The notes under the pieces: model-generated
The model's database searches: none
What the model was told of the DNA's origin: nothing
The model's input: the letters and a program-made list of their open reading frames with translations, nothing else
Part shown: positions 1-64,000 of the stretch, one piece after another
Numbering within the stretch: the first letter of the stretch is position 1
Layout of the letters: every line of letters starts with the position of its first letter
Position numbers and translations under genes: made by a program
Sequence record: MG383452
DNA length: 64,000 nucleotides
Strand: one strand, 5' to 3'
From: Escherichia phage FEC14

Positions 1-300
1 TATTCATCCGTGCGATCAGGCGCGGCGTTAGGATACAGCGACTCATAAAGATCTTGGTATTTGGCGCTGGTCTCGATGGTCTTGGTATAAGTTCCACCAG
101 CGCGATCGGTAACGACTTTGCGCAGATCAACGGCTTTGATGCCTGTTTCTTTTGCCAATTCAGCCAGGGCTTCGGTAACAAAGGTCTGTTCAGACTTGAT
201 ACGGATCTGGGCGGCGCGACAATTTTCTAAAGTCTGCATCATCTTTTGACGCAGTTTTGGATCAGAAGGGAGTTGATAAAAACCAATTTGTTCAACTGAC
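1..300 (-). CDS. hypothetical protein, N-terminal 100 codons only (gene runs off window start)
   Basis: ATG at 300-298 on minus strand opens a frame with no stop before position 1 (MSVEQIGFYQLPSDPKLRQKMMQ...); absent from ORF track because truncated. Confidence 0.35.
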
Positions 301-314
301 ATAATATATCCTCA

Positions 315-647
315 TTAATGACGAGAACCGAGTGGACCGATACTGGTTCCCAAACGGCGCAGGAAGAAATAAACGATACTGTGAAAACCAAACTTAGGAA
401 TAATATCAACGCCTTCAACATTGTAATATTCCTGAGTGTTGGTCTGTACTGGCAACGGAAAAGACGGAAGATCAAGCTGAACCAATTCACCTGGTTCGCA
501 ATGTATCTTGACATTCTTACCCCAATGCCGACGATTCTTATAAAATTCTAGAGTCTGCTCTGTAGTGAGTTTGAGACTGGTTTCTCCAGACTGGCACACC
601 TGTTGTGCCGCCCGAATCAGGTCAGCTATAAATGCAACATCCGACAT
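315..647 (-). CDS. hypothetical protein (110 aa) downstream of helicase gene
   Basis: ORF track; ATG preceded by GGAG 8 nt upstream; tightly packed after gene 41. Confidence 0.45.
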   Translation of the reverse strand: MSDVAFIADLIRAAQQVCQSGETSLKLTTEQTLEFYKNRRHWGKNVKIHCEPGELVQLDLPSFPLPVQTNTQEYYNVEGVDIIPKFGFHSIVYFFLRRLGTSIGPLGSRH

Positions 648-710
648 GATGTGCTCCTGGGTTAATATTCAGATCATAGAGATTATACCCTATGATCACC
701 ATTATTGAAG

Positions 711-2141
711 TTAACCGAAATTCCAATTATTCACGGTCTCGGCTTTCTTGACATCATTTACGTCGCCTGTTTTGTTTAAGTCATGTTTGATATGAACATT
801 CTCAACATAACGGGCTTCCTCTTCTGTCAGGTCTCGCTTGACTTCATTCCAATCCAAGTCAAACAATATCTGTTTATCTTGATCCATACCGAACAAGAAC
901 GATTTGAGTTTCTGTTTATTGGCATAACGGTTTTTCAAGATAGACGCTCGGGCTTTCTTAACAGCCGCCAGTTCATCAGGGGCATAGAACGCCATGATGA
1001 AGTCTGCAACCTTCGGAATACCGATAGCATCTGCCAGGTCGCTAATATTACCATCAGTCGCCGATTGTTTTTCACGGATAAATTGCATACCTGTCCATAC
1101 AGGGCAATCAAATTCAAATCCAAGCGCACGGAATTCACGCGCCACCGACGTATAATACACGTTGGTGTTCTGCATTAAATGGGCAGGAAGGCGAGAAGAC
1201 GCTGATTCACCCAAGTAGTCTATAATAATGACGTCCGGCGTAATTCCCGTGGATGTCGCATAATCAAGGATATCGCGGCGATATAGTCCTGTATGCCCAG
1301 CGCCTGAAGGATATTCCTTGATAACAATATCACCCTTCATGGAACCGTCTTGACGAGTTCGCAACTTTTGTATCGTGGCGACATATTCATGTCGTGAGAG
1401 CTTCTCTAAGGACTCGAAGTCCCTGCGCATCATACGGGCATCAAGGCGGTGACGCCAGACGTTCTCAGCCACTTCTAGGGTGAATACGAATACGTTCAAC
1501 CCTTGCTCGGAGTAACCAGCAGCCAAATCAATCAGAGTTGTTGTCTTACCCGCATTAATTGCACCCGTCACGATGTTCAGCGTTTTCTTACCAACACCAC
1601 CACGAGTCGCTTTGTTGAATATCTCTACAGCGAAAGGAATCTTCGCTTCATTAGAGTTCATGTGGTCGTATTGTTGTTCAGCCATTTCCCAATAGATATG
1701 GCCAAGATAAGAATCAAAACTTATCGCCAACGCCTCTTGTAGGAGAGTTGGAATCGTGTTCATCTCATCTTTACGTTTCTCATCACCATAGATGTTGACG
1801 GCGTGTTTGATCGCATTATGAACAGCTTTCTGCCGCGCCCAACTTTCTGTTTCTTTTACAAGCCATTCCTGATGGAATGTGTTGTCATTGATATTCTCAA
1901 GAGCAGAAATAGCTTGTTCAAATACGTGTTCGTTGAGCGAAGTCTTTTCCAGCATAATAGACAACGCTTCAACCGAAGGACGAGCATTATATTCGCAAGT
2001 GTAATGGTCAATGAGACCGAATATAATTTTCTCGCCTTCGTTATCGAAATAATCGGCTTTCAAATACGGCTGGATCTTTCTTTGATATTCTTCGTTATAG
2101 ATTAATTGGGAAAGCACGACAGATTCGAGTAACATTGGCAA
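711..2141 (-). CDS. 41: replicative DNA helicase, T4 gp41-like (DnaB family)
   Basis: 476 aa; Walker A GAINAGKTT; motifs WLVKETE, ALAISFDSYLGH, IIIDYLGE match T4 gp41; uvsX-40-41 synteny. Confidence 0.9.
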   Translation of the reverse strand: MPMLLESVVLSQLIYNEEYQRKIQPYLKADYFDNEGEKIIFGLIDHYTCEYNARPSVEALSIMLEKTSLNEHVFEQAISALENINDNTFHQEWLVKETESWARQKAVHNAIKHAVNIYGDEKRKDEMNTIPTLLQEALAISFDSYLGHIYWEMAEQQYDHMNSNEAKIPFAVEIFNKATRGGVGKKTLNIVTGAINAGKTTTLIDLAAGYSEQGLNVFVFTLEVAENVWRHRLDARMMRRDFESLEKLSRHEYVATIQKLRTRQDGSMKGDIVIKEYPSGAGHTGLYRRDILDYATSTGITPDVIIIDYLGESASSRLPAHLMQNTNVYYTSVAREFRALGFEFDCPVWTGMQFIREKQSATDGNISDLADAIGIPKVADFIMAFYAPDELAAVKKARASILKNRYANKQKLKSFLFGMDQDKQILFDLDWNEVKRDLTEEEARYVENVHIKHDLNKTGDVNDVKKAETVNNWNFG

Positions 2142-2471
2142 CTACCCCACCAAAATTTTGTTGTAATCCTGAGCATTTTGCTGTATCAGATCAACTAAGA
2201 TATCCCCAGACACCACAGTGAACAAGTCATTTTCTTTCAAATTAACAAATAACAAACGCCATGGTTTCTTCAATATATCTGTTGTAAAGGATAACCGAGG
2301 CTCTCCATTGTCTAAATGGACACCCACTTTCCCTATACGAAATTGAACGCCACGGAATTTGCCTTCCGTTATTTCGATTATTGCTAACTGATCAGAACCA
2401 GGGTCGATGATTTTGTAATTAACGGGGGAGTCTCCTCCCCCTGCAATATTACTCGGTTGTTTTGATGACAT
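2142..2471 (-). CDS. hypothetical protein in the position of T4 gene 40
   Basis: 109-aa ORF between uvsX and 41; assignment by synteny only, no sequence motif recognised. Confidence 0.4.
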   Translation of the reverse strand: MSSKQPSNIAGGGDSPVNYKIIDPGSDQLAIIEITEGKFRGVQFRIGKVGVHLDNGEPRLSFTTDILKKPWRLLFVNLKENDLFTVVSGDILVDLIQQNAQDYNKILVG

Positions 2472-3534
2472 TATCGAGGCGCTCCAGCATATCTGCAGGC
2501 ATAACCGAACTCTGAGAGATACCGAACATGTTGTTCACATCGTCAACAAAGTCTGGGTTTTCCAGCAGCGGATACCAGAAGTCATCCCCCAGCTCTGCCT
2601 TACGATATTTCTTTTCTTTTTCTGGATCAAACCCGCCTTTGGCAGTGCGTTGATACCAAGAACCACTCACCAAATCCACATACCCCAGCATGCGCGCAAT
2701 TTCTAACATACCGGACCAACGGTCAATACCGCCTTCATACAACACAGTGACAGGGAACTTGGCTTTTTCACGGACAAAGCGGCCTTTCATAATGTTGACT
2801 GTAAACTGCCATCCCAAAAGGTCTTTGTCTTCTTTAACTTGAGAACGCGTGATGAACCACAATTGGTTAGAAGACAGGAACCCCTGTTTACCGCCTTTGA
2901 TGTTCGGCTCGGCGTATTGGTTCCCGATTTCATCATAGTACGAGTTGATCCATACCAAAACGAATTTCTTTTCAGTGACCAACGGGGTGATAACACGCCA
3001 AAAACTATTGAGAGCGCGAGCGCGGGTCATATCTTGTGTGTCTTTGCCCGCGATGGCATCATCAACTTCTTTGGTAGACGGCAACTGGCTGATTGAGTCA
3101 ATGAATACGATGATCTTGTCACCTTTCTGTGCATCGTTCAGAAGCTGTGTCAGCTTGATCTTCGTCTTTTCAACGTTTTCAATTGGCAGATACAAGACAC
3201 GGTCCATGTCAATACCCATAGATGTCCAGTAGTTTTCATTCGCACCGCCTTCTGAATCCGCGAAGATACAAATTGCATCAGGAAACTTATCCATGTAAGC
3301 CTTAACATCCACCAGCCCAAACATGGTTTTGAATGTACGAGAATCCCCCACCAACTGTTTGATGCCTGATATCAGACCACCATCAATACGACCGGACCAG
3401 GCCAAATTCAGAATAGGAATACCCGTACTGCAAATAATGTCAGGCTTCAGCGCATCGGTCTTTGACAGCACTTCGGCATTCGGGTCCAGTTTCTTTGCTG
3501 TCTTGAGCATGCGAGCCATCAATGAATCGGCCAT
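2449..3534 (-). CDS. uvsX: UvsX RecA-like recombinase
   Basis: 361 aa; P-loop variant GDSRTFKT (T4 GPSKSFKS), DMTRA and GGxQGF motifs collinear with T4 UvsX. Confidence 0.85.
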   Translation of the reverse strand: MADSLMARMLKTAKKLDPNAEVLSKTDALKPDIICSTGIPILNLAWSGRIDGGLISGIKQLVGDSRTFKTMFGLVDVKAYMDKFPDAICIFADSEGGANENYWTSMGIDMDRVLYLPIENVEKTKIKLTQLLNDAQKGDKIIVFIDSISQLPSTKEVDDAIAGKDTQDMTRARALNSFWRVITPLVTEKKFVLVWINSYYDEIGNQYAEPNIKGGKQGFLSSNQLWFITRSQVKEDKDLLGWQFTVNIMKGRFVREKAKFPVTVLYEGGIDRWSGMLEIARMLGYVDLVSGSWYQRTAKGGFDPEKEKKYRKAELGDDFWYPLLENPDFVDDVNNMFGISQSSVMPADMLERLDNVIKTTE

Positions 3535-4049
3535 TTCGTTTCCTCTTGCTTGTTGATCGTAATTAATAAATCGGTGCCCAAGACTTTCTTGGACAATATA
3601 TTGATTGCTTCGTGAATCGCCATTATTGACGGGAGTTTTTCATCGTTAATTTCGGAACCCCCGCGTTCTGTTAAATACATATTACGCAGACGATTGTGCT
3701 GTGCCCTGTTGACACAAGAAACATTCAATGCGATATTCAGGATATACATCATTTGTTCAGTTGTAACATCCTTTGGAATAGCATGAACATAATATATCGC
3801 ATCTTCAAAATAGATATGCTGTAATGACTCTGGAATTTCTTCCCCGCCAAAAGCAAAATCTTCAATGCGTTTAAATAGTGTTTCCGGCTCTGGTGTTGTA
3901 ATATGTTGTGTTACAGTAGCCGCACCATCTGGCTCTTTCTTGAAATTGGTCGCAATAACGACATGACCGCCTGGTTTAATAAACTCAGCGAAGTTCTCTG
4001 CCATGTACGGGGCATGTTCCGCATAATATGATACGACAACTGTAAACAT
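3519..4049 (-). CDS. hypothetical protein (176 aa)
   Basis: ORF track; operon context between uvsX and nucleotide-metabolism genes. Confidence 0.4.
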   Translation of the reverse strand: MFTVVVSYYAEHAPYMAENFAEFIKPGGHVVIATNFKKEPDGAATVTQHITTPEPETLFKRIEDFAFGGEEIPESLQHIYFEDAIYYVHAIPKDVTTEQMMYILNIALNVSCVNRAQHNRLRNMYLTERGGSEINDEKLPSIMAIHEAINILSKKVLGTDLLITINKQEETKWPIH

Positions 4050-4600
4050 TAGAACTCCAGAGTCAGAGGGGTTTCGGCAGACTTGTCATAGTTCGCACCG
4101 CCAGCAGCACGTAGACGATTGCGATCGTTCTTGCGCTTGTGGGCCAGCATATAGGTTTCGGTGTCCAGATCCAAATAACCACAAGCCTTTGATAAAAACC
4201 GCACAAAACGGATAACATCTGGTTGAACCATAAATGACGTAAAACATTCTGTGACCGATTCCAGATTGGCCGATTTGTCTATCACTCGTCCGTCCTTGAA
4301 GAAAAGGTCAATCTGCATTTCAACTGGGAAAGCAGAACCAAATCCAGATAAAATGGAAGACAACATAAAATGTACCACGTCCACCAATTCGTAGACAGCT
4401 GCTTCTCGGTCATATTGTATCCCACCGCCATAGATTTTCCAGTCCTGGGTTGTTTCGTCAAGAAACTCTGCCCACTCACGATAGATGGAGTTCACCACCG
4501 CCACATGAGTCCAATGTTTACGCCACTCTTCCCCAAAATAGGCCACGTTGGTGGCCTTTTGAAGTTCGAGCAGACTTTTGATATGCTCTGCTGTGATCAT
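4049..4600 (-). CDS. putative MazG-like all-alpha NTP pyrophosphatase (T4 gp56 dCTPase/dUTPase-like)
   Basis: 183 aa; acidic helix pattern REWAEFLDE ... EAAVYELVDVVHF typical of MazG/HisE fold; context with dNMP kinase and hydroxymethylase. Confidence 0.4.
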   Translation of the reverse strand: MITAEHIKSLLELQKATNVAYFGEEWRKHWTHVAVVNSIYREWAEFLDETTQDWKIYGGGIQYDREAAVYELVDVVHFMLSSILSGFGSAFPVEMQIDLFFKDGRVIDKSANLESVTECFTSFMVQPDVIRFVRFLSKACGYLDLDTETYMLAHKRKNDRNRLRAAGGANYDKSAETPLTLEF

Positions 4601-5166
4601 TTCCGTTCCCTATAAAATTTGACGAATGGTTGCCAACCTTCAAATGGGTTAACAAATTCATAATCAACTTTCATCTCATCAATGAAAGCCTCTATGTCGT
4701 CCTCTATGATACCGCCGCGATCTGCCTTTGAAATGCGGGTGATGGGACATTTAGTGCTCAGCGCCCATTCATATTCTTGAGGCGTCCGTAGATCACTCAC
4801 AATATAATGAATGTTAGGATTCTGTTCAACTAATGGGAGTTGGTAACGCTTAAAGAAAGACAAAAACAGATCCGGTTGGACATAACGAAGCCCCGTATCG
4901 CTGCCGAGATGAAGCCAGATCTGCCTTGGGGTTAATCCCTTGGGGTTATCTGGGTGAACATATGGCAAGTCCTTGATATCGTCCTCTACTTCCTCTGGCA
5001 ACCAAGGATAGATGTAATGAGCCACCCGACGCAACTCGTCCGAGAAAGATAAGCGCTGGATGTCCATATCACCCTGTAAATGGTGATAGCTGATGAGGGA
5101 CTCCAAACAGAAGTCCTTGCCGGAGCGCTTGCGCCCCGTAAAGAATTCAAGGTTCGGATACATCAT
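4597..5166 (-). CDS. 1: deoxynucleoside monophosphate kinase (T4 gene 1-like)
   Basis: 189 aa; N-terminal P-loop FFTGRKRSGKDF matches T4 gp1 FLSGVKRSGKDT. Confidence 0.55.
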   Translation of the reverse strand: MMYPNLEFFTGRKRSGKDFCLESLISYHHLQGDMDIQRLSFSDELRRVAHYIYPWLPEEVEDDIKDLPYVHPDNPKGLTPRQIWLHLGSDTGLRYVQPDLFLSFFKRYQLPLVEQNPNIHYIVSDLRTPQEYEWALSTKCPITRISKADRGGIIEDDIEAFIDEMKVDYEFVNPFEGWQPFVKFYRERK

Positions 5167-6212
5167 ACTGCACCTTCCAAGAACTTGGGATCAACGATCT
5201 TGCGGTCAATCGGAGAATGGGCGAGCGCGATGTTCAAACCATGATCCTGAATCAGGTTCATGTTGATGAGCTTGTCGTTCAGTTTGCAGTACAGGCAGTA
5301 CGCCATCTGCACGATCAGGCCGCGATCCGCGCCGTACTCCTTCAGGTGAGCGACAACAGTTTCCCACGGGCTGCCGATATCACAGTGATGAAGCACACCA
5401 GTGAACAGATTGCGGATATGGTTCTGGTTGGTCACGTTCGTGAAGTAGATCATGGAGTTGATGAAACCACCAGTGACTTTTGTGTCTTTGGTGATCTTGC
5501 CAAGCTGCTTCTGGCTGACTTCATTGTTGTAGTAATGAAGATTGTTAGAGAATAGCTTGTACTGACCGACATCAACATCTAACACCTGAGCAATCACTTC
5601 CTGAAGAATAGAGAACTCAATGAAGTTGATTGAACTCATCCCCCACAGAACATCCTGTGAGCGGTTGATGACCGTCAGGTTCAGACGACCTTCAACGATG
5701 GCGAACAACAGAGCCAGGTTACACACCATGTCCTTAGTCTTTGCTTCGCCGCTCTCGCTGAACTTCGCCAGACCAGCATCCGAATCTAGAGCCGGATCAT
5801 AGATGGTGAGGTACGCTTGACGAGTATTTGGGTTCTTGCGTAGGCGGTTGATAACGCTATCCAGCTGGCCATGGGCGTACAGACGCGGACCATAAGCGGC
5901 TCGCCATGTATGGCCATTATCAGAGAAGTTGGCGGCGCGAGGGAGGACACGGGACAAGAAGCGCACATCATCGCGCCCAGACAGAACCCAGAAGGTCTCG
6001 CCGATGGCAGCAATAGCCGATGAGTTGCGTCCTTCAACAGACAGCCAACGGTCGCGGATGTCAGAGACGGTGATCGTCACGCCATCAATAAAACGAGTGC
6101 CGTCTGTGTTGATCTCCGCGTTACCAGGGTCAGATTCAATCCCGTGCTCACGGATAGCCAAGACAGCCTGTTTCAGCATGTCGTTGTTGTTAATTGCTTT
6201 GATTTCCATCAA
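5163..6212 (-). CDS. thymidylate synthase / dCMP hydroxymethylase superfamily enzyme; putative pyrimidine deoxynucleotide hydroxymethylase
   Basis: 349 aa; nucleophile Cys in KDMVCNLALLF followed 20 residues later by RSQDVLWGMSSINF, same spacing as T4 gp42 MCTN...RSND and TS PCH...RSxD...FN; NTRQAYLTIYDP loop; no TS-type His after Cys. Confidence 0.7.
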   Translation of the reverse strand: MMEIKAINNNDMLKQAVLAIREHGIESDPGNAEINTDGTRFIDGVTITVSDIRDRWLSVEGRNSSAIAAIGETFWVLSGRDDVRFLSRVLPRAANFSDNGHTWRAAYGPRLYAHGQLDSVINRLRKNPNTRQAYLTIYDPALDSDAGLAKFSESGEAKTKDMVCNLALLFAIVEGRLNLTVINRSQDVLWGMSSINFIEFSILQEVIAQVLDVDVGQYKLFSNNLHYYNNEVSQKQLGKITKDTKVTGGFINSMIYFTNVTNQNHIRNLFTGVLHHCDIGSPWETVVAHLKEYGADRGLIVQMAYCLYCKLNDKLINMNLIQDHGLNIALAHSPIDRKIVDPKFLEGAV

Positions 6213-6883
6213 TAAATACTCCCAAAATCACGATTGAGAAACGCAAAAACAGCCTGCTCTACAGTCAGGCCATCGGACTTCATCATACCTGCGGGAACGG
6301 TAGGGAACAAGCCTTTATGCCGTTGACGATGATCATGAACTCTCTCCCACTTCTCGACCACCAGACTTTCATTGAAGTCTGCGCCACCGTTACGCGATTT
6401 GACACGGGCAATACAGGTTTCAAGAGGGGTATCCATAAAGAGGACGACCAATTCACGTGGTGGGCGTGTCAGGCGGGGAATCCAAGAACTCAATAATGTA
6501 GACGGAATGATGCCTTCGAAAATCACATCATATTTCAGGTATTCTGGTTGGTCAGCAATAGACAACGCGAACAACATCTGCTCAGTATCCTTCAGAGAAT
6601 CAACCCCTTTGGACTTAGACTTGTCATATTTACCGACACAGACAATATTGTAAGATGGACAAACCGTGAGCATGATCTTACTGTTATGGGTTACGACATA
6701 CGCCTGAGGATCATTCTCCGCCAAATAAGAGGGCACAGTAGACTTACCACTACCATTGGAGCCTTTAATGTAATACAACTCTCCTCGTGCCGAATATTCC
6801 CCTTCTACAGTAGGTGGTTTGACAAACAAATGCACAGGGCGCTTCAACAGCCCTTTGAGCGAATAAGACATGACATGCTCCAA
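6209..6883 (-). CDS. PNK-type P-loop kinase; candidate 5-hydroxymethyl-deoxyuridine DNA kinase or nucleotide kinase
   Basis: 224 aa; Walker A GSNGSGKST (polynucleotide-kinase style, unlike the RSGKD dNMP kinase), Walker B-like VIFEGII; immediately upstream of hydroxymethylase. Confidence 0.45.
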   Translation of the reverse strand: MEHVMSYSLKGLLKRPVHLFVKPPTVEGEYSARGELYYIKGSNGSGKSTVPSYLAENDPQAYVVTHNSKIMLTVCPSYNIVCVGKYDKSKSKGVDSLKDTEQMLFALSIADQPEYLKYDVIFEGIIPSTLLSSWIPRLTRPPRELVVLFMDTPLETCIARVKSRNGGADFNESLVVEKWERVHDHRQRHKGLFPTVPAGMMKSDGLTVEQAVFAFLNRDFGSIY

Positions 6884-6943
6884 TAAACAAAAGGAGCTGC
6901 TATTATAGCAGCCCCTTTATCTATTGAACGCTTCTGAATTAAA

Positions 6944-7903
6944 TTACGCAGCAGCTTTCGCTTCGGCCAACGCCTGAGGCAACCATTCATTGATTGCTTT
7001 CACCAGAGATTCGGCATCAGTTTCTTTGATTTTCTGGCGTTTGGTGAATGATTTACCATTCACATACAGACTGAACCCCCAGCCGCCGGAAACGATCGGC
7101 GCCAGATCAACATAAGTATTGGTGCGGGCGTGTGGATTGGCTTCATCTGCCAGTTCGGTAACAGGGAACTGGAACCAGCGCATATCCGGATTCACATAGC
7201 TCAAATAAACCCCAGGCACAACCCCTGATTCAACCGCAGCCAGGATAGGACCATAATTGGATGCGCGAGCCGCTTCAACCATTTCTTCACGCTTGTTATG
7301 ACGACGCTTGCGTTCTTCGGTAGAAGATGCAGGGCGCATTTCAGAAGATTTCTTGGCCAGAACCGCCTTCGCGTTCGCTAAAGCCTGATCATCCTTCGGA
7401 TTTTCAACGTCGGCGATTGCTTCAGCAACGGTTGTGCCCAGCATACGACGGCGAACTTCTTCAGCACGGGCTTGCGCTTCTTCGTCAAGAACTTCTTCGC
7501 CTTCAACTACCAGGGAAATGGAACCGTCTTTGTTGACTTCAAGAGAACCGTCTTCGACGGTCTGGGAATTTTGATCACCGACAGGTTGCCCAACCGTTTC
7601 TTCGGCGTCAATCACCGGATTTGATTCACCGTCGCCCTGTTTAACCCCCGCATCTTCGGTCGGTTTAACTTTTTCGGCTTCAGCGCGGTCAAGAGCTTCG
7701 AGAGTCTCTTCTTTCTCTTCCTGGCTCAGACCTTCGATGAGTTCAAAGCCATTGGCTGACTGGAGGACGCCTTCCATCATACGGCGTAACGTGACGTTGC
7801 CGATGATAAGGTCTGCACCTTTGATTTCTGCTTGAAGATCAGCAGCGGTTTTACCATCAATTTCAAATTTCAGGCCGGACTCGATATGAAGAATATAGGA
7901 CAT
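6944..7903 (-). CDS. hypothetical acidic protein (319 aa)
   Basis: ORF track; long acidic/coiled central region; preceded by sigma70-like promoter. Confidence 0.5.
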   Translation of the reverse strand: MSYILHIESGLKFEIDGKTAADLQAEIKGADLIIGNVTLRRMMEGVLQSANGFELIEGLSQEEKEETLEALDRAEAEKVKPTEDAGVKQGDGESNPVIDAEETVGQPVGDQNSQTVEDGSLEVNKDGSISLVVEGEEVLDEEAQARAEEVRRRMLGTTVAEAIADVENPKDDQALANAKAVLAKKSSEMRPASSTEERKRRHNKREEMVEAARASNYGPILAAVESGVVPGVYLSYVNPDMRWFQFPVTELADEANPHARTNTYVDLAPIVSGGWGFSLYVNGKSFTKRQKIKETDAESLVKAINEWLPQALAEAKAAA

Positions 7904-7970
7904 AATAAAAACCCTTTTGTGTAGTAACCTTCTTTGGCAGTTTAATGTTCAACTGTGCGTCTGGAACATT

Positions 7971-8000
7971 AATATACTGCCTTTTTAGAAGATGTAAACC
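7971..8000 (-). promoter_or_regulatory. sigma70-like early promoter (-35 GTTTAC, 17-nt spacer, -10 TATATT) reading into gene ending at 7903
   Basis: minus-strand GTTTACA at 7999-7993 and TATATT at 7976-7971; matches T4 early promoter architecture. Confidence 0.35.
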
Positions 8001-8076
8001 ACTTTTTATTGAAAAGTTGGTTAACACTTCTGTGTTAGACAACGGAACGCTGTATCAGCGCGGACTGGCGTGAATA

Positions 8077-8364
8077 TTAACTTTGTATATCAATATTGAA
8101 AACTGTTTCAGGTGGCCACATGGCAGACAACTCGATTTGTGTGAATTTGGGTTGAACATACTGGTCCAAAACTTCGTCCCAGAGAGCATGTTCTATGTTG
8201 GCAATCAACAATTCGTCGTCCACTATTTCGACGGAATGAACCACTATCCGGTGGTCATAAGTCAAAGCATCGCTCACATGATCATTTTCTGCTCTCAGGT
8301 GCTGCATTATGAAATATTCGATTACAGATTCCAGTACCGTGTTCAGGCGAACATATTTCTTCAT
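8077..8364 (-). CDS. hypothetical protein (95 aa)
   Basis: ORF track. Confidence 0.4.
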   Translation of the reverse strand: MKKYVRLNTVLESVIEYFIMQHLRAENDHVSDALTYDHRIVVHSVEIVDDELLIANIEHALWDEVLDQYVQPKFTQIELSAMWPPETVFNIDIQS

Positions 8365-8381
8365 ACAGCCCCCTGCTTGTG

Positions 8382-9128
8382 CTACAGATAGAAATTAGGG
8401 ATTTCGCCGGATTCACAACCAAACCCGTTAAAATTCTGCTCAACGTGTAAGCGAATTTTATTCACCACTACCTGACGATGCTCTTCTTCCATACAACGTT
8501 CAATCAAAGAATACGCTGTATATGACAGACTGTTGAACAATCTGGAAATAACAAGGCAATTCTCTTCATTGTAAACGACTTCAGTATGGATTGCGAAAGC
8601 GTGGTCTTCGTCGGTAAGAATTTTACAGCCTTTGACCACAAATGGTTTTTCAAAGAAATCACGAGCTGAATCAGTGCCAGATTCTGGCATTAAACGGAAA
8701 TCGCCTTCTTCGCCGAAAACCGCTTTCAGATTTTCTTTACTGAATTCCGCTTCCATCTGTATACGTTTGTCGGCAAGATATTTCGCCGCAAAGTAGAATT
8801 TACCCACTGCATCATTAGCAGCGCGGCGGTTCGTAGCGGCTTGGGTATAACCAGAAACGAAGTCTTCAATGAATTCCAATGCTTCTGGTTTGCCAAAACG
8901 AATTTCGTCGCCCAGATCCAAGCTGGCTTCGGAATCAAGTTCAATACCCATAACCTTAAGAAGATCCGTTTCATTCAGCCTGTGCTGATTAAACAATTGT
9001 TCCTTGGAATATCCCAACTGGCTACCGAGTTCATATCCGGTTTTACCACCCGAATCTTTATGGGTGCGATCATATCGAACGCAATTAGAACTGAATTCAA
9101 TACCAAAAATACGATGTAGCTGTGACAT
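8382..9128 (-). CDS. hypothetical protein (248 aa)
   Basis: ORF track; no recognisable motif. Confidence 0.5.
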   Translation of the reverse strand: MSQLHRIFGIEFSSNCVRYDRTHKDSGGKTGYELGSQLGYSKEQLFNQHRLNETDLLKVMGIELDSEASLDLGDEIRFGKPEALEFIEDFVSGYTQAATNRRAANDAVGKFYFAAKYLADKRIQMEAEFSKENLKAVFGEEGDFRLMPESGTDSARDFFEKPFVVKGCKILTDEDHAFAIHTEVVYNEENCLVISRLFNSLSYTAYSLIERCMEEEHRQVVVNKIRLHVEQNFNGFGCESGEIPNFYL

Positions 9129-9189
9129 ATCATAACCTCATGTTTATAGAAAGCCGTTCGCGAATTATCACGTAGAACGGCTTTTAGAA

Positions 9190-9894
9190 CTAACCATTTT
9201 TGTGTTTACGACGTGCGTCCTTCCAAACAGACATCTGACTCTGTTTCTGGAATCGAGCAGTACGCATAAACAAAACGACCTCCCAATATTGCGGTTCAAT
9301 TTCATAAAGTTGTGAACGAAATTGATCTGCGCGGTATAATTTGACACAATGATTGTACAAAGGGTGATTCGCAAACCGCTTTAGCGCATCCCAGGTAAGT
9401 CTCAAACGTGTTTTAGAACGATATGCCCGTTCATTTCTCAATTTAATGAGATCTTCAAATACCAACAATCTGAGTTTAGGCGGTAAATAATGGAGGTTTA
9501 GGCCATAAAGATAGGTCACACCACGTTCACCGAATTTCACCCCATCCCCCTTCACAAAATTGAAGAAGAACACCAGAGGATACATATCCCAATACGGGAG
9601 TTCATCTTTAGTCAGCGCATCATATTTGAAATAATACATGCGACCAACAATATAACGCACACCCTGAACAGGACGTTTATTTTCAGCGAATGCTTTCATC
9701 ATGTGATTCGGAGATAAGTTAGCATCTTTCGACACGCGCTCCATAAACCACACATGAGAACGACGGATATTACGCTTCGCTTCCGGCCCAAAATGTTGAC
9801 GATATTTGCGGATGTAACGCTTGACCAGTTCTGGGGCGTCCATCTCGGCGGGAAGCAACAACGGGTCTTCTTCACCCATAGCGTTCTTAGCCAT
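9190..9894 (-). CDS. hypothetical protein (234 aa)
   Basis: ORF track; AAGGAG RBS upstream of ATG; divergent from late gene at 9949. Confidence 0.5.
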   Translation of the reverse strand: MAKNAMGEEDPLLLPAEMDAPELVKRYIRKYRQHFGPEAKRNIRRSHVWFMERVSKDANLSPNHMMKAFAENKRPVQGVRYIVGRMYYFKYDALTKDELPYWDMYPLVFFFNFVKGDGVKFGERGVTYLYGLNLHYLPPKLRLLVFEDLIKLRNERAYRSKTRLRLTWDALKRFANHPLYNHCVKLYRADQFRSQLYEIEPQYWEVVLFMRTARFQKQSQMSVWKDARRKHKNG

Positions 9895-9906
9895 TTGTCA
9901 ACTCCT

Positions 9907-9914
9907 TATAAATA
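9907..9914 (+). promoter_or_regulatory. T4-type late promoter TATAAATA
   Basis: exact TATAAATA about 35 nt upstream of the plus-strand gene start. Confidence 0.5.
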
Positions 9915-9948
9915 TCAACAGATATATTATTTAAATGGAGTCCTCATC

Positions 9949-10893
9949 GTGGAAGACTATCGCAATTTTCTAACGCAACTGCTTCAACGGGGTATTTCCC
10001 GCAAGAACAGATTTCGTGTTACAATTCCGTTGCCGCCTGGGATATTTGATTCCAATGCAACACTAGCAAATGATGGGAACGCGTATCCTTCATCTTCATC
10101 ATTTGGGGATCTGTTCAAACAAAGCGCCCGTATTGTAAACGCATTCTTTGGAGGGACAAACCAAACATCTCGTTCCCTGCAAATGATGTGTATGGTCGCA
10201 TCTTTACCTGGTACAGGGATTGACACTACTCCCATGACCAACAACGGCAACCACATTAAAATGCCGAACAACAAGACGAACATTGATCTGGAGTTGTCGT
10301 TCCTCCTCGCCAACGATTATTATGAAAAGTCGGTCATGGACAAATGGAAGAATCTGATATTCGACCCATACACAACCAAGATGGGTTATTATGAAGATTT
10401 CGTGACCGATATTTGTATAGAACAAATGGATACAGAAGATCAGGTTGTTCATCGCGTTTATGTGACTGAGGCTCACCCCATCAACTTCAGTTCTATAGAT
10501 CTGGATAAAAGCGCCGCCGATCAATTTAATCAGTACAACATTTCCTTTTCTTATAACAAAGTATTATCGGAGACTGAATATGAAACGCGCAGCCTCGCCA
10601 GCGATTTTCTTCCTTTGGGTATTACTGATGCTCTTGCTTCCGGAGACTGGGAAACCGCTGCGTCAAAAGCCGGACAGCTGTATAAAAAGATCAAAGAAGG
10701 AAACTTCACAGGTGAAGCCCTGCTGGCTTATAAGCAACTCGATCAGCTTGTAAACAATCTGGCTGGTATCAGCCTGGCTGATTTCGAAAGGATCTCTATC
10801 GGCATCCAGAGGGATATCTTAGGCAATGATAACCTGACGGCGTCTGAGAAGAGTAGTCTGTTGGGATTGTTACAGGATGTTGTCAAAAACTAA
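9949..10893 (+). CDS. late-expressed protein, probable virion (baseplate/tail) component; start uncertain
   Basis: long plus-strand frame ending 10893; first in-frame ATG is far downstream, so GTG 9949 preceded by GGAG (9937-9940) is proposed; the 9754-9948 part of the tracked ORF overlaps the minus-strand gene and is rejected. Confidence 0.45.
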   Translation: MEDYRNFLTQLLQRGISRKNRFRVTIPLPPGIFDSNATLANDGNAYPSSSSFGDLFKQSARIVNAFFGGTNQTSRSLQMMCMVASLPGTGIDTTPMTNNGNHIKMPNNKTNIDLELSFLLANDYYEKSVMDKWKNLIFDPYTTKMGYYEDFVTDICIEQMDTEDQVVHRVYVTEAHPINFSSIDLDKSAADQFNQYNISFSYNKVLSETEYETRSLASDFLPLGITDALASGDWETAASKAGQLYKKIKEGNFTGEALLAYKQLDQLVNNLAGISLADFERISIGIQRDILGNDNLTASEKSSLLGLLQDVVKN

Positions 10894-10913
10894 AAAGCCC
10901 CCGAAGGGGCTTT
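10894..10913. terminator. bidirectional rho-independent terminator between convergent genes
   Basis: hairpin AAAGCCCC-CGAA-GGGGCTTT flanked by A/T runs. Confidence 0.5.
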
Positions 10914-10920
10914 AGCGAAA

Positions 10921-11952
10921 TTAGTCTTGCTTCAGGAACTGCTCGAACTCATCAATGGAAGCCGTCTGTTTCGCATCGGCACCACCATTATTGGCTGGAA
11001 CAGATTGCTGTGCATTAGAAGGCTGAGATTGTTGTTGGTTCAGACTTTCCTGCGCTGTTGGGCGCTGTGGTTCCTGAGACTGGGTAGGCGCATGTGCCAT
11101 AGTAGAAGCACCACCTTCAACCAGAGGCTGATTATCAGGGATGGCCAGAACTTTGCGCAAACGTTTTTCCAGATCTTCGTACGATTTGAAGTTGGCCGGA
11201 TTAAAGAACTCAAACAAGCTGTGCTCTTTTTCCCAGATCTCTTCAATGTATTCGTCTGTCCCCAAAGGTGCCGGAGTATCCCACTTCACATTGGTGAAGT
11301 TGGCCACCAGGCCTTTCCAGTTTCCGAACTCTTTCTCTTCGCCGTACAGATTCAGAATCAGATTCGCGCCTTCCCACATATCGAACGGGTCGAATTTCGG
11401 GTCAGTTGAGAACTTAGGATTCTGAGCCGAATCCAGGATTTTCTTGACGGCATTACCGAACTCAAGCAAGAAGACCTTGCCGTTGTTTTCCGGATTGTTG
11501 CCATCTTTGATCACCAGGATGTTGGCGTAGTATTTGGTGTCCGGCAGACGTTTTTTGAGAACTGTTTTCAGCTTTTCATCATTCGTTTCTTTCTGTTGTG
11601 CCCACAGAGGACGGTCATGGTCACGAACAGGATCATCGTTACCGAAAGTCTGAGGAGAGTTTTCGATATACCAACCACCAGCACCCTGGAATGCGTGTTT
11701 CATGATCATGGCACACGGAGTTAACACAGCATCTTCAGGGATGGTGCCTTCTTCTTTAGCCTTCATGTCCACCAAAGGGATCGACAGGAAACGAATGATG
11801 TTTTCAGAAGTACCCTTATCATTCCAGGTCCACTTCCAGATGCGTGGGTCACGACCGCCACCAACACGCTGGCCTTGCTGAGCGAGTCGCTGTTGCATAG
11901 CTTCGGCTTGTTGGCCACGAGATTGTTTAAGACGATCAAATAAATTACCCAT
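10921..11952 (-). CDS. 32: single-stranded DNA-binding protein, T4 gp32-like
   Basis: 343 aa; YYANILVIKDGNNPENNGKVF matches T4 gp32 YWANILVVKD...ENEGKVF; acidic C-terminal tail. Confidence 0.85.
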   Translation of the reverse strand: MGNLFDRLKQSRGQQAEAMQQRLAQQGQRVGGGRDPRIWKWTWNDKGTSENIIRFLSIPLVDMKAKEEGTIPEDAVLTPCAMIMKHAFQGAGGWYIENSPQTFGNDDPVRDHDRPLWAQQKETNDEKLKTVLKKRLPDTKYYANILVIKDGNNPENNGKVFLLEFGNAVKKILDSAQNPKFSTDPKFDPFDMWEGANLILNLYGEEKEFGNWKGLVANFTNVKWDTPAPLGTDEYIEEIWEKEHSLFEFFNPANFKSYEDLEKRLRKVLAIPDNQPLVEGGASTMAHAPTQSQEPQRPTAQESLNQQQSQPSNAQQSVPANNGGADAKQTASIDEFEQFLKQD

Positions 11953-12048
11953 TTTAATATTCCTCTATAATCCGCCCCTTCGGGCTATTCTGTAAATGTA
12001 TTTGTCAATTATTCCGACGGTGTAATTATACTGCGTTTTGCTATTGAG

Positions 12049-12288
12049 TTAACCCGCAATCATTTGTTTTGCTGGGTCTATTTCAATAATGTCGTACACA
12101 TCCGAGAAGGTTTTGTGTCCTTCCAAGAATGTATGGTATTCGATGACATAGGATTTACCTTCCGGCGTCGTGTAACGTACACGATCCATATCATCAGCAT
12201 GTTCATTGAGGCTACCGTGACGCCAGCGGATAGAACCTGGCAGATACTCTTGCGCCTTCAACATTTTATAGATTTGCTCTTTGCTCAT
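12049..12288 (-). CDS. hypothetical protein (79 aa)
   Basis: ORF track. Confidence 0.4.
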   Translation of the reverse strand: MSKEQIYKMLKAQEYLPGSIRWRHGSLNEHADDMDRVRYTTPEGKSYVIEYHTFLEGHKTFSDVYDIIEIDPAKQMIAG

Positions 12289-12297
12289 GTTACAACC

Positions 12298-12540
12298 TTA
12301 AATGAGTTTTTTAGATTTCAATTCACCCTTCAACAACCGAGCATCAGAACATTCAGCTGTTAGCCTTGACAGAAGAGGAGGCGTGATCAATTTTTTGACC
12401 TTTGCTTCTTCGATGTCATACTCTTCACAAACACTGGCCATCGTTTCAAGGATTGATTCCTTGCGTTGGCTTGCTCTCATCAACACCAATTCGGAAAAAG
12501 AATCTGGTGTGAGCACTTGTGCTATTTGTTGATCAGACAT
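12298..12540 (-). CDS. hypothetical protein (80 aa)
   Basis: internal ATG (MSDQQIAQ...) with AAGGGG RBS; ATGTCTGA overlap with upstream stop; longer tracked ORF overlaps neighbour. Confidence 0.4.
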   Translation of the reverse strand: MSDQQIAQVLTPDSFSELVLMRASQRKESILETMASVCEEYDIEEAKVKKLITPPLLSRLTAECSDARLLKGELKSKKLI

Positions 12541-12778
12541 CGATTGTATTCCCCTTCCCTGATTGCTTCTTAATATGACGCAAAACGTCTTTGAAGCCAT
12601 CAGGCGCGGACTGAGGACCACGAACACCAGATACGATCTTTGGTGCTCCGATAATCATTTTTATTTCGCCGCCACATTCAGAACATGGCTCTAATTCAGG
12701 CGTGTGACGTTCAGCACAAGATTTTCGAGCACTAAACGAATTTCCACAACCTGTACAGGCATAATCATAAAACGGCAT
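12533..12778 (-). CDS. FmdB-family zinc-ribbon protein
   Basis: start MPFYDYACTGCG with GGAGG RBS; two CxxC pairs (CTGC ... CSEC). Confidence 0.5.
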   Translation of the reverse strand: MPFYDYACTGCGNSFSARKSCAERHTPELEPCSECGGEIKMIIGAPKIVSGVRGPQSAPDGFKDVLRHIKKQSGKGNTIDV

Positions 12779-13061
12779 GAATCGCCTCCAATACGTGTCG
12801 TAGAAATATAATAACTGCTCCCACCAGCGTAGAAAACAGGACAATCCTGCTTGCTTTATCACGCAGCAAAACATATTCGGCCAACATATCAGATTGATTT
12901 GCAGCTCTTACATTGACGTCACTATGTGGTGAAACCGCATAGAAAGATACCATGGCACTTAATGAATGAAGGAATGTCAAGAATCCCTTAATCCAAACAA
13001 ACGCCGTCATCAACAGCAAGGCGAAAAGCAGTATATCTGCCAGCAGCCAGTAGTTAATCAT
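12765..13061 (-). CDS. small membrane protein
   Basis: 98 aa with two strongly hydrophobic segments. Confidence 0.45.
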   Translation of the reverse strand: MINYWLLADILLFALLLMTAFVWIKGFLTFLHSLSAMVSFYAVSPHSDVNVRAANQSDMLAEYVLLRDKASRIVLFSTLVGAVIIFLRHVLEAIHAVL

Positions 13062-13665
13062 TTCTTACACCTCTATTGAAATCAGGATAATTTTCTATGA
13101 AGTAAGGACCAGAAACCATATTTGCAAACGAATCCACGAGGTCATCGATTGGCTTTGGATCCTTCACATCCAACATGTCCATTATACCGCGCATCTTAAC
13201 GTTGAACAGCTTCTCAAAGTGATCTATCATGACCAATTTGTCGGCATTTCCTTTACCACAAAAATGTTTCTTAACAAAAGACGGGGTAACAATCTGAAAT
13301 TCCATATTGTTACGGCGCATCGCTTGTTTCAATAGAGATGTGTTCTCGGCGGTTTGGCATATGTTGTTGGAGTTTTTTGAATTCCCCATAGCATAGCCTT
13401 CTAGGGTGATGAAATCCGGCTTCTCTGTAAGAAGTACGGCTTCAGCCCATTTGGAAATGTTATAAAACCGTTCTTCGGGGGATTCATATTTGGGTTGACG
13501 TAAAATAAGAATATTGTGTCGCACTTGACGACAGTGCTTCTCAACGGTATGATGTGCATAGAAATGAAGATGATCAAAATCCAGAGGATCTTTGTCGTCC
13601 CAGAAGCACATGGCTGGACAGCCGTAAGAATAGTCGATTCCGCAAAATTTCATAAAAATACCCAT
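13054..13665 (-). CDS. hypothetical protein (203 aa; start uncertain)
   Basis: ORF track; alternative ATG at 13653; weak resemblance of MKFCGIDYS to RuvC-like N-termini only. Confidence 0.4.
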   Translation of the reverse strand: MGIFMKFCGIDYSYGCPAMCFWDDKDPLDFDHLHFYAHHTVEKHCRQVRHNILILRQPKYESPEERFYNISKWAEAVLLTEKPDFITLEGYAMGNSKNSNNICQTAENTSLLKQAMRRNNMEFQIVTPSFVKKHFCGKGNADKLVMIDHFEKLFNVKMRGIMDMLDVKDPKPIDDLVDSFANMVSGPYFIENYPDFNRGVRND

Positions 13666-13702
13666 AACGAAGTTTCATTGTGTTATGGGTATTTAGACCG
13701 GA

Positions 13703-14188
13703 TTATCTGGTGACGATTTTGCTTTCCGGTAAAATCAGGCGAGGTTTGGAGTCCATTTCTTCTTGCATCTGACGTATCTGTTGCAGTAATGCAGAAGTGT
13801 CCACATGACGTTTGATCCCCCGCGCTTCATCACCATATGACACATGGCCGTTGGCGTCCACATAATGCGCGGTGCAAACCATCAAAACATAACCCAACTC
13901 ACCGACGGCAACTGTCAGATCGACCACTTCGGAAGCCAAAGACTCACCATCAACACTGAGATTGGGAGAATAATGGATTTTACCATCAGCCATAAATTCG
14001 CTATTCAGCATAATCATGCCAGCGATCGTTTGTACAACGGGGTTCCCCTGATCATCAGCAACGAAACCGTCGAATGCGCCTTCAAACCCTGGCGCAATTT
14101 CTCCCTTTTCATTTGTGATCACAGCGCGAAGGCGTTGAAGGATGACGTCTTGTACCTGCTGAATATCAGCGCGTTCTACGTTTGGCAT
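13703..14188 (-). CDS. hypothetical protein (about 161 aa)
   Basis: ATG 14188 preceded by GGAG; longer tracked ORF would overlap upstream gene by 92 nt. Confidence 0.4.
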   Translation of the reverse strand: MPNVERADIQQVQDVILQRLRAVITNEKGEIAPGFEGAFDGFVADDQGNPVVQTIAGMIMLNSEFMADGKIHYSPNLSVDGESLASEVVDLTVAVGELGYVLMVCTAHYVDANGHVSYGDEARGIKRHVDTSALLQQIRQMQEEMDSKPRLILPESKIVTR

Positions 14189-14690
14189 TATTGTTCTCCA
14201 GTTCATAATCCCGTTCTTTAACATATTCATAAAGACGAGAAGTAATTCGGTCGGCATTGCCTGTGGTATTCTTCACAACCCAACCGCTCGTAAGGACATC
14301 CATTTTATATCCGTCATCGCTATCTTGAAAATAACTTTTAATTGATTCAAGCCGACGACGTTTATGAAAATATGGTATTAATTCGCCAATGATGACACAC
14401 TCGGGATAATGCTTATCCAGAGTGTTTATGTCTCGTTGTACCCAAACCGGAATAACATCATCCTCTTCAATTGGGCTGTACGTTGGATCAACGATAATCA
14501 CATTGAATCCATAATTCAATAAATCTTTAACTCCCAGCCACCCGAATTTCATATCGGACACGGTCATGGCGACATTCTTTATCCCCAATTTATTTGCAAA
14601 ATCTGTGAGTAATACAAAAAAGTCCGTGTTTGCATCCGGATAATTAATTGCGAGTTGCTCCCCCACTTTACTGAAACAGAACGCGTGCAT
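14166..14690 (-). CDS. hypothetical protein (174 aa)
   Basis: ORF track; GAGGA RBS. Confidence 0.45.
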   Translation of the reverse strand: MHAFCFSKVGEQLAINYPDANTDFFVLLTDFANKLGIKNVAMTVSDMKFGWLGVKDLLNYGFNVIIVDPTYSPIEEDDVIPVWVQRDINTLDKHYPECVIIGELIPYFHKRRRLESIKSYFQDSDDGYKMDVLTSGWVVKNTTGNADRITSRLYEYVKERDYELENNNAKRRTR

Positions 14691-14703
14691 TTTCAGTCCT
14701 CGT

Positions 14704-14711
14704 TATAAATA
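14704..14711 (+). promoter_or_regulatory. T4-type late promoter TATAAATA
   Basis: exact TATAAATA 28 nt upstream of ATG 14740, GGAG RBS between. Confidence 0.5.
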
Positions 14712-14739
14712 CAATTACAATATACCGTGGAGATACATT

Positions 14740-15546
14740 ATGAATTTACCATCATTGCCCAAAACTGAGAGAACACATAAAAGTGATTTCTGGCCGACTG
14801 TGATCAAATACCGCGCCTTTACAGCAGGGCAACAGACCATGTTACTTCAGGTTGCTGATCCGAACACTCCTATGAGTGAGCGCGTGGCAACATTGGAGCA
14901 ACTATTTGACAGTTGTGTTGATGCTGGCGTTCCCTTTAGTAAACTGCCAATCGGTGTTACTGAAGAAGTATTTTTAAAGATGCGCTGTATATCTATCGGC
15001 GAGGTCATGAAGATACGTTACAAATGTAATAACAAAGTTCAAGCCGAAACCAATGAAGGTGGTGAAGAACCAGTTTCTGGCCTTAAAGATTGTGGTCAAG
15101 AGCTTGTGTTACCGATCCCGCTCAATCAAGTAAAATGCGTGTCCCCAGAAGGCTTCAGGGAGACGTTTGATCTACCAGGTGGTTATCATATAAAGATGCG
15201 CCAGCCGTCCTTCTCGGATGCCTCAGTGCTTAATGAAGCATCCTCTGTTGAACAAATGATTGCCACCTTTATCGATTGTCTGTATGACGACGATGGTCAG
15301 GTTTGGAAGGTGGAAAATCCGGCTGAACCTGGTATCGATCCAGAAGTTGCTAAAGAACGCCAACGCATTAAGGATGAATTTGTCAAATGGGTTGGGGACA
15401 ATATTGAATCCGAGATTGTTCAGGACATTTCGAATGATTTCTTTAAAAAGATTCCGCGTATTCGTTACGCGACAAAAATTAAATGCCCTTCGTGTGGGAA
15501 AGAACACGAAGTCAAATTTAACAGTGTCACTGAGATTTTCATTTAA
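14740..15546 (+). CDS. late protein, putative baseplate component (occupies the gene-53-like slot upstream of gene 5)
   Basis: 268 aa; late promoter; C-terminal CPSCG zinc-ribbon-like pair; function by position only. Confidence 0.45.
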   Translation: MNLPSLPKTERTHKSDFWPTVIKYRAFTAGQQTMLLQVADPNTPMSERVATLEQLFDSCVDAGVPFSKLPIGVTEEVFLKMRCISIGEVMKIRYKCNNKVQAETNEGGEEPVSGLKDCGQELVLPIPLNQVKCVSPEGFRETFDLPGGYHIKMRQPSFSDASVLNEASSVEQMIATFIDCLYDDDGQVWKVENPAEPGIDPEVAKERQRIKDEFVKWVGDNIESEIVQDISNDFFKKIPRIRYATKIKCPSCGKEHEVKFNSVTEIFI

Positions 15547-15695
15547 TTTTTGAAATTGATTTACTCTCCTATTTTGTGATGTGTGACGAATTAAAGGCAC
15601 ACGGCTATAGCATATTTGAAATCAGTGAATCGATGCCGTGGCATCTTGATTTGCTTACCGAGACACTGAAAATTAGATTGTCTAAGAAATCTTCC

Positions 15696-15722
15696 AACCC
15701 CACGTAATGTGGGGTTTTCTTT
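15696..15722 (+). terminator. rho-independent terminator
   Basis: AACCCCAC-GTAAT-GTGGGGTT hairpin followed by TTTTCTTT. Confidence 0.5.
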
Positions 15723-16052
15723 GCTTACCTGTATTACCGTTTAAGAAAGGATTGTTTAACCCGAAATTGCTATAACACCATTGTTCCTGATATGAATGTT
15801 GTGTAAATCTGTTTTGAATTTGTTTTGAAACAAAAATAATGCTTTTCTACGCATGTTCTGAGGTGTACAGTATTTTCCTCGCCTTTATGCCTCCATGGCA
15901 TTGGAATGGGACTGCCTGTCAAGGCGGTGTTACGAGCTTCAGCGAGTAGGAACGAAAAGAATAAAGGTTGAACGGAAGCAGAGCTTCCTATAATATATTA
16001 TTCGACAGATTTCAAATCCCCGCCATAAATATCACATGATTCTAATTGACTA

Positions 16053-17678
16053 ATGGGTTTCAATATGTTAGACAACTTGCGTTGGTTTTACGGGCGCGTT
16101 GAAGACGTGAATGATCCCGATCAAAACGGGCGCGTCGCAGTACGCATCTATGGGGTACACACGGAGGATACCACTCTCCTGCCTACCGAATTATTGCCTT
16201 GGGGTAAAATGCTTATGCCAGCATCTAACGCCTCCTCGGCAGGTTTAGGCTGGTCTCCGACGGGTATCACTGTCGGCTCTGACGTTATGGGGTTTGCTTT
16301 GGATGAAGCATATCAGAACATCCGTATTGCATGGGTATGGCCAGCAGCAACACCAACAGATGGGTCAGATACAAACCCATTGGCGCTGGGTCAGGTCGTT
16401 CAATCTATAGAAAGGCAGAAGTATAATGCCGTCGAGAATGTTCCTGTTAAGATTGAGGATGAACCACAACCGGATCCACAACCACCAGTAGACGGATATG
16501 ATCCTGAGAAGTGGATGACCGTGGCTCGTGGGGAATTGGGTGTCAAAGAATATTCTGGTAAGTTCAATAACAACCCAAGGATATTGGAATATCATAAGAC
16601 AACTTCCCTGGGGGCTTCAGAAGATGAAGTTAGTTGGTGCGCGTCGTTTGTCGGATGGGTTCTGATACAGGCCGGATATACATCAACACGTTCTGCTTTG
16701 GCTCGTTCATATTTACAATGGGGATCTCCTCTGTCAGAACCACGTTACGGCGCTGTTGTTGTATTCCGGCGTGGGAACAACCCAACATTTGGTCACGTCG
16801 CATTCGTTCAGAAATTTGACGCCAACTACGTCTGGTGTATCGGGGGAAACCAATCCGATTCTGTGAAGGTGAGTCGCTTCAGCCGCTCATCTGTGTTGGG
16901 TTATCGTTGGCCTGGTCCTGCTACGACAGCATCGGCGGCTCCTGCGCAACAAAATGGTAAATGGTCTGAGCCAATCCCTGATCGTACACCAAAAGTTCAG
17001 GAAACTCCGCCTCCTTCTGGCCGTGTTCAGGATATTGACAACACAGGAGAGGTATCGGTTCCTTCGGCTGGAGGGTCTCGTTATCCATACAACAATGTTA
17101 TGGCTTCTCGAGCTGGGCATATTATGGAGGTCGATGACACTCCAGGCGGGGAACGTTTGCATTGGATGCACTCTTCTGGGTCTTACAAGCAAATGCTTCC
17201 TGACGGTGATGTTGTTAATAAATCAGTCAAAGATCATTATGACCTGACGATGTTCGACAAACGTTATTATGTGGGGGGTGATCATAACCTGACAATTGGT
17301 GGGACTGAAGTACAGCGCAAGAAAGGAGAAGTTTACCACTTACACTCTTCTAACTATTCCAATGTGGTCGCTGGAACAGCGTTGATGAAATTTTCCCAAT
17401 TGGCTGAGATACAGGCACAGAACGTGTTGCGTCTCATCTGTGAAATGTTGGAAGTTTCCAATACTTTGAAAGTGCCTAAAATACTGGCTAGTGAAATAGT
17501 TTGTGATAAGTTGTCGGTGGCGCAGACTATTGAAGGCAACATCAAATATGCTGAAGGCGCTGGTCGCGCCGCCTCACGTGCGGGGGCAACTCCTGTAACA
17601 ACTACAGGCCCAGGTCCAATTGATATAAAACCGGAGTTAGAGGATAACGGTGGCAATTTTGGTGGTAAAGGCGCATGA
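16053..17678 (+). CDS. 5: baseplate hub / central spike protein, gp5-like, with CHAP-like (TIGR02594-type) peptidoglycan hydrolase domain
   Basis: N-terminus LRWFYGRVEDVNDPDQNGRVAVRIYGVH matches T4 gp5 OB-fold start; middle domain EYSGKFNNNPRILEYHKTTSL...WCASFVGWVL...GHVAFV resembles phage tail peptidase; start 16053 or 16065. Confidence 0.75.
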   Translation: MGFNMLDNLRWFYGRVEDVNDPDQNGRVAVRIYGVHTEDTTLLPTELLPWGKMLMPASNASSAGLGWSPTGITVGSDVMGFALDEAYQNIRIAWVWPAATPTDGSDTNPLALGQVVQSIERQKYNAVENVPVKIEDEPQPDPQPPVDGYDPEKWMTVARGELGVKEYSGKFNNNPRILEYHKTTSLGASEDEVSWCASFVGWVLIQAGYTSTRSALARSYLQWGSPLSEPRYGAVVVFRRGNNPTFGHVAFVQKFDANYVWCIGGNQSDSVKVSRFSRSSVLGYRWPGPATTASAAPAQQNGKWSEPIPDRTPKVQETPPPSGRVQDIDNTGEVSVPSAGGSRYPYNNVMASRAGHIMEVDDTPGGERLHWMHSSGSYKQMLPDGDVVNKSVKDHYDLTMFDKRYYVGGDHNLTIGGTEVQRKKGEVYHLHSSNYSNVVAGTALMKFSQLAEIQAQNVLRLICEMLEVSNTLKVPKILASEIVCDKLSVAQTIEGNIKYAEGAGRAASRAGATPVTTTGPGPIDIKPELEDNGGNFGGKGA

Positions 17679-17742
17679 TTACGCTGGTGAGGGCAGATAA
17701 TGCCCTCTCGTGCTGGAGAGGCAATATCCAAAGGGGTTTAAC

Positions 17743-18123
17743 ATGAAAGAGTACAAGGACATTGACCTGAAGTTTGGCATGCATCCGGTCACCAAAGATG
17801 TCACTAAGAAAACAGGCATTTATGCTGTACTACAATCTGTGCGTAATATAGTGATGTCGACGGTAGGTGATTGGCCGACGTATCCGAGTATTGGGGCGGG
17901 GTTGTATACCATGCTGGGAGAAAACACAAATCCCACGATACAGGTCGACGTGAAGAACAAAGTTGAAGATGCCATTGCTCTTTTTGAGCCAAGAGCTGAA
18001 TTGCAATCTGTTGATGTATCATTGTCGGACGATTATCATTCTCTGGGCGTAACCATCACGTTCTATGTGGTCAACAACCCAGAGCCGATAACAGACACCA
18101 TATGGTTGAAACGGACAAATTGA
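17743..18123 (+). CDS. 25: baseplate wedge protein, gp25-like
   Basis: 126 aa from ATG 17743 (AAGGGG RBS); collinear with T4 gp25 (…LFEPRAE…VDVSLSDDYHSLGVTITFYVVNNPEP). Confidence 0.7.
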   Translation: MKEYKDIDLKFGMHPVTKDVTKKTGIYAVLQSVRNIVMSTVGDWPTYPSIGAGLYTMLGENTNPTIQVDVKNKVEDAIALFEPRAELQSVDVSLSDDYHSLGVTITFYVVNNPEPITDTIWLKRTN

Positions 18124-18462
18124 TTAAAGAACGTCCGTGGCAGAGCATTTTGTCACCAACTCAAAATGAGTTAATAAACGATATAATATTTTCCCACCCG
18201 TTCTGTGGACTATGGTGGTTGGTTTCAGATTAACCACCATACCGTCCAGATTACCTGTCAACACAAATGTCAGACGGATGCGTAAGACGTTGGTGCCTTC
18301 AGAACGCATTATTTGGCAGTCATGGCTATATCCTATTTGCTTTCCCTTTAGAACCAGAGGGATACGGACATTTTCCTTTAACAGAATATCCAAATTTTCA
18401 AATAATGGACCTTCCTTTTTGTGAACAGAGTACACTGTTTCTAATATCGGGAATTTGTACAT
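18124..18462 (-). CDS. hypothetical protein (112 aa)
   Basis: ORF track. Confidence 0.4.
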   Translation of the reverse strand: MYKFPILETVYSVHKKEGPLFENLDILLKENVRIPLVLKGKQIGYSHDCQIMRSEGTNVLRIRLTFVLTGNLDGMVVNLKPTTIVHRTGGKILYRLLTHFELVTKCSATDVL

Positions 18463-18463
18463 A

Positions 18464-18925
18464 TCACGGCACCAAAGTAATGACGATCATATTGAGTACT
18501 GTATCAACCGCGACACCAGAATCTTCTTCATGGATAGTTGATGCACGTAAATGAATGTCAGAAATATAATTGTCTATATGCATCGACGTCAAATAAGGAC
18601 GGTGTTGATACACAGGACGGTTGACCTGAACATATTCACGCAGAATGCTGAATGAAAAGTCTTCACATTGAGTGGTGTCAATGCGCAAAAATCTTTGAGC
18701 ATGGCAGGTCTTTAACTCGGTCACTTTCCCCAAATAATGGAGGTCTCCGGATGAACCGATGCGGAACATCACGTCTACTTCAGATTTGAAAATTTCGCGT
18801 TCAATAAGGGTCGCTGGTGCCCAACAAACTTCTTCCTTGTCTTCAGCAAACAACGTGTCTATCACTTCTGGTAATTGGATATAACCAAAGTTGTGGCGGG
18901 GGTTGGTGAGTAATTTGTTGGACAT
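18464..18925 (-). CDS. hypothetical protein (153 aa)
   Basis: ORF track. Confidence 0.45.
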   Translation of the reverse strand: MSNKLLTNPRHNFGYIQLPEVIDTLFAEDKEEVCWAPATLIEREIFKSEVDVMFRIGSSGDLHYLGKVTELKTCHAQRFLRIDTTQCEDFSFSILREYVQVNRPVYQHRPYLTSMHIDNYISDIHLRASTIHEEDSGVAVDTVLNMIVITLVP

Positions 18926-18926
18926 G

Positions 18927-19160
18927 TTATGCTCCTATTACGTGCTGTTTGGCTTGTTCATAGGCTGTGCGGAGTTCAAGATAAGAATCTGCCAACAACG
19001 GTGATTTGTCGTTTTTCCGATTCATGATTATTTGGTGGTTAACGACAGCACGGCGTAATCTGAGTTCTGCCACCCAGAATGCTTTTTGTTTTGCGTGTCC
19101 TGGACGGGCGCGTAGGTCGTGATAATGCATAGAAGCATGATATATTTCAGAGTTGGTCAT
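18927..19160 (-). CDS. hypothetical protein (77 aa)
   Basis: ATG 19160 with AGCAGGAACTATATC upstream context; tracked ORF begins at an upstream TTG. Confidence 0.4.
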   Translation of the reverse strand: MTNSEIYHASMHYHDLRARPGHAKQKAFWVAELRLRRAVVNHQIIMNRKNDKSPLLADSYLELRTAYEQAKQHVIGA

Positions 19161-19237
19161 GATATAGTTCCTGCTATTCAATTTGTGGCGTTTGCCAATA
19201 AATTACTGGGAAGTATAGGCGGAAAGGTTTCAAAAGT

Positions 19238-19260
19238 AAAGCCCCTCATTGAGGGGCTTT
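19238..19260 (-). terminator. rho-independent terminator downstream of nrdH
   Basis: AAAGCCCCTC-ATT-GAGGGGCTTT hairpin, T-run on minus strand. Confidence 0.5.
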
Positions 19261-19266
19261 GAAAGA

Positions 19267-19491
19267 TCAGCGTTTCAAACTTGCGGCGAGTCCAGTAACG
19301 TCGGTCACGGTTTGATCAGCCAGGACAATCACGGGCATAGACATGCGCTGTTTACCAGTGATTTTCTGTAATTCTTCCAGCTTGTAATCTTTGTCTAGCT
19401 TCAGAATTTGGTGTTCAATACCGCGAATGCGACAGATGTTTTCAGCTTGTAAACATTGCGCACAACCTTGTTTGGAATAAATCGTAATCAT
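19267..19491 (-). CDS. nrdH: NrdH-like glutaredoxin
   Basis: 74 aa; MITIYSKQGCAQCLQAE with CxxC redox motif typical of NrdH redoxins; adjacent to nrdB/nrdA. Confidence 0.6.
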   Translation of the reverse strand: MITIYSKQGCAQCLQAENICRIRGIEHQILKLDKDYKLEELQKITGKQRMSMPVIVLADQTVTDVTGLAASLKR

Positions 19492-19500
19492 TTCTCACCT

Positions 19501-20604
19501 TTAGGCAAATTTCAGACCGTCGGAGACTGATCCAGTAAGGACACCAGTCAGATAATCAGGGGCTTCCGCTTCCTGTAATGCATATTGCATTGTTTTATTA
19601 TCTAGCCACTCATTTATCCATGGCACCGGATTGTCTTTACGGGCTTGTCCTGGATATGGGTGGCCAATGGCTCCCATACGGTGTGTTGCCAACCAGTCCA
19701 CCATTTGATGAAGGATATTTGCATTCAGTCCCAGCATTGAGCCGTCTTTGAACAGATAATTCGCCCATTCTTTTTCTTGGTTGACAACGTCGACATACAT
19801 CTGGGTCATTTCGCCGCGCAGTTCTTCTCTAATAATGGCAAAATCAGGGTCCATCAGTGGCAGACGGTTCAGGAAAGTCTGGGTCAGGATGAGGTGATCT
19901 TGCTCATCACGAGCAATCTGACGGATGATTTTAGCGTTGCCTTCCATTTTGTTGAGGAATTGCATGAAAGCCCAAGAACACGCGAATGAAACATAGAAAC
20001 GAACGCCTTCGAGGGAGTTAGCAGCAAACAGAGCACGCCAGAATGCACGCTTGGCGTTCATGATGTCTTCACGGGTGAACGCGCGTCCAGCCATACGCAT
20101 CCCGCTGTAACGCACCATGTCGTCGTAGTATACGCTGATCTGTCCGGCGCAATCGACGATCTCCTGAACGTCCAGAACATGGTCAAAAACGATACCAGGA
20201 TCATTCACTGTGTTACGAAGGATATGCGTGTAAGATAGTGAGTGGATGGCTTCTTGGCGCGTCCACTCCAGAATAGCAAATTGCGCTTCTGGTGTTGATG
20301 CCCATGGGCCAAACGCTTCGAACGGAGCAGCACCCTGGATAGAATCCAGCATGGTCTGTCGTTTCAGGTTGCTGAAGTAGATGTGTTGTTCCGCAGCGGA
20401 TAGAGTGGCAAAGTCTGCTTTGTCTTTGGTGACATCCACTTCTTCCGGACGCCAGAATTGGCTGAGGCCTTTTTCATACCATTTTTGAACAAAAGGCCAA
20501 GCCACTTTGTCATAACGCTGGATACTTACAGGGTCGCCAAAGAATGGCAGTCCTGTATTATTTGAAGATGGATCGAATACTGAGAATTGCTTTTGTTCGT
20601 TCAT
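19501..20604 (-). CDS. nrdB: ribonucleotide reductase class Ia small (beta) subunit
   Basis: 367 aa; di-iron ligand motifs EAIHS and ARDEQDH in the conserved order. Confidence 0.85.
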   Translation of the reverse strand: MNEQKQFSVFDPSSNNTGLPFFGDPVSIQRYDKVAWPFVQKWYEKGLSQFWRPEEVDVTKDKADFATLSAAEQHIYFSNLKRQTMLDSIQGAAPFEAFGPWASTPEAQFAILEWTRQEAIHSLSYTHILRNTVNDPGIVFDHVLDVQEIVDCAGQISVYYDDMVRYSGMRMAGRAFTREDIMNAKRAFWRALFAANSLEGVRFYVSFACSWAFMQFLNKMEGNAKIIRQIARDEQDHLILTQTFLNRLPLMDPDFAIIREELRGEMTQMYVDVVNQEKEWANYLFKDGSMLGLNANILHQMVDWLATHRMGAIGHPYPGQARKDNPVPWINEWLDNKTMQYALQEAEAPDYLTGVLTGSVSDGLKFA

Positions 20605-20674
20605 GTTTCTTTCCTGATGAATAAGGGGTGACGAATCACCCCTGATATTAAACGTTTGTGTTGTATAGACCTAA

Positions 20675-22951
20675 TCAAACAACACAGGTATCACAAATTT
20701 CTTCAACTTGTTTCAACTCTTCATCTTCCTTGGAGTCTTTGTTGGTGTTGTAATACAGAGTTTTACCACCCCACATGTAGAAAGACAGAATATCCTGCAT
20801 CATAAGAGAGCGCGGGATCTTGCCTTCTGGATATTTCTCTGGGTCATACCATGTGTTGGTGCTGATAGATTGATCTACCCAACGTTGTATGACCGCAGCC
20901 GTCTTCAGGTATTCAATACAATCCAGATTCCATTTCAGGTCATATAGAGGACCAAGGGTTTCTACATCCGGAACGATCTGTTTATAGACGCCGTCCTTGC
21001 TGCCTTTGATGCTGATGAGACCTTTTGGTGGCTCTATACCGTTCGTTGCGTTCAGCACCTGAGAGGAGCTTTCAGTTGGTGCTACGGCTAACAACGTGGC
21101 GTTACGGATCCCATACTCGGATAGGTTCTGCTTAAGACCTTCCCAGTCAAGACCATAGGCTTGCCCAACAGGCTTTTTGCCATTGGGTAGGATGTCCAGC
21201 GGGAGAGGCTGAAGGTCGGCTGTTACAAATCCGGAATCATGGATAGTTGATTTCTTACAAGATCCGAAACGCATGGCCAGACGGTTGGACGCTTTGACCA
21301 AGTAGAAATGAAGATGCGCCATCCACTTGTCTAGAAGTTCTAATCCGATAGGCGATCCATAACCCGTGAAATTCTTGGCCAGGAAATGTGCGACGTTGAC
21401 GATACCGATACCCAGAGGACGATATTCTTCTACGGCCAAACGGGCTTGGCGAGCTGGGTAGTCCTGATATTCCAACAACATATCCAAAGCTGAAACCAGA
21501 ACGAAAGCAACATCTTCCATTTCTGTTGGATCTTCAAATGCCGTCAGGTTAAATGATGCGAGTGTACACAGGGCAATGCGACCATCTTCATCATCATACT
21601 GTTGGAACTCACGAGTCGGGAGCGCGATTTCTAAACACAGATTAGAGCTATAAATCGTGTCCAAATTGAACGGACTATACTCGTTCATGTGATCAACGAA
21701 TGCGATGTAGATCCGTCCAGTGTCAGAACGCTGGTCTAGTAGCATTTGGAACACTTCTTCAGCTTGCAGCTTTTTGGAACGACATAACCCGGCGTCGGCG
21801 GCCTTGATCATATTGTCGTACATTTCGCGGAATTTATTGACGTCTGCGAAAAATGCTTCATACATTTCGCGGTTGTCTTTTGGATCAAACAGGTATAGAG
21901 GCTGTTTGTTCACCAGGCGCTCGAACATGACGCGGTTAATCTGAATCCCATAGTCGATACGGCGTTCACGGTTCTCTTCCAATCCACGGTTGTTTTTGAG
22001 AACAACGACATCATCAAATTGATAATGCCAGATGGGAACATAGCATGTTGCCGATCCACCACGGATACCGCCTTGAGAGCAAGACTTCAGGGCACCAGTC
22101 AAATACTTGATGAATGGAACCAGACCTGTATGGACCATTTCCCCTTTACGGATAGGGCTACCGATGCCACGAATTGCTCCAACATCGAATCCGATGCCAG
22201 CACGTTTGGAAACATAATCCACGATGCTTTTCGCAGTGGCATTAATTGAGTCCAATGTATCACCAGTTTTGATCAATACACAAGAGCTGAACTGTCGGGT
22301 CGGGGTGCGGACGCCGGACATAATAGGTGTTGGAAGACTGAATTTGCCTGTACTGGCGTATTCATAGAACTTCTTCACCATTGTCAGTCTGCTTTCTTTA
22401 TCCCACGCTGAGAATAATGCCATAGCGATTGCCATGTACATGACTTGAGGGGTTTCATAATACACTTTGCTGTCAGAAGAACGATCACGCAAAAGATATT
22501 TTTGAGTCAGCTGGCCCATTGCTGCCCAAGTGAAATTCTTGTCGCGTTTGTGGTTGATGACTGTGTTAAGTTCTTCGAATTCTTCTTTAGAGTAAAGTTC
22601 GAGGAATTCGCGGTCATAAACACCCAGCTTGGTGTTCTTTGCAAAGATATCCAGCAAATGAGGTGGCTTGTACTGACCATAGACAACCTTGCGCAGGTCA
22701 TACGACTTCAGGCGGGCAGCAACATATTGATAATTGGGTTTATCAACAGAAATTAAGGTGGCCGCAGCTTGGATAATGATATCCTGAATGCGTTCGGTTT
22801 TCATGTTATCGGTGAATTGAATCTTCGATGCAGCTTCCACCTCAGACACTGATACTCCTTCAAGGCCGTCACATGCTCGTTCAATAACGGTATGGAGTTT
22901 TTCAATGTCAAAGGGGACAGAAGATCCGTCCCGCTTTATGATGTTAATCAT
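20675..22951 (-). CDS. nrdA: ribonucleotide reductase class Ia large (alpha) subunit
   Basis: 758 aa from MINIIKRDGS (ATP-cone) with GAGGA RBS; C-terminal CDTCVV-type tail; tracked ORF extends 17 codons upstream. Confidence 0.9.
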   Translation of the reverse strand: MINIIKRDGSSVPFDIEKLHTVIERACDGLEGVSVSEVEAASKIQFTDNMKTERIQDIIIQAAATLISVDKPNYQYVAARLKSYDLRKVVYGQYKPPHLLDIFAKNTKLGVYDREFLELYSKEEFEELNTVINHKRDKNFTWAAMGQLTQKYLLRDRSSDSKVYYETPQVMYMAIAMALFSAWDKESRLTMVKKFYEYASTGKFSLPTPIMSGVRTPTRQFSSCVLIKTGDTLDSINATAKSIVDYVSKRAGIGFDVGAIRGIGSPIRKGEMVHTGLVPFIKYLTGALKSCSQGGIRGGSATCYVPIWHYQFDDVVVLKNNRGLEENRERRIDYGIQINRVMFERLVNKQPLYLFDPKDNREMYEAFFADVNKFREMYDNMIKAADAGLCRSKKLQAEEVFQMLLDQRSDTGRIYIAFVDHMNEYSPFNLDTIYSSNLCLEIALPTREFQQYDDEDGRIALCTLASFNLTAFEDPTEMEDVAFVLVSALDMLLEYQDYPARQARLAVEEYRPLGIGIVNVAHFLAKNFTGYGSPIGLELLDKWMAHLHFYLVKASNRLAMRFGSCKKSTIHDSGFVTADLQPLPLDILPNGKKPVGQAYGLDWEGLKQNLSEYGIRNATLLAVAPTESSSQVLNATNGIEPPKGLISIKGSKDGVYKQIVPDVETLGPLYDLKWNLDCIEYLKTAAVIQRWVDQSISTNTWYDPEKYPEGKIPRSLMMQDILSFYMWGGKTLYYNTNKDSKEDEELKQVEEICDTCVV

Positions 22952-23035
22952 AGCGATCCTCGGTTTGTGTTTATGCAGGCTGTTATTATACACCGCCTCC
23001 ATGGATTGAAGGCGGTGGGGAAGTTCGTGTGGTAT

Positions 23036-23875
23036 TTAAATGTTGTACAGGTCGTTAATTTCTAACATTAGGCGGGTGAAGTTGCCGCGACCATTACGAT
23101 CAGACTTATCGAATTCGATGATGCTGAATGGTTGAACCCACTCTGGATATTCATCTCCGATTTCTACGCCGTCAATTTGCAAGGAACCTGTTTCCAGCTT
23201 GTTGTTGAAGTCTTTAAAGGAATCCACATACGTCTGTAACGCACTATCACGCAGTCTCTTGTTAGACTGTTTGATATCTCCATTCACGAAGATGTACGAA
23301 GAATCTGAAGCACGGGTCAGTAAGTTCTTCAGCTGCTCCATATCGCATTCCTGCGCCTCTTCGATAATCAGGAAACAATCATCGAAAGTCATCCCTTTTA
23401 CAGTTTCAAGGTCTTGAATTTCTATGATGCGTTTCTCCCACAGATAGTTGAAGAAACCGTCGGAACCCGTATCTGTTTTGAGAACCTTTTTAAATGTCTG
23501 TATGAGCGGCATCAAATAAGGCATCAGCTTTTCATATGTGTCACCAGGCCGGAACCCTGCTGTGGTGCCAGTTGGAAGGGGAGAACGTGTGATGATGATC
23601 TTGTTGATTGTTTTGTCTATCAGATGTTTTGCTGCAGCAGATGCACCACAATAGGATTTGCCTGTACCTGCCGGACCGATAGCGATAGTGAGGTGTTCGT
23701 TTAATGCGGATTGATATGCGAGGTTCTGATTTTCTGAGAGGCCATTGAACGGAGCAATTTTGAAATCACCTTTAGAAAATTTCATCCAGTCTTCTTCCTT
23801 CTGGATGGTGTCTTTCTTACGAGCAGATTTTGTCTTCGCTGGCTTCATGGATACAACTTTAGACGCAGATTGCAT
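23036..23875 (-). CDS. phoH: PhoH-like ATPase
   Basis: Walker A GPAGTGKS, Walker B-like CFLIIEEAQ; ATG 23875 with AGGAAGG RBS (tracked ORF starts at upstream GTG). Confidence 0.75.
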   Translation of the reverse strand: MQSASKVVSMKPAKTKSARKKDTIQKEEDWMKFSKGDFKIAPFNGLSENQNLAYQSALNEHLTIAIGPAGTGKSYCGASAAAKHLIDKTINKIIITRSPLPTGTTAGFRPGDTYEKLMPYLMPLIQTFKKVLKTDTGSDGFFNYLWEKRIIEIQDLETVKGMTFDDCFLIIEEAQECDMEQLKNLLTRASDSSYIFVNGDIKQSNKRLRDSALQTYVDSFKDFNNKLETGSLQIDGVEIGDEYPEWVQPFSIIEFDKSDRNGRGNFTRLMLEINDLYNI

Positions 23876-23954
23876 GTTGAACCTTCCTATATCTACAGGG
23901 GTTGTCGACACCTTTAATTAAGCGACACGCCCAGCATACCTGTATATCAGATAA

Positions 23955-23977
23955 AGAAAAAGGCCGTTTCCGGCCTT
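23955..23977 (-). terminator. rho-independent terminator downstream of endolysin gene
   Basis: AGGCCG-TTTC-CGGCCT hairpin followed by T-run on minus strand. Confidence 0.45.
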
Positions 23978-23982
23978 GAGGA

Positions 23983-24777
23983 TTAGCAGAAACTCTTGTA
24001 TGCTGCCGCCAGTTTAGTATCATACTGGTTTTTCGCATATGCCGGACCATTGTACCGACGAGCAAACTCGGCCCAATTCTTGTTCTTCAGGGCTTTCCAC
24101 ATATTGGCATCAGCCTTGATGAACTTGACAAATGCCAGAAGATGAGCGCGTTCACCAGTCAGGAAATCAGTGAACATCTCTTTGGCATTTGAATAGCCAC
24201 AGATTTGGCAGTTGAACCCCATGATCTGGAATAGGCCGTAGGAAGCACTCTCGTAAGCGCAGTCCTCGTCAAGGGCGATTGCACCCTGAAGGCGTTCCAA
24301 CTCCGCGTCTCCGCCGATATACCCGCCAGAATTGGGGTTAACCAATGTTGGGTAGAGTTGGTACAGAGCATTGGCTCTTGCTTGCCCGAATTTGGCCGTC
24401 ACCTTTTTGTACATGATGTGGCGCTCAAACAGAGTTTTGATCTTGCCAGTTTTGGTAAAACCCGTGCCACGGGATTCTACCTGGTTCACCGCTTTCATAC
24501 TGGCCAGCTCAACACCAAGTTCACGTGCTGCGTCAACCAAGTCCGCTTCGGTCAGATGTTCCTGGTGAGCGTCTCCAGCGTTGCGGATAGCATAGAAGGT
24601 CTTTGGCCCAGCAATACCATCAATAACCAATCCAGCACCTGCCTGAACGGATTTGACGGCATTCTCTGTTGCCTTACCAAATATGCCATCGGCTGTAAGA
24701 GAGAAACCGATTTTGTTGAGGCTTTGTTGAAGTGCTTTGACTTCAGAACCTCGGTTGCCAAGTTTTAGAATGGCCAT
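23983..24777 (-). CDS. endolysin: N-terminal peptidoglycan-binding domain plus C-terminal N-acetylmuramidase-like domain
   Basis: GSEVKALQQSLNKIGFSLTADGIFGKATENAVKSVQ (PG_binding_1-like) and YGLFQIMGFN catalytic region; ATG 24777 with GGAGG RBS. Confidence 0.7.
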   Translation of the reverse strand: MAILKLGNRGSEVKALQQSLNKIGFSLTADGIFGKATENAVKSVQAGAGLVIDGIAGPKTFYAIRNAGDAHQEHLTEADLVDAARELGVELASMKAVNQVESRGTGFTKTGKIKTLFERHIMYKKVTAKFGQARANALYQLYPTLVNPNSGGYIGGDAELERLQGAIALDEDCAYESASYGLFQIMGFNCQICGYSNAKEMFTDFLTGERAHLLAFVKFIKADANMWKALKNKNWAEFARRYNGPAYAKNQYDTKLAAAYKSFC

Positions 24778-24846
24778 AAGAAAATACCTCCGCAATGTAT
24801 GCGAAGGTATTTAAAGTGAAAGTCGAACTTGAGGATTTAGTGTCGA

Positions 24847-25035
24847 TTATCTGACTACGACGATAGGCATGATTTCTTTGAAGGAAGTCCTAACTTCGGA
24901 ATCATACCCATATTTTTCAAATATTTTCAACATCGCTTGTTCCAGTTCCTCTTGGAACTGAGGAAAGTGCGCGTTGGGAATTCGGTCGGCAACCCATAGA
25001 GCGCCAGGAGAGGCTTGGATAATTGCTCTACTCAT
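24847..25035 (-). CDS. hypothetical protein (62 aa)
   Basis: strong AGGAGA RBS upstream of ATG. Confidence 0.45.
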   Translation of the reverse strand: MSRAIIQASPGALWVADRIPNAHFPQFQEELEQAMLKIFEKYGYDSEVRTSFKEIMPIVVVR

Positions 25036-25060
25036 GTCTCATTCTCCTACCAAAACTTTG

Positions 25061-25082
25061 AAAGGGGGAGGTTTCCCCCTTG
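25061..25082 (-). terminator. rho-independent terminator
   Basis: GGGGGA-GGTT-TCCCCC hairpin with flanking T-run on minus strand. Confidence 0.5.
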
Positions 25083-25085
25083 CGG

Positions 25086-25574
25086 TTAAGCCAGTTTGTT
25101 CACCAGAGTTTCTACTGCGTCGGCGCTCAGTTTACCCATTTTGACATACTGGGATTTCGCTTCACCGCCAGCGGCTTTCACGATATCGCTGTTGTCATAA
25201 CCCTTTTTCGGGAATACCATCACGGAGAAGGTTCCGTTGTTCAGCGGGTTCAGCTGAATGCGACCTTTACCGACTACGATGGTGCCGTAAGTTTCGGTGT
25301 TCGCTTCGACAACGTGGATGTCATGGCCCAGGTCTTTCAGCATGCCAACCTTGTCAGCAGTCTTGGCAACCACGGCTTTGTCTACGACAACCTGCTCTAC
25401 CAGGGTGAAGCCGTTGGTCGCTTTCACTTTGCCGTTCAGCAGATTCATGAAGGAAGTTTTGCCACCAGTGAAGCCAGCTGCCTGAGCGATGCGGAACATT
25501 TCAACTTTTGCAACTTCGGTGTTCAGTTCAAAAGAGATGGTGCCGTTGGTGATCAGAGTTTTGGTAGTAGCCAT
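25086..25574 (-). CDS. hypothetical protein (163 aa), probably abundantly expressed
   Basis: ATG 25574 with GAGGA RBS; high-expression-like codon usage; own terminator; tracked ORF begins at upstream GTG. Confidence 0.5.
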   Translation of the reverse strand: MATTKTLITNGTISFELNTEVAKVEMFRIAQAAGFTGGKTSFMNLLNGKVKATNGFTLVEQVVVDKAVVAKTADKVGMLKDLGHDIHVVEANTETYGTIVVGKGRIQLNPLNNGTFSVMVFPKKGYDNSDIVKAAGGEAKSQYVKMGKLSADAVETLVNKLA

Positions 25575-25711
25575 GATGTAATTCCTCATAATGTAGTTGG
25601 GTCGTTTCACTTTTCATTCGGCGGGGTGTTGTGTACCGCCCTATGTGAACTATAATAGTGCATGATTATTGAAGAGTAAAGTCTTTTTCAATAAATTTTT
25701 AAATTATTTTT

Positions 25712-25745
25712 GAAGTATTTTAAAAGGCCTCGTAGAATGAGGCCT
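25712..25745 (-). terminator. rho-independent terminator
   Basis: AGGCCTC-GTAGAAT-GAGGCCT hairpin followed by TTTTAAAAT on minus strand. Confidence 0.45.
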
Positions 25746-25773
25746 AGAGAGAAGGTTTTTGAGTTAAAAAGTT

Positions 25774-25983
25774 TTAGGTCGGCTTCTTTTTCAAATACTG
25801 GCGAGCCAAATTCATTTGTTCTTCAGTGATAGGACAACCGCCGAAGTCCACCATTCCGTTCCTCCAACCATGGATGAAACTCTTAGATTCTAAACCAGAT
25901 AGGACATATCCTTCACGGGCTTGCATATACCCGCGAAGAATCTCTTCATCGTCCATACTATTCAGTTCTTTCAAATCCATCAT
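25774..25983 (-). CDS. hypothetical protein (69 aa)
   Basis: ATGATG start overlapping primase stop (ATGA coupling); GAGGA RBS. Confidence 0.45.
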   Translation of the reverse strand: MMDLKELNSMDDEEILRGYMQAREGYVLSGLESKSFIHGWRNGMVDFGGCPITEEQMNLARQYLKKKPT

Positions 25984-27044
25984 ATCTTCCTCAAGTCAGA
26001 AAATCGTAAGGACGCCGACAGTCCCTGATATACGTTCTTGGCTATGATCTGAAGCAGATCCCGTATCGGGATATTTCCCTTGTCGGGGCGAACCATATCA
26101 TTGATATCCTTCCACGGTATTTCCGGTGGAAACAGAACGACTTTGACTCCGCTGTCTATCATCTTCTGTATACCGTCACAAACTTGTTTGTTCCTGTATT
26201 GGTTATCGGGGATATAGATGTCTCCCTTAGCACTTAATAAGTCGGCATCGGCAGTCGCAAGACAATTAGGTAGAAACAAGCTATCAATTGGACCTTCTAC
26301 TACCAACTTTGTTTTGTTCCAAATGATGCGCTCTTCCCCGTAGATTTTAGTGTCTTCGTTCTTAGGCTTGACAGTGGCATACCGTAATACCCCATCAGGA
26401 AGGTTATCGCCGAATGCGCGCCCCTGAACTATCTTCATGCGCCCGTCTTGGGTCCAGAATGGGATTACCAGCCGCTCATCTTCGGGTATCTTCTTTTGCT
26501 TCTCAACATCCGTTTCGAAACTCAGAAGATCTTGACGAAAATTCCTGCTGTAATACAACAAAGATAACGTGCTCTCCGGCATTCCCCTGCCTTCAACGTA
26601 ACGACGGGCGATATGATCACGGTCAAGAAGATCAAGGCGTATCATATTCCCAAGGTGCTCTTCATCTCGTTTGGCGACCTGAGAACCGATACGCGCTGTC
26701 TGGGTCAGGCGCTGTAGTGGTTTGAGTTTTTGTAACGGGCGGGAACTGGTATCCCCCATGATCCTGAATTTTTCAAGGTTGTATTCATTATACAGACGCT
26801 CGTCAAACTTCTTCAACCAGAATTCAAACGCCCAACCGCTCATTTCATTACAGTTGTGGCACTTGAAACGAAACACATCGTCATCACGATCATAAAAGAA
26901 GTGACCACGACGCTTGTTGGCACTCTTCTTAGAATCCCCGCATAATGGGCAACGAAATTTGGCGACAGCGCCAACACGTTCCCAGCTGAATTTATCAAGT
27001 CGGGGGGCGAGAAAATTGATGTATTGTTCGTCCAAGAATTTCAT
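25980..27044 (-). CDS. 61: DNA primase, T4 gp61-like
   Basis: 354 aa; zinc ribbon FRCPLCGDSKKS...FKCHNC; RLVIPF, VVEGPIDSLF, WKDINDM motifs collinear with T4 gp61. Confidence 0.8.
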   Translation of the reverse strand: MKFLDEQYINFLAPRLDKFSWERVGAVAKFRCPLCGDSKKSANKRRGHFFYDRDDDVFRFKCHNCNEMSGWAFEFWLKKFDERLYNEYNLEKFRIMGDTSSRPLQKLKPLQRLTQTARIGSQVAKRDEEHLGNMIRLDLLDRDHIARRYVEGRGMPESTLSLLYYSRNFRQDLLSFETDVEKQKKIPEDERLVIPFWTQDGRMKIVQGRAFGDNLPDGVLRYATVKPKNEDTKIYGEERIIWNKTKLVVEGPIDSLFLPNCLATADADLLSAKGDIYIPDNQYRNKQVCDGIQKMIDSGVKVVLFPPEIPWKDINDMVRPDKGNIPIRDLLQIIAKNVYQGLSASLRFSDLRKI

Positions 27045-27661
27045 TAGATATTTGGCCTCTGGAACACTTCTGTCACATTATAATCCACCCCGCGACTTTG
27101 AGCTATGCAAAGCTGTCGCCAAGCCCCATACAGAATATTTTGTTCCGCAACCTGATTGCGTTCAAAGTGGGCGAATTCTTCCAGCATCTGTTTGTACCCT
27201 AATAGATAATGAGGGATATCTGTAGGACTTCTTTTGCCCAAAGATTTAGACAAATATGATGCATAATGTTCCGGTGAAGACAAAGAGGAATATTGCATAT
27301 TTGGAACGTGAACGGGCTTCAAAGATTTTCTAGGGGTGAAGTACAACAAACCCCATTTGGGAGGGAGGTCTTCAATTTTAATAACATCTGCTGGGCAAAC
27401 ATAGAAACGATATGCTCCCATGCCTATGGAAGGATTCATGCGATGAGGTTTCTTTTTGTCTGTCAGGAAGTCGGCGCGGGAGACTTTAACTTCCATTAAT
27501 ATAGAACAACCCCCAGGTCTGAACCCGATGGCGTCAGGGGATTCACGATTATCGAATGAATTTGGTTCTACGAACACAGCACCACAATTCATTTGTTTGT
27601 GTAGAAATTTTGCAGCGATTTGACAACCTTCTGAGTGAGAAGGTATAAAGATTTTGCCCAT
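27044..27661 (-). CDS. putative PD-(D/E)XK-type nuclease-like protein
   Basis: 205 aa; PDAIGF ... ILMEVKV arrangement resembles the D...ExK core; weak. Confidence 0.35.
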   Translation of the reverse strand: MGKIFIPSHSEGCQIAAKFLHKQMNCGAVFVEPNSFDNRESPDAIGFRPGGCSILMEVKVSRADFLTDKKKPHRMNPSIGMGAYRFYVCPADVIKIEDLPPKWGLLYFTPRKSLKPVHVPNMQYSSLSSPEHYASYLSKSLGKRSPTDIPHYLLGYKQMLEEFAHFERNQVAEQNILYGAWRQLCIAQSRGVDYNVTEVFQRPNI

Positions 27662-27724
27662 TGTTATCTGTATCCTATTGATGACGAATGGGCAAAATTA
27701 TAACCTGACGATGATCCTATTGAG

Positions 27725-28078
27725 TTAGGACAATTGCTTCAGTTTGTAAATCGTTTGATAGCACAAAGTTTTGATTTCGTCAAGCGTGTTTTGTAAATGG
27801 CTATCACACTGATTGTAGATCCCATTAACGTCGATGACCACGCTGTTGATATACGATATCGGTTCAGGATTGTATAATTTGATGTTCTCGAATCCTGGAA
27901 TGTATATACCACCCGCACCAATATACGCTTCCGTAAAGGTGTCTAGCAAGTCCTCCAGTTCCCCGTAGAACTCCCCGAGTGCCTTGTGCTTGGCGTAGGA
28001 CGTTGTAACGAAGTGCAGGGCATGAGAGTGGGCTATAGCAAGCAGTCCACGGTTGATGAAAATACTCGCGTTAACCAT
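27725..28078 (-). CDS. hypothetical protein (117 aa)
   Basis: ORF track. Confidence 0.4.
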   Translation of the reverse strand: MVNASIFINRGLLAIAHSHALHFVTTSYAKHKALGEFYGELEDLLDTFTEAYIGAGGIYIPGFENIKLYNPEPISYINSVVIDVNGIYNQCDSHLQNTLDEIKTLCYQTIYKLKQLS

Positions 28079-28167
28079 GATTTGTTTCCTGTATTGTGAA
28101 CCATCTAGTATTTAGTGTTAATGGGTTCATGAGGTACTATATAGAATAATATAACTGGAGAAAGAAA

Positions 28168-28773
28168 ATGAAAACTTTTCAAGACTTTTTGACCGAAGCC
28201 GCGCCGCCGATGTCTGTTCATATCAAGGCAGACAAGATCGGCAAATCCACCGAAGACAATATCGGTACTTTCTTGCGAGTTAGTGTTAGTGGCGACAAAG
28301 CCACCTTTGAAACCCCTGATGGTCGTAAGATAATCCTGACGGGTGCCAGAGACATCATTTCCGCATCTGGTCTGAAAGATGGACAGTTTGCCAGTGCCCA
28401 GATGATTGACAAGGTTGATACTGACACCGCTGTCAAGTACAACAAATCAGGCAAATATATTGACTTGTTGGATGTCAAATCAGGTATGGGCAATTCCTTT
28501 ATCTCCATTGACGGCAACAAGCAATGGAAAGAAATGACTGAAGGTGGTTGGTATGCGTATAAAGGCGGTCGCCCCGGCTTGGCTCGTTATAAGATCGCCA
28601 TGGTTATGGGACCTCATGCGGGTATGCCATCTCCTGGGGAAGATATTGAATACGAGTTACCGAATGGCGGCAAAGAACGCGGAACCGTCATGAAACTGAA
28701 TGGTGCATCCAAGCTGATGGACGTCAAAAACGAAAAAGGTAAGAAAGTACAAGTCAGTATGTATGTGAAATAA
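28168..28773 (+). CDS. putative capsid internal protein with T4-type capsid-targeting sequence
   Basis: N-terminus MKTFQDFLTE-A closely matches T4 IP leader MKTYQEFIAE-A; own terminator. Confidence 0.45.
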   Translation: MKTFQDFLTEAAPPMSVHIKADKIGKSTEDNIGTFLRVSVSGDKATFETPDGRKIILTGARDIISASGLKDGQFASAQMIDKVDTDTAVKYNKSGKYIDLLDVKSGMGNSFISIDGNKQWKEMTEGGWYAYKGGRPGLARYKIAMVMGPHAGMPSPGEDIEYELPNGGKERGTVMKLNGASKLMDVKNEKGKKVQVSMYVK

Positions 28774-28775
28774 CA

Positions 28776-28802
28776 AAACCCCGCGAAAGCGGGGTTTCTT
28801 TT
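28776..28802. terminator. bidirectional rho-independent terminator
   Basis: CCCCGC-GAAA-GCGGGG hairpin followed by TTTCTTTT. Confidence 0.55.
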
Positions 28803-29040
28803 ATGGCTTGACCAGAGTCATCTTGACGGTTTCACCCGTGTCGGTGTCTGTCAGGGTCATGACGTCTTGTGCGTTCACAGACTTCACTTTCCCCTGCCGC
28901 TTGTCGCCGTTGCGGTTGTAGTAGTCGATCAGTTCGCCTTTGGTTGGGCGGCCAACATCGGTGATGTCATACTGACCGCGCTTCCCCAGCGCCCGATGGT
29001 CTGTTGCTTCCTTCAGCAGGAAGTCCTGGAACCCTTTCAT
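28801..29040 (-). CDS. small protein with capsid-targeting-like N-terminus (79 aa)
   Basis: MKGFQDFLLKE-A leader; GGGGGA RBS. Confidence 0.4.
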   Translation of the reverse strand: MKGFQDFLLKEATDHRALGKRGQYDITDVGRPTKGELIDYYNRNGDKRQGKVKSVNAQDVMTLTDTDTGETVKMTLVKP

Positions 29041-29048
29041 ACATCCCC

Positions 29049-29618
29049 CTAGACAGGCTTAACGCCGAGGAACTTGGCGATATCAGCAGCCAGGTTTTTA
29101 CCCTTGCTGATGTCCTGCTCTTTGCCGTTGCAGGTGACGATCACATATGGGTCGTCTTCGCCGCCGAAGTTCACGGTGATCGCCTTGCCGATGCCTGGGA
29201 TACCAGAGTATTCGAACTCAGTGCGACCACTTTTGCGGGACTTGCCAACACCCAGTGCTTTACCGATCATCTTGTCCATGTTCGCCAGTTCCTGAGCATA
29301 GGCTTCGGTCACCTGGCCTTTGTCAGCAGACTTGCCAAAGAAGAATTCGAAACCGTCATGGACAGCAACGACTTCCTGACCTTGGGAGATACCGTGAGTC
29401 TGGTCTGGGGTTAGTTTGACTTTTGCTGTGTTACCGTCAGTGAGTTCCAGGTTGTAGACATCCGCCTGATTGTCAGGGGTGATCTGGGTGATGACAGCTC
29501 CAGAGCACCACAATGTTCCATCAGCTTGGCTTTTGATGGATATACTCTTGCCCTGGATGCCAGCATGGGTCTGAGGCTGAGCGGCTTGTTCTTTGAAATA
29601 TTGAAGGAACGGTTTCAT
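29049..29618 (-). CDS. putative capsid internal protein (189 aa), late gene
   Basis: MKPFLQYFKE-Q leader; GAGGAG RBS; exact late promoter 24 nt upstream. Confidence 0.5.
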   Translation of the reverse strand: MKPFLQYFKEQAAQPQTHAGIQGKSISIKSQADGTLWCSGAVITQITPDNQADVYNLELTDGNTAKVKLTPDQTHGISQGQEVVAVHDGFEFFFGKSADKGQVTEAYAQELANMDKMIGKALGVGKSRKSGRTEFEYSGIPGIGKAITVNFGGEDDPYVIVTCNGKEQDISKGKNLAADIAKFLGVKPV

Positions 29619-29642
29619 CTTAATCTCCTCGGGGATTTCAGT

Positions 29643-29650
29643 TATTTATA
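29643..29650 (-). promoter_or_regulatory. T4-type late promoter TATAAATA (minus strand)
   Basis: plus-strand TATTTATA = minus TATAAATA, 24 nt upstream of ATG 29618. Confidence 0.5.
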
Positions 29651-29651
29651 A

Positions 29652-29665
29652 GCCCCCGAAGGGGC
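29652..29665 (-). terminator. stem-loop downstream of the 638-aa gene (possible terminator/RNA stability element)
   Basis: GCCCC-CGAA-GGGGC hairpin immediately after stop codon; weak T-run. Confidence 0.35.
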
Positions 29666-29674
29666 TTTCGATGA

Positions 29675-31591
29675 TCAGATCTTAATCTGCATATTGCCGC
29701 CCAGGGACTGCTCGTACTCGCTGTACGCGCTTTCCCCGTTGCTTGCAGCCCATTCGTCAGACTGCTGAGCGCGAGACAGAGTCATCAGGTTTGGTTCAGT
29801 CGGGTTGTATCCCTTGGACTTAGCATCCTGGTACAGAGTCTGCAGGTACTGGTTAGCGCGATCGATTTGAGCCTTGAACTCGCGATATGCACCTTCGGTT
29901 GTGTTACGACGGAAGGTGATATCCCAGTCCACGTTCAGAGTCTGACCATCACGGCTTGCATAGATCTGCCAATCCAGGTCGCGACCTTTTGGAGCGTTGT
30001 CGCGGATGGAGCCTGCATATGTTGCCAGGTCTACACCAGTCTTTTTAGCGGTCGCTAAAACCAAGGGTGCCAAGCGATCAATAGCGGTTTGCACTATTGC
30101 GGTCAGTTTGGACGGTTTGGTGATGTCGATGTCTCGGATGACGATAGGCTGGCCGATGGTCTTCCCATTCGGTCCATATTCGGTAATTGCTTTGACAGTC
30201 AGCACAATAGGATCACTTCCTTTGGTGATACCACGGTTGATCGTCGCTGTTACAGCCCCTTTCGCGCCAAAAGAGACACTACCGGAGGCCATCGTAGAAG
30301 AAGACACACCACGAAGTTCATTTACTTTGTAGAATGCGTTCACCAGAGCACGCCAGCGGTCTGTTGTGAGTTCGGCTGCCGTGGTTTGAGCAGGAGCCAC
30401 AGCCCCAACGCCAAATTCAACATAAGCCACAATCTTGCCACCCGACTTCAGTTCCCAACCCATACCCTGACGGTCAGAAGCCGCCATGAGTTTACGATCC
30501 ACTTCCCCACGACCAACATATTCTTTGTTGAATACGGTCACCTGAGCGATAGATTGGGAGCGGGCAATCTTCGCCATTGCGCCATCTTTGACCATGATGG
30601 CCAGATCATTGGAACTCAGAGTCACGTCGTTGGCACCGACTACCTTCACAACAGAACTGAAGATGCCGTTGGATTTCGCCATGACGGAAATGTTCCAGTC
30701 AGGGTTGGCATCACTGGTCGGGAAGTTAATTTCACGCCAGTCTTTGACGCGTTGGTTGAAATTATTGAGCAGATCCGAAGGAGGAACAGGAACACCAAAT
30801 TCACGACAAATATCTTCTACGGTCGGTTCTACCACCTGCTTTCTACCGTTCTGACCAACGAGGACATCGGCCTCACTCAGGCTTGGGGTAATGTCCAAGT
30901 CAAATGTGCCACGCTGATAATAGTTGATGCGAGGAGGCTGACCGATCTTACCACGCCATGACCAGGTTGCGGGATTGTTGGTAGTAGCGCCAACATTAGT
31001 GTCTTGAGTATCGTTCTGAACCGGAACGTCGCCGACCTTGTCTGGATCATCCCATGTGACACCTTTCATTTTCGGACCATCGAATACCTGAGCAGGATCC
31101 TTACCTTTACGCACAACCCATACGAATGCACGATCAGGGATAGGGGTATACGTCAGGTCCATGACATTGAGCTTCTGCTTCAGGCCGGACTGACGGATGA
31201 TCTTCGGCAGGAGGGTAACACCACGTTCCAATGCTTTCTTGGAGAAGTTAATTGCAAAGCCGTCAATGGTTTTCCCCAAAGGCGTCGCCATGAATTGCTT
31301 TGTTGCTTCGATCATGGATGCGATGACACGCATTGGGTTTTTGAAACGACCGATTGCGTCTGGATAGGTCGAACCACGTTTCTGGCCTATGAAGACCTGA
31401 CGAACGTTCTTGCCCAGCCCCTGCGGGGTATAAAATTGGATGCGGAATTCTTTTTCGTCTTCATCAACAAATGTGAAGAAAATGTCACCAGCGTTCTTCT
31501 TACCGAATGTCAATTCATACGGGGATGAGTTAAACGCTTCGTCTAATTGTTTAGACTCTTCAAGAAAGTTCAAGAAAGATGGGATGGCCAT
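29675..31591 (-). CDS. large protein (638 aa) with capsid-targeting-like N-terminus; candidate packaged/injected protein
   Basis: MAIPSFLNFLEE-S leader resembling L-x-E cleavage context; AGGAGA RBS. Confidence 0.5.
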   Translation of the reverse strand: MAIPSFLNFLEESKQLDEAFNSSPYELTFGKKNAGDIFFTFVDEDEKEFRIQFYTPQGLGKNVRQVFIGQKRGSTYPDAIGRFKNPMRVIASMIEATKQFMATPLGKTIDGFAINFSKKALERGVTLLPKIIRQSGLKQKLNVMDLTYTPIPDRAFVWVVRKGKDPAQVFDGPKMKGVTWDDPDKVGDVPVQNDTQDTNVGATTNNPATWSWRGKIGQPPRINYYQRGTFDLDITPSLSEADVLVGQNGRKQVVEPTVEDICREFGVPVPPSDLLNNFNQRVKDWREINFPTSDANPDWNISVMAKSNGIFSSVVKVVGANDVTLSSNDLAIMVKDGAMAKIARSQSIAQVTVFNKEYVGRGEVDRKLMAASDRQGMGWELKSGGKIVAYVEFGVGAVAPAQTTAAELTTDRWRALVNAFYKVNELRGVSSSTMASGSVSFGAKGAVTATINRGITKGSDPIVLTVKAITEYGPNGKTIGQPIVIRDIDITKPSKLTAIVQTAIDRLAPLVLATAKKTGVDLATYAGSIRDNAPKGRDLDWQIYASRDGQTLNVDWDITFRRNTTEGAYREFKAQIDRANQYLQTLYQDAKSKGYNPTEPNLMTLSRAQQSDEWAASNGESAYSEYEQSLGGNMQIKI

Positions 31592-31669
31592 TGTAATTCT
31601 CCTGATTATAAAATCGGTGCGGTTTCCCTTAATTAGCGAAAAGAAAGGGATGCTAACACCCCTTTATTC

Positions 31670-31945
31670 TTAACGACGGAACGGGCGAGACGCGTTTTGG
31701 CGATTGTTGTAATTCTTATCAAATTGTGCCAACGCCGCCGGACTCCATTCGCGTTCCCATTCTTTGTCAACTTCGGTTTGGTTGGCAGGTTCAATCATTT
31801 CAGCAGTAGGAAAATCGCGTTTCATAATTTCACGCAATTGTTCAGAAGGGGCGGTTTGGGCGTGGACTAATTCTTCACCGTCGTAAACTTTGGCCATCAA
31901 CCATTTGCTGCCGTAACGGATATATGCGTCGAGGATGATTTTCAT
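31670..31945 (-). CDS. hypothetical protein (91 aa)
   Basis: ATG 31945 with GCAGGAACTACATT context; tracked ORF begins 7 codons upstream. Confidence 0.4.
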   Translation of the reverse strand: MKIILDAYIRYGSKWLMAKVYDGEELVHAQTAPSEQLREIMKRDFPTAEMIEPANQTEVDKEWEREWSPAALAQFDKNYNNRQNASRPFRR

Positions 31946-32017
31946 AATGTAGTTCCTGCTTTTCAAGTTGGTGTCGTACTGCTTATGTTTAGAATTATAC
32001 GTGGGTTATTGAAGAAG

Positions 32018-32040
32018 TAAAGGGGCTTTTGCCCCTTTTA
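32018..32040. terminator. bidirectional rho-independent terminator
   Basis: AAAGGGGC-TTTT-GCCCCTTTT. Confidence 0.5.
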
Positions 32041-32049
32041 TTGAATATT

Positions 32050-32688
32050 TTAAGGTGTTGGATTGACAACGGGAATATGGAACCTGATTCCAGAGACAAT
32101 GTCCTTCAGCTGAGGCTTCCAGCCGTCCACCAGGCGGGACAACGCGTTAGAACCAGGATAGACAATAATGATGTCGCTTCCGGTTACATTATGTTGAGGG
32201 AATTGTGACATGTATTGCTCCATCGTCACCCCTGGGTCTATCAACACAGGACCGACATCCGAAGATGCATATGTTGCCCCCAAACCGTCGACGCCCCATG
32301 CTAGTATTCCATAATCAGGAATATTGGCTTCAGAAGTTATGGTGAATCCGAAGATACGATTCAGCGCAGAAAAATCATACACGCCGTGAGCACTGTCATA
32401 TGTCAGATAACCCTTTGACAGCATATCAGCGAATATCGCGTCTGTGTCACCAGTTGCCGGAGTCGGTATGGTAAACAATAACTCACCAGCAGGAGGGGAT
32501 GGATACGTGCCGAGCGCATAAAGGCACCAAGCGTCAATGCATTTCTTGATGAATGCTTCAGGCGCGACATAATCCGCAAGGCGCATTGTACCGGAATATT
32601 CTGAAGTAATGATCCCTTCCTTCGCGCCCTGAATGGCCAGAAATACCATTATGTGTTCATATCCGGTCTGAGATGGAGTGATATTCAT
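32050..32688 (-). CDS. hypothetical protein (212 aa)
   Basis: ORF track. Confidence 0.45.
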   Translation of the reverse strand: MNITPSQTGYEHIMVFLAIQGAKEGIITSEYSGTMRLADYVAPEAFIKKCIDAWCLYALGTYPSPPAGELLFTIPTPATGDTDAIFADMLSKGYLTYDSAHGVYDFSALNRIFGFTITSEANIPDYGILAWGVDGLGATYASSDVGPVLIDPGVTMEQYMSQFPQHNVTGSDIIIVYPGSNALSRLVDGWKPQLKDIVSGIRFHIPVVNPTP

Positions 32689-33305
32689 TATCTGGTCCTC
32701 TTGAGTTTCTCAATCGTGCGCTTATTCATGGCGATCACTCCTGGGTCGACCTTTGGGTTTATTGCCATGCCTTTGAAAGACACACATCGTTGAAGATATT
32801 TAGCCTTCTTCACGACGTCGGCTGCATAAGAATTGGATTTCTGGTTACGATTGAACCCAGCATTGTAAGAGGAAAGGGATTTGCGGATGTTTTGGTTATG
32901 ATATTCTAGCCAGAAATTCATTTCATCAAGGGCAGCATTGGCAGCATATTCTTGATTGACCAGTAATTTGATCGCCACGTTGGCGTAACACTTCTGTGTT
33001 TTGCATCCCTCCCGTTTCCCGACGGTTTGGACGCGATTTTGAAATGCCCCCATATTAGCCGATTTGAGGTTATTCCGCATGGATACAACATCTTCTCCAG
33101 CGCGGCTTTCCCTCCATGATATTGCGGCGAGAGTGAAACCAAGGTCTTGTTGTTTTCCCACGTGATAGGCTGTGGCCATGGTTGAAAGTTGTTGATCAGA
33201 AAACTCATAATCACATTGGGTGGTACTTTGGGAAGCGTGCACACTCCCGCTGGCAATGGTAAAGGTCACGGACAAGGCCATGGCCTTCAACGTTGTCATC
33301 GTCAT
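32688..33305 (-). CDS. secreted protein with lytic-transglycosylase (SLT)-like domain
   Basis: signal-peptide-like N-terminus (…ASGSVHA); ESRAG, GAFQN and SYNAG motifs in SLT order. Confidence 0.45.
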   Translation of the reverse strand: MTMTTLKAMALSVTFTIASGSVHASQSTTQCDYEFSDQQLSTMATAYHVGKQQDLGFTLAAISWRESRAGEDVVSMRNNLKSANMGAFQNRVQTVGKREGCKTQKCYANVAIKLLVNQEYAANAALDEMNFWLEYHNQNIRKSLSSYNAGFNRNQKSNSYAADVVKKAKYLQRCVSFKGMAINPKVDPGVIAMNKRTIEKLKRTR

Positions 33306-33401
33306 GATGGCGTTCCTTATGTGTTTGTCGACTTGCAGCTCGCTGGAGCCTCCTGACAGGGTTAAAAGATAAAGGGCACTTGATATTTAGTGCCCTTCAC
33401 C

Positions 33402-33686
33402 TTATTCGTAGATCAGATGGTATGATTCCTCGATGCATTCCAACCAACCGTAGACAAATTCCATAGGATCATCCCAAGCTGTATTGGAAGCAATAGTGAA
33501 ATCCCCGTCCAAGATTTGCATGTCAGTATATTTGTTGAAACCTAACACGGCATCAACGACTATTAAGCCACCTTGCTCTAGATAACGCTTTGGGGTCAAC
33601 GTCACCTGATAATGTTTGTTTCGCTGATTCCATAACTCGACAGCGATATCACAAGCAATCTGAATTTCATCTTTCTCTTCTGACAT
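33402..33686 (-). CDS. hypothetical protein (94 aa)
   Basis: ORF track. Confidence 0.4.
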   Translation of the reverse strand: MSEEKDEIQIACDIAVELWNQRNKHYQVTLTPKRYLEQGGLIVVDAVLGFNKYTDMQILDGDFTIASNTAWDDPMEFVYGWLECIEESYHLIYE

Positions 33687-33996
33687 ATGTTTGTCTCAAA
33701 TATTCAGTAAAAGATTTACCCAACTTACGGAATAGTTTAATACGACCGATCACTTTGACATAAACATCTCCATGACATGGGCGCGGCTTACACCAGCATC
33801 CCAAGGTCTTTCCATCTAATTCAAGGAGTTCATCTTCGGTGATATCCCCTTCAATCAGGCGCACATACAAGTCGTCTTCAAACAACTCAATACAGTTTCC
33901 CCGCCCGTGGTCTTTGACCTCGAACGGGTTTCCCCATTTGCCAGGACGGCCAATGTAGACGTCGTGTGGTTCCTTCTTGAAGTGGACGACTTTCAT
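33667..33996 (-). CDS. conserved hypothetical protein (DUF4326-like pattern)
   Basis: 109 aa; HDVYIGRPGKWGNPF ... LGCWCKPRPCHGDV pattern. Confidence 0.4.
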   Translation of the reverse strand: MKVVHFKKEPHDVYIGRPGKWGNPFEVKDHGRGNCIELFEDDLYVRLIEGDITEDELLELDGKTLGCWCKPRPCHGDVYVKVIGRIKLFRKLGKSFTEYLRQTYVRRER

Positions 33997-34148
33997 ATGA
34001 TTGTATCAGCTAACCAGTATGCTGCCCAAACGCTTACACCACCGTACATAAAACCATAGATAATTTCTCCAGAGTTTATGTGGCGTAAACACATATTCAC
34101 AGAACAAATTGTGATTAAAATCAAAAATACCAAACAAATAGTAGCCAT
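33993..34148 (-). CDS. small hydrophobic protein (about 51 aa), translationally coupled
   Basis: unlisted ORF MATICLVFLILITICSV...; ATGA overlaps at both ends with flanking genes. Confidence 0.3.
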   Translation of the reverse strand: MATICLVFLILITICSVNMCLRHINSGEIIYGFMYGGVSVWAAYWLADTII

Positions 34149-34462
34149 CATGACATATCCTCATAATTAGATAGATTGATCAAGAAGGGCAGGTTCCGGT
34201 CATATATGAGGTCAATGGCCTTGCGGCTACCCACAGCCTCACATGTCCAATAACTGTAATTCCCTGCGATCTTCAATGCTAGTCGGACGACATGACGCCT
34301 CATATTGTACTGAGCCAACTGATATCGGGCGCGTGTCTTCTTGCGCCAGCATTGATTCTCCGCTTTGTACTTGTAGAGGATCATCAGGCGAACGGCTTTG
34401 TACAGGCGCTTTTCAGCGCCCTTGGATTTCTTTGATACACGAATCAGGCTACCCATGATCAA
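34148..34462 (-). CDS. hypothetical basic protein (104 aa)
   Basis: ORF track; Lys/Arg-rich. Confidence 0.4.
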   Translation of the reverse strand: MIMGSLIRVSKKSKGAEKRLYKAVRLMILYKYKAENQCWRKKTRARYQLAQYNMRRHVVRLALKIAGNYSYWTCEAVGSRKAIDLIYDRNLPFLINLSNYEDMS

Positions 34463-36792
34463 TCCTTCTTAATCACTTCGGTCATGCCATTACGCAGACC
34501 ATAACGAATGTTATGTTGGAAATATTCTTGGAACTCCTGTTCACGCTGACTGATGACAAACAGATTGTTCCCACCAAATTTATGTTTCAGCATCTCAACC
34601 GATTCTTGTACGCCACGCTCGCTCATGTTCTCAAGGATTTCATCTAACACAAACAGGTTACATTGCACCGACGCCTTGAGGTTGGCCACGTCCCGTAGGG
34701 CTAATGTCACAGCCAGATTGAGTCGGCTGCGTTGTCCTGTAGACAGGGAGAATATGCTTTGCCCTTTACGACCTGCAGCGCTCATGGTGATTTCAAATGT
34801 ATCATCAACAGCAATATCCAAGAACATATTGAGTGCTTCAAGATACTCGTTTATTTTACTATTGAGGAAAGGCAAATACAGGCTGATAATTCGAGCCTTG
34901 GTCTGATCATCTTTTAGGAAGAACAGAAGATGGTTCAGGTCTTGCAATTTCTCATCCAACTCTACGCGCCGCGCATTCAGATCTTCCATTAATGCCGTGA
35001 TGCGAGCGATCTCTCCTTCCAGGGCTTCAGTTGGTGTCGGCTTAACCGCCAATTTACGCTCTAAATCGGCAATGGATGCCTCTAGAGGGGCACGGCGTGA
35101 TTTCAGGCTGGTGAGTTTATCAGCCGTGTCGTTGATACTCTTAGAGAGCTGCTCACGCGCTTGACGGATTGACGTCGTGATATCTTCGTAACGGGTGTCT
35201 ACGGCCTTGAGGACGTCGTTAATTTTGGACTGTTGTTCCCGCTGTAAAGATGTTTTCTCAACAGCAGCGACATCATAGAATCCTTGGATGTCGCGTTTTA
35301 ATGTAGCGATCGCCGATTCCGCTTCTCGGATTTCATTGCGCAAAGCATCCAGTTCTTTGTCAATAACCGAAATCTGAGAAGATAATTCTGAATCTCTGAC
35401 ATTGTAATTCTCAATCAGGGAATTCACTTCTTCTAGGGCTGTATCAACCTGAAGAATCTTGTCAGTCAGTTCACTGATTTGTGGATAATATTGACTTTCA
35501 ATGCGTGATTTGGTATCGTCCGACACTAATTGCGTACACGTAGGGCAAGTGCCCATATCGTGGAAACGTTTGATGGCAGATTCATGTCCTTCCATTTCTG
35601 TTACGAATTTGATACGGAAGTTCTCACCCTGCTGACGCCGCGCTAATGCTTTGTTCAGTTCATCCAGGTTAGCATTCCGTTGGCTGACCAGATCATTTTT
35701 ACGTTCCGCGACTACCGCCATTCTCTCCCGAATTTCTTGTAATGAACGTTCGCCATCAGACACCTCGATACGTTCATAGTCTTCAGCCTTGGTATCAGCA
35801 TCATCCTGAACTGCTTGGATTTTGGCCGCATACTCTTCATTGATGGAATCGATATCCACCTTCATTTCAGCGTTCAGGCGATTACGGACTTCTGATAATT
35901 CAGTTTCTAATTTAGAATCTTGGGCACGGAATTCCGTCAGTTCGTCTTGAGAAGCACCAATATCTGAATTCAAACTATTCAGACGTTCCTTCTCTTGGAC
36001 AAGGATATCAGCAGATTGTTGCTGGATCATCGCATTGGAATTATTGATCTGTTCCAACTGCGCTTGCTGGCCTTTTAAATTTACATCATGAAAGGCGTAA
36101 TCATTGGTGACCGTCGTGAGTTCATTCGTTACTGTCTTGATAGATGCTTTTACATCTTCATTCATCAGACTGAAGAACCCCAAATCCCAGATTGTCTCTA
36201 CCATAGCGCGACGGTCGGCAGTGTACATTTCCGTGAATGGGATGAACTTCTCTTTGCCCAGAACCAGGGAGTTCTCAAACATCTTCTGGTCCACGCCAAT
36301 CAGGTTCACAATATATTTGTTCATGTCGGCTTTGGCCGCATCATTCACGACCTTCTTCCACTCACCGTCTACCATCTGATAGACTTCTACGAAATCAGGT
36401 TTGATACCACGACGGACTTTCCATTCACTTCCTCGAGTGGAGAACTCAACTTCACCCACGCATTCCTTTTTGTTTTGGGAATTGACTAATCCGGCTTTCT
36501 TTTCTTTCTTGCTGTATGTGTCATTATACAGAACGAAGAACAGCAGCCAGACAAGCATGGTGGATTTACCAGCGCCATTGTCATCGGATGTAACCAAGGT
36601 TGCCGAATTGCGTTGGTAATCAATTTCCATGAATTCATTACCGATAGAACGGAAGTTTTTAGCGCGACCGCGATGGAAAGTCAGTTTGTGGGTAATTTCC
36701 CCACGAATTTCAAATGGTACTTCAACAGAAACAGGAGTGTCCGCTTCTTTCAACAGCGAACCAAATTTTGATAATAGGTCTACATTGTTCAT
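34459..36792 (-). CDS. 46: Rad50/SbcC-like recombination ATPase, T4 gp46-like
   Basis: 777 aa; N-terminal Walker A NGAGKSTM, long coiled coil with CPTC zinc hook, C-terminal signature/Walker B (LFVLDEILENM). Confidence 0.85.
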   Translation of the reverse strand: MNNVDLLSKFGSLLKEADTPVSVEVPFEIRGEITHKLTFHRGRAKNFRSIGNEFMEIDYQRNSATLVTSDDNGAGKSTMLVWLLFFVLYNDTYSKKEKKAGLVNSQNKKECVGEVEFSTRGSEWKVRRGIKPDFVEVYQMVDGEWKKVVNDAAKADMNKYIVNLIGVDQKMFENSLVLGKEKFIPFTEMYTADRRAMVETIWDLGFFSLMNEDVKASIKTVTNELTTVTNDYAFHDVNLKGQQAQLEQINNSNAMIQQQSADILVQEKERLNSLNSDIGASQDELTEFRAQDSKLETELSEVRNRLNAEMKVDIDSINEEYAAKIQAVQDDADTKAEDYERIEVSDGERSLQEIRERMAVVAERKNDLVSQRNANLDELNKALARRQQGENFRIKFVTEMEGHESAIKRFHDMGTCPTCTQLVSDDTKSRIESQYYPQISELTDKILQVDTALEEVNSLIENYNVRDSELSSQISVIDKELDALRNEIREAESAIATLKRDIQGFYDVAAVEKTSLQREQQSKINDVLKAVDTRYEDITTSIRQAREQLSKSINDTADKLTSLKSRRAPLEASIADLERKLAVKPTPTEALEGEIARITALMEDLNARRVELDEKLQDLNHLLFFLKDDQTKARIISLYLPFLNSKINEYLEALNMFLDIAVDDTFEITMSAAGRKGQSIFSLSTGQRSRLNLAVTLALRDVANLKASVQCNLFVLDEILENMSERGVQESVEMLKHKFGGNNLFVISQREQEFQEYFQHNIRYGLRNGMTEVIKKD

Positions 36793-36794
36793 TA

Positions 36795-37910
36795 TTATGC
36801 ATCCAATGTGTTCAAACGTTGTTGGGCAGCATTATAAAATTGTTCTGCAAGTTTGCAAACATTTTCAGGGCGCTGGATATTGTTGGCTGCGCGGATATCA
36901 TTTTTCAAGACTTCTACAGCATCAGTAGCCACCATCTCTTCAGTGACTTCTACCTTCTCGGAAGCAACAGTAATCGTCCGATCGATGAAGTTGTAATCGA
37001 TGCATTTACAGCGCTTCAATGCGTCACAGAACTTTTCATAATGCTTGGCATTGTCACGGTTCTGTACAATCACCTTAACGATTTGCCCTTCAATACCCAA
37101 AACATTGTTTAACCAATCGGGGTCGATCCAATTACCTTCAGTATCAGAAGACATTTGTGTGTAGTCGTATTCCACGAACCGGAACAACGTTTGTTGTTCG
37201 TTGTTGGGGATAAACAATTCCCCGCCATTCATGTCGTCTACATAGAATCCTCGGTTCGTCCCGTCTTTGTGGTCTTCCCAGGTAAGATGATAAGGAGTCC
37301 CAATATACTGAATGTTACCTTCCATCGAACGGGTATGGAAATGTCCGGTATCCACGCGCTCGAATTTCGAAAGGAGCGCCAAGTCGATCTGACCTTTATC
37401 ACATACAGAGGACTGGTACATTTTGAACCCTGCCAACTCCAGATGCGCAAAACAGTACTTGGCGTCTGTATCTTGTATCGCTTTAATGGACGCATCATAG
37501 TTCTCTTTGTTAATCCACGGCAGTAGGAGGGTCTTGACACCTTCAATCATTACTTCAGTTGGTTCGCTGTAATAATGATAAACATCCGGTGCCAATTCAT
37601 TAAGATAAGAAGGCCAGTTAATGCGATTGGACTCTTCTAACGTGATATCATGGTTTCCAACGATGCCATTCCATTTGATACCCGCCTTTCTCAGGGCTGG
37701 CGTTAATTCATCTTTCAACCAATCTTTATCGCGACCATACATGAATTTGCGAACATCAAACGTATCACCAAATTGCCACACTTCTTTAATATCGGCGTCA
37801 ACCAATTCTGGAATAAAATAATTGATGAGATAATTCTTTATGAATTCTCGAACGTAACGGGAACCATTACGGCTCCCGATATGTAAATCGCCAATTTTAG
37901 CAATCGCCAT
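36795..37910 (-). CDS. 47: Mre11/SbcD-like nuclease, T4 gp47-like
   Basis: 371 aa; calcineurin-like phosphoesterase motifs GDLHIG, GDTFD, GNHD; directly upstream of 46 as in T4. Confidence 0.85.
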   Translation of the reverse strand: MAIAKIGDLHIGSRNGSRYVREFIKNYLINYFIPELVDADIKEVWQFGDTFDVRKFMYGRDKDWLKDELTPALRKAGIKWNGIVGNHDITLEESNRINWPSYLNELAPDVYHYYSEPTEVMIEGVKTLLLPWINKENYDASIKAIQDTDAKYCFAHLELAGFKMYQSSVCDKGQIDLALLSKFERVDTGHFHTRSMEGNIQYIGTPYHLTWEDHKDGTNRGFYVDDMNGGELFIPNNEQQTLFRFVEYDYTQMSSDTEGNWIDPDWLNNVLGIEGQIVKVIVQNRDNAKHYEKFCDALKRCKCIDYNFIDRTITVASEKVEVTEEMVATDAVEVLKNDIRAANNIQRPENVCKLAEQFYNAAQQRLNTLDA

Positions 37911-38703
37911 TATTTTGTTGCTCCCGTTCTAATGCTCGTTTCTTTGCTTCTTCCCAATCTGGTTCCATAGAACATATTTCGTCTTCCAGATTGAATTGAG
38001 TAGAGCCGAAGTCATAGTCTGAATTATCTTCGGCGTCGGCGGTAATGGTATTTTCACTCTTTGTGAGACATTGAAGTATACCGCGAGGAATTTTCTTATT
38101 CTTTTCCTCTTCTTTGATGGCGATTTGCTTTTGGCGTTCCTTTTCGCGCTGTGCTTCTTTCTTAGTTTCAAAATTTCCGATACGCTCACGGAAGTCCATT
38201 GTTATACCAGTGCTGTCTACGAATGTCTGTTGCTGGAAGTCTGGGTCATCTGATAATGCAGCGAAACCACCTGCTTCTTCAAATGAACGCAACTTGATAT
38301 AATTGTGTTCTTCTTCACTGGTGAGTTTCTTGGCGAATGAACGATCGGCGCACATCGTTACCCAAGAGAAGAAATTGATTTTTCCTTTCTTGCCGATATG
38401 ACTGACGTCAAATGTATGGAGGTAACGAAGAATGTTAACAACGGCCTCACTGACCATGTCTTCGCGGTATGGATAATCACGATAGTTGTAGCGCATACTC
38501 ATGTTCTTAATAATCATCTGAACATTCATGGCCACATAATTGGGGATTCTTGGTAGGGGTGTTCCTTCGGCCAAAGCCTTTTTGCGAGCCGGAATCCAAT
38601 CTCTCAATATTCCAACAACACGGTCATTATCTTCGTCTGTGAAATATTTGGTGACGTTATCACCCCTGTCTACAAAATTCATACCCATCGTGATAATCCT
38701 CAA
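37897..38703 (-). CDS. 55: putative late-transcription sigma factor, gp55-like
   Basis: 268 aa; region ...NVQMIIKNMSMRYNYRDYPYREDMVSEAVVNILRYLHTFD... resembles T4 gp55 core; 55-47-46 synteny; long acidic C-terminal extension. Confidence 0.45.
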   Translation of the reverse strand: MRIITMGMNFVDRGDNVTKYFTDEDNDRVVGILRDWIPARKKALAEGTPLPRIPNYVAMNVQMIIKNMSMRYNYRDYPYREDMVSEAVVNILRYLHTFDVSHIGKKGKINFFSWVTMCADRSFAKKLTSEEEHNYIKLRSFEEAGGFAALSDDPDFQQQTFVDSTGITMDFRERIGNFETKKEAQREKERQKQIAIKEEEKNKKIPRGILQCLTKSENTITADAEDNSDYDFGSTQFNLEDEICSMEPDWEEAKKRALEREQQNNGDC

Positions 38704-39242
38704 ATACCAATGAATTCATTGAAAGAACCAACGACTTTCTTGACCGAGAAACGGTTATTTTCAAGAACCATTGAACTATCTTCTTTGGCTCTAACGCTCC
38801 ACTGATCCGCAATTTCGTTGCCCATCGTTCCTGCATGACCTTTCACCCATTTTAATTCAAGTTCACAAATTGAACAAACTTTGTCATAATAATCGAACAA
38901 CTCGAGCAGAAGTTCTGTGTTCTTAGGCGGCATTCCTTCATATTCCCATTTACGACGCCACTCCAAAACGCTATTGATAACATATTGGCTGTCGGATATG
39001 ATGCGGGCTGGGGGAATGCAGCGTTCACCGCAATTAGAGAATTTCCATAGGATCTTCATTGCGTTTATAACCCCGAGTAACTCAGCTATATTGTTCGTTG
39101 ACGGCGGGGGTAAATACCCATAAAACACTTTCCATTGCTCTCCAGTGATTGGACTGATGGCAAATGCCCAACCAGCGGCTCGTGTCTTCTGAGGGGATGA
39201 TGCCCCGTCAGTGTATATTTCAATCATGTATAAGTATCCCAA
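38700..39242 (-). CDS. rnhA: ribonuclease HI (cellular type)
   Basis: 180 aa; IYTDGAS, NNIAEL, DSQYV, KGHAG...GNEIAD catalytic motifs in order. Confidence 0.7.
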   Translation of the reverse strand: MGYLYMIEIYTDGASSPQKTRAAGWAFAISPITGEQWKVFYGYLPPPSTNNIAELLGVINAMKILWKFSNCGERCIPPARIISDSQYVINSVLEWRRKWEYEGMPPKNTELLLELFDYYDKVCSICELELKWVKGHAGTMGNEIADQWSVRAKEDSSMVLENNRFSVKKVVGSFNEFIGI

Positions 39243-39269
39243 ACTGGTTTTATCGATGAGGAACGAATC

Positions 39270-40037
39270 ATGTCAGAACGCGCATATCGTTTCAGTCTGA
39301 CCGCCCCAGAAATTGAGCGTTTGCTCTTGTCTATAAATGATTCCATACAAAAGCTGGACATCATTTATGACTACACGGCGGGTGGGACTGAAGGTCAAGT
39401 CGCAGCTGCGTCAGCTGTCAAAAACATGTGGCTAAAACTTAATGAGATGGTCACAGGTGAAGGTCTTAAAGACGCAATCAATGCAGCTAACGACAGCAAC
39501 GTATTCACCGATTATTATAAGTCTATTTTAGATCGCGAAACTTGGAAATTTATTGGTTCTCCGGCAGATTTATTAGCAAGGGACGATATAGACACTTCCA
39601 ATTTTGAAGGCGGTGAAGTAATCCTCCTACAAAAGAACGCTTCGGGCAACCCAGAATTCCAATACTGGAAAAGAACTCCTGTGGCAGGAGGTGATCCAAT
39701 ATTTGGTTGGGAATCTGTTTATGAAGGAAACTCCAACGACTCTTCTATTGATATTCCGGTTGTTGGGACCAGCATACTGAAGACAATCCCAAAAGCATTG
39801 TTTCATATGGTCGAATTCAGAGTACACGCTCGAGAGTCTACCCTCGGTCATTGGCAGGACACTGATGGCAAAATCGGTTATCGTGGTGAAGATCTGATTT
39901 ATAGCCTGTATAATCATGTTCAAACCAAACCGATCGCAAATATATCTTTCAGCCAAGATGTGGACAATATGATTATCACGATAACGACACTTGAACCAAA
40001 TATCAAGTGCCATTTATCGTTTATTGCGGGTTATTAA
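39270..40037 (+). CDS. hypothetical protein (255 aa), lone plus-strand gene
   Basis: ORF track; GAGGAA RBS; convergent 4-nt overlap with helicase gene. Confidence 0.45.
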   Translation: MSERAYRFSLTAPEIERLLLSINDSIQKLDIIYDYTAGGTEGQVAAASAVKNMWLKLNEMVTGEGLKDAINAANDSNVFTDYYKSILDRETWKFIGSPADLLARDDIDTSNFEGGEVILLQKNASGNPEFQYWKRTPVAGGDPIFGWESVYEGNSNDSSIDIPVVGTSILKTIPKALFHMVEFRVHARESTLGHWQDTDGKIGYRGEDLIYSLYNHVQTKPIANISFSQDVDNMIITITTLEPNIKCHLSFIAGY

Positions 40038-41755
40038 ACCTCAAACACTGCATCGGTGAACCAGGTTGGGAAGAATTCTGGGTTGCGCATCATAAGAGAT
40101 TCAAAGGATGAATCAATGATGTATGTCGCAGCCCAGTCATCAACACCCCTGACCGAACGCCCACACATTTGAACAATGCGCAGTACTGCATTGCGGAAAT
40201 ATGCCGACGGATCCACTGAATTGATATGTGCTATCAGTGGATCGCCCAGATAATCATAAGGGACTTTGATCAGTATTTGGAAACGGCTGTAATCCCCTTT
40301 GAAATCATAACCTTCTTCCATAGCCGGACTGGCAATGACGCATGGGGACTTTGTTCTAAAAGCATTTTCCATAATATCCATCAACGCCTTTCGGGTGCGC
40401 GGAACATGGATAAAATTCTGATATTTACTGAATTTTTGTATTGCCAAGGCGCGATCATAACTCACTGTATGGATAATGCCGGACTGACCTGGGTGGAACG
40501 CGATTATTTCATCAATATATTCCGTCAACCTTTTCATTTCATAGTCGCCCATATTGTTAGTCATCTTCACTATGGGCATATAGTTGACTTTTCTGTTTTC
40601 AATTGGGATAGGGTTGCCGATCTGAATGGAATGATAATCCCCCTGTCGAATACCCAATGAACGAGCATAAGAATCTATGCCGCAGATCGTTGCTGACATA
40701 TGAACGTGATAATCGGCTTTTCGGAATAACCCGAATTCGCTTACATCAGAAGGCATAACAGGTTTAAACCGGATAAAATCTTCCCCCTTTTCTTGCACAA
40801 TAAATGTACTTGCTTGGGTTTGTGACATAATACCGCAATAATCACTCAAGTTATGCAAGACATCTATAATGTCTGCGAGTTTCATCACTTGGCTTTCACT
40901 CAAGCGATCATCTTCGACCAATTCTTCAAGAACTTCCAACAAATTTTCTACTTTGAGATGGAGGTCTTCAAACATTGAATGTAGTTCACCAGACAAAGAA
41001 TATAACTTGCCCAGGACATAGTCCTTGGTGCGTTCTACGATATCACCAATGGTAGAGACGATCTCCTTGCCCTCAGGGATAGAACGCAGCCCCTCCACGG
41101 CCTTTGTATTGTATTCCATGATCGTGTGCTCTAGGAGCGTAGAGGGCATTTTATGGCACTCGTCAAGGATCAGCATATCGGAACGGTTTTCGGGCTTCAT
41201 GCAGATGGTTGTACACATTTCGATCATCATGGCAGCATTAGTACAACGCAATGATGAAATATCCGTCCACAAATTACGCGCCTGTACATAAGGACAGCGG
41301 CGTTTGCTACAATGCCCGTCACGGCATGCTATACGGCATTGGACAGCATTGTAATACACATCTGGATGTACGTGGCAACGATAGTTCTTCTTGCCTTTTA
41401 GGATGTCTATCGCCACCGCCTTTTCAGCAGCATACTGATCTTGCAGACCTTTGGTCGGGGTGCTGATAGAAGTGCGAAATTGCCCATAAGGATCAGCCTG
41501 TAAAACTAGATGGCGAATCACTTTATGAATGGTAGTGCCAATCAAAGATTTACCGACACCTGTCGGAGCTTCAATGATGACATGTTTAACCTTTTTGTTG
41601 ATAAGCGCATCTATGGCTTCGACGATGCATTCCATCTGGCCTGGGTTCGCTTTGTCATATGGGAATTCATCTTTGGTAAGGCGTTGTATTTCTTCCACAG
41701 GAACCTTACGGCCTATGGCGTCAATCGCCTTTCGGTGTTGATTAAATGCTGTCAC
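40034..41755 (-). CDS. DinG/XPD-family (Rad3-like) Fe-S DNA helicase
   Basis: 573 aa; Walker A EAPTGVGKS, DECH box, four-Cys cluster (C..C..C..C) between motifs I and II. Confidence 0.7.
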   Translation of the reverse strand: MTAFNQHRKAIDAIGRKVPVEEIQRLTKDEFPYDKANPGQMECIVEAIDALINKKVKHVIIEAPTGVGKSLIGTTIHKVIRHLVLQADPYGQFRTSISTPTKGLQDQYAAEKAVAIDILKGKKNYRCHVHPDVYYNAVQCRIACRDGHCSKRRCPYVQARNLWTDISSLRCTNAAMMIEMCTTICMKPENRSDMLILDECHKMPSTLLEHTIMEYNTKAVEGLRSIPEGKEIVSTIGDIVERTKDYVLGKLYSLSGELHSMFEDLHLKVENLLEVLEELVEDDRLSESQVMKLADIIDVLHNLSDYCGIMSQTQASTFIVQEKGEDFIRFKPVMPSDVSEFGLFRKADYHVHMSATICGIDSYARSLGIRQGDYHSIQIGNPIPIENRKVNYMPIVKMTNNMGDYEMKRLTEYIDEIIAFHPGQSGIIHTVSYDRALAIQKFSKYQNFIHVPRTRKALMDIMENAFRTKSPCVIASPAMEEGYDFKGDYSRFQILIKVPYDYLGDPLIAHINSVDPSAYFRNAVLRIVQMCGRSVRGVDDWAATYIIDSSFESLMMRNPEFFPTWFTDAVFEV

Positions 41756-41803
41756 GTTGTTCCTCCTTTGGATTCTGTTATAGTTTACCCGAATCCCAAC
41801 AAC

Positions 41804-41830
41804 GAAAAAGCCGAGGCATTAACCTCGGCT
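41804..41830 (-). terminator. rho-independent terminator downstream of HU-like gene
   Basis: AGCCGAGG-CATTAA-CCTCGGCT hairpin, T-run on minus strand. Confidence 0.5.
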
Positions 41831-41890
41831 TCTCCTTTTAGCCTTGCGCCGCTGCACTGCAGACATGCGCTGGGCCGACGCCTGGTGTGA

Positions 41891-42169
41891 TTACTGGCCG
41901 TTGGCAGCAGCTTTCAGACCTTCACCGACTTTGAATTTAACTACATTTTTCGCTTCGATCTGGATCTGTTGTCCGTTCAGCGGGTTGCGGCCAGTGCGCG
42001 CTTCCTGATGTTTAACTTCGAACGCGCCGAAGCCTACGAATTGGACAGATTGGCCAGCCGCGACTGCAGTTTTCACGCCATTGATAAAAGATGCAACGAT
42101 TTTCTCAGCTTCGCCTTTGGTCATACCCTGGGTTTGAGCGATGTGAGCGATAAAATCAGTACGGTTCAT
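41891..42169 (-). CDS. HU/IHF-family DNA-binding protein
   Basis: 92 aa from MNRTDFIAHIA; GFGAFEVKHQEARTGRNPLNGQQIQIEAKNVVKFKVG is a canonical HU arm. Confidence 0.7.
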   Translation of the reverse strand: MNRTDFIAHIAQTQGMTKGEAEKIVASFINGVKTAVAAGQSVQFVGFGAFEVKHQEARTGRNPLNGQQIQIEAKNVVKFKVGEGLKAAANGQ

Positions 42170-42252
42170 TCGGATTACTCCAGTTAGTTGTTTACGATGT
42201 TTCACTACAAGAGGACTACAGCTTACCTAACAAATACTATTGAATAAAGCGT

Positions 42253-43047
42253 TTATTTGCCGACGTTTAGCATTTTACTTGAGCCTGAACCATCAACAAT
42301 CAGAGTACATTTCCCGCTGTTGGCGCAAGATTGCAACACCATGTTATATTCGTGTTGTAAATATTCAGGTGTCAGAGATGTCGTCAGTTTCTGATTCGCC
42401 CTGGCTTCTTGGTCTCGAATTTCAACGTTCTTTCTTGCTGTATCCAAACGTTTGTCGGCCATGACATTATCACGGATAGATTGCTCAATCGAAGGATCTG
42501 TCAGCGCCTTTTTGACCAACACGCGTGTGATTGTGAACATGCCAGGTGCAGCTGTTTCTAATTGCTGCTGGGTGCGTTCCTTGATCATCTTTTCTAACTC
42601 AGCCCGTTGGGTGTGAATTGTCATAGAATCCAAAGAGGAAACGGCGTCCATCGTTGAGGATGCTGCGGCGGTTTTAACCAGGTTGAATCCCACCGCTATC
42701 GTGCCGTCACCGAGTTCAGCGCTCTGACCTGCAAATTTGGTATGGAACCAAGGAACCTTCGCGACGTTCGGTGTGTAATAAACGTCCACATCCAGATCTT
42801 CCAAGGTCAGGTTGTCTTTGGCCTTTGGCGTCATTTTCGTCAGACTCACAACGGCTTCTTTGGTCGTGTAAACATCCACGCTTGAAACAAAGCTGGTGTA
42901 GATCCCCGCTGTTACAGGGTTCATGTCTACTTCACCCCATTGGGTGCGAACGCCGACATTACCTTCATCGATAACGCCACCACAACCAGAAAGTAGACTT
43001 GCAGCCAGAACCATAATTGCACCAAACACCAATTTCTTGAACATCAA
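42253..43047 (-). CDS. lipoprotein with SPFH (band-7/HflC)-like domain
   Basis: signal peptide plus lipobox LLSGC; VIDEGNVGVRTQWGEV...AGIY resembles SPFH N-terminus. Confidence 0.45.
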   Translation of the reverse strand: MMFKKLVFGAIMVLAASLLSGCGGVIDEGNVGVRTQWGEVDMNPVTAGIYTSFVSSVDVYTTKEAVVSLTKMTPKAKDNLTLEDLDVDVYYTPNVAKVPWFHTKFAGQSAELGDGTIAVGFNLVKTAAASSTMDAVSSLDSMTIHTQRAELEKMIKERTQQQLETAAPGMFTITRVLVKKALTDPSIEQSIRDNVMADKRLDTARKNVEIRDQEARANQKLTTSLTPEYLQHEYNMVLQSCANSGKCTLIVDGSGSSKMLNVGK

Positions 43048-43262
43048 TGTACCCCTTCAAAAATGTAGATATATGCACCCAATGTGAGTGCAGTTATTGT
43101 AACCGAAGAAATCAGCAGTAGGAAAGTTACTCTCACCCGTTTGCGCCAACGTTTACTTCGGTAGATTTTAGTCTCTTTCAAGTATTTGAAAAAGAAAAAT
43201 AAAATGAATGTTGAAATTACGAATATGAACAGATAACGGATTAACCCGATCATATTTCCCAC
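43044..43262 (-). CDS. small membrane protein (72 aa, two predicted TM segments)
   Basis: hydrophobic segments separated by KYLKETKIYRSKRWRKR. Confidence 0.45.
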   Translation of the reverse strand: MGNMIGLIRYLFIFVISTFILFFFFKYLKETKIYRSKRWRKRVRVTFLLLISSVTITALTLGAYIYIFEGVH

Positions 43263-43570
43263 CCTGTGCTACGCAGATGATCAAAATAATCGTTGAGTTC
43301 GTCAATATCTTCGATATCAACCCAACGATCATCCAGACCCATATCATTTAGATCTTCTTCAGTCAGATCATGTTGGTATATTTGAACGCCGGAAGCATTA
43401 CAATAATCCGGCTTGATGTTATTGTTATACTGAAACAGGTCGTAATCAGCCAGAGTATTCTTCAGGCGCTGCGCTTCTTCAAATGTTGGAACCTCAACAT
43501 GAAAAGCGATCCCAGGAACCTGGGGAATATGCCAAACGCGAAATTTAAGTTCAAACGGTTTATTCGACAT
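43250..43570 (-). CDS. hypothetical acidic protein (106 aa)
   Basis: ORF track. Confidence 0.4.
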   Translation of the reverse strand: MSNKPFELKFRVWHIPQVPGIAFHVEVPTFEEAQRLKNTLADYDLFQYNNNIKPDYCNASGVQIYQHDLTEEDLNDMGLDDRWVDIEDIDELNDYFDHLRSTGWEI

Positions 43571-43889
43571 GGGGTTCTCCCTGAGACAGTATGGTTTTCA
43601 TCTGTTCACGCGTGATAATTGTTTCAACAAGATTCTCGTCAATCATCATTTCGTTTAACAGTTCACAACCCAGCACGTGTGGTCGCGCCATATACGGCAT
43701 CGTGTTGAGTTTTTCTTCTATGTCAAGAACGCGCTTGACAGTCAGACCCATAGAAGAAAAGGGAACAGGATAAAAGAATGAAATGATCTGATTATCCATC
43801 CCGTTTGAAAATCTTACCAACAATACATCACACCATACGCCGGACATATTACACCTCCAGACGGTTACAATGAGAAAGCGCGTTATCAA
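43560..43889 (-). CDS. hypothetical protein (109 aa)
   Basis: ORF track. Confidence 0.4.
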   Translation of the reverse strand: MITRFLIVTVWRCNMSGVWCDVLLVRFSNGMDNQIISFFYPVPFSSMGLTVKRVLDIEEKLNTMPYMARPHVLGCELLNEMMIDENLVETIITREQMKTILSQGEPHVE

Positions 43890-44538
43890 TCTGTTCCCGA
43901 GACAGATATTCCAACGGGTTGCGAGAATACGCGTCTAACAGCAGCAGTTGGAGCACAGCGCGATTACGAGTTTCACTCTCCATCATGATACCGTTCATAT
44001 GTGGTGAACGGGCTGTCCATACAACATACTGACCTAAATCGTCGTTGGCAGTCAGGCTAATGCGAAACTGATTACACAATTTGTCGATTAACGCATAATC
44101 ATATGTGAACGTCCCTTCAGTTTTCCAGCTTGATTTCTTCACCTGAAGAGCTTCACCACGAGTTCTGAATTCTAACGTCACTCCATGAGTTTCATTGTCG
44201 AAATGAACAACTCTCTGAGTTTCATTTTTCAGAGTCCGGTTCATATTATGTACGAAGAAACGGGCGTCGATCTCCCTATTGCTCATGGAATTAAAATCGA
44301 TCGGCCAAAAACGAGCGCGCATAATCGCGCCTTCTGGCAATACAATTAGTCCATTTTCACGGGAGACATAGCAAAGACGTTTAACTGCAGGGTCAGGATG
44401 TTCCACACAATAAACGGAAATTCCAGTGGGAAGGATAGCGTGGGCGACAACACCAGATCTTTCAAAATATAAATTACCCTGGTCAGCCCCGATGATAATA
44501 CGGCTCTTGTTGTTCATAATACGGCTCTTGTTGTTCAT
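43849..44538 (-). CDS. hypothetical protein (229 aa) with duplicated start region
   Basis: ORF track; N-terminus MNNKSRI-MNNKSRI encoded by a perfect tandem 21-bp duplication. Confidence 0.45.
   Translation of the reverse strand: MNNKSRIMNNKSRIIIGADQGNLYFERSGVVAHAILPTGISVYCVEHPDPAVKRLCYVSRENGLIVLPEGAIMRARFWPIDFNSMSNREIDARFFVHNMNRTLKNETQRVVHFDNETHGVTLEFRTRGEALQVKKSSWKTEGTFTYDYALIDKLCNQFRISLTANDDLGQYVVWTARSPHMNGIMMESETRNRAVLQLLLLDAYSRNPLEYLSREQIDNALSHCNRLEV
44497..44538 (-). repeat. perfect tandem duplication, 21 bp x 2 (AATACGGCTCTTGTTGTTCAT), spanning a start codon
   Basis: seen directly at 44497-44517 and 44518-44538. Confidence 0.8.
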
Positions 44539-44595
44539 AATATAGATCTCTCAAATAAAAGGCGGTTTAATAATAACCGCCCTAATGTTATTGAA

Positions 44596-45390
44596 TTATT
44601 TTATATCACCGACATACATGTTCAAACTTTCATCCCATTCTAAACGAACACGAATAGTGCCAGAATCGTTTGGGAAAGACAATTTGTCGCACATATGACG
44701 ATTTGCATATGTTCCGCTCTTATTAACAGGATAATCTTTACCTTCACCGATTGCGAATCGTTTGAAGTTCCGACTCACCATCATATTGATGTTAGGCCAC
44801 TGCAATTGTTCCCGTAGGGTTTTGCACAATATAATCTTCCCATTAGACCGGAAAGACACGAATAAATCATTTGGTGAAGAAAATCGCCTTTCTTGCGGGC
44901 ATAATTGCCTGATTGAAATAAATTCAGATTCTTCTTTATTCTCAACTGGAGACTTCACGGGTTCTTCTTTTCGTTTTTCTGCATATTGCTCAACAGCCTT
45001 TTGGCTGACAGGCGGCAGATCAATAGAAGGGGAGATGACTGCGGGCTTAACGACTGGTGAAGTACGAGCAGCAACAAGTTTTTCCTGAGCTTCCAGAATT
45101 CTCTCTTGGCGAGATTTTGGTCGAGTATCAACCTTGGAGCTGAAATCACAAACCGTAACCCAATCACCCTGATCATTGCGCTTGGCAACCAGAGTCAGTT
45201 TATAGATGATGCCCTGCAGCTTGCTTTCGCGCATAGTGTCTGCGAACCAGAAAGCACAACCCTGCTCGAACTTTTCAGCGAAGATGACGCGTCCGTCTTC
45301 GTGAATCAGAATGACCTTTGCTTTGTTGGGCGCGAACATCTTATTCTTTTCAATGATCGATTCGGCGATCTTTTTGGTAATAATCATCAC
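44596..45390 (-). CDS. hypothetical protein (264 aa)
   Basis: ORF track. Confidence 0.45.
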   Translation of the reverse strand: MMIITKKIAESIIEKNKMFAPNKAKVILIHEDGRVIFAEKFEQGCAFWFADTMRESKLQGIIYKLTLVAKRNDQGDWVTVCDFSSKVDTRPKSRQERILEAQEKLVAARTSPVVKPAVISPSIDLPPVSQKAVEQYAEKRKEEPVKSPVENKEESEFISIRQLCPQERRFSSPNDLFVSFRSNGKIILCKTLREQLQWPNINMMVSRNFKRFAIGEGKDYPVNKSGTYANRHMCDKLSFPNDSGTIRVRLEWDESLNMYVGDIK

Positions 45391-45437
45391 GAAGTATTTC
45401 CTTTCAGTTCAATGGAAGTTAAATTTTAACCTGAAAA

Positions 45438-45758
45438 TTATCTTTGATTTCCAACGAAATTAGTCGCTATTTCCCGACACATAGTCAGATCTTTGATCGT
45501 CTGTTTGCTATTGTCGGCAGCGGACTCCATCATTGGCAAATCCAAAGCATTCTCTATTTGATCCACGCTGTAGAGATCAAGGCGTTTCAACTCACCTTCA
45601 TAATCTGATAAAAGGATGGATGTATCTTTATCATCAGGGTGAAATTGTTGATAAGTAGACAACCAGGCCGCACACATATTCAATTTGCTAGCCGGAGTTG
45701 CCACAACTTGGAATGATGCCAACATAGAAAAGAATAACAAGAATATTATGTTTCTCAT
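45438..45758 (-). CDS. small secreted protein (signal peptide)
   Basis: N-terminus MRNIIFLLFFSMLASFQVVA typical cleavable signal. Confidence 0.45.
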   Translation of the reverse strand: MRNIIFLLFFSMLASFQVVATPASKLNMCAAWLSTYQQFHPDDKDTSILLSDYEGELKRLDLYSVDQIENALDLPMMESAADNSKQTIKDLTMCREIATNFVGNQR

Positions 45759-46444
45759 CTTTCGTTCTCCTTCATCATATTATCACAGTCAATTCTTGTT
45801 TGCTTGAGTTCACGGGCAAGCCTGGGATCATCAAGATTGACAGACAAATTAGTGGAAAGATCTTTCAAACCATTCTGAACACGGTCTTCATAATAATGAT
45901 CATTTTCCACCAGCCATGCTCTCAGGCCAAGGGCGCGAGTCCGCCATTCCTTTTTCAAACGTCGATCTGATTCTTGATCAGCACTGTATTCAAATACTCG
46001 GATACATTGGTTGCCATCATTGATGAGATCCAGCTGACGTCGGCCAACCTGCACACCTTTTTGTAATGCTGGAGAAGGAAGAGAACGGCACTGTCTTACG
46101 GTCATTCGTCCTTGTGTGCCCATACGACCAGTCATGATGAGATCGCCAGCCTCCATGCCTCCTCGATTAAATTCTTTGTCGTTCATATATCCTTTCAGGT
46201 TGAACGCGCCTTGCTTATATCGATTAAACTCAATACCAGCATTTACAACGGCATCTGTGACATTACCTGTGGCCCAGAGTTCAGCAAAGTTCTCTATGGA
46301 ACCAGTTTTGTCTATAGCGACGGCTTGGGAGAACCCAGCACAGTAGGAAAGATCAGACCACAGTTTTTCACCTGTGGAGTTCAGCTTGGCGGTGGCAGGA
46401 AGTGCCAGACCAGCCAGCACAACCCCGATGATTAAACGTTTCAT
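45755..46444 (-). CDS. secreted protein (229 aa) with signal peptide
   Basis: ATG 46444 with AAGGAG RBS; MKRLIIGVVLAGLALPATA signal; tracked ORF extends upstream. Confidence 0.45.
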   Translation of the reverse strand: MKRLIIGVVLAGLALPATAKLNSTGEKLWSDLSYCAGFSQAVAIDKTGSIENFAELWATGNVTDAVVNAGIEFNRYKQGAFNLKGYMNDKEFNRGGMEAGDLIMTGRMGTQGRMTVRQCRSLPSPALQKGVQVGRRQLDLINDGNQCIRVFEYSADQESDRRLKKEWRTRALGLRAWLVENDHYYEDRVQNGLKDLSTNLSVNLDDPRLARELKQTRIDCDNMMKENER

Positions 46445-46523
46445 GGTGATTCTCCTTATTTCATTGGATAAAATGATAGGGCTGTCACCATGTTGAGTAA
46501 AGGGTTTCAATAAACTATCGTAT

Positions 46524-46973
46524 TCAGAAACGGGTATCGCTGACCGTTCTGTATCGCACACCCTGAAACTGTTTAGCGAGTTTAACAAATTCCATCGCTG
46601 GCAAATCAACTTTGTAGACCTTCATGCGCTGTTTGCCGTCCATGTTCAACGCAGCGACAAATCGGTGAGACCCGTCAACAACGTAATTGTCAGAAGACAC
46701 CCAAACTCGACCCATGGGCTTCTTATTTCTGATCTGCTTCATAATCTTCCAGACCTTCATTTTATTGATTTCGTTCTGGGTAAGACGAAGCATTTTGATG
46801 GGCACTTGCGCAGCATCTATGGACACGCCGTTGTCTTCAAGATATTTGTGAAAATCTTCTTGTTTGTCGGCATCGATTTGCGGCATAGAAGAACGAGAAA
46901 GCCCGAGGTTCCCAACAGGAATCCTCAGGCCATTTATGATATTCATCCAGTCAATAAAGGATGTAAGGAACAT
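46524..46973 (-). CDS. ParB/Srx-fold nuclease-like domain protein
   Basis: 149 aa; YVVDGSHRFVAA resembles the DGxxR core of ParB-like/DUF262 nucleases. Confidence 0.4.
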   Translation of the reverse strand: MFLTSFIDWMNIINGLRIPVGNLGLSRSSMPQIDADKQEDFHKYLEDNGVSIDAAQVPIKMLRLTQNEINKMKVWKIMKQIRNKKPMGRVWVSSDNYVVDGSHRFVAALNMDGKQRMKVYKVDLPAMEFVKLAKQFQGVRYRTVSDTRF

Positions 46974-47010
46974 GACACACCTCGGGATATAGGGTTATCC
47001 CTTAGTTAGT

Positions 47011-47289
47011 TCATTCGGACTTAAACAGCAATTCGCGAACAGAAGTCCCAACGATATTTTGGGCGTTCAACAAACGAGTTAAATCATCCATGTCGTATGC
47101 TGAATTGGTGACATGGCCCAAGATAATCGCCAACATTCCCTCCAGCGCTCTCCGATTGTTATTCTCTTCAATGTCAAACTTAATTTCAACAAATCGAGAT
47201 AGCATTCTGGATTGAGCATGAGTTTCGTTGGTTTTGCTCTGTATAATATCTTTGATTTCCGAACGAGCAATACTTCTTTGATCTGTCAT
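47011..47289 (-). CDS. hypothetical protein (92 aa)
   Basis: ORF track; conserved upstream cassette. Confidence 0.45.
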   Translation of the reverse strand: MTDQRSIARSEIKDIIQSKTNETHAQSRMLSRFVEIKFDIEENNNRRALEGMLAIILGHVTNSAYDMDDLTRLLNAQNIVGTSVRELLFKSE

Positions 47290-47335
47290 GATATAGTTCC
47301 TTCATTTCAAATGGGCGGGGCAAAGATACCCCGCC
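47284..47335 (-). repeat. 5-prime cassette copy A: GGCGGGG stem-loop plus CATTTGAAATGAAGGAA RBS context
   Basis: near-identical to 47843-47894; hairpin GGCGGGG-CAAAGATA-CCCCGCC. Confidence 0.5.
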
Positions 47336-47341
47336 GTGGGT

Positions 47342-47848
47342 TTATAGGGTAACAAGTGATACGGTAAAAACCATCGTCCCATCTGTTGCCATTTTTCTTG
47401 AAACTGGGAAGACGCGAGGCTGACAGAATATCCATTCTTTCTCCATGGACGCCAAGTCCAGCATATCCATTTCTGATTCATCGCCTTTGTTCACAAATTT
47501 TTCTAGAGAACCAAAGACATTAAGCCCCTCTGGGAGTCCGTTTCGATGTTTATAACAAATGCGGGCAACAGCTTTGGTTCCATACGATTTAGAAAATTGT
47601 TTGGCCACATGCTTCAGTTCGCTGAAACTAAGACAAGAATCCCATGTCTGAAACATGTCTCCTCGTTCAAACATCATCTCCAAACGCGCAACGTCCTCTT
47701 TAGGCAACCCGCGATAAAGTGTGGTCATCTGCGGTTCGCGTAATTCTTGCACCAGACCACGGATGGCAGGGGAAACAGTGCCAGGGCGCATGATGTGGGA
47801 CTTATCATGGACGAGGTAAAATAAATCTTGAATTTGTTGATCGGTCAT
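47342..47848 (-). CDS. hypothetical protein (168 aa)
   Basis: ORF track; starts MTDQ like the downstream 92-aa gene. Confidence 0.45.
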   Translation of the reverse strand: MTDQQIQDLFYLVHDKSHIMRPGTVSPAIRGLVQELREPQMTTLYRGLPKEDVARLEMMFERGDMFQTWDSCLSFSELKHVAKQFSKSYGTKAVARICYKHRNGLPEGLNVFGSLEKFVNKGDESEMDMLDLASMEKEWIFCQPRVFPVSRKMATDGTMVFTVSLVTL

Positions 47849-47894
47849 GATGTATTTCCTTCATTTCAAATAGGCGGGGTAATCATACCCCACC
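47843..47894 (-). repeat. 5-prime cassette copy B: stem-loop plus TATTTGAAATGAAGGAA RBS context
   Basis: about 36-nt near-identity with copy A including first codons ATGAC(A/C)GATCAA. Confidence 0.5.
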
Positions 47895-47907
47895 CTAAGT
47901 TATAGAA

Positions 47908-48147
47908 TTAACTGATGTGCTTCAGAAGAGCGAAGAGGATCGCGGCCTTGGCTTTCACCTTTCCGACGACGCCTGTTTCGACGTCGACTTCTTCGGCAAC
48001 CCAATCTTTTCCCTTCTTGCTGATGATAACATCGCGGCGCTGGGCATATACTTCTTTGGTCGCATACACACGACGGAACCCTTTAGCGCGGAGCAAGCCC
48101 CAATTACGATCAATCTCCACTGAAGTTTCTACCATTTTGTTCTTCAT
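47908..48147 (-). CDS. hypothetical protein (79 aa)
   Basis: ORF track. Confidence 0.4.
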   Translation of the reverse strand: MKNKMVETSVEIDRNWGLLRAKGFRRVYATKEVYAQRRDVIISKKGKDWVAEEVDVETGVVGKVKAKAAILFALLKHIS

Positions 48148-48231
48148 GATATAATCTTACCTTTCAACCTGGTGAACCCATCGTTCGCCAGTTATTGAAT
48201 AATACGCATTTGCCTTATAGAAGTAAACCCC

Positions 48232-48264
48232 TAAAAGTAAAAATCCCCAACGTTTGTTGGGGAT
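48232..48264 (-). terminator. rho-independent terminator downstream of ACP-like gene
   Basis: ATCCCCAAC-GTTT-GTTGGGGAT hairpin followed by TTTTACTTTT on minus strand. Confidence 0.5.
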
Positions 48265-48270
48265 CTTCAG

Positions 48271-48603
48271 TTACTTGCGCAGGGCAACCACGTATTCGGC
48301 AAGTTCACCCATGGTCGGGTCGTCGCCTTTACCGCCCAGCCAGCCATCAGAGATCTCGACATTGAACTCTTCTTCTAGTTCCATGACGATTTCGATGGCA
48401 TCAAGATCGTCGCCGCCGAGGTCTTTCTTGGTGCGGAGGCCAGCCAGTTTATCCAGGGCGTCATTCATAATCACTTCCGCGTCGACGATGCCTTTGATGC
48501 TGCTCTTGTCTTCGTCACTGACTTCCAGGTTCAGATTGTCAGTGGCGTACTGAGCCAGGTGACGCATTACTTCAACATAAGTTGGTTTGTTTGACATAAG
48601 CAT
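48271..48603 (-). CDS. acyl carrier protein-like protein lacking the phosphopantetheine serine
   Basis: 110 aa; DLGGDDLDAIEIVMELEEEF aligns with E. coli ACP [20 protein letters not shown], Ser replaced by Asp; C-terminal extension. Confidence 0.55.
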   Translation of the reverse strand: MLMSNKPTYVEVMRHLAQYATDNLNLEVSDEDKSSIKGIVDAEVIMNDALDKLAGLRTKKDLGGDDLDAIEIVMELEEEFNVEISDGWLGGKGDDPTMGELAEYVVALRK

Positions 48604-48632
48604 ATCTCAAAATGAAGGCGGGTTTCCCCGCC
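48604..48632 (-). terminator. stem-loop/terminator (GGCGGG-TTTC-CCCGCC) of cassette family
   Basis: hairpin followed by TTCATTTTGAGAT and ATG of ACP-like gene. Confidence 0.45.
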
Positions 48633-48640
48633 AGTTGAAT

Positions 48641-50857
48641 TTAGATTTTGACTTCTTTTTCAGCCAGTTCGGCAGTGACAGTGTATTTCACCCCATCAAC
48701 TTCCACATCCATAGTGGATTCTTCCAAATCCAGGTCGGTAAACCAACCATGGCCTGCAACAATCCCATAAACTACCTTGGACAGCGTTTTGTTCAGAGAT
48801 CGAACTTCGTTGATAGCTGCTTTTGCTGCATCACCAATCCAACTTTCGATCAGCTTTTTCTGAGTCTCTTCCGGTACGCTGGTGATCATCGGCGATTTAA
48901 CAAACGCATTGTATTCGGCCAGGGCATTAGCGATCAGCTGATCAGCGACATTCAGTTTTTTACCGTCCGTCTGTTTTTTGATAACAGACGCGATGCTCGG
49001 CAGTGAAGATGCGCCTTTGATTTTCACATTCAATTCACGACTCATATAGACATCGGTTGATTCTACAGAAGAAGTCTTCGGTGAAAATCCATAGTCGCGA
49101 ATGCCGTTTGCTGACAGGAAATCAGCCGCTTCTTTGCCATATTTTGAAGCCAGACCAGTAGCGTTGCCTTTGCCAACCAGTTCATCACGGTAGAATTTCA
49201 GAACTTTTTGCTTTGCCTTCAATGCTTCACGGCGCACATTGTCTGCAAAGAATTCAGCAGCACTGATATTCTTTGTCATGGCGCGGTTAACCATTGGGAC
49301 ACTTTCCAGATTTACAATGAAGACTTCCGGCCCACCAAACACATGAACACCCATGGCAGTCAAATCCTGTGCCACCTTAGCCCGAATAATCGGAGAATCT
49401 GCAGTGATAGGCATTGTTTTCAGGTTGATGATACCATCCTTGACAATGGTGTAATTGCGATAACGCCAGGTTCCCAGCTCTTCAGGAAGTTCATATTTCT
49501 TCTGTACAAACTCAGGCACAACAACCGTTCCGTGTTGAACTGTCTGCACACTGATGTTAGGACGTTCTGAATTGTAGACCAAATTGCTGATCGGGACAAT
49601 CCCTTTATCATCTGCTGGATTGAATTCGGGGGTCCAATCTTCGTGCTCGGCCAGTTTGAGCGCCAGGGCTTTACGCTCTTCTTTAGAAGTCGCATTCGCA
49701 ATCTCTTCGGCCAACTTGTCTTCGGTGTCATCAACTTTCTGTACAGTACCGCGCCCAATGCTCTTGTAAGAGAATAGCGGATGCTTAGTGACAATAGAGA
49801 CATCTGCTTCAGCCAGATACGTCAGAACATCAACAATGGTGGTGGCGTCTTCAGCCGGAACCATATTATAATCGATGCCATCAACTCCTCGCAGAGATTC
49901 GTCTACGATAGCCTGGGTCAGATCGACTTTGATGTTGGAATAGTCCTGCTTGGTGAAACAGTTGCTGTATTGTTTGATGAAGCGGACGTCACCCGTTTTC
50001 TTCAGCGCAGCCCAAACCAAATCTGCGTCCATGGTATACACGCCGTAAAATGCCAGCACGTATGCCGCTTGGATGTCTGCCAGATTATCCAGCTGGTCGA
50101 TCATGTTGGGGTTTACAACCCACAGCTGAGAAACGCTTTCAGGGATGCTGACGTGGCCAATAGGGTGCTCTTCATCAGGATGCACAGCTAAAACAGTCGC
50201 CACGCCATTTTCAACATAAATGGCATGGGTGTAAACCAGGGGAACATCGACCACCACTTTCGGTGAAGAAGTTTTTAGCACGTTTTCCAATTCGGTCTGA
50301 TATTCATTCTGGCCTTCGGCGAATACGTGGGTCGCACCAGAACGTTCTGCCATTAGCGCCAGCAGTTCGCGATTACAATACCAACCGTATTCGATGAAGG
50401 TAATGTTATCAAACGCTTTGGGCAGTACTTCAGCGGCATCCAGGATTTCATTAGAACGCCAGCAGTTGTCATATCCGTCAGTCATGAATGCCAGGTTATT
50501 AACATAACCAGGTTTATTCAGGCTAATGGCAGTTTCCGCAGCCAATTTCAGCGGCTCAACAAAACCAGTACAACCAGAAGGCTTCAGGAAACGGTCAATT
50601 AGATTATTGATCTCAGTGAGATCAGTTGCACTGTTAATCTGACGTCCGGCAAATACCGTTCCGAAATCACCGCGAGATGAAAAGTAAAGGATGCTCACAG
50701 TATCTTCCGGTTTCACCAGGGAAGGCAGGTTCTCCTTCAGATGCTTACGGACTTCTGGAAGTGAACGATACATGGAACCGGAGATATCCACAACGATTAC
50801 ATGGTTAGACGGCGCGACGGTCGCAACCGCATTCTTAAATGTTAATGATTCAATCAT
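48641..50857 (-). CDS. von Willebrand factor A (VWA) domain protein (738 aa)
   Basis: N-terminal MIDAS-like VIVVDISGSMYRS; ATG 50857 with GAAGG RBS (tracked ORF starts at upstream GTG). Confidence 0.55.
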   Translation of the reverse strand: MIESLTFKNAVATVAPSNHVIVVDISGSMYRSLPEVRKHLKENLPSLVKPEDTVSILYFSSRGDFGTVFAGRQINSATDLTEINNLIDRFLKPSGCTGFVEPLKLAAETAISLNKPGYVNNLAFMTDGYDNCWRSNEILDAAEVLPKAFDNITFIEYGWYCNRELLALMAERSGATHVFAEGQNEYQTELENVLKTSSPKVVVDVPLVYTHAIYVENGVATVLAVHPDEEHPIGHVSIPESVSQLWVVNPNMIDQLDNLADIQAAYVLAFYGVYTMDADLVWAALKKTGDVRFIKQYSNCFTKQDYSNIKVDLTQAIVDESLRGVDGIDYNMVPAEDATTIVDVLTYLAEADVSIVTKHPLFSYKSIGRGTVQKVDDTEDKLAEEIANATSKEERKALALKLAEHEDWTPEFNPADDKGIVPISNLVYNSERPNISVQTVQHGTVVVPEFVQKKYELPEELGTWRYRNYTIVKDGIINLKTMPITADSPIIRAKVAQDLTAMGVHVFGGPEVFIVNLESVPMVNRAMTKNISAAEFFADNVRREALKAKQKVLKFYRDELVGKGNATGLASKYGKEAADFLSANGIRDYGFSPKTSSVESTDVYMSRELNVKIKGASSLPSIASVIKKQTDGKKLNVADQLIANALAEYNAFVKSPMITSVPEETQKKLIESWIGDAAKAAINEVRSLNKTLSKVVYGIVAGHGWFTDLDLEESTMDVEVDGVKYTVTAELAEKEVKI

Positions 50858-51020
50858 CGTTATTACCTTCTTTAGTGGTATGGACGGCTTCACCTTCCGG
50901 CTTCGCCAGCATGTGTTCTATGAATTCGCGATTAGTTTCAATCTGTTGGATTAAAACTTCGCTGGGTTTAAACTGTGAGTCAAGAGAGTCAACTCCTGAA
51001 CGCAAAAATGGTTTGGTCAT
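50850..51020 (-). CDS. small ORF (56 aa), translationally coupled
   Basis: unlisted frame MTKPFLRSGVDSLDSQFKPSEVLIQQ...; start 1 nt after upstream stop, stop overlaps VWA start (ATGA). Confidence 0.3.
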   Translation of the reverse strand: MTKPFLRSGVDSLDSQFKPSEVLIQQIETNREFIEHMLAKPEGEAVHTTKEGNNDD

Positions 51021-51021
51021 A

Positions 51022-51381
51022 TCAATTCCCTTTCACTTCCATGACACCAGAAATATTCTTCAGGGCTTCACGGACTTCCGACGCCTTATCTTTCTTTACA
51101 ATCACAACAATGAAAGAAAAGTTCTTTTTCTTACGCCAATTCTTGAAATGAGTGACCAACTGGATATCTTTCTCTTCAGCACCACTTTCTCCAGCTACAG
51201 GGATATAAACTGTGCCTGACTCAATTACGACATCAGCATCGTCTGGAATATTTTCATCGAGTTCTTCACGGTATTCTCCATTAACTTTGACGCAATGATC
51301 ATCGTGCCAAGCACCCTTTTCCCAATATTCGTCATCGTTATAGTAGGCGTTGAATTCAACACCTTTCATTTTTACGGACAT
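51022..51381 (-). CDS. hypothetical protein (119 aa)
   Basis: ORF track. Confidence 0.45.
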   Translation of the reverse strand: MSVKMKGVEFNAYYNDDEYWEKGAWHDDHCVKVNGEYREELDENIPDDADVVIESGTVYIPVAGESGAEEKDIQLVTHFKNWRKKKNFSFIVVIVKKDKASEVREALKNISGVMEVKGN

Positions 51382-51481
51382 GATTTCCTCGCTTTACAAT
51401 TGGACCATTATACCTTGGCTTGTTAATTGAAACGCCCAGCAATTTGCCGGACGTTATTGATTTTGAAAGACTTTTGAAGAA

Positions 51482-52207
51482 TTACAAGTAGGACACCACG
51501 ATGGCTCTATACAGCGCCCCCACGGAATCATCAGGTTCGGCTTTCGGATCTAACAAGAATTTCTTAACACGATCACAAGCTGCTTGGCGTTTGTCTTCTG
51601 ATAGGTCACACCACGGATAATCCCCTGAAGCAGCATTACACGTTTTCGCCAAACGCAAGACAAGTTCAGAATTTAGTTCTTCAGAAGTCATGAACGAGCG
51701 AAGATACGCTTCCACCAAAGATCTTGCTTCACCATTACGTCGTTCGTTATAACGTTCATTATCGGTGCGAACAAATTCAACTCGAAATCCCCGACTTGGA
51801 TCCTTGGGATGACGAAACACGACGGATTGTCCTTTACCCTTAAGGAATTCAGAACCACCCATCTCATGTATCGCTTCCCTTTCTGACACATATTCATCAA
51901 TGTTGATCTTAGCATCTTTGACGGACACATCGATGATCTGCTTTTCTACCATCGCGCGATATGCTTCTAGTTCCCACAGCTGGGAGAAGGTCTTTTCATA
52001 GGCCAGTTTCTTACCCAACTCTTCATCAAAGTTGGCTGGGTCGATAGAAGTTGAACTATTCTTACCCCACACAACGAACCCATTGTCCATCTTGAAATGG
52101 CATGTAATGACGCGGTGACCACCAACTTCACGGTCTTCATAAATCACTTCAGCAATATGTGACTTCAGAAGTTCTGGTGTGAGTTTAATCCCTTCACGAT
52201 TACCCAT
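51482..52207 (-). CDS. hypothetical protein (241 aa)
   Basis: ORF track. Confidence 0.45.
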   Translation of the reverse strand: MGNREGIKLTPELLKSHIAEVIYEDREVGGHRVITCHFKMDNGFVVWGKNSSTSIDPANFDEELGKKLAYEKTFSQLWELEAYRAMVEKQIIDVSVKDAKINIDEYVSEREAIHEMGGSEFLKGKGQSVVFRHPKDPSRGFRVEFVRTDNERYNERRNGEARSLVEAYLRSFMTSEELNSELVLRLAKTCNAASGDYPWCDLSEDKRQAACDRVKKFLLDPKAEPDDSVGALYRAIVVSYL

Positions 52208-52451
52208 TATTCACCCCCACTTTCACCAAACGATCCAGTAATTGGTAAATCTTGCGGGGACAACGCCTTAAATCTTCATCCGACAGATATAGCACTTCGG
52301 TCTGAATATCTTTAAAAGTTGAAAGGTTATTCAACTCAGATTCGACGACGGTTTTCAATTGCGTATACGCTTCATCGCAATAATTTCGGCGGTTGCAATC
52401 GGTCATTACCTGAGATAACTTTTCAAAAGATTCTTGTATTTCCTTTGACAT
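52200..52451 (-). CDS. hypothetical protein (83 aa)
   Basis: ORF track. Confidence 0.4.
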   Translation of the reverse strand: MSKEIQESFEKLSQVMTDCNRRNYCDEAYTQLKTVVESELNNLSTFKDIQTEVLYLSDEDLRRCPRKIYQLLDRLVKVGVNNG

Positions 52452-52833
52452 CGTTTGACACCTCTAGTTGGTCACACACAGATATTACTTTACGGCACGT
52501 GTCGATATCGAATAAACCGATATGGCAGTCGCGTTTCTTGATCCCCAGATTATGAGCCAGCCAGCTGTAAGCATCACTCCTGCTCCTCTGCCCACTTTTC
52601 CAGATAGGGTCAAACGACCTATGAGCTTCCTGCTTAGCAGCACGGAGAGCGGCATTCGCCATCCTTCCCAGAGGTTGTCTACCATCCCCATGGGTATGGC
52701 AACCCACACGAGCGTCGCATGGCGAGCATACCCAAAACTTCAGTTTGTGTAGATCTGGGCGATGAGGGTAGAGTACATCACCCCCGACGTATTTGGCAGG
52801 AAGGCCGCAGTAATCACAGATGACAGGTTTCAT
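52423..52833 (-). CDS. zinc-finger (CxxC...CxxC) protein
   Basis: start MKPVICDYCG; second pair CSPCD; upstream GTG start would lie inside terminator hairpin. Confidence 0.4.
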   Translation of the reverse strand: MKPVICDYCGLPAKYVGGDVLYPHRPDLHKLKFWVCSPCDARVGCHTHGDGRQPLGRMANAALRAAKQEAHRSFDPIWKSGQRSRSDAYSWLAHNLGIKKRDCHIGLFDIDTCRKVISVCDQLEVSNDVKGNTRIF

Positions 52834-52841
52834 ATTCTTTG

Positions 52842-52870
52842 TCCAAAAGAAACCCCGCACACGGCGGGGT
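52842..52870 (-). terminator. rho-independent terminator
   Basis: CCCCGC-ACACG-GCGGGG hairpin followed by TTTCTTTTGG on minus strand. Confidence 0.45.
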
Positions 52871-52892
52871 TGCTCAGGCCGGAGCCGACAGA

Positions 52893-53264
52893 TTATTTCA
52901 ACAGAGCTTCCAGTTCTTCAAGAGATTTACCTTCAAGCTCCTGCTGTTTCTTACGCTGGATCAGTTCCAGAATAACCTGGTTGTTCGCTTTACGTTCGGC
53001 GGCGGTTGCGCTTTCGTCACGTTCTTTCAGTTTAACACCGATGATCGCTTTCACGATATCGAAACGCAGTTGTAACTGAGAGTCGACTGCGCTTTTCACG
53101 CCGATGAAATCTTCTTCATCGCTGGCGGCTTCCTTCACCTGACGGCTGAGGTCTTTCGCCAGTTCGTTTAGGGCATTCAGGTTCAGATCCCAAACCTGCT
53201 CAACAGATAGCAGACCTTTGTTAGAGTTGAAACGCAGTTTTAAACGGGTTGCTTGATCAAACAT
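52893..53264 (-). CDS. hypothetical protein (123 aa)
   Basis: ORF track. Confidence 0.4.
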   Translation of the reverse strand: MFDQATRLKLRFNSNKGLLSVEQVWDLNLNALNELAKDLSRQVKEAASDEEDFIGVKSAVDSQLQLRFDIVKAIIGVKLKERDESATAAERKANNQVILELIQRKKQQELEGKSLEELEALLK

Positions 53265-53301
53265 TTCATTGTTCCTTATTACGAATTTGTGGTCAAATCA
53301 A

Positions 53302-55320
53302 TTAGAAGATGACTTTTACAGTACGGTTAAACGCGCCGGACACTTTGACGAACACGTGGTTGCGTTGCGTCGTTGAGAATCCCAGACCGGACAGTTGGTT
53401 TTCATTCGGCTGGACTTTCATTTTACTACCCAACATTTCAAAAACCTTACGATGTTTATCCAGTTCCGGCTTCAGATATTCGTTGTAGAAACCACGAGTA
53501 CCTTCAGGATTAGCACAGCCTTCAAGAATGAAGAACACATGCTTGTTACCAGTTTGCTCCCCATCCCAATGGTTTGGTGAATTCAGAACCAGCTGTACTT
53601 TCTGGAAGGTCGCAGTCTTGATACCCCAAACTTCTTTAGACTTATCAACATTAGCCAGTTCGGACTTAATGCTAACGACTTGTTTGTCTTTAACAGTCAG
53701 GATGACTGCAGTGATACGCCCCTGATCTTTCAGGCCAGGATGGCTGAAACGATGCGTTGCGCCTTTGTATTCTACTTCGACTTCAAACCCTTCGTCGATC
53801 TTTTCACGTTGATTGTAGTTGTGGATTTCGAAACGGTATTCACCATCGCGCAGCTTGCTTTCATCTGTAAAGATGATATTTTCCACCGGAGCGCGGTTTG
53901 GATCAATACCATCCATACCGTTCATATCGATATCCAGATGGGCACCTGTCATAGAGCGACGATCACGGAAGTACACGTGCTCCATATTGTTAAAGAACAT
54001 ATGAAGATCGAGGTCGTCGTTATTGTGCCACGCCAAGGAAACGCGCAGATACCCGTCAACTTTACCACCAGCAGCCTTTACACGTTCTTTAATGGAATCG
54101 GTCACTTCACCGTTGTAAGACCAGGAGAACCCGTTGTTCCACTTGAACAGGTTAGGCGCATCTGGGTTCGCCGGAGCAACCAGGGACATCAGGTTGCTAG
54201 TATGAGAATTCTCTACAAGCACTTCCATTGAATGCGCTTTTGGCAGAACATTGCTCAGGAAATCATCAACGCTGATCTCTTCAACTTTTTCCAGGGACTT
54301 GGTCGGAGTTTTCACTTCGGCGGCCAGCTGTGCAAACGGATCCATCGCTTTCTGAGCAGCCAGATCTGCGAACAGAACGTTGTTGATTGTCAGATCATCG
54401 TAAACCGCATAACGACGCGCCAGTGAGTCTTCCAAACCCAGAGCAATAACTTCTTTCTGAGCGTTTTCGATCATGGATTTTGAAACCAGCGCTGTCGGAC
54501 GTTTGTAGTTCGCCGGAGCAACTTTGGATTCAAACGATTTAACAGCCTTTTCCAGTTCCACGCCTTCGCTGATATCTGTCAGCAGAGTGCCGATAACTGT
54601 GTTACGGATGCCGTGTGGAACATGATTGTTTGAACGGTATCCAGTATGCCATGCCCACAGAGAACGGGCTGATTCGGGGATTTGTTCATACGCTTTTTTG
54701 GTTTCAACAAATCCCTTCACTGCTGCTTTGTGTTCTGCGCCGCGATACAGAGAATTCTGGTCAATCAGTTCCAGAACGATTTCAGCTGATTCCAGAGTAA
54801 TTTCACGCAGACCGCGTTCAAACAATTCAATAGCCTGGCGGATTTCACCTTTTTTCGAAGCGATTGCGTCCGGACGCAGAACATAGCTACCCAGCAGGTC
54901 GGTGTGGAAGTGGTTGTAGGTGCGGACATTGCCGTCTTTCATTTCGTGATTCGACTCAACACCGACTTTCTTGGTATCGTTGAAGTACACGTCGACGATT
55001 ACGTGTTGCTTGACATACGCAGACAGCGCCGCAGCCACCACGTCATATTCATTACCCAGATCAATGTTGTCCCAGATAGAAATTACGTTCAGGTCGGAGT
55101 CGATGGTGATCACACCGCCGATGTTACGGATGAATTGTTTACAGCAGGTGCAGTCGTGCTCAGTACGCTCACGGTAGAGCGGGTTGGTACCAGCAGGGAA
55201 AGATGCCAGATACAGATCCCAAAGAGCATCTTTATCGATATTGGTCATGAACAGACCAGTTGCGGACATCGCCAGCACGTTGTTATTAACTGCCGTTGCG
55301 AAGGGTTTGAATTCTGCCAT
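53302..55320 (-). CDS. large hypothetical protein (672 aa)
   Basis: ORF track; no motif recognised by eye; lies in the operon downstream of regA. Confidence 0.55.
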   Translation of the reverse strand: MAEFKPFATAVNNNVLAMSATGLFMTNIDKDALWDLYLASFPAGTNPLYRERTEHDCTCCKQFIRNIGGVITIDSDLNVISIWDNIDLGNEYDVVAAALSAYVKQHVIVDVYFNDTKKVGVESNHEMKDGNVRTYNHFHTDLLGSYVLRPDAIASKKGEIRQAIELFERGLREITLESAEIVLELIDQNSLYRGAEHKAAVKGFVETKKAYEQIPESARSLWAWHTGYRSNNHVPHGIRNTVIGTLLTDISEGVELEKAVKSFESKVAPANYKRPTALVSKSMIENAQKEVIALGLEDSLARRYAVYDDLTINNVLFADLAAQKAMDPFAQLAAEVKTPTKSLEKVEEISVDDFLSNVLPKAHSMEVLVENSHTSNLMSLVAPANPDAPNLFKWNNGFSWSYNGEVTDSIKERVKAAGGKVDGYLRVSLAWHNNDDLDLHMFFNNMEHVYFRDRRSMTGAHLDIDMNGMDGIDPNRAPVENIIFTDESKLRDGEYRFEIHNYNQREKIDEGFEVEVEYKGATHRFSHPGLKDQGRITAVILTVKDKQVVSIKSELANVDKSKEVWGIKTATFQKVQLVLNSPNHWDGEQTGNKHVFFILEGCANPEGTRGFYNEYLKPELDKHRKVFEMLGSKMKVQPNENQLSGLGFSTTQRNHVFVKVSGAFNRTVKVIF

Positions 55321-55433
55321 GGTATAGTCTTCCTGTTTCAGTTCAAAGTGAGCGCCCTTATCGGGGCGCGTCGTTAAAGTGAGGTCAATATATACGTTGA
55401 AAAAGTTATTGAAGAACGAAGTAACGCGATTCT

Positions 55434-56690
55434 TTATTCAGGTTTCTTCAAACGATCTAATAAATTGACCGATCCGCGATTGAGGACAATTTCATCGCAT
55501 CGATTTTTGTATCTCCCGCCTCCATCATAACCGACCTTGCCGCGTGGCTTTTCCCCTCTCTCGATAGCCTCAACACAGCGGGTGTACTTGCTCAATTCAC
55601 AGAACATGTTCTCCAGCTGCATGACGTTCATGCACTGATCTTCCGGCGCTTCGGCTGACCAGAACTGCTCTTGGACATAACCATACTGAGCAAACAATTG
55701 ATACTGATGATCACGAACCCAGAATATGCATTCTTCATGAGTCATGCCGTCCTTATCCAGGAACATCAGGTCAATACCCGCACGGCAACCTGGACCAGCA
55801 ATAGTGAAATGATTCTCACTGAATGGATATTCATCGATGTATGTAAAATCAACCCAAATCTGGTATGCCAAGAATGGTCCAAGCCCCTCAATGTCGTCAT
55901 ACATCGCCTGGTAAACAGAGTCGGGACGGCTAAATTCCCTGAGGCGATCAAAGTAATGAGGGTGTTTGTTGACGAATGCCTTCAAAGAGCGAATGACTCG
56001 CATCGGCATGTATGGTTCCCAGCCTTCTATTTTGTATTCACCAGGATTATCTTCGGCCAGCTTCTTGGCAACCTTGTAATCCATTTCATCTATAACACCA
56101 CCCACCCGATGGACTTTTACCTTCATGCCGCCAAAGCGTTGCTCCTTATGGTTGACAACCAGTTCAGGGAAAGCTAGGCATTGTTTCAGACCGCCTGTAT
56201 TAAACGCATTGGTGAAAACTTTGCCACCTTTAGATTCGAATTCCTGAAGAACATCTCGACACCATTCAAGATTTATGTTTCCGAATTCTTCGATCGTCCA
56301 TGGACCACCCAAAGCCTGTATAGGTTCCCACATGTTGTACATGCGGAACAATACACAGTTAAACATTTTGTCAGATAGCGTGAGATCCTGATCGAGGATG
56401 ATATTATTGATCAAATTTCGAGACTGCCTATCGTGCTCTCTCCGGACGTTACAGAACTTGACCTGCCGTAGTATGGGATTATCCGTCCAAGGAGCAGGAA
56501 GACGCTGGACGTCCTTTCTCACGTGGATCTTATAACGCTCGCTCATCCATTCGTATGCGAGTTGTTTATGGAATGGGCTTAACATGGGATGTGCAGATTT
56601 AATTTTAACTTCCCGAACACCGCAATAAGGAATGTCACACGGTTTATCTTTCATGGTATCCTCTCTAGAATACAAAAAAACAGAGGCCAT
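55434..56690 (-). CDS. hypothetical protein (406-418 aa); candidate DNA-modification enzyme by context
   Basis: ORF track; alternative ATG at 56654 with GAGG RBS; first ATG sits in terminator loop. Confidence 0.5.
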   Translation of the reverse strand: MASVFLYSREDTMKDKPCDIPYCGVREVKIKSAHPMLSPFHKQLAYEWMSERYKIHVRKDVQRLPAPWTDNPILRQVKFCNVRREHDRQSRNLINNIILDQDLTLSDKMFNCVLFRMYNMWEPIQALGGPWTIEEFGNINLEWCRDVLQEFESKGGKVFTNAFNTGGLKQCLAFPELVVNHKEQRFGGMKVKVHRVGGVIDEMDYKVAKKLAEDNPGEYKIEGWEPYMPMRVIRSLKAFVNKHPHYFDRLREFSRPDSVYQAMYDDIEGLGPFLAYQIWVDFTYIDEYPFSENHFTIAGPGCRAGIDLMFLDKDGMTHEECIFWVRDHQYQLFAQYGYVQEQFWSAEAPEDQCMNVMQLENMFCELSKYTRCVEAIERGEKPRGKVGYDGGGRYKNRCDEIVLNRGSVNLLDRLKKPE

Positions 56691-56703
56691 TATAGCCTCT
56701 GTT
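56673..56703 (-). terminator. rho-independent terminator
   Basis: CAGAGGC-CATTATA-GCCTCTG hairpin followed by TTTTTTTG on minus strand. Confidence 0.5.
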
Positions 56704-56725
56704 GTTTAGTGAATAACGGATTATA

Positions 56726-57595
56726 TTAATCGAAGCGAGAGAGGTGTGTCACAGTGTTTTGAACAGGTGCGCACGCGTATACACGAACATTAGCACCCCA
56801 CACCCCACACAGCTTAGGCATATTGGTATCGTTAATGATATACGCTGGCACATAACTTTCAATTTGGCCGTTAACATCTACGGGTCGAGAAGATTTTTCA
56901 ACTGCCATAGAAAGAATTATTTCCAACGTTTTTGGAGATACCAACGCCACGCCGTTCAAATCATCAACAAATACCTGACCTTCTTCAATTGCCATGCTGG
57001 CAACGATGTCATTGATCTGACGGGAAGGGGTATTCGTCAGCATATCAGAGAAATCAGGCTCTTTGAACACAGCCATGTTTTTCAGGAATTTTCCTTTCGG
57101 ATATTCTTTGCCATTCCACATCACAGTCTCATTCACTTTGATGCATGCCTGAGGGAATTCACCTTCAACACGTAACTGGCCATCTGGGAAACCGCGTGAA
57201 TAATAATATTCCAGTGCCGGACCGACTTCATCTTCTGAGCGAATAAATTTGCTCATGTTGGAGGCATAAACACGCTGCAAGCACTCATCGCCGTTGAAAC
57301 CAGCAATGTGTGCCACGCCGTCATTGACTGTTGTGATGTCGCCCTGAGCGTCCAAAATCTGGCGCATAATGTCTTTGATGTCGACAACAGCAGGTTCTTT
57401 CAGGACTCGCGGAGATGCAGTGAACTCAATTTTCACCTCGTGGTCGAAATAAGCCGCTTCCAGTAATTCGCGGGTCTCTTCCAGAACCAGTTTGGCCTGA
57501 TTGCGAATTTTACCGAAGTCAGGGGCTGTAATATCTCCAGCCGCATTACCAAAAGCCAAATTCAATCTCACGTTTTTATTAAATGTAGTTGTCAT
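56726..57595 (-). CDS. hypothetical protein (289 aa)
   Basis: ATG 57595 (MTTTFNKN...) with GGAG upstream; longer tracked ORF would overlap regA by 71 nt. Confidence 0.45.
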   Translation of the reverse strand: MTTTFNKNVRLNLAFGNAAGDITAPDFGKIRNQAKLVLEETRELLEAAYFDHEVKIEFTASPRVLKEPAVVDIKDIMRQILDAQGDITTVNDGVAHIAGFNGDECLQRVYASNMSKFIRSEDEVGPALEYYYSRGFPDGQLRVEGEFPQACIKVNETVMWNGKEYPKGKFLKNMAVFKEPDFSDMLTNTPSRQINDIVASMAIEEGQVFVDDLNGVALVSPKTLEIILSMAVEKSSRPVDVNGQIESYVPAYIINDTNMPKLCGVWGANVRVYACAPVQNTVTHLSRFD

Positions 57596-57611
57596 AATAT
57601 AGCGACTCCAG

Positions 57612-58007
57612 TTATTCGCTTTTTGCCCGACTTGGGCGAATAGTGTATTTTGGAACCAATTTCCACTCAGAAACTTGGTCATGTTTTACAACTTTGATCC
57701 GAGACATGTCAGCCACTTCGGTTATTTGTTCCGGATGCAAGATCTTAACCATATTCCATTGCTCCAGAAGCCGTATAATCCGATTCATACGCAGGACATC
57801 TTCACGCGTAAAGCCGTTGTAGTGCCCATCTAGCATGAACAAATGCTTGAAATGCACGATGTGATATCTGCCAAATTTATGCAGGATATGGCACGTTTGA
57901 TACAAGGTGTTAGGCTCTTGACGAGTGTTAACCCCTATCCGACTCAGCGTTTCCTTGATACCCAGGAAAATCCCTGGTTTGTCTTGGTTCAATTGAACTT
58001 CAACCAT
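57612..58007 (-). CDS. regA: RegA translational repressor
   Basis: LYQTCHILHKFGRYHIVHFKHLFMLDG and EWKLVPKYTI match T4 RegA; start at MVEVQLNQ aligns with T4 MIEITLKK (tracked ORF has 23 extra codons). Confidence 0.7.
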   Translation of the reverse strand: MVEVQLNQDKPGIFLGIKETLSRIGVNTRQEPNTLYQTCHILHKFGRYHIVHFKHLFMLDGHYNGFTREDVLRMNRIIRLLEQWNMVKILHPEQITEVADMSRIKVVKHDQVSEWKLVPKYTIRPSRAKSE

Positions 58008-58105
58008 ACAGTCAACAATGCTGGCCTCATCGTTGACAGCTGAAAGTTTTAAGATGTCCAGCGTATTACGCGCCATGACTCATACCCCTTTAACAATTAT
58101 TTGAA

Positions 58106-58528
58106 TTACTTAGCCTTGCGCGGTTTGGCTTTTTCGTTGCTGTTGGAACGTTCGACCTTCGCCTTGATTTCAGCCAGGACTTCTTTCGGCAGGAATCGAA
58201 CATATTCTGAAGCCTTTTCAGGACTGATGTAATAATACTCAGAAATCAATTTCACATCAGGATCCATAGCTCCCTTCTTAGACCACTTGTCATAGCGACG
58301 TTTTGCCGGAATGCTATGAAACGCCAGGTTCCATTGCATCCAAGGAGTAATGGCATGGAAGCGGTTCATTTGTTCGGCAACCACAAGCGTGTCTTTACTC
58401 TGAGCAAGGCCGCGCCGAGTCATGAAAGGATCAAATGCCTTTCTGATTTCGGGGTCTTCGGTCATCAACAGATTCTCTTTGGTGCTATTCAACGCACCGA
58501 GGTAATCGAACAGTGACGGAGCGGCCAT
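58106..58528 (-). CDS. 62: clamp-loader small subunit, gp62-like
   Basis: 140 aa; position between 44 and regA; PAKRRYDKWSKK resembles T4 gp62 PRGKRYGKWAK. Confidence 0.6.
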   Translation of the reverse strand: MAAPSLFDYLGALNSTKENLLMTEDPEIRKAFDPFMTRRGLAQSKDTLVVAEQMNRFHAITPWMQWNLAFHSIPAKRRYDKWSKKGAMDPDVKLISEYYYISPEKASEYVRFLPKEVLAEIKAKVERSNSNEKAKPRKAK

Positions 58529-58532
58529 AATA

Positions 58533-59522
58533 TTACTTCCATTTGATGTTGAGCATGACGTTAGTCAAGAAGTAAACGCCGTGTAACCAGACGTCGCCGA
58601 CGGAACGATGTTCAATCTGAGACTGACCACAGACGCATACCAGATCAGGGATTGACTCGTTTTGAATCAAAGGAGTCTTTTCCTTGTTCTGGGGAACGCA
58701 GAAATGGAAGAAACGGGAATAAAAATCTTCAGTGATGTAGTTTTGGTTGTCGGTCACCCACTGCTTCATCCCAGCCCAATCATTGGTTTTCAGGAAATCA
58801 ACCAACGCTTGGAATTCCCCTGCTTTAACCTGTGCCAGAGCGCGTTCATCGATTTTACCAAACGTGGTGGCATTATCCTGAAGAGTTCCCATAATTTTGC
58901 GATTATCTGGGAAATATGATTTCACAATGGAAGCAATTACACCAGCTTCATACGGAATGCCTTCCTCTGTCAGGATAGTTGCGCAACGACGCATGAATTG
59001 GAGTTTAACTTCATCTGCTTCCTTTTCAGACCAGATAAAATCAATTTCACGACAGCGGGAACGCAGAGGTTCATTAACGCGCTGTTTCGCATTAGTCGTC
59101 AGGATGAAGGAGCAGTTTTTGGAGACTTTCTCTACGATGCCTTTCAGGGATTCCTGTGCCGCCATGGAAAGTCGCTCAACTTCATCAAGGATAACGACTT
59201 TGCGGCCACCGAAAACACTGACGCCAGTTGCGTATTGAATAACGCGGTCACGAATGACATCAATGCTGTTATCCAGTGACGCATTGATCATCAACGGTTT
59301 GATACAACCGATTTCGTTACACACAGCCAGAGCAGAAGTAGTCTTGCCCGTACCAGGCTGAGGGGAATAGAACAGCATTGAGGGGATGTTTCCATTGCCT
59401 GATGTAACATAGCCATGGATTTTTGCACGGACGTCTGAAGGGAGGACGATCTCATCCAGATTGTCAGGGCGATATTTGTTTTCCCACGCATATTGATCTG
59501 TGACGATAGTGATGTTAGACAT
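58533..59522 (-). CDS. 44: clamp-loader AAA+ ATPase, gp44-like
   Basis: 329 aa; WENKYRPDNLDEIV, P-loop PQPGTGKTT, DEVERL, SRCREI match T4 gp44/RFC. Confidence 0.85.
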   Translation of the reverse strand: MSNITIVTDQYAWENKYRPDNLDEIVLPSDVRAKIHGYVTSGNGNIPSMLFYSPQPGTGKTTSALAVCNEIGCIKPLMINASLDNSIDVIRDRVIQYATGVSVFGGRKVVILDEVERLSMAAQESLKGIVEKVSKNCSFILTTNAKQRVNEPLRSRCREIDFIWSEKEADEVKLQFMRRCATILTEEGIPYEAGVIASIVKSYFPDNRKIMGTLQDNATTFGKIDERALAQVKAGEFQALVDFLKTNDWAGMKQWVTDNQNYITEDFYSRFFHFCVPQNKEKTPLIQNESIPDLVCVCGQSQIEHRSVGDVWLHGVYFLTNVMLNIKWK

Positions 59523-59540
59523 TGCAGCCTCTTTAGATAA

Positions 59541-59569
59541 AACGTTTCAAAGGGCGGGGAAACCCCGCC
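59541..59569 (-). terminator. stem-loop/terminator GGCGGGG-AAA-CCCCGCC downstream of gene 45
   Basis: perfect 7-bp GC-rich stem then CTTTGAAACGTTTT on minus strand. Confidence 0.5.
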
Positions 59570-59599
59570 ACCGATAATAAAGCACCGAATCGTTATTGA

Positions 59600-60268
59600 T
59601 TAATCCAGCTGCATGCCGACGTAATAGTTGATGGTGCCGTCTGCGGATTGGAAGTTAACCAGTTGCATTTCGGCACAGGCGCGGATCACATAGTTGCCTT
59701 CGATCATTTTCAGGTTGACCACATCAACAGGCATAGCAAAATCACCCAGAGTTGTTTCACCCAACTCAACAGTGTAATCGTTGGAATTGTCGATAGTAGT
59801 AGTCGTGCCCACCAGACGAGTTTTACCGCCGCTGGCAACCAGACGTACAGTTTTGTGGCCCAGAGTAGAACAGGCGCGGGTCAGCTCTTTCATTTTTTCA
59901 GGAGTGACTGTTGCTTCAAATTCTACAGACGGGAGATCGATGCTGTCTGCCGGAACGACAGTCAGTTCTTTAGCGGAACGCCAGAATTGCAGTTGGGAGT
60001 TTTCACCTTTCAGCAAAATGTGGTCTTCCGACATTTCAATTTTACCGCCTTTAAAACTCGGCAGACGCTGGATTGCCAGCAATTTGGTCAGATCCAGAAT
60101 CGGGAATTCGAACGGGAAGTCTTCGTCAATGTCGGCAATAGCGATAACTGTACTGGAATCGTTAACAGTGCGCAACTTTTTACCAGGTGCCAGAACGATA
60201 GAGGGGCAGATGGTTTCAAAGTTAGCCAGCAGTTGTAAAGTGCGTTCGGAGAGAGTGATCTCTTGCAT
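59600..60268 (-). CDS. 45: sliding clamp, gp45-like
   Basis: 222 aa from MQEITLSERTLQLLANF (T4 MKLSKDTTALLKNF) with GAGGA RBS; tracked ORF begins at upstream TTG. Confidence 0.85.
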   Translation of the reverse strand: MQEITLSERTLQLLANFETICPSIVLAPGKKLRTVNDSSTVIAIADIDEDFPFEFPILDLTKLLAIQRLPSFKGGKIEMSEDHILLKGENSQLQFWRSAKELTVVPADSIDLPSVEFEATVTPEKMKELTRACSTLGHKTVRLVASGGKTRLVGTTTTIDNSNDYTVELGETTLGDFAMPVDVVNLKMIEGNYVIRACAEMQLVNFQSADGTINYYVGMQLD

Positions 60269-60283
60269 TAGTTGTATCCTCAA

Positions 60284-60607
60284 AATATAGTGGGGTTCAA
60301 GTCATATTTGACGCAAATTAGTATCGCGTGTTTGTAGTTATAGAACAAGTGATAAATTGCCCTACGCGCGATAAATAAATGCCTGACGGCATTTATAATA
60401 TTCTGTTTTAATAAAACCTTTCTTTATCAGTCTACTCGCTTCGCTCGTGATAATACTCGTTGCTCGCAAAGCTCACAACTCGTATATTACGCACGGATTG
60501 TTCAACAAGAAAGCGATTTTTATTCAACAAGTAAAATATTTTATTTGGTCTAAACAGAGCATGACATTATTATGTAGCCAAGTTTGCTAACACGTGAGAA
60601 ATAATAT
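60284..60607. promoter_or_regulatory. AT-rich divergent control region upstream of gene 45 with palindrome over a TATAAT and CTCG-repeat array
   Basis: TAAATGCC-TGAC-GGCATTTA palindrome at 60376-60395 overlapping TATAAT 60394-60399; repeated (T/A)ACTCG(C/T)T motifs 60430-60490. Confidence 0.3.
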
Positions 60608-60973
60608 ATGAAGCAATTTGTTGGTTTATACGCAGTAGGGGAAGACCAAGAAGCAATTCTTTCCATATCAGAACAACGTTCGTCATTAAAAGGCGTTTAT
60701 TTACAAAGCCTTTTCTGTACATCGGGGTTTATTGTGTCACCGATGTTGGTGATACCATTACTCCCAAATAACAAAGGTCTGTATGTTGGCATTATTCAAC
60801 AAGGCCAGGCGCGGGAAGTGAAAGTTGTTCCACTGCTGGCATCTAATGAAGAATTGTTTTCTCAGATTCTTGAGCCGAAAGTGCTACAACAATGTATTGG
60901 CACGATCGACTGTTTATTTGGTTCCAACAAAGAAGGCGAGGCAACCCCCGCCTATGTGAATCAAGATATTTGA
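60608..60973 (+). CDS. hypothetical protein (121 aa)
   Basis: ORF track; weak RBS; only plus-strand ORF in this neighbourhood. Confidence 0.3.
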   Translation: MKQFVGLYAVGEDQEAILSISEQRSSLKGVYLQSLFCTSGFIVSPMLVIPLLPNNKGLYVGIIQQGQAREVKVVPLLASNEELFSQILEPKVLQQCIGTIDCLFGSNKEGEATPAYVNQDI

Positions 60974-60978
60974 AATGG

Positions 60979-62481
60979 TTAGAGCGCCACTTTTTTCATT
61001 TTAACAGGGTGGCGCTCCATAAGATAAAATTTATATCTCTCATGAGAATGCCTGAGAGCATGGTTGTAGGAACCGTTGTAACGCAGGTTGTCTACCAGGT
61101 CCCAGATTCGCGCAACATCCTTAGAGGAATGCTGACGCATCAAACGCCCCAATGTCTGTATAACACGGATATAAGATTTGCTGGGATGGGCCAATATCAG
61201 ATGATGGAGTTTTTTGATAGATACGCCCTGTTGCATAGTACCATATGATGCTAACAGTGTTATATCTTCCCCTTCTTCCATAGCAGCCTGAATCTGTTTA
61301 CGAACTTCTGTCTTGACTTCCCCGTTGATGACGAATACGTTTTTCTTGACTGCCGATAGCATTTCATAAACCAACATCATGTGTGCATCGATACGTTCGA
61401 ACATGACTGCGACGTTCCCTTTCAAAGATAGAGCCATTCGGGCTATCAATTCATTGCGGCGTTCGTTAGCAATGAGGAATTCTATTTCCTTTTGATACTC
61501 AGCACCGTGCATTTCAATACAGTCTGCCATAGGATGTATGACTTCAATCATATTAACATTGATGTCTGCCGCATATCCTAGATCGATTAAATCGCGCGCT
61601 GTAATAATTTTATGATATGCGCCAAAGTGAGCAACGACTTGTAACCCTGCGACCTTTGTATTCGCCAGGGTTCCGGTTACTCCCAAACGTTGATCAGCGT
61701 TAATACAGTTGTTCAAGATGTAAGACAATTTATCTGATTTTGATGTATGTACTTCGTCAACGACGATATCTCCAAATTGATGGAACCACTCTTTGGGTTG
61801 GTTCTGGATACCTTGCCAAGTTGAAATAACTATGGGTTTGAAAATCTCTTTCGTTGCCCCTTCGTATATTGTCTGGACGTTCATCAATGGCTTCCATTCT
61901 GTCCCGTGGCTATATTCTTCGAAGTTGTCATACAACTGAGTCACCAAATGAATGGATGGTACAACAATTAACGTCCTCAGATTACTTTCGAGGGCATCTC
62001 TGCGTTGCCTGTAGTAACGCGCCATGATGTACAAAATAAAGGATTTGCCAGCACTCGTGGCAGCTTCGAGGACACATCTGCTTTGGCGTATTGCTGTGGC
62101 AACAGAATCAAATTGATAATCGCGGACAATCGCTTTTTGATATTGTTTGTTTTCGTCTCGGTACACCGCATTCAATGTATCGATGAACGCATGAATTTCT
62201 TCATCCGGAATGTCTTGAATATATTTTAAGGCCGGATCTAATTTGATGGTGTAACCGTTCATCTTACAGAATTTGAACACCTCAAATAACAGGCCGATGT
62301 CGATAAGCCCAGAACTCTTTGTGAACAACCGCACTACGCCGTCCCATTTACTGAACGGATTCGGTTGGAAATTAGGATCTTCAAATTTGAAGTAATCGTT
62401 GAGTTCTTCACGGATATAATCCTCGGCAAGGATCCGCATTCTAACTTCGTTCACTTTGACTATTTGGATCTCAGACATCAC
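60979..62481 (-). CDS. uvsW: UvsW SF2 DNA/RNA-DNA helicase
   Basis: 500 aa; PTSAGKS-like motif I (EAATSAGKS), DEVH box, WQGIQNQPKEWFHQFG matches T4 UvsW WQTVVKQPKEWFSQFG. Confidence 0.8.
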   Translation of the reverse strand: MMSEIQIVKVNEVRMRILAEDYIREELNDYFKFEDPNFQPNPFSKWDGVVRLFTKSSGLIDIGLLFEVFKFCKMNGYTIKLDPALKYIQDIPDEEIHAFIDTLNAVYRDENKQYQKAIVRDYQFDSVATAIRQSRCVLEAATSAGKSFILYIMARYYRQRRDALESNLRTLIVVPSIHLVTQLYDNFEEYSHGTEWKPLMNVQTIYEGATKEIFKPIVISTWQGIQNQPKEWFHQFGDIVVDEVHTSKSDKLSYILNNCINADQRLGVTGTLANTKVAGLQVVAHFGAYHKIITARDLIDLGYAADINVNMIEVIHPMADCIEMHGAEYQKEIEFLIANERRNELIARMALSLKGNVAVMFERIDAHMMLVYEMLSAVKKNVFVINGEVKTEVRKQIQAAMEEGEDITLLASYGTMQQGVSIKKLHHLILAHPSKSYIRVIQTLGRLMRQHSSKDVARIWDLVDNLRYNGSYNHALRHSHERYKFYLMERHPVKMKKVAL

Positions 62482-62507
62482 TAATTTCCCCCAATATTAT
62501 GGAGTAT

Positions 62508-63254
62508 TTAGCGATCCGCCCAGATTCCTTTCTGTTCTTTACCCATTTTGTGATACAGACGGACACGATCAAACATTTTAGAAATAACGTCTTTGCGATC
62601 GAATTCGATTATGGTGGGAACAAGGGCATTTTCGTTGGATATAATATTGATTAAACGCTCTATCTTGACATTAAACATTTGTTGAAACATGACTGAGTAT
62701 AGACACAATTGAATACTATAATCTTCTATCATGCTTCGAGTTTTTAGGGTGTTGGATGTTTTGAAATCGATTATGCTTGGAATTCCTTCGTAAACCCCGA
62801 TGAGGTCAACACGACCAGCAAGACCCAGGACTTCGCTATATAATGGAATCTCTTGTGCATATATCTTGCTCATTTTGTTAAGGTAGGGGAAAACCTGTTT
62901 GAACATAAACACGTATTCCCCTGCAGCTTCCAGAACTTCCTTCATTGGTCTGTTTTTGAGATACAACTCACAAGCCAAATGAAGTTTTTCCCCACGGTCT
63001 GCGCAACGATGTGTTTCTATATCAGCAGCTTCATGTCCCAACTTGTCCCGCCAGGCTTCTAACCATGTGTGGTCACCAGTACGCCCTAACATGGTCGTCA
63101 CTGAAGTTAGTTTGACTCCAGTGGGGGAAACATAGTGACGACCATTTTCGGTAGTTACGCAAGTCAGTTCCTTAAACGGCAAGGAATATTGCTGAAATGT
63201 GTGATGACGATTTTCAAAGTCATTAAGTTTGCGCAAAGCCTGTAGAGAAACCAT
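62508..63254 (-). CDS. putative PD-(D/E)XK nuclease-like protein
   Basis: ATG 63254 overlapping upstream stop (TAATG); GRVDLIGV ... IIDFKTS D...D-x-K arrangement; tracked ORF begins at upstream TTG. Confidence 0.35.
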   Translation of the reverse strand: MVSLQALRKLNDFENRHHTFQQYSLPFKELTCVTTENGRHYVSPTGVKLTSVTTMLGRTGDHTWLEAWRDKLGHEAADIETHRCADRGEKLHLACELYLKNRPMKEVLEAAGEYVFMFKQVFPYLNKMSKIYAQEIPLYSEVLGLAGRVDLIGVYEGIPSIIDFKTSNTLKTRSMIEDYSIQLCLYSVMFQQMFNVKIERLINIISNENALVPTIIEFDRKDVISKMFDRVRLYHKMGKEQKGIWADR

Positions 63255-63709
63255 TACATCCCATCCAAATATTTTCGCCAATCAATAGCATTCTTCACTT
63301 CATATCCGAGTTTGTTCAAACGATCTAAGCAACTTTCGATGAACTTGACTTTGGCTTTCTGCTCTTGAAGCATGCTAGACAATTCGATATAATCATCATC
63401 TGCTTTTACCCATACGTCTATATCAGATTTCAGGGGGCGAACTTTTAATGGACGTTCAACATAAACGTTGGGTGGCAATTCCCCTGCATAAAATCGGCGT
63501 AAATAGAGATCTATTTGGCGGAATTTGCCAGTTAGATACTCCAGATATCTTCCTTCACGAATATAATGGCGTTGCACAGTCATCCACGAACGACCAATTT
63601 TCAATGACATTTGGTCTAAGTTCATGTCTTCAGGATTTACCGAAATAAGAGGCTCCAATTCTGCCATTATATCTTCGGTTTTCATCGTTTCAAGTTTTGT
63701 TTCGCTCAT
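63254..63709 (-). CDS. hypothetical protein (151 aa)
   Basis: ORF track; preceded by tandem TATAAT-containing repeat. Confidence 0.45.
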   Translation of the reverse strand: MSETKLETMKTEDIMAELEPLISVNPEDMNLDQMSLKIGRSWMTVQRHYIREGRYLEYLTGKFRQIDLYLRRFYAGELPPNVYVERPLKVRPLKSDIDVWVKADDDYIELSSMLQEQKAKVKFIESCLDRLNKLGYEVKNAIDWRKYLDGM

Positions 63710-63731
63710 GATTTATTCCCTGCTGTTTCAA

Positions 63732-63761
63732 CTCTCTGTATTATAACTCTCTGTATTATAA
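63732..63761 (-). repeat. perfect tandem repeat 15 bp x 2 (minus strand TATAATACAGAGAGT), each unit carrying TATAAT
   Basis: plus-strand ACTCTCTGTATTATA at 63732-63746 and 63747-63761, between two minus-strand genes. Confidence 0.7.
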
Positions 63762-63763
63762 CT

Positions 63764-64000
63764 TATTGTTTATCAATTTCGCGGGTGACGCGAGTCGGAG
63801 TCAGTTTCAAATATTTGAACGTGACAGTCGTGACCAGTTGGGGAACCGCAGCATCCACATCCACCAATACGTTGTCCAAAGCTGTGGGACGGGCTTCTTC
63901 CAACAACAATTGTAGACCAACAGGGCGATTCATGTTATTAAGAAGGTCGATGGTGATGTCACGGCTAACAGCTAAATCAGATCCAGCATTGGACGCAATC
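63764..64000 (-). CDS. hypothetical protein, C-terminal fragment (gene start lies beyond window end)
   Basis: open minus-strand frame from window end to TAA at 63766-63764 (...VTFKYLKLTPTRVTREIDKQ). Confidence 0.3.

Follow-up and report, generated by a model that had tools for sequence, protein, structure and literature searches.

Promoter-early stem-loops (PeSLs) have been described in the T4-like phages RB49/phi1, T4/PST, and KVP40/nt-1 (Arbiol et al. 2010, PMC2839356; Comeau et al. 2014, PMC4122927), and the PeSL definition and model used here for comparison are those of these two papers. For ViI-like phages, the motif TTCAAT[N14]TATAAT has been published (PMC7283392). Our window (i.e., the whole stretch of 64,000 nucleotides from Escherichia phage FEC14, MG383452) had been predicted to carry, on the minus strand, four elements like the PeSLs of T4-type genomes. 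The genome is not T4-type in the strict sense, since sequence comparison places it in Kuttervirus (Ackermannviridae, ViI-like) with approximately 99.5% identity to SS9, PhaxI, and CBA120. All four elements are present, and they and the other cassette features located below lie on the minus strand: E1 (47335-47314) reads GGCGGGGtatctttgCCCCGCC followed by cATTTGAAATGAAGGAACTATATCATG, E2 (47894-47873) GGTGGGGtatgattaCCCCGCC followed by tATTTGAAATGAAGGAAATACATCATG, E3 (48632-48617) GGCGGGgaaaCCCGCC followed by ttcATTTTGAGatATG, and E4 (59569-59553) GGCGGGGtttCCCCGCC followed by cTTTGAAAcg...AAAGAGGctgcaATG. The expected common tail, (C/T)ATTTGAAA, is exact only in E1 and E2, whereas E4 has CTTTGAAA and E3 has CATTTTGAG, its tail reading TTTCAGG or TTTGGG in relatives; beyond the stem, E3 and E4 share no more with the other two than a less strict T-rich/TTTGA tail.

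We consider it probable that E1 to E4 are intercistronic hairpin-leader cassettes of a PeSL-like system in the Kuttervirus early-gene region, with PeSL-type homology-driven gene exchange. In the proposed layout, a GC-rich hairpin GGCGGGG...CCCCGCC in the sense-strand RNA would be followed by an A/U-rich tract with TTTGA(A), a Shine-Dalgarno (SD) sequence, and a start codon. These elements would belong to a wider, family-wide set of composite units combining some or all of four parts (i.e., a sigma-70-like promoter, a GGGG..CCCC stem-loop, the leader (T)TTGAA-AGGA-CTAYATC-ATG, and the first codons ATGAC).

By sequence comparison, our data show that E1 and E2 are paralogous cassette copies bracketing an ADP-ribosyltransferase-like gene (ART). 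They form a repeat of 65 nt with 83% identity (repeat family D2); the near-identity originally predicted holds at 44 of 52 positions, with 32 of 36 in the leader, and the repeat does reach the MTDQ codons, as ATGAC(A/C)GATCAA lies within the leader match. The E1 hairpin (47314..47335; GGCGGGGUA-ucuu-UGCCCCGCC) has 9 bp and its 62-nt region folds at -19.3 kcal/mol (z = -2.7). It is followed by a leader and translation-initiation region (TIR; 47278..47313) consisting of cATTTGAAATGAAGGAACTATATC, the ATG (47289-47287), and the MTDQ codons of a 92-aa gene (47289-47011) that matches phrog_4458. The E2 hairpin (47872..47895; GGGUGGGGUA-ugau-UACCCCGCCU) has 10 bp including G·U pairs, and what had been read as one mismatch in its stem is a G·U pair. 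A record search recovered this hairpin from 232 records, all of them Ackermannviridae. The E2 leader/TIR (47837..47871) comprises tATTTGAAATGAAGGAAATACATC, the ATG (47848-47846), and the MTDQ codons of the 168-aa ART (47342..47848), which matches phrog_832, RNA polymerase ADP-ribosylase (E = 1e-15). In relatives, ART is missing or is replaced by denV or other genes.

We found that the homology of many relatives breaks at window positions 47286 and 47843-47845. The same cassette precedes at least five different genes, phage by phage, denV among them; ART occurs in 65 records, denV in at least 57, and two cassette copies in 52. The span measures 612 bp in allotria and selz compared to 1171 bp in the window, and the 559 bp deleted equal the E1-E2 spacing. 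In allotria, ART is gone and a single chimeric cassette is left, in which the E2 hairpin (loop TATGATTA) is followed by a leader of the E1 type with its 92-aa gene. ECML-4 also has one chimeric cassette without the 559-bp ART module; denV is lost, and a Vi01-type leader is joined to the 92-aa gene. A 979-bp block (window 47286-48264) is 96% identical in an Agtrevirus-like contig (L020) with flanks at 76-84%, and its bounds fall exactly at cassette edges, one of them being a unit at 48264-48190. In Det7, SJ3, and KE31, an extra gene lies between two direct copies of this unit. Together, these comparisons show that recombinant junctions of relatives lie inside cassettes, in cases of deletion, cargo replacement, and inter-lineage block transfer. 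While the comparison of flanking gene content yielded such recombinants, the window-wide association of cassettes with breakpoints was not significant (OR 2.1, one-sided Fisher p = 0.12): of the 24 intergenic regions where a breakpoint falls, 9 have a cassette feature, compared to 15 of the 67 that are free of breakpoints. Many indels in the window are homing-endonuclease insertions.

The predicted mobility of regulatory cassettes thus applies to E1 and E2, which are repeated and at which homology breaks, but not to E3 and E4, whose positions are conserved across genera and at which we saw no cassette-mediated exchange across the genera compared. The E3 hairpin (48617..48632; GGCGGG-gaaa-CCCGCC with a T-rich tail) lies between a vWA gene (50893-48641) and an ACP-like gene; it is terminator-like and fixed in position, and the homologous hairpins of phages May and Maynard carry the annotation 'terminator'. 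The E4 hairpin (59553..59569; GGCGGGG-uuu-CCCCGCC) precedes cTTTGAAAcg...AAAGAGG...ATG, in which the ATG (59522) starts the gp44 clamp loader gene, and orthologous hairpins in four lineages have altered stems with complementarity kept. A promoter-like box 5' of E4 (59574..59600; aTCAATAA-N13-TATTAT) ends 4 nt before the hairpin; its -10 box is conserved, and in Agtrevirus/Limestonevirus-like loci it reads aTCAAT-N14-TGcTATAAT, which fits the published ViI-like motif. An insertion after E4 in another genome (L045) is a GIY-YIG homing endonuclease.

Promoter and stem-loop units of the true PeSL type do occur near the E1-E3 region. The unit at 48190..48264 combines a terminator hairpin AUCCCCAAC-aaac-GUUGGGGAU with a sigma-70-like promoter TTTACT-17-TATTAT (48227-48199); the leader GGTTGAAAGGTAAGATTATATCATG of a 79-aa gene (48147-47908) comes next. 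A further hairpin-leader cassette (55318..55369; GCGCCC-cgauaa-GGGCGC and tcaCTTTGAACTGAAACAGGAAGACTATACCATG) has TTCAATAA-N11-TATATA upstream (55411-55388). Another at 44536..44596 consists of TTCAATAA-N12, a GGCGGUU stem, a TATTAT -10 box in the loop, an AACCGCC stem, and TTTTATTTGAGAGATCTATATTATG, and homology with Vi01 breaks at a point 5 nt away from its TIR. Two promoter-leader cassettes bear on the comparison with SS9: that at 19157..19260, an 83-nt homology island amid replaced genes, has an E1/E2-type TIR AAATTGAATAGCAGGAACTATATCATGA preceded by a hairpin and TTTACT-N17-TATACT, and that at 31942..32038, exactly at whose first position homology restarts, has a hairpin AAAGGGGC..GCCCCUUU overlapping the -35, TATAAT, and the leader CTTGAAAAGCAGGAACTACATTATG.

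A genome-wide motif search separated the two parts of the cassette, the leader being far above chance and the specific stem scarce. The exact stem GGCGGGG-N(2-12)-CCCCGCC occurs twice in the window compared to 0.00 expected from shuffles, and GGCGGG..CCCGCC stems number only five in the entire 156-kb SS9 genome, so this stem is not a common motif across the genome. The leader recurs at approximately 13-20 gene starts genome-wide, a strong over-representation. TA[TC]A[TC][TC]ATG occurs 19 times in the window compared to 3.4 expected, and with T[TC]GA[AT] upstream 7 times compared to 0.25 (13 compared to 1.0 in SS9). The instances lie at real gene starts, where they follow TTTACT-N17-TATACT promoters or come straight after hairpins, and TTTGA/TTGAA lies at most 12 nt 3' of the hairpin in 15 of 142 hairpins compared to a 3.6% background.

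We found that all four elements fold into stable hairpins, with the SD and AUG unpaired. In an alignment of the hairpin, 99.1% of cells are paired over 9 bp (44-63% in slid controls), with double compensatory changes at two pairs (GGCGAGG/CCUCGCC in Ag3 and GACGGGG/CCCCGUC in May) in a small covariation sample of related sequences. All eleven single-side changes give G·U in the sense strand and an A·C mismatch on the other, which favors RNA over a DNA cruciform. That compensatory and G·U changes have kept the hairpin in different genera suggests that it works as RNA. At E4, Kuttervirus has the stem GGCGGGG/CCCCGCC, Taipeivirus-like loci have GCAGGGGC/GCCCCUGC, and two further contigs (L051/52) have GGGCGG/CCGCCC, while TTTGAA is invariant among them; the E3 stem in May is GCCGGG/CCCGGC. 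A terminator role is plausible for E3, the sole one of the four on the terminator scan list, but doubtful for E1 and E4, which have only 3 T among the first 8 nt past the hairpin and T-tail scores of 0.91 and 1.53, compared to 2.5-4.4 for the window's canonical terminators. The sigma-70 promoter that defines PeSLs was not evident at E1 to E3 by scan and inspection.

A 5'-terminal stem-loop in the E. coli ompA 5' UTR stabilizes its mRNA, and the strong T7 gene 10 leader combines AAGGAGATATACATATG with an upstream A/U-rich enhancer. We infer functions at the RNA level for all cassettes: the hairpin may partly terminate or attenuate transcription and may protect RNA ends, at E4 it probably forms the 5' end of a transcript begun at the adjoining -10 box, and the leader would be an efficient, unstructured TIR. 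Since stretches of 18-65 nt are nearly identical between copies, the cassettes may also serve as homology patches for the phage's own recombination machinery (the window encodes UvsX, UvsY, and gp46/47 homologues), and genes would therefore be lost, gained, and exchanged as ready-to-express modules. T4-like phages would exchange genes through PeSLs in the same way, but in our phage the promoter part is often missing.

It is possible, if doubtful, that these are complete PeSLs, in which a -10-like box 4-5 nt 5' of every hairpin (E1 TATAAA; E2 TATAAC, or TATAAT in Vi01; E3 TAAATT; E4 TATTAT) is functional, transcripts begin at the stem base, and the hairpin is an ompA-type 5' stabilizer rather than a terminator. 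The E4 box supports this, being kept in four lineages despite diverged flanks (TATTAT, the extended -10 TGcTATAAT, TAATAT, and TATAAT) and, in Agtrevirus-like loci, fitting the published motif, as do units of promoter, hairpin, (T)TTGAAA, and SD in Ag3, May, and Det7 (hairpin 10-12 nt past the -10), several SS9 TTCAATAA-N12-TATAAT promoters with the -10 inside a GGGG..CCCC hairpin loop, and weak U-tracts that speak against termination. However, at E1 to E3 neither an acceptable -35 nor a TG extension nor a TTCAAT box occurs at proper spacing, the -10 hexamers of E1 and E2 do not end in the conserved T, the scan lists no promoter at any of E1 to E4, and AT-rich hexamers are common in intergenic DNA; since the boxes overlap stop or C-terminal codons, their conservation is ambiguous. 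Weak U-tracts at E1 and E4 also count against the unlikely reading that each element is an ordinary terminator or intercistronic stem-loop beside the gene's own ribosome-binding site, alike through shared constraints (GC stem, A/U-rich leader), with recombination incidental because phage indels fall between genes anyway. This reading would account for the 'terminator' labels on E3 and E2 homologues in related phages, the scarcity of such stems (five in 156 kb), the fixed positions of E3 and E4, and the non-significant window-wide association. It does not account for a repeat that includes the first four codons of unrelated proteins, a leader motif over-represented 5-28 times, junctions inside shared sequence with a deletion size equal to the repeat spacing, or a 96%-identical block whose edges match cassette edges to the nucleotide.

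Conservation of TTTGAA that is stronger than that of the SD or spacer across genera could also reflect a protein operator. An RNA-binding regulator of the phage, with the translational repressor RegA as one candidate, would then recognize invariant UUUGAA and/or the start-codon sequence CUAUAUCAUGA, and the cassettes would label early genes regulated together. In T4, RegA binds unstructured A/U-rich sites overlapping the AUG of approximately 30 early mRNAs (PMC3014915); a RegA homologue is encoded here at 58076-57612 (PF01818, E = 4e-35), and the motif is found on early-type genes 3' of sigma-70-like promoters. We nonetheless regard this as quite improbable: orthologues of the classical T4 RegA targets (45, 44, 62, regA, rIIB, dexA) mostly lack CTATATCATG, the motif is unlike the T4 SELEX consensus AAAAUUGUUAUGUAA (PMC3014915), and concerted evolution by recombination could yield conservation without a binding factor. 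Folded single-strand or cruciform DNA, targeted like integron attC sites by a dedicated recombinase or nuclease, is very improbable. The PeSL authors speculated that the GGGG..CCCC stem is a protein target (PMC2839356), the hairpin loop is inverted in two contigs (L020, L025), and many alternative cargos share one locus. Yet no integrase or recombinase lies near the locus, the sense-strand-only G·U changes favor RNA, and the crossovers vary (the hairpin-to-TTTGAAAT stretch in allotria, CTATATCATGAC in ECML-4, and the promoter unit in Det7), a pattern that exchange through homology would produce.

The hairpin-leader cassettes resemble PeSLs in being repeated intergenic composites with a GGGG..CCCC stem-loop that end in the SD and start codon of small early genes, mostly of unknown function, and that lie at the borders of segments inserted, deleted, or replaced among close relatives. 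The alternation of cassette-gene-cassette with one chimeric cassette fits the published excision/insertion model, and this genome also has versions with a promoter, whose stem-loop overlaps the -35 or the -10 or is just downstream. Unlike in PeSLs, the family is Ackermannviridae rather than Straboviridae, E1 to E3 have no recognizable sigma-70 promoter, and the conserved part is the hairpin with the leader TTTGAA..AGGA..CTAYATCATGAC rather than the promoter. These data carry the PeSL idea from T4-like phages into another family; the principle is not new.

As in Rho-independent terminators and attenuators, a GC-rich hairpin follows the stop codon and precedes T residues, and E3 passes the standard pattern scan; unlike them, E1 and E4 have low T-tail scores, the hairpins are situated within what look like operons, with the next start codon 20-35 nt further on, and in some relatives the hairpin is directly 3' of a promoter. 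The order of hairpin, single-stranded A/U-rich tract, SD, A/U-rich TAYAT spacer, and AUG recalls the ompA and T7 gene 10 leaders, and the predicted E4 start site at the hairpin base fits the ompA type, whereas the E1 and E2 hairpins would be internal to a polycistronic RNA unless it is processed. TTCAAT(AA)-N11-15-TATAAT-like boxes at E4 and at the cassettes at 55369 and 44583 resemble the published ViI-like motif. CTAAATA sites occur 5' of late structural genes in SS9. In the literature searched, the ViI-like motifs appear as sequence strings only, and a link to stem-loops, a common leader, or gene shuffling is not described. Lastly, as with phage morons and integron gene cassettes, single genes appear to move as self-contained expression units into intergenic sites, but rather than by illegitimate recombination (morons) or integrase and attC (integrons), movement here would proceed through homologous flanking linkers.

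We found all four GGCGGGG/CCCCGCC hairpin-leader elements, E1 to E4, where they had been predicted on the minus strand. E1 (47335-47314, minus strand) reads GGCGGGGtatctttgCCCCGCC, then cATTTGAAATGAAGGAACTATATCATG, and precedes a gene of 92 aa, while E2 (47894-47873, minus strand) reads GGTGGGGtatgattaCCCCGCC, then tATTTGAAATGAAGGAAATACATCATG, and precedes a gene of 168 aa (phrog_832). E3 (48632-48617, minus strand) reads GGCGGGgaaaCCCGCC, then ttcATTTTGAG..ATG, before an ACP-like gene (PF00550), and E4 (59569-59553, minus strand) reads GGCGGGGtttCCCCGCC, then cTTTGAAAcg...AAAGAGGctgcaATG, with the gp45 clamp gene upstream and the gp44 clamp loader gene downstream. The exact stem pattern occurs 2 times in the window compared to 0.00 expected. 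Repeat finding in the window identified E1 and E2 as a 65-nt direct repeat (83% identity), and their predicted near-identity into the first four codons (MTDQ) was borne out, with 44 of 52 positions identical between 47284-47335 and 47843-47894 and 32 of 36 across the leader, those codons included. The motif (C/T)ATTTGAAA, predicted to follow each stem, is exact in E1 and E2 only; E4 carries CTTTGAAA and E3 carries CATTTTGAG, in place of which relatives have TTTCAGG or TTTGGG. The observation is real, and the four elements are one tight pair (E1/E2) and two looser relatives. The 3' end of the cassette is the SD and start codon of the downstream gene, as in PeSLs, with AAGGA or AGAGG 6-9 nt before the ATG in E1, E2, and E4 and a weak SD in E3. 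The leader AAGGAA(A/C)TA(C/T)ATCATG at 47846-47871 and 47287-47313 (minus strand) is similar to AAGGAGATATACATATG, the T7 gene 10 leader of pET vectors, a likeness that would be consistent with selection for very efficient translation initiation.

The stems fold at -13.8 to -20.9 kcal/mol, and folding gave the expected hairpin for four of four elements with the SD and AUG left unpaired. We next compared 13 distinct sequences from the E1/E2 position in Kuttervirus, Agtrevirus, Limestonevirus, and Taipeivirus (gap-free alignment A3). The 9-bp helix contains standard pairs in 99.1% of cells, and sliding the partner by 1-3 columns as a control lowers pairing to 44-63%. Two pairs show double compensatory changes (Ag3, GGCGAGG/CCTCGCC; May, GACGGGG/CCCCGTC), and all single-side changes (11 of 11) are G·U on the coding strand. 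Since a G·U on the sense strand is an A·C mismatch on the other strand, these changes argue for a hairpin in the mRNA more than for a DNA cruciform or a protein site on double-stranded DNA. For E4, covariation was read from the sequences, since gaps in MAFFT alignment A2 precluded formal pair counts. Kuttervirus has the stem GGCGGGG/CCCCGCC at this position, Taipeivirus-like loci have GCAGGGGC/GCCCCTGC, and two further loci (L051/52) have GGGCGG/CCGCCC, while TTTGAA is invariant across those lineages. The E3 stem of phage May is GCCGGG/CCCGGC. The stable stem-loop, typically poly-G with poly-C, that characterizes PeSLs is thus present with covariation in favor of pairing; in this small sample of related sequences, covariation is supportive of a selected RNA hairpin, not proof of one. 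An Rfam 15 search of 44000-64000 (E <= 1) returned no relevant match, the single hit being RsmY (E = 0.59) elsewhere in the region. Two of the compared loci, L020 and L025, have TAATCATA as the hairpin loop at the E1 position. As this is the E2 loop TATGATTA in exact reverse complement, the entire hairpin there is an inverted copy, which may have arisen by template switching or recombination within the inverted repeat.

The original prediction likened these elements to the cassettes of T4-type genomes, but the genome here is not of the T4 type (Straboviridae). Salmonella phages SS3 and SS9 match region 46900-49000 at 99.5% identity and Escherichia phages PhaxI and CBA120 match it at 97-99%, which identifies the source as a Kuttervirus, a ViI-like phage of the family Ackermannviridae. 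The kinship of ViI-like phages with T4 is distant, with homologues of gp45, gp44, gp62, RegA, gp55, gp33, UvsX, UvsY, and gp46/47. The cassette occurs in 232 records, all Ackermannviridae-like, 52 of which have two copies. Nearly all genes at 44-60 kb lie on the minus strand, and the cargo genes are small with mostly unassigned functions. Pfam returned no match for the 92-aa protein, the E2-preceded protein, or the 79-aa protein encoded upstream of E2; the E2-preceded product matches phrog_832, RNA polymerase ADP-ribosylase, in PHROGs (ART hereafter). The RefSeq annotation of SS9, a complete related genome, splits the 92-aa gene into a 41-aa ORF and an opposite-strand ORF (L001:13112-13453, i.e., SS9 109302-109643); the full gene is annotated in Det7, CBA120, and Vi01 and is conserved downstream of E1. 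The product of the ACP-like gene (48271-48603, minus strand) reads DLGGDDLDAIEIVMELEEEF and has Asp at the site of the phosphopantetheinylated Ser (DSLD) of acyl carrier proteins, and so may not be a functional carrier. This gene is mosaic among relatives, with two allelic N-terminal halves and two alternative leaders (alignment A1). A different small hairpin, GGGATAAcccTATATCCC, adjoins the SD (GAGGTG) of a 149-aa gene at 46974-47010 (minus strand) and is kept at the orthologous sites of all loci from Kuttervirus, Agtrevirus, Limestonevirus, and Taipeivirus.

The evidence for recombination is the strongest result of our analysis. A search with 46990-48160 retrieved 270 related records with stereotyped breaks in homology. 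The match to allotria and selz covers 612 bp compared to 1171 bp, and the missing 559 bp is the exact E1-E2 spacing. At the allotria junction, the E2 hairpin (loop TATGATTA) is joined to an E1-type leader and the 92-aa gene, a chimeric cassette that places the crossover within CCCCGCCTATTTGAAAT. Vi01, GG32, moki, and many others carry denV in place of ART between the same flanks, while in ECML-4 a Vi01-type leader is joined to the 92-aa gene, which indicates that denV was lost via the shared CTATATCATGAC. Homology to ChubbyThor and fGh-Ecl02 begins at query 297 (window 47286, the ATG of E1), and homology to Dickeya phages and Ag3 resumes at query 854-856 (window 47843-47845, the ATG of E2). 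Depending on the phage, the same cassette is followed by ART (MTDQQ), denV (MTRIN), the 92-aa gene (MTDQRS), a 124-aa gene (MKKLIL), or another ORF; ART is present in 65 records and denV in at least 57.

Exchange also appears to cross lineages. An Agtrevirus-like IMG/VR contig (L020, the same as L045; gp44 83% identical) contains a 979-bp block (1384-2362) that is 96% identical to window 47286-48264, compared to 76-84% in its flanks. Its edges are the E1 start codon and, at 48264, the first base of a terminator-promoter hairpin. This hairpin belongs to a unit at 48264-48190 (hairpin and TTTACT-17-TATTAT) that precedes the 79-aa gene (48147-47908). Judged by this identity profile, the block looks like a recent between-lineage transfer of the promoter unit, the 79-aa gene, E2, ART, and E1. 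The pattern recurs in ChubbyThor, where window 47286-48160 is matched at 94% identity. Furthermore, Det7, SJ3, and KE31 contain two direct copies (approximately 75 nt) of the 48264-48190 unit around an extra 79-aa gene (alignment A1). Compared to SS9, the promoter-leader cassette at 19158-19240 persists as 83 nt of homology with replaced genes on both sides, and position 31942 is exactly where homology begins again.

Comparison of flanking genes with relatives gave a divided answer. E1, E2, and the 48264 unit lie, as PeSLs do, at insertion, deletion, or replacement boundaries between close relatives. Across the window, compared with SS9 and Vi01, a cassette feature is present in 9 of 24 breakpoint-bearing intergenic regions and 15 of 67 others, an association that is positive but not significant (OR 2.1, p = 0.12) under a crude gene model and with many breakpoints being homing endonucleases. 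E3 and E4 keep their positions from genus to genus; no boundary among relatives coincides with E3, and the only insertion at E4 is a homing endonuclease. This GIY-YIG gene (L045:291-1001) is inserted immediately 3' of the E4 cassette and has captured the leader of gp44; in a LIMEstone-like genome (L046, about 908-1000), only its last approximately 50 nt are left, among them a stray CTATATCATG that ends up 12 nt ahead of the start of gp44. At four points (about 2135-2144, 6209, 19233-19240, and 55441-55522), the window lacks homing-endonuclease genes (HNH and others, 540-1050 bp) that SS9 has, which accounts for several indels without cassette association. Neither SS9 nor Vi01 has the 119-aa ORF at 51022-51384 (minus strand), an insertion that follows a TTCAAT-N13-TATAAT box and is flanked by the SD-like short repeats AAAGCGAGGAAAT and AAAGGGAATTGAT.

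We then asked what the cassettes do in expression. A promoter scan found no sigma-70 promoter at E1-E4, and the strong sigma-70-like early promoter of PeSLs (-35, -10, AT-rich upstream region) is not seen there. A -10-like hexamer precedes each stem by 4-5 nt; E2 and E3 have this hexamer only, while E1 has TTTTAC-N17-TATAAA without the conserved final T. E4 has aTCAATAA-N13-TATTAT, a convincing extended -10 promoter in sister genera only, with aTCAAT-N14-TGcTATAAT in Agtrevirus/Limestonevirus-like loci fitting the published motif. The E4 -10 box is kept in four lineages while its flanks diverge, and if transcription began approximately 7 nt downstream of it, the gp44 mRNA would have the hairpin at its extreme 5' end. 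Strong sigma-70-like promoters of the PeSL type are present in the neighboring units 48264-48190, 19260-19157, and 32038-31942. Ag3, May, and Det7 contain other units of promoter, hairpin, (T)TTGAAA, and SD with the hairpin 10-12 nt after the -10, which indicates that the hairpin-leader is a module used both behind promoters and between cistrons. Other promoter assignments failed. TTGAAA as the -35 of a downstream promoter has no -10 at 16-18 nt in E1, E2, E4, or their orthologues, and a T4-middle-like TTTGAAA-N11-TATCAT would begin transcription inside the ORF. For late promoters, CTATAAAC (E1) and CTAAATTC (E3) are only near misses to CTAAATA and precede early-type genes, while CTAAATA sites precede late structural genes in SS9.

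The proposed terminator role is uncertain. By the criterion of a GC hairpin followed by a U-tract (>=5 T in 8 nt or a high T-tail score), E3 alone fits the scan pattern. T-tail scores are 0.91 for E1, 1.53 for E4, 2.26 for E2, and 2.65 for E3, compared to 2.5-4.4 for canonical terminators in the window, so that E2 and E3 are borderline while the tails of E1 and E4 are too weak. Relatives are annotated with a terminator at the E3 homologue (May, Maynard) and the E2 homologue (KWBSE43-6). On these scores E2 and E3 would be partial terminators at best and E1 and E4 poor ones, and protection of an RNA end or insulation would be as plausible a role for the hairpin as attenuation. The RNase E consensus is RN|WUU, and by-eye inspection of the element tails found no match to it. 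A RegA operator would be an A/U-rich, unstructured site over the AUG of an early gene. RegA is encoded in the window and the conserved CUAUAUCAUGA overlaps the AUG, but the translation-initiation regions of T4 RegA target orthologues mostly lack this motif and lend no support to such an operator. A broader reading is that the hairpin and invariant UUUGAA form a dedicated Ackermannviridae post-transcriptional signal. A specific reader, either the ribosome itself or an RNA-binding protein of the phage, would recognize this signal, which would govern translation as well as 5' ends or stability across an early regulon shared by the family. The same sequence would also serve, independently of any promoter, as the linker through which cassettes are exchanged in integron-like fashion at fixed hot spots. 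The hot spot joining the 79-aa gene to a variable neighbor accepts at least five alternative genes. We consider this reading improbable; if true, the regulatory and recombination module would be distinct from PeSLs and not merely their homologue.

A motif search counted leaders and stems in the window and in SS9. The leader core, TA[TC]A[TC][TC]ATG, occurs 19 times in the window compared to 3.4 expected from shuffle controls, and with its TTGAA part 7 times compared to 0.25 (13 compared to 1.0 in SS9), while the GGCGGG..CCCGCC stem occurs only five times in SS9. TTTGA/TTGAA lies at most 12 nt 3' of the hairpin in 15 of 142 cases (background 3.6%). The leader half TTGAAW..CAGGAACTAYATYATGA recurs at 19185-19157, 31970-31942, and 25609-25586 without the GGCGGGG hairpin. 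In SS9, the leader motif marks about 13-20 gene starts, and more than 12 true starts carry TA[TC]A[TC][TC]ATG preceded by T[TC]GA[AT] and an SD. Some SS9 leaders lie approximately 45 nt downstream of a sigma-70-like (G)TTTACT-N16/17-TATACT with embedded TTCAATAA, while others are directly 3' of a GC hairpin (window 55369, 47894, 47335, and 44583, with SS9 17142 in addition). We found at least 10 promoter-stem-loop units. In a second promoter class, TTCAATAA-N12-TATAAT, GGGG..CCCC stems often place the -10 box in the hairpin loop (SS9 21706, 26324, 29317, 61613, 68946, and 106886; window 44559-44596). The window cassette at 44583 belongs to this class, and that at 55369 has such a box approximately 20 nt upstream. 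The TTCAATAA box is spaced from the -10 much as the MotA box is in T4 middle promoters, although MotA/AsiA are reportedly absent from these phages. The second class corresponds to the published ViI-like motif TTCAAT[N14]TATAAT (PMC7283392). The CBA120 genome paper (PMC3184105) states that neither early promoters nor the signals for early and middle transcription could be identified, and the LIMEstone paper gives only a list of predicted promoters and terminators (PMC3296691). Our literature search found no description of composite promoter/stem-loop/leader units in Ackermannviridae and nothing relevant on transcriptomics or transcript ends in the family or on PeSL-like elements in ViI-like phages.

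Ackermannviridae (ViI, CBA120, Det7, LIMEstone, and relatives) are widely used in biocontrol and phage therapy. Our analysis provides for the family a concrete catalogue of composite promoter/stem-loop/leader units and evidence of RNA-level selection on the hairpin. Natural recombinants show that the units are seams for swapping host-takeover and repair genes (ART, denV) within and between genera, and the cassettes offer safe insertion sites and ready-made expression leaders for engineered payloads. The proposal of recombinogenic regulatory cassettes mediating modular gene exchange is largely right in spirit: E1, E2, and the neighboring promoter-stem-loop unit are mobile, while E3 and E4 are fixed and a promoter is mostly absent. 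In the PeSL subclasses of RB49/phi1, the stem-loop overlaps either the -35 or the -10 or lies just downstream of the latter (PMC2839356), and all three arrangements are present among the Ackermannviridae units. Furthermore, cassette-gene-cassette in one phage and a single chimeric cassette in another are the topologies of the PeSL excision/insertion model. In contrast to PeSLs, which belong to Straboviridae (T4-type), E1-E4 are hairpin-leader modules mostly without the promoter that defines a PeSL, which suggests that a homology linker may do without one, and our data extend the PeSL model of modular shuffling beyond T4-like phages.

Follow-up and report, generated by a model that had tools for sequence, protein, structure and literature searches.

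What does a protein annotated as an acyl carrier protein (ACP) do for a phage when the serine that defines a carrier is absent from it? This question is raised by a small gene in the window, by which we mean the whole stretch of 64,000 nucleotides that was analysed. The source of the window is a Kuttervirus (Ackermannviridae), and its bases 47800-51000 are 99.1% identical to Salmonella phages SS3/SS9, 98.5% to PhiSH19, and 97.7% to E. coli phage CBA120. The gene is already labelled 'acyl carrier protein' in RefSeq (CBA120 orf142) and PHROGs (phrog_4154), and in hundreds of Ackermannviridae genomes it bears this annotation and is classed as an auxiliary metabolic gene. Using tblastn, we found it in 272 phage records. 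In our literature search, no paper on the function of this Ackermannviridae family was found.

The gene and the features around it are listed in Table 1. The profile of phrog_4154 matched the ORF with E 2.6e-57 over residues 3-110 (profile positions 1-108 of 108, i.e. the full length). The start codon is probably the third codon of the ORF, the ATG at 48597. This codon is favoured because a GAGA lies 9 nt upstream and because the homologues, which begin MS.KP, and the RefSeq CDS of SS9 (327 nt) begin there. Residue numbers below refer to the resulting 108-aa protein, in which Asp64 corresponds to Asp66 of the 110-aa ORF. The protein is as acidic as an ACP, with a pI of 4.2 and a net charge of -14 (-15 for E. 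coli AcpP). In CBA120 (NC_016570; L001:8472-8783), the RefSeq CDS of orf142 has 312 nt and 103 aa, compared with 327 nt and 108 aa here and in SS9.

Table 1. Positions of the ACP-like gene, its parts, and the adjoining features in the window
Feature	Position	Strand	Basis
Maximal ORF of the ACP-like protein	48271-48603	minus	110 aa, ORF list
Probable CDS of the ACP-like protein	48271..48597	minus	108 aa + stop; phrog_4154, PF00550, homologue starts
Helix I equivalent, residues 7-21	48535..48579	minus	AlphaFold2 secondary structure; MAFFT via shorter Glu-type relatives
Loop-I insert, residues 24-56	48430..48528	minus	not in canonical ACPs; variable in sequence and length
Helix II with N-terminal cap, residues 59-78, DLGGDDLDAIEIVMELEEEF	48364..48423	minus	14/20 identity to E. 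coli ACP; predicted helix 64-78
Codon GAT of Asp64, Ser36-equivalent	48406..48408	minus	gap-free alignments; Asp/Glu in every family member
W-x-G-x(2-3)-G-D-D-P-T loop preceding helix IV, residues 86-95	48313..48342	minus	family signature; 3-residue insertion vs ACP
Intrinsic-terminator-like hairpin with U-run, 2 nt past the ACP-like stop	48226..48269 (hairpin, 48238-48269)	minus	14-bp stem, -19.8 kcal/mol, z -4.25
GC-rich hairpin GGCGGG GAAA CCCGCC, then UUCAUUUU	48617..48632	minus	terminator scan; -15.6 kcal/mol, z -3.5
VWA neighbour, upstream, 738 aa, N-terminal von Willebrand A domain	48641..50857	minus	PF00092 31 bits, phrog_2426

The sequence-only reading had taken the product for a homologue of ACP, and Pfam, phmmer, MAFFT, hhalign, and the AlphaFold2 model with Foldseek all agree with it. 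For instance, the PP-binding family PF00550 matched at 31 bits (gathering score, 20.8; E 3e-7), over residues 61-105 only. In a phmmer search against the ACPs in PDB, the best match was B. subtilis ACP (1HY8/2X2B, E 7e-7), followed by many other ACPs and E. coli AcpP (E 1e-4). When the family profile was compared with an ACP profile by hhalign, the probability was 99.2% (E 2e-19). In addition, the AlphaFold2 model, which was built with 21 family sequences as input, has six helices at moderate confidence (pLDDT 73.8), and almost all of its Foldseek matches in PDB were ACPs, with a probability of 1.0 and a TM of 0.7-0.75 on target length. These matches include the AcpS-ACP complex 4DXE and E. 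coli AcpP with its FabZ, FabH, LpxA-family, and BioI partners. Phage ACP models in BFVD also matched.

The proposed residue-for-residue match of helix II was borne out as well, since DLGGDDLDAIEIVMELEEEF shares 14 of its 20 residues with E. coli ACP in an alignment without gaps, and the MAFFT register through helix II agrees with Pfam, phmmer, and hhalign. In this register, Asp64 stands gap-free on the phosphopantetheine-bearing Ser (Ser36 of E. coli ACP), as had been claimed. However, the 30-aa C-terminal extension described in the same reading is wrong, because hhalign reaches both C-termini with a single 3-residue insertion (GDD), and the 30 residues after EEEF compare with 27 in E. coli ACP. 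The extra ~30 residues sit between helix I (7-21) and helix II (64-78), and form two short predicted helices (28-39 and 45-52). The gene product is an ACP-fold protein, predicted to be carrier-dead, that keeps the four-helix scaffold and the recognition helix II. Mimicry of the ACP of a particular host was considered and rejected, as the closest solved structure is B. subtilis ACP rather than an enterobacterial AcpP; helix II is therefore generically ACP-like.

It is well known that phosphopantetheinyl transferases (PPTases) act on the Ser at the N-terminus of helix II. This Ser is absent from the window protein and from all the homologues found, in agreement with the proposal that the protein is non-acylatable. 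The protein is predicted to escape phosphopantetheinylation at the canonical site and to carry no acyl groups; without the attachment Ser, it would have to act through protein-protein binding. In addition, because this Ser is the defining feature of a carrier, the protein should not be filed as a functional ACP. It is scarcely credible that the protein is a true carrier whose loading takes place at a different residue, or by way of some unusual chemistry on the Asp/Glu side chain. The database label agrees with such a carrier, and there are 5 Ser and 4 Thr elsewhere in the protein. However, none of these is invariant except T95, which lies in the loop before helix IV, and PPTases use the helix II position. 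Furthermore, the NCBIfam ACP equivalog score is half the cut-off (35 vs 70 bits), and over the equivalogs TIGR00517 and PRK00982 the best scores were 35-36 bits against cut-offs of 66-106 bits, i.e. below threshold. Meanwhile, no fatty-acid, polyketide, PPTase, synthase, ligase, or acyltransferase genes were found in ~34 kb (CBA120, SS9, and the scanned ORFs) of the ~157-kb genome.

The next point is how firmly the acidic residue is kept. Aligned at the Ser site, as the sequence-only reading had suggested, the homologues found had Asp or Glu throughout and never Ser. This was the case for all 21 full-length homologues with 50-92% identity. In a profile search of 1.84 billion representative proteins, no more than about ten additional full-length relatives came up; among them, P0030-P0037 (32-49% identity) have Asp/Glu at this site without exception, and the contigs of P0030, P0034, and P0037 show Ackermannviridae synteny. 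In addition, we found an unannotated, divergent 99-aa ACP-like ORF of the Glu type, with MDELDYIEFIMELEDD, in Erwinia phage vB_EamM-Bue1 (MG973030, Nezavisimistyvirus; L226:4810-5109). It lies directly after a VWA gene whose product is 51% identical to that of the window, and the deposited record leaves this 440-nt gap empty.

The ACP-like family has a length of 103-109 aa. Across the extended alignment, D63, L65, E69, M72, and E75 (D35, L37, E41, M44, and E47 of AcpP) are invariant, and D66, I82, D84, D92, and P94 are conserved in at least 90% of the sequences, the first three corresponding to AcpP D38, I54, and D56. The residues that contact partners (D63, D66, E69, and E75/E76, the last being E47/E48 of AcpP) are invariant or nearly so even at 32-40% identity; of these, D63, D66, E69, and E75 are exposed to solvent. 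In the alignment of the 21 family sequences, W86, G88, D92, D93, P94, and T95 are also invariant. A related loop, DDP[TQS], is found in the Glu-type phage proteins P0041 and P0049, and P0045 has a GDDKIT loop. AcpS requires D35, E41, and E47/E48 of ACP, and IscS requires D35 and D38 (PMC13343975). These are the residues that are conserved here, which we take as support for docking via helix II.

Pairwise NG86 estimates among 22 distinct genes gave a dN/dS of 0.21 for the whole ACP-like gene, with 0.16 for helix I, 0.12 for helix II, 0.14 for the C-terminal third, and 0.61 for the loop-I insert. Strong purifying selection acts on helices I, II, and IV, and the insert drifts or diversifies. From the low dN/dS in the ACP core and the docking helix, it follows that the gene is functional and that the scaffold and the docking helix are what is selected. 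The conserved residues of helix II and its dN/dS are consistent with a binding function through this helix. These data contradict the reading of the gene as a decaying, functionless remnant of a captured ACP gene, which is very improbable. The lost catalytic Ser and a faster divergence than that of the neighbour genes would suit such a remnant. However, the gene has kept the same position across the genera of Ackermannviridae and is present in all the phage records counted above, the replacement is always acidic, the selection is as strong as stated (~0.2 over the gene, 0.12-0.16 in helices I, II, and IV), and mass spectrometry of phage Sajous1 revealed one peptide of the protein (PMC10892097).

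The ACP-like gene is located within a long minus-strand block of replication and early/middle genes, which include clamp, clamp loader, RegA, MazG, helicases, RNase H, a gp55-like late sigma factor, and a gp46/47-like nuclease. The GC-rich hairpin upstream lies between the VWA stop and the ribosome-binding site of the ACP-like gene. For the terminator-like hairpin downstream, none of 200 shuffles was equally stable, and a sigma-70-like promoter match (48227-48199) lies past it. Downstream of the ACP-like gene are a basic 79-aa protein, which is adjacent, and an Alt/Mod-like ADP-ribosyltransferase. Late expression, or a role in the virion, was also considered. It was rejected, as the T4-type late-promoter motif TATAAATA does not occur within ~18 kb of the gene, and the sole proteomic trace is the Sajous1 peptide. 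No Ackermannviridae transcriptome was found in the literature search.

The upstream neighbour deserves attention, as the VWA gene is immediately followed by the ACP-like gene in all the Ackermannviridae members that were examined, even where the VWA proteins are 51-78% identical, and the basic 79-aa protein adjoins the ACP-like gene as well. A cofactor-free structural or adaptor subunit for a phage protein or complex (the VWA protein, or a replication or DNA-modification enzyme) is thus a possible function, if a somewhat doubtful one. The invariant helix II surface and W/GDDPT loop fit it. In addition, there is a precedent, namely the essential Ser-less mitochondrial ACP (mACP) of Plasmodium, which acts purely by binding, with Isd11-Nfs1 (PMC8547962). 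However, the VWA synteny is confined to one virus family and is not independent evidence. Furthermore, Slopekviruses have a VWA homologue without an ACP-like neighbour, and the Glu-type ACP-likes of other phages have no common neighbour. The VWA, ACP-like, and 79-aa genes reassort freely. One VWA allele at 99-100% identity is paired with ACP-like alleles that are 67-77% identical, and a single ACP-like type can be found next to one VWA type or the other, and likewise for the two types of the 79-aa gene. These differing allele combinations argue against co-adapted, allele-specific partnerships among the three genes. Functional coupling to the VWA protein was therefore set aside, on account of the independent recombination and the Slopekvirus homologues, despite the family-wide synteny.

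As for the VWA protein itself, it is present in 500 phage records, one of which calls it a minor tail protein. Homologues with 45-51% identity are found in Straboviridae (Slopekvirus), a Pectobacterium phage, and Erwinia phage Bue1, and there are weaker VWA-domain matches in Rhizobium phages.

The DNA-modification variant of an adaptor can be judged from the genes further upstream. The 418-aa product of 55434-56690 (minus strand) is a 5-hmdU DNA kinase (PF18723, 283 bits) of the Ackermannviridae thymidine hypermodification machinery, and the adjoining 672-aa ORF (53302-55320) has no Pfam match. The kinase gene is ~7 kb away from the ACP-like gene. However, 5-NeOmdU synthesis of phage ViI has been reconstituted from gp67, gp160, gp226, gp243, and gp247 alone (PMC8989533), without the ACP-like protein and with no mention of ACP or VWA, and a role in thymidine hypermodification was rejected.

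The reassortment has a sharp outline at the DNA level. In loci L008-L012, the upstream VWA protein is 99-100% identical to that of the window (dS 0.06-0.15), but the ACP-like protein is only 67-69% identical (dN 0.27-0.28, dS 1.3-1.7). DNA identity to L008/L011 drops from 96-99% to 43-49% at ~48640, in the intergenic hairpin, and recovers past the next gene; the upstream hairpin of Table 1 lies on this breakpoint. The ACP-like gene behaves as an exchangeable allelic cassette. Beside the cassette is an accessory spot, the segment 47011-47848 (minus strand), with a 92-aa ORF and a 168-aa Alt/Mod-like 'RNA polymerase ADP-ribosylase' (phrog_832). This segment is missing or replaced in L003, L007, and L011 despite flanks that are 95-100% identical.

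Such a pattern brings to mind a counter-defence or conflict protein, in which the loop-I insert, itself variable, would be displayed to a host factor that also varies, such as an immunity protein; alternatively, such a factor would sense the protein. With a conflict role, the circulation of the gene as divergent alleles would be accounted for. It would suit the sharp cassette (from 96-99% to 43-68% DNA identity over the ACP-like gene), the dN/dS and the length variation of the insert, and the adjoining 47011-47848, whose presence, absence, or replacement among close relatives is typical of accessory host-interaction loci. However, relaxed constraint by itself could give the dN/dS of 0.61, and the best-conserved part of the protein is the docking helix found in ACPs in general, which suggests a target that is conserved rather than variable. 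In addition, the PADLOC defence and anti-defence models gave nothing significant (best E 0.004), and we rejected the gene as a known defence or anti-defence protein. On balance, a conflict role is unlikely.

Our best explanation, which is held tentatively, is that the ACP-like protein competes non-productively for an ACP-client enzyme of the host, with glycerol-3-phosphate acyltransferase (PlsB) and holo-ACP synthase (AcpS) as the likeliest clients. The protein would be expressed from the early/middle replication-gene region, and its helix II would dock non-productively on the basic ACP-binding site of the client. The negative charge of Asp/Glu may replace the phosphate of the absent cofactor. 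As a result, the supply of host membrane lipid or of holo-ACP would be damped during infection. We infer the binding function, the host partner, and the identity of the partner alike.

PlsB and AcpS are named since the likeliest clients would be those that accept cofactor-free ACP. It has been reported that apo-ACP inhibits PlsB more than holo-ACP does and arrests growth (PMC3896788), and apo-ACP is the natural ligand of AcpS. Both would be likelier targets than SpoT or IscS. The sequence-only reading had put forward SpoT, but this target is unlikely because SpoT does not bind apo-ACP (PMC3896788). Similarly, ACP S36T loses IscS binding (PMC13343975). As SpoT and IscS need the cofactor, a cofactor-less mimic may bind few clients. 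For the acidic residue, there is a parallel in the ACP-Isd11 complex, where an Arg stabilises the negative charges of the cofactor phosphate (PMC8547962); by analogy, the acidic replacement may mimic this phosphate.

The replication/early-type gene setting and the recurrence of the acidic replacement in ~14 unrelated large-phage contigs count for competition with a host client. Meanwhile, other points count against it. First, the conservation of helix II suits a phage-encoded partner equally. Second, the exchange of divergent alleles between near-identical backbones is unexpected for an invariant housekeeping target, although the variability is in the insert and not in helix II.

Compared with known systems, the protein resembles the bacterial type II FAS ACPs (E. 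coli AcpP and B. subtilis ACP) in its four-helix fold and its acidity, and AcpP in its helix II and in all the partner-contact acidic residues. However, unlike AcpP, it has Asp/Glu for Ser, ~30 additional residues that separate helix I from helix II, and three more ahead of helix IV; unlike the FAS ACPs, its gene shows no linkage to fab genes within the ~34 kb covered, and its scores are far below the NCBIfam ACP cut-offs. It can also be likened to apo-ACP, as a look-alike that would be permanently cofactor-free. However, apo-ACP is transient and is converted by AcpS, and the phage protein would not be convertible.

The closest functional parallel appears to be the apicomplexan mACP. This protein is cofactor-free and works by binding its partner, and its helix II glutamates are conserved (PMC8547962). 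Thus, in both cases the attachment Ser is lost and the helix II acidic residues are kept, and the phage protein would work most like this cofactor-independent ACP. However, the Ser is replaced by Phe in Plasmodium and by Cys/Gly in Toxoplasma, and the hydrophobic replacement packs on the co-evolved LYR protein Isd11 (PMC8547962), whereas the phage replacement is always acidic and the protein is viral. In that study, Ser-less ACPs were found only in Apicomplexa and one chromerid (PMC8547962). Earlier descriptions of such proteins come essentially from apicomplexan mitochondria alone.

Among phage genes, there are likenesses to phrog_5934 and its relatives, which are small orphan ACP-fold genes in large phages and are labelled as auxiliary metabolic or host takeover genes. 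A computational screen predicted that a phage ACP binds host FabZ (PMC13291599). The other phage ACPs mostly have DSL (more than 436 loci), and the proteins of Ackermannviridae are set apart from them as a separate family, phrog_4154, which has the loop-I insert. On the host side, there is a weak lead: a Klebsiella population that escaped a two-phage cocktail of cp34 and mtp5 (Slopekvirus) was reported to have a non-synonymous point mutation in acpP (PMC10433977).

These comparisons matter for annotation and for use. Some Ackermannviridae phages are in use against Salmonella, E. coli O157, Klebsiella, and Dickeya, and the annotation 'acyl carrier protein' is misleading because, from the sequence, the protein is predicted not to be a carrier. 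In bacteria, few hub proteins have as many connections as ACP. If a viral protein has kept nothing but the docking surface of ACP, it would lend itself naturally as a probe of which ACP interactions matter to an infection, and inhibitors of ACP-client enzymes could perhaps be modelled on it. Concrete hypotheses that can be tested follow from the constant choice of an acidic residue, from its recurrence in phages that are unrelated, and from the swapping of alleles as a cassette.

To see how far the acidic type extends, we scanned IMG/VR with the pattern G[AG]D[ED]LDx[VI]E. This gave 30 confirmed loci, 16 of them from Ackermannviridae, compared with more than 436 confirmed loci for the DSL pattern; the scans for Asp/Glu-type sequences are bounded by the search pattern. 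The remaining ~14 are on other viral contigs, mostly of 100-265 kb, and have canonical-length ACP-likes or ACP-like domains inside larger proteins. For instance, Glu/Asp-type domains lie inside proteins of 248-669 aa at L042:3-851, L055:3900-5906, and L060:4527-5273. When the Ser site was left free, the 80 best viral ACP-like loci, which were ranked by similarity to a Glu-type query and are thus not a fully unbiased sample, had Ser in 77 cases, Glu in 3, and nothing else. All-against-all BLAST of the flanking ORFs revealed no conserved neighbour of the Glu-type ACP-likes. L035 and L060 alone share two uncharacterised flanking families.

A change from Ser to Asp or Glu takes at least 2 nucleotide substitutions. 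For each Glu-type protein from outside Ackermannviridae, some viral ACP of the Ser type is a closer match than another protein of the Glu type, and the viral contig L040 has Glu-type and Ser-type ACP-like genes in tandem (4977-5231 and 5242-5550). Together with the counts at the site, this suggests that the change from Ser to Glu/Asp occurred several times independently in viral ACP-likes. In a wider reading, which is rather doubtful, the Glu/Asp would be a selected phosphate mimic, and the proteins would make up a recurrent, unrecognised class of carrier-dead ACP decoys that arose several times in large phages. The class would extend over the whole of Ackermannviridae and 14 or more further viral contigs, as well as the contig with tandem Ser and Glu types, and it may also take in exported bacterial lipoproteins. 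If this is true, its members would jam or re-route ACP-dependent processes of the host, such as the synthesis of phospholipid, lipid A, or holo-ACP.

Asp/Glu ACP-likes were also observed in bacteria. Among the top metagenomic matches, many have N-terminal lipoprotein-type signal peptides (P0083, P0095, P0098, P0110, P0117, P0139, P0140, P0155, P0170, and P0172). These appear to be exported ACP folds that would never meet a cytoplasmic PPTase. In addition, the nearest Ser-retaining relative with the GDD loop is an orphan 100-aa ACP on a bacterial contig (P0047; L030:5066-5368). It is flanked by ClpB and a type I restriction-modification/Ymh-type cluster, a context like that of a defence island.

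Follow-up and report, generated by a model that had tools for sequence, protein, structure and literature searches.

A VWA-domain protein of Escherichia phage FEC14 with an invariant MIDAS and a C-terminal module that is a candidate new fold

The gene at positions 48641–50857 of the DNA analysed here (the window, 64,000 nt of Escherichia phage FEC14, MG383452) encodes a 738-aa protein in which a VWA domain with an invariant MIDAS is joined to a phage-specific C-terminal module of ~390 aa, the latter a good candidate, from its predicted model, for a new fold. We tentatively read this protein, at a likelihood somewhat short of even, as a soluble cytoplasmic, non-structural product, probably of early or middle expression, that would act as a stand-alone metal-dependent binding platform. 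The first-pass annotation of this DNA had left the function open, and this is borne out: the family carries no assigned function in the literature, in PHROG 2426, or in GenBank; no paper on it was found, and the paper on KP15 and KP27 makes no mention of the gene.

The gene and the elements that adjoin it are as follows:
48641–50857, minus strand: VWA-family gene, 738 aa, complete (ORF list; stop codon 48641–48643; PHROG 2426)
50866–50870, minus strand: Shine-Dalgarno-like GAAGG, 8 nt 5' of the ATG at 50857 (read from the sequence)
50850–51020, minus strand: translationally coupled 56-aa ORF, PHROG 8656, with an 8-nt overlap with the VWA gene start (ATGATTGA)
51022–51381, minus strand: 119-aa ORF, PHROG 4254, with its stop 1 nt before the ATG of the 56-aa ORF (TGAtATG)
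48617–48632, minus strand: terminator-like GC hairpin GGCGGG-GAAA-CCCGCC, followed by T-rich TTCATTTT, between the VWA stop codon and the ACP-like gene (read from the sequence)

The 738-aa ORF is a genuine gene and not a chance ORF, because its product is the orthologue of orf143/gp113 of E. coli phage CBA120 (Kuttervirus, Ackermannviridae; ~99% identity, nucleotide identity 99.2%), because PHROG 2426 matches it end to end (1265.6 bits; residues 1–738 on profile positions 2–736 of 736), and because full-length homologues are numerous: 502 phage records of GenBank carry one, and grouping at 50% identity yields 1,384 clusters. The minus-strand ORF list allows a GTG start at 50893 (750 aa) or an ATG start at 50857 (738 aa); the latter is supported, since GAAGG lies 8 nt upstream, homologues start at the same Met, and the identical start is annotated in CBA120. 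A sigma-70 promoter scan returned 10 candidates against 7.4 ± 2.9 expected, which is no excess over chance. The protein is acidic overall (pI 5.05, net charge −26), with residues 525–620 as its only mildly basic stretch, and it has no hydrophobic segment (maximum Kyte-Doolittle value 1.29 in a 19-residue window). Neither a signal peptide nor a membrane anchor nor a sortase signal was detected, and the N-terminus (MIESLTFKNAVATVAPSNH) shows no hydrophobic character; the protein thus lacks these traits of secreted or surface VWA adhesins (pilus tip, YfbK/BatA type).

The N-terminal half of the protein is made up of the following features:
50273–50809, minus strand: VWA domain, residues 17–195 (Pfam PF00092, AlphaFold2 model, Foldseek PDB matches)
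50774–50788, minus strand: MIDAS loop 1, D24-x-S26-x-S28 (33/33 invariant; aligned to DTSGS of ArnB)
50567–50569, minus strand: MIDAS loop 2, Thr97 (invariant in 33/33 and 46/46 sequences)
50477–50479, minus strand: MIDAS loop 3, Asp127, in the motif TDGYDN (invariant in 33/33 and 46/46 sequences)
50111–50272, minus strand: β-sandwich region, residues 196–249 (model strands E200–248; Foldseek alignments of 380–402 columns to ArnB/4fx5)
49802–50110, minus strand: helical bundle, residues 250–352 (model helices H250–318 and H341–350; conservation)

The claim of the first-pass annotation that this is a VWA protein with a MIDAS-type motif is well founded. Pfam VWA (PF00092) matches residues 20–182 with E = 3.3e-7 and 31.1 bits, above the gathering threshold of 23.8, and the AlphaFold2 model of the domain has alternating β-strands and helices at a pLDDT of about 90. 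When the full-length model was compared with the PDB using Foldseek, more than 300 fold matches were obtained at E ≤ 1e-3, with VWA proteins at the top (E down to 1e-10). The motif quoted in the first-pass annotation, VIVVDISGSMYRS, corresponds to residues 20–32, within which D24, S26, and S28 form the DxSxS signature. Neither these three residues nor T97 and D127 vary in any of 33 sequences (33/33) that represent 32 lineages and fall to ~28% overall identity. Profile alignment upholds the motif: in addition to the Pfam match, all three MIDAS loops align between the family profile and ArnB (PDB 8s05; E = 1.6e-4). Such conservation indicates selection on the site and does not of itself give the identity of the ligand.

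The N-terminal module is predicted to extend beyond the VWA domain to about residue 350, as a VWA domain, β-sandwich, and helical bundle that resemble the core of ArnB, 4fx5, and Sec23/Sec24. In the AlphaFold2 model of the whole protein (pLDDT 88.6), a strand at residues 3–6 precedes the VWA domain and strands at residues 200–248 follow it; the N-terminal strand (50840–50851) probably belongs to the β-sandwich. The helical bundle has conserved features of its own (the motif NCFTKQDYS, D290, and Q304). Residues 250–350 may be equivalent to the C-terminal helical bundle of ArnB, judging from the alignment length only: profile alignment to this second stretch of ArnB was not significant, and the C-terminal model alone retrieved neither ArnB nor Sec23/24. 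The region of about 550 aa that the first-pass annotation listed as unassigned is therefore smaller than stated; ~390 aa are indeed without a match, but residues ~196–350 are predicted to resemble the β-sandwich and helical bundle of ArnB/4fx5/Sec23-24.

The best fold matches are ArnB/ArnE of the archaeon Sulfolobus (8s05, 5a8j) and 4fx5, a bacterial VWA protein from structural genomics (Catenulispora), with E-values of 1e-10 to 3e-8, TM scores on the target of 0.45–0.53, and 380–400 aligned columns; 4fx5 ranks first (E = 1e-10, TM 0.53 on target, 402 columns), and 8s05 has E = 4e-10 over ~380 columns. The core architecture shared by ArnB and Sec23/24 is described in the ArnAB structure paper (PMC12852372). 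ArnB is also the best sequence-profile match. In ArnB and 4fx5 the VWA domain splits the β-sandwich, and the phage model suggests the same order of N-terminal strand, VWA domain, β-strands, and helical bundle; all these proteins are cytoplasmic and have a MIDAS. However, the chain of ArnB (~380 aa) stops at the end of the helical bundle, and in the phage protein ~390 further residues follow with an unrelated predicted fold; identity is 12–15%, and ArnB works with a ZnF-FHA protein (ArnA), a kinase (ArnC), and a phosphatase, none of which travels with the phage family among the neighbours of its gene. Sec23/Sec24, of the eukaryotic COPII inner coat, have the order of trunk (VWA-like), β-sandwich, and helical regions that is predicted for the phage protein (Foldseek E about 1e-6, 465–520 columns), but the superposition is loose (TM 0.24, rmsd ~13 Å), the phage protein has no N-terminal zinc finger, and its C-terminal model matches neither their helical nor their gelsolin domains.

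The remainder of the protein comprises:
48644–49801, minus strand: phage-specific C-terminal module, residues 353–738, ~390 aa (model pLDDT 88, pTM 0.79)
49283–49627, minus strand: β-rich domain, residues 411–525, with an invariant polar cluster (conserved across the 33 sequences of the 32 lineages and in A1)

The C-terminal module is modelled as a variable helical insert (~375–405), a β-rich domain (411–524), and two units that each consist of a long helix plus a β-hairpin. A domain search of this region, as suggested in the first-pass annotation, left the last ~390 aa unmatched: Pfam gave nothing even at E ≤ 10, PDB sequences gave nothing by single sequence or by profile, and Foldseek against PDB folds gave nothing better than E = 0.33. 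The fold search of BFVD returned family members only. NCBIfam gave no match to the module (and no CobT, ViaA, or BchD match for the protein), PADLOC defence-system profiles gave none at E ≤ 0.1, and hhalign found neither a relationship to the neighbouring 672-aa protein nor an internal duplication. A precomputed match to PF26044 in one homologue was not reproduced on a Pfam rescan. The module is always joined to the VWA N-terminus, in proteins of ~700–820 aa, but for a stand-alone copy in SP-15.

The polar cluster (R432, N434, S436, R467, D474, N524, and R525, in the motifs RPNxS, YRNYTIVKDGI, and PLxNR) could mean that enzymatic activity is the main function, to which the VWA domain would be accessory. 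The C-terminal module would then be catalytic, for example on nucleic acid or an intermediate of DNA/RNA metabolism, and the VWA domain a tether only. This is consistent with the invariance of the cluster inside a confidently modelled domain, with the stand-alone copy in SP-15, with a usual location amid genes of DNA metabolism (DNA polymerase B, ligases, helicases, topoisomerase II, and RNR), and with carriers among phages of unusual DNA, including Kuttervirus (which has hypermodified-thymidine genes nearby), PBS1, and SP-15. Nevertheless, we regard a primarily enzymatic protein as unlikely: searches of Pfam, PDB sequences, and PDB folds connected it with no enzyme family, there is no consistent metabolic neighbour, invariant polar residues would suit a binding interface equally, and what ties the family to DNA modification is anecdotal.

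As a binding platform, the protein would hold Mg2+ through D24, S26, S28, T97, and D127, with the coordination completed, by analogy, by an Asp or Glu carboxylate of a specific host or phage ligand protein. The C-terminal module may then exert a second activity on the captured target, as a further binding surface or as a catalytic site, and the role would lie in host takeover or be linked to DNA/RNA metabolism, rather than in the building of virions. The invariant MIDAS offers a clean experimental handle on the ligand.

MoxR-class ATPases are the working partners of many cytoplasmic VWA proteins of prokaryotes in which the MIDAS is intact, in pairs such as ViaA-RavA, NorD-NorQ, CbbO-CbbQ, CobT-CobS, and BchD-BchI. 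The phage protein resembles the MoxR-associated VWA proteins (ViaA, NorD, CbbO, CoxE, CobT, BchD/ChlD) as a cytoplasmic VWA protein of prokaryotic type with an intact and invariant MIDAS, and it could contribute the VWA half of an AAA+ chaperone pair of MoxR/CobS type, in which case the ATPase would come from another phage locus or from the host; a host ATPase would be compatible with the sequence. We consider such a pair very unlikely. The first-pass annotation saw no AAA+ partner nearby, and this holds for the window and as a recurrent gene in the 32 lineages; a MoxR/CobS-like ATPase elsewhere in the genome, the further check that it proposed, was found neither in the CBA120 annotation nor among the large CBA120 proteins without assignment. 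We assembled a neighbourhood set of 78 loci, 77 of them with a VWA-family gene, from 32 lineages, and took the four closest genes on either flank (236 neighbouring proteins). In the Pfam scan of these neighbours, no family occurred in more than two proteins and the MoxR families AAA_3 and AAA_5 were not among the families listed; AAA-type matches were confined to helicase-class domains and to classical AAA (PF00004) in two proteins only. The phage protein also differs from the MoxR-associated group in having no NCBIfam or Pfam family match to it and another C-terminal region. When the neighbours were clustered by BLAST, none was present in more than 6/32 lineages, and those that recurred were T4 core genes and homing endonucleases. 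An ArnA-like ZnF-FHA partner or a kinase-phosphatase pair was likewise not recurrent among the 236 neighbours. Within this neighbourhood set, no partner gene, AAA+ or other, travels with the VWA family.

The genes that surround the VWA gene in the window vary in the same way. The junctions reported in the first-pass annotation, with the coupled 56-aa and 119-aa ORFs on one side and the ACP-like gene on the other, are real, but they reflect local synteny: beside the VWA gene, the 56-aa ORF occurs in one of the 32 lineages, and the 119-aa ORF and the ACP-like gene in two each, and these neighbours therefore do not form a functional unit for the whole family. The 119-aa ORF is without annotation in CBA120 and is present at six loci from two lineages. 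Upstream of the VWA gene, at a distance of 1.5 kb, is a gene for a DUF3268 zinc-finger protein, an arrangement found in 2/32 lineages only. Counted near the VWA gene, the 56-aa, 119-aa, ACP-like, gp49/66-like, DUF3268, 672-aa, and HMUDK-like genes each occur in 1–4 of 32 lineages, on which basis the window's own neighbours were ruled out as VWA partners.

The ACP-like gene (48271–48603) does lie directly downstream, as first described, although a terminator-like hairpin stands between the two genes; the terminator scan gave six G-C pairs, a loop of 4, and the tail TTCATTTTGA at 48617–48632. The ACP-like family is restricted to the Ackermannviridae, and in every copy examined the position of the phosphopantetheine-bearing Ser is occupied by Asp or Glu. 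Because this is the type of residue recruited by a MIDAS metal, the ACP-like protein is a candidate ligand within this family of phages. A more specific form of the binding-platform reading would see the VWA protein as the viral equivalent, acting alone, of the ArnB/Sec23-24 core, in which the MIDAS captures an exposed carboxylate of one specific target (in Ackermannviridae, perhaps the adjoining ACP-like protein) and the new fold of ~390 residues serves an enzymatic or host-takeover function, such as anti-defence; in all its particulars, this proposal is decidedly unlikely.

VWA domains joined to a large second module are also found in Ro60/Rsr and Ku70/80, and the phage protein might be a factor for RNA/DNA repair or quality control of the kind represented by Ro60 (TROVE plus VWA) or Ku (VWA plus β-barrel), working with ligases. 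Ligases are occasionally close: certain distant lineages have a nearby RNA ligase (L006), RtcB (L009), or a DNA ligase plus PIF1 helicase (L008), or SprT-like proteases. However, these associations are sporadic, in only 1–3 of 32 lineages; TROVE and Ku were not detected by Pfam and do not figure among the top 50 fold matches of either model, and a strongly acidic protein with only one mildly basic stretch fits poorly with such a role, to which we assign a very low probability.

A place in the virion or its assembly, as a VWA tail component that resembles adhesins or as a scaffold, could be argued from the pilus tip adhesins (extracellular VWA proteins) among the fold matches, from the label ‘minor tail protein’ in one GenBank orthologue record, and from the baseplate or head genes that adjoin the VWA gene in several lineages. 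It is nonetheless extremely improbable. Proteomic data published for Sajous1, a close relative, supply the virion check proposed in the first-pass annotation: CsCl-purified virions gave one spectrum of the VWA protein, the same level as thymidylate synthase and the clamp loader, and 924 spectra of the capsid protein. This argues against a structural part in virion assembly. Structural genes in the neighbourhood mostly lie on the other strand (same-strand fraction 0–0.2), the genomic position is variable, and a signal peptide and hydrophobic segment are lacking, as noted above. In the window, the gene is located within the minus-strand block of replication genes, and the late-promoter motif TATAAATA does not occur near it; two of the three copies in the window precede plus-strand structural genes. 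The KP27 orthologue is downstream of annotated putative middle promoters and opposite late baseplate genes. Based on gene position and the absence of the late motif, the VWA gene is probably expressed early or middle.

The family is widespread among large T4-like phages; PHROG 2426, or the GenBank name ‘VWA domain-containing protein’, is found in Ackermannviridae, Slopekvirus, Pseudotevenvirus, Rhizobium phages, and PBS1. With its 1,384 clusters and 502 isolates, it ranks among the larger families of phage proteins still unexplored. An 80-kDa VWA protein with an unchanging metal site has been kept over very deep divergence by large T4-like and jumbo phages, and the carriers include therapy-candidate phages of Salmonella, E. 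coli O157, and Klebsiella. If the target were a host factor or a defence component, the protein would represent a new mode of host takeover; otherwise, it would serve as a well-defined marker of these phage groups. The family is nearly phage-only: cellular homologues were found at seven loci among the genomes of about 186,000 species, mostly in MAGs or phage-sized contigs.

The reading we favor for the VWA protein is a cytoplasmic MIDAS platform that works on its own and is joined to a phage-specific module whose fold is unknown. Its gene is a 738-aa ORF on the minus strand (48641-50857), as the first-pass annotation had claimed. The open frame ends with the stop at 48641 and could begin at GTG 50893 (750 aa) or at ATG 50857 (738 aa); the ATG is taken as the start because GAAGG, a Shine-Dalgarno sequence, precedes it by 8 nt, homologs share this Met, and it is the annotated start in E. 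coli phage CBA120 (Kuttervirus, Ackermannviridae), which is ~99% identical to the window. The CBA120 counterpart (orf143/gp113) is labeled "hypothetical protein" in that record. Along its whole length the protein matches PHROG 2426, a family to which no function is assigned; searches of PADLOC and NCBIfam gave no match and no meaningful match, respectively.

The MIDAS-type motif read from the sequence, VIVVDISGSMYRS (residues 20-32), had been made to depend on profile alignment, which supports it. The Pfam VWA (PF00092) score of residues 20-182 exceeds the gathering threshold, and an alignment of 46 sequences shows little or no variation at the MIDAS residues. D24, S26, S28, T97, and D127 are invariant in 33/33 sequences of an independent set (32 lineages, clustered at 60% identity, down to ~28% identity to the query). 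Among PDB sequences, the family profile best matches archaeal ArnB (8s05; E = 1.6e-4), with which all three MIDAS loops align. Thus, given the invariant residues and the loop alignment, the motif stands.

With the family alignment as input, AlphaFold2 gave a confident model (mean pLDDT 88.6, pTM 0.75).

Segments of the VWA protein in the AlphaFold2 model
residues 3-6: short N-terminal strand
residues 17-195: VWA domain
residues 200-248: β-strands
residues 250-350: helices
residues 375-405: variable helical insert
residues 411-524: β-rich domain
residues 525-738: a pair of units, both made up of long helices and a β-hairpin

The top Foldseek match in the PDB is the Catenulispora VWA protein 4fx5 (E = 1e-10, TM 0.53 on target, 402 columns), alongside ArnB/ArnAB (E = 4e-10, about 380 columns), ITIH1, and pilus adhesins, with Sec23/24 at E of about 1e-6. 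ArnB is an eight-stranded β-sandwich with an inserted vWA domain, followed by a helical bundle, an arrangement common to 4fx5, YfbK, and the Sec23/24 core (PMC12852372). Based on these matches and that description, the N-terminal ~350 residues of the phage model look like the ArnB/4fx5/Sec23-24 core, with VWA domain, β-strands, and helices in the same order; equivalence to the β-sandwich and bundle is suggested by the order of secondary structure and the alignment lengths. The VWA/MIDAS part is itself ordinary; an ArnB/Sec23-24-like core within a phage is out of the ordinary.

The description of ~550 aa following the motif as unassigned therefore holds for the C-terminal ~390 residues and not for residues ~196-350, which look ArnB-core-like together with the VWA domain. 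The domain search proposed for the C-terminal region yielded no match in Pfam (even at E ≤ 10), in a profile search of PDB sequences, or, for residues 250-738 modeled separately (pLDDT 88.1, pTM 0.79), among PDB folds (best E = 0.33, TM < 0.2). Four viral predicted structures in BFVD match this model; three are family members or fragments, and the fourth, A0A127AX08 of Bacillus phage SP-15 (361 aa; E = 1.6e-10, TM 0.58 on target, 12% identity), appears from the structural match to be the module standing alone, without a VWA domain. No duplication was detected inside the protein by hhalign. The most conserved parts are the VWA domain, the β-rich domain with the segment that follows (R432, N434, S436, R467, D474, N524, R525, and S617 are invariant), and an NCFTKQDYS motif in the helical region. 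A module that is mainly catalytic has some support, and is a weaker reading than a MIDAS platform with an added module.

Exhaustive searching with a profile of the C-terminal region recovered 1,384 clusters at 50% identity, of which 877 have E < 1e-30; among the matches listed, almost all are 700-820 aa long, with the module beginning at residue ~250-320. N-terminal VWA signal was present in 10/10 distant members, most of these matches falling below the Pfam threshold. The family is carried by 502 GenBank phage records, spanning Ackermannviridae, Slopekvirus (KP15/KP27), Pseudotevenvirus (RB43 group), Rhizobium phages, and jumbo phage PBS1, nearly all labeled hypothetical or VWA-containing. 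In IMG/VR its loci are on 140-180 kb contigs and on jumbo-phage contigs measuring 240-512 kb. Across ~186,000 bacterial and archaeal species (one genome each) only seven loci were found, mostly on MAG or phage-sized contigs, and the family is essentially phage-only. Two members lie on contigs in bacterial assemblies, of Flagellimonas marina (178 kb) and Achromobacter anxifer (487 kb); the phage-sized Flagellimonas contig, whose protein is 48% identical to the query, as in RB43-group phages, is probably a co-assembled phage rather than a chromosomal locus.

The earlier observation that no AAA+ partner is obvious nearby was upheld in the window and among neighbors in 32 lineages, and a wider search for a MoxR/CobS-type ATPase was likewise negative in the window, the CBA120 annotation, and the large unassigned proteins of CBA120. 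We identified the VWA-family gene in 77 of 78 fetched loci (32 lineages) and clustered every neighboring ORF: no cluster occurs in more than 6/32 lineages, the recurrent ones being T4 core genes or homing endonucleases, for the most part on the opposite strand. Batch Pfam scans of genes 1-2 and then 3-4 on each side (236 proteins) found no family in more than two proteins and no MoxR among the families listed. The window's own neighbors occur near the VWA gene in just 1-4/32 lineages, and the ACP-like family is limited to Ackermannviridae. Dependence on a host AAA+ ATPase, with the protein as its VWA subunit, has points in its favor, and we consider this reading weaker than that of an autonomous protein.

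RNA ligase, RtcB, DNA ligase, PIF1, and SprT-like genes occur near the VWA gene in a few lineages, not consistently, and this placement is too sporadic for an association to be called; a Ro60- or Ku-like repair factor, partly supported, is again the weaker explanation. In a few distant lineages the gene adjoins an RNA ligase (locus L006, 10100-11254), lies close to RtcB and to a SprT-like protease (L009, 2828-4273 and 10432-10938), or follows a DNA ligase and PIF1 helicase (L008, 4004-7982). The SprT-like gene is present in at least three lineages.

With a pI of 5.05 and a net charge of -26, the VWA protein is acidic, and it lacks any hydrophobic segment. Virion proteomics, named earlier as a check, speaks against a structural role in virion assembly: for the close relative Sajous1, virions purified on CsCl gave 1 spectrum of the VWA protein vs 924 of the capsid protein, a level similar to thymidylate synthase, dUTPase, and clamp loader (PMC10892097). 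A virion component, for which there is also some support, is thus the weaker option. The gene is part of a long series of replication and early/middle genes on the minus strand. The T4-type late-promoter motif TATAAATA occurs at three sites in the window (9907-9914 (+), 14704-14711 (+), and 29643-29650 (-)), a total not above chance; two closely precede plus-strand structural genes (tail tube, baseplate hub) inside the minus-strand early region, and none is near the VWA gene. In KP27 the ortholog lies amid successive small genes for which putative middle promoters are annotated, opposite late baseplate genes. From gene block, motif absence, and KP27 setting, we infer early/middle expression.

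The MIDAS metal site of integrin I-domains, and of intracellular MIDAS proteins in general, recruits a ligand carboxylate. By analogy, the metal site of the phage protein would engage a carboxylate on a particular ligand protein, and the C-terminal module would add a second function. What is distinctive is a very large phage-restricted family with no partner found and a ~390-residue module without relatives.

Features around the VWA gene
48240-48265 (-): terminator-like hairpin after the ACP-like gene, ATCCCCAACAAACGTTGGGGATTTTT
48271-48603 (-): ACP-like gene, downstream of the VWA gene
48617-48632: terminator-like hairpin between the VWA and ACP-like genes
50850-51020: 56-aa ORF, overlapping the VWA start by 8 nt
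51022-51381 (-): 119-aa ORF (PHROG 4254), its stop 1 nt before the ATG of the 56-aa ORF
52851-52871 (-): terminator-like hairpin just upstream of the DUF3268 gene, AACCCCGC...GCGGGGTT then TCTTTT

The proposed linkage to the two small ORFs is read directly from the sequence as this overlap and then the 1-nt gap, and the ACP-like gene is indeed next downstream, with a hairpin between. The three hairpins may bound one transcription unit that starts with DUF3268 and ends with the VWA gene. The 119-aa ORF is a variable insertion in FEC14, since it lacks a counterpart in the CBA120 annotation (where the orf145-orf146 gap is only ~100 nt) and is present in just 6/77 related loci.

The ACP-like protein matches Pfam PP-binding, with Asp where the canonical phosphopantetheine-bearing Ser is expected (DLGGDDLD); because this position reads Asp or Glu (DDLD or DELD) in 21/21 ACP-like homologs adjoining the VWA gene, the family probably cannot carry a prosthetic group at the usual site. 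The region is mosaic: phages with a VWA protein 99% identical to that of the window (e.g., Se-B, barely) have an ACP-like protein only ~60% identical, and SeF6a and CBA6 carry the 100% identical allele, which suggests that the ACP-like gene has been replaced by another allele or is diverging fast beside a conserved VWA gene.

The neighboring 672-aa protein (53302-55320 (-); CBA120 orf153, PHROG 1735) has no Pfam match and no kinship with the C-terminal module by hhalign; a distant relative in locus L008 (25% identity, 428 residues) has a precomputed DUF8224 match. A 638-aa ORF (29675-31591 (-)) without a Pfam match occupies the position of CBA120 orf111 (794 aa, noted "possible fusion protein"). 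At 4.5 kb upstream of the VWA gene, a 418-aa protein (55434-56690 (-)) matches HMUDK_hel, the 5-hmdU DNA kinase helical domain (E = 2.7e-84); the other thymidine-hypermodification genes of CBA120 (HMUD2 kinase, amino acid:DNA transferase, PLP enzyme) are ~60-70 kb away (CBA120 149500-152403).
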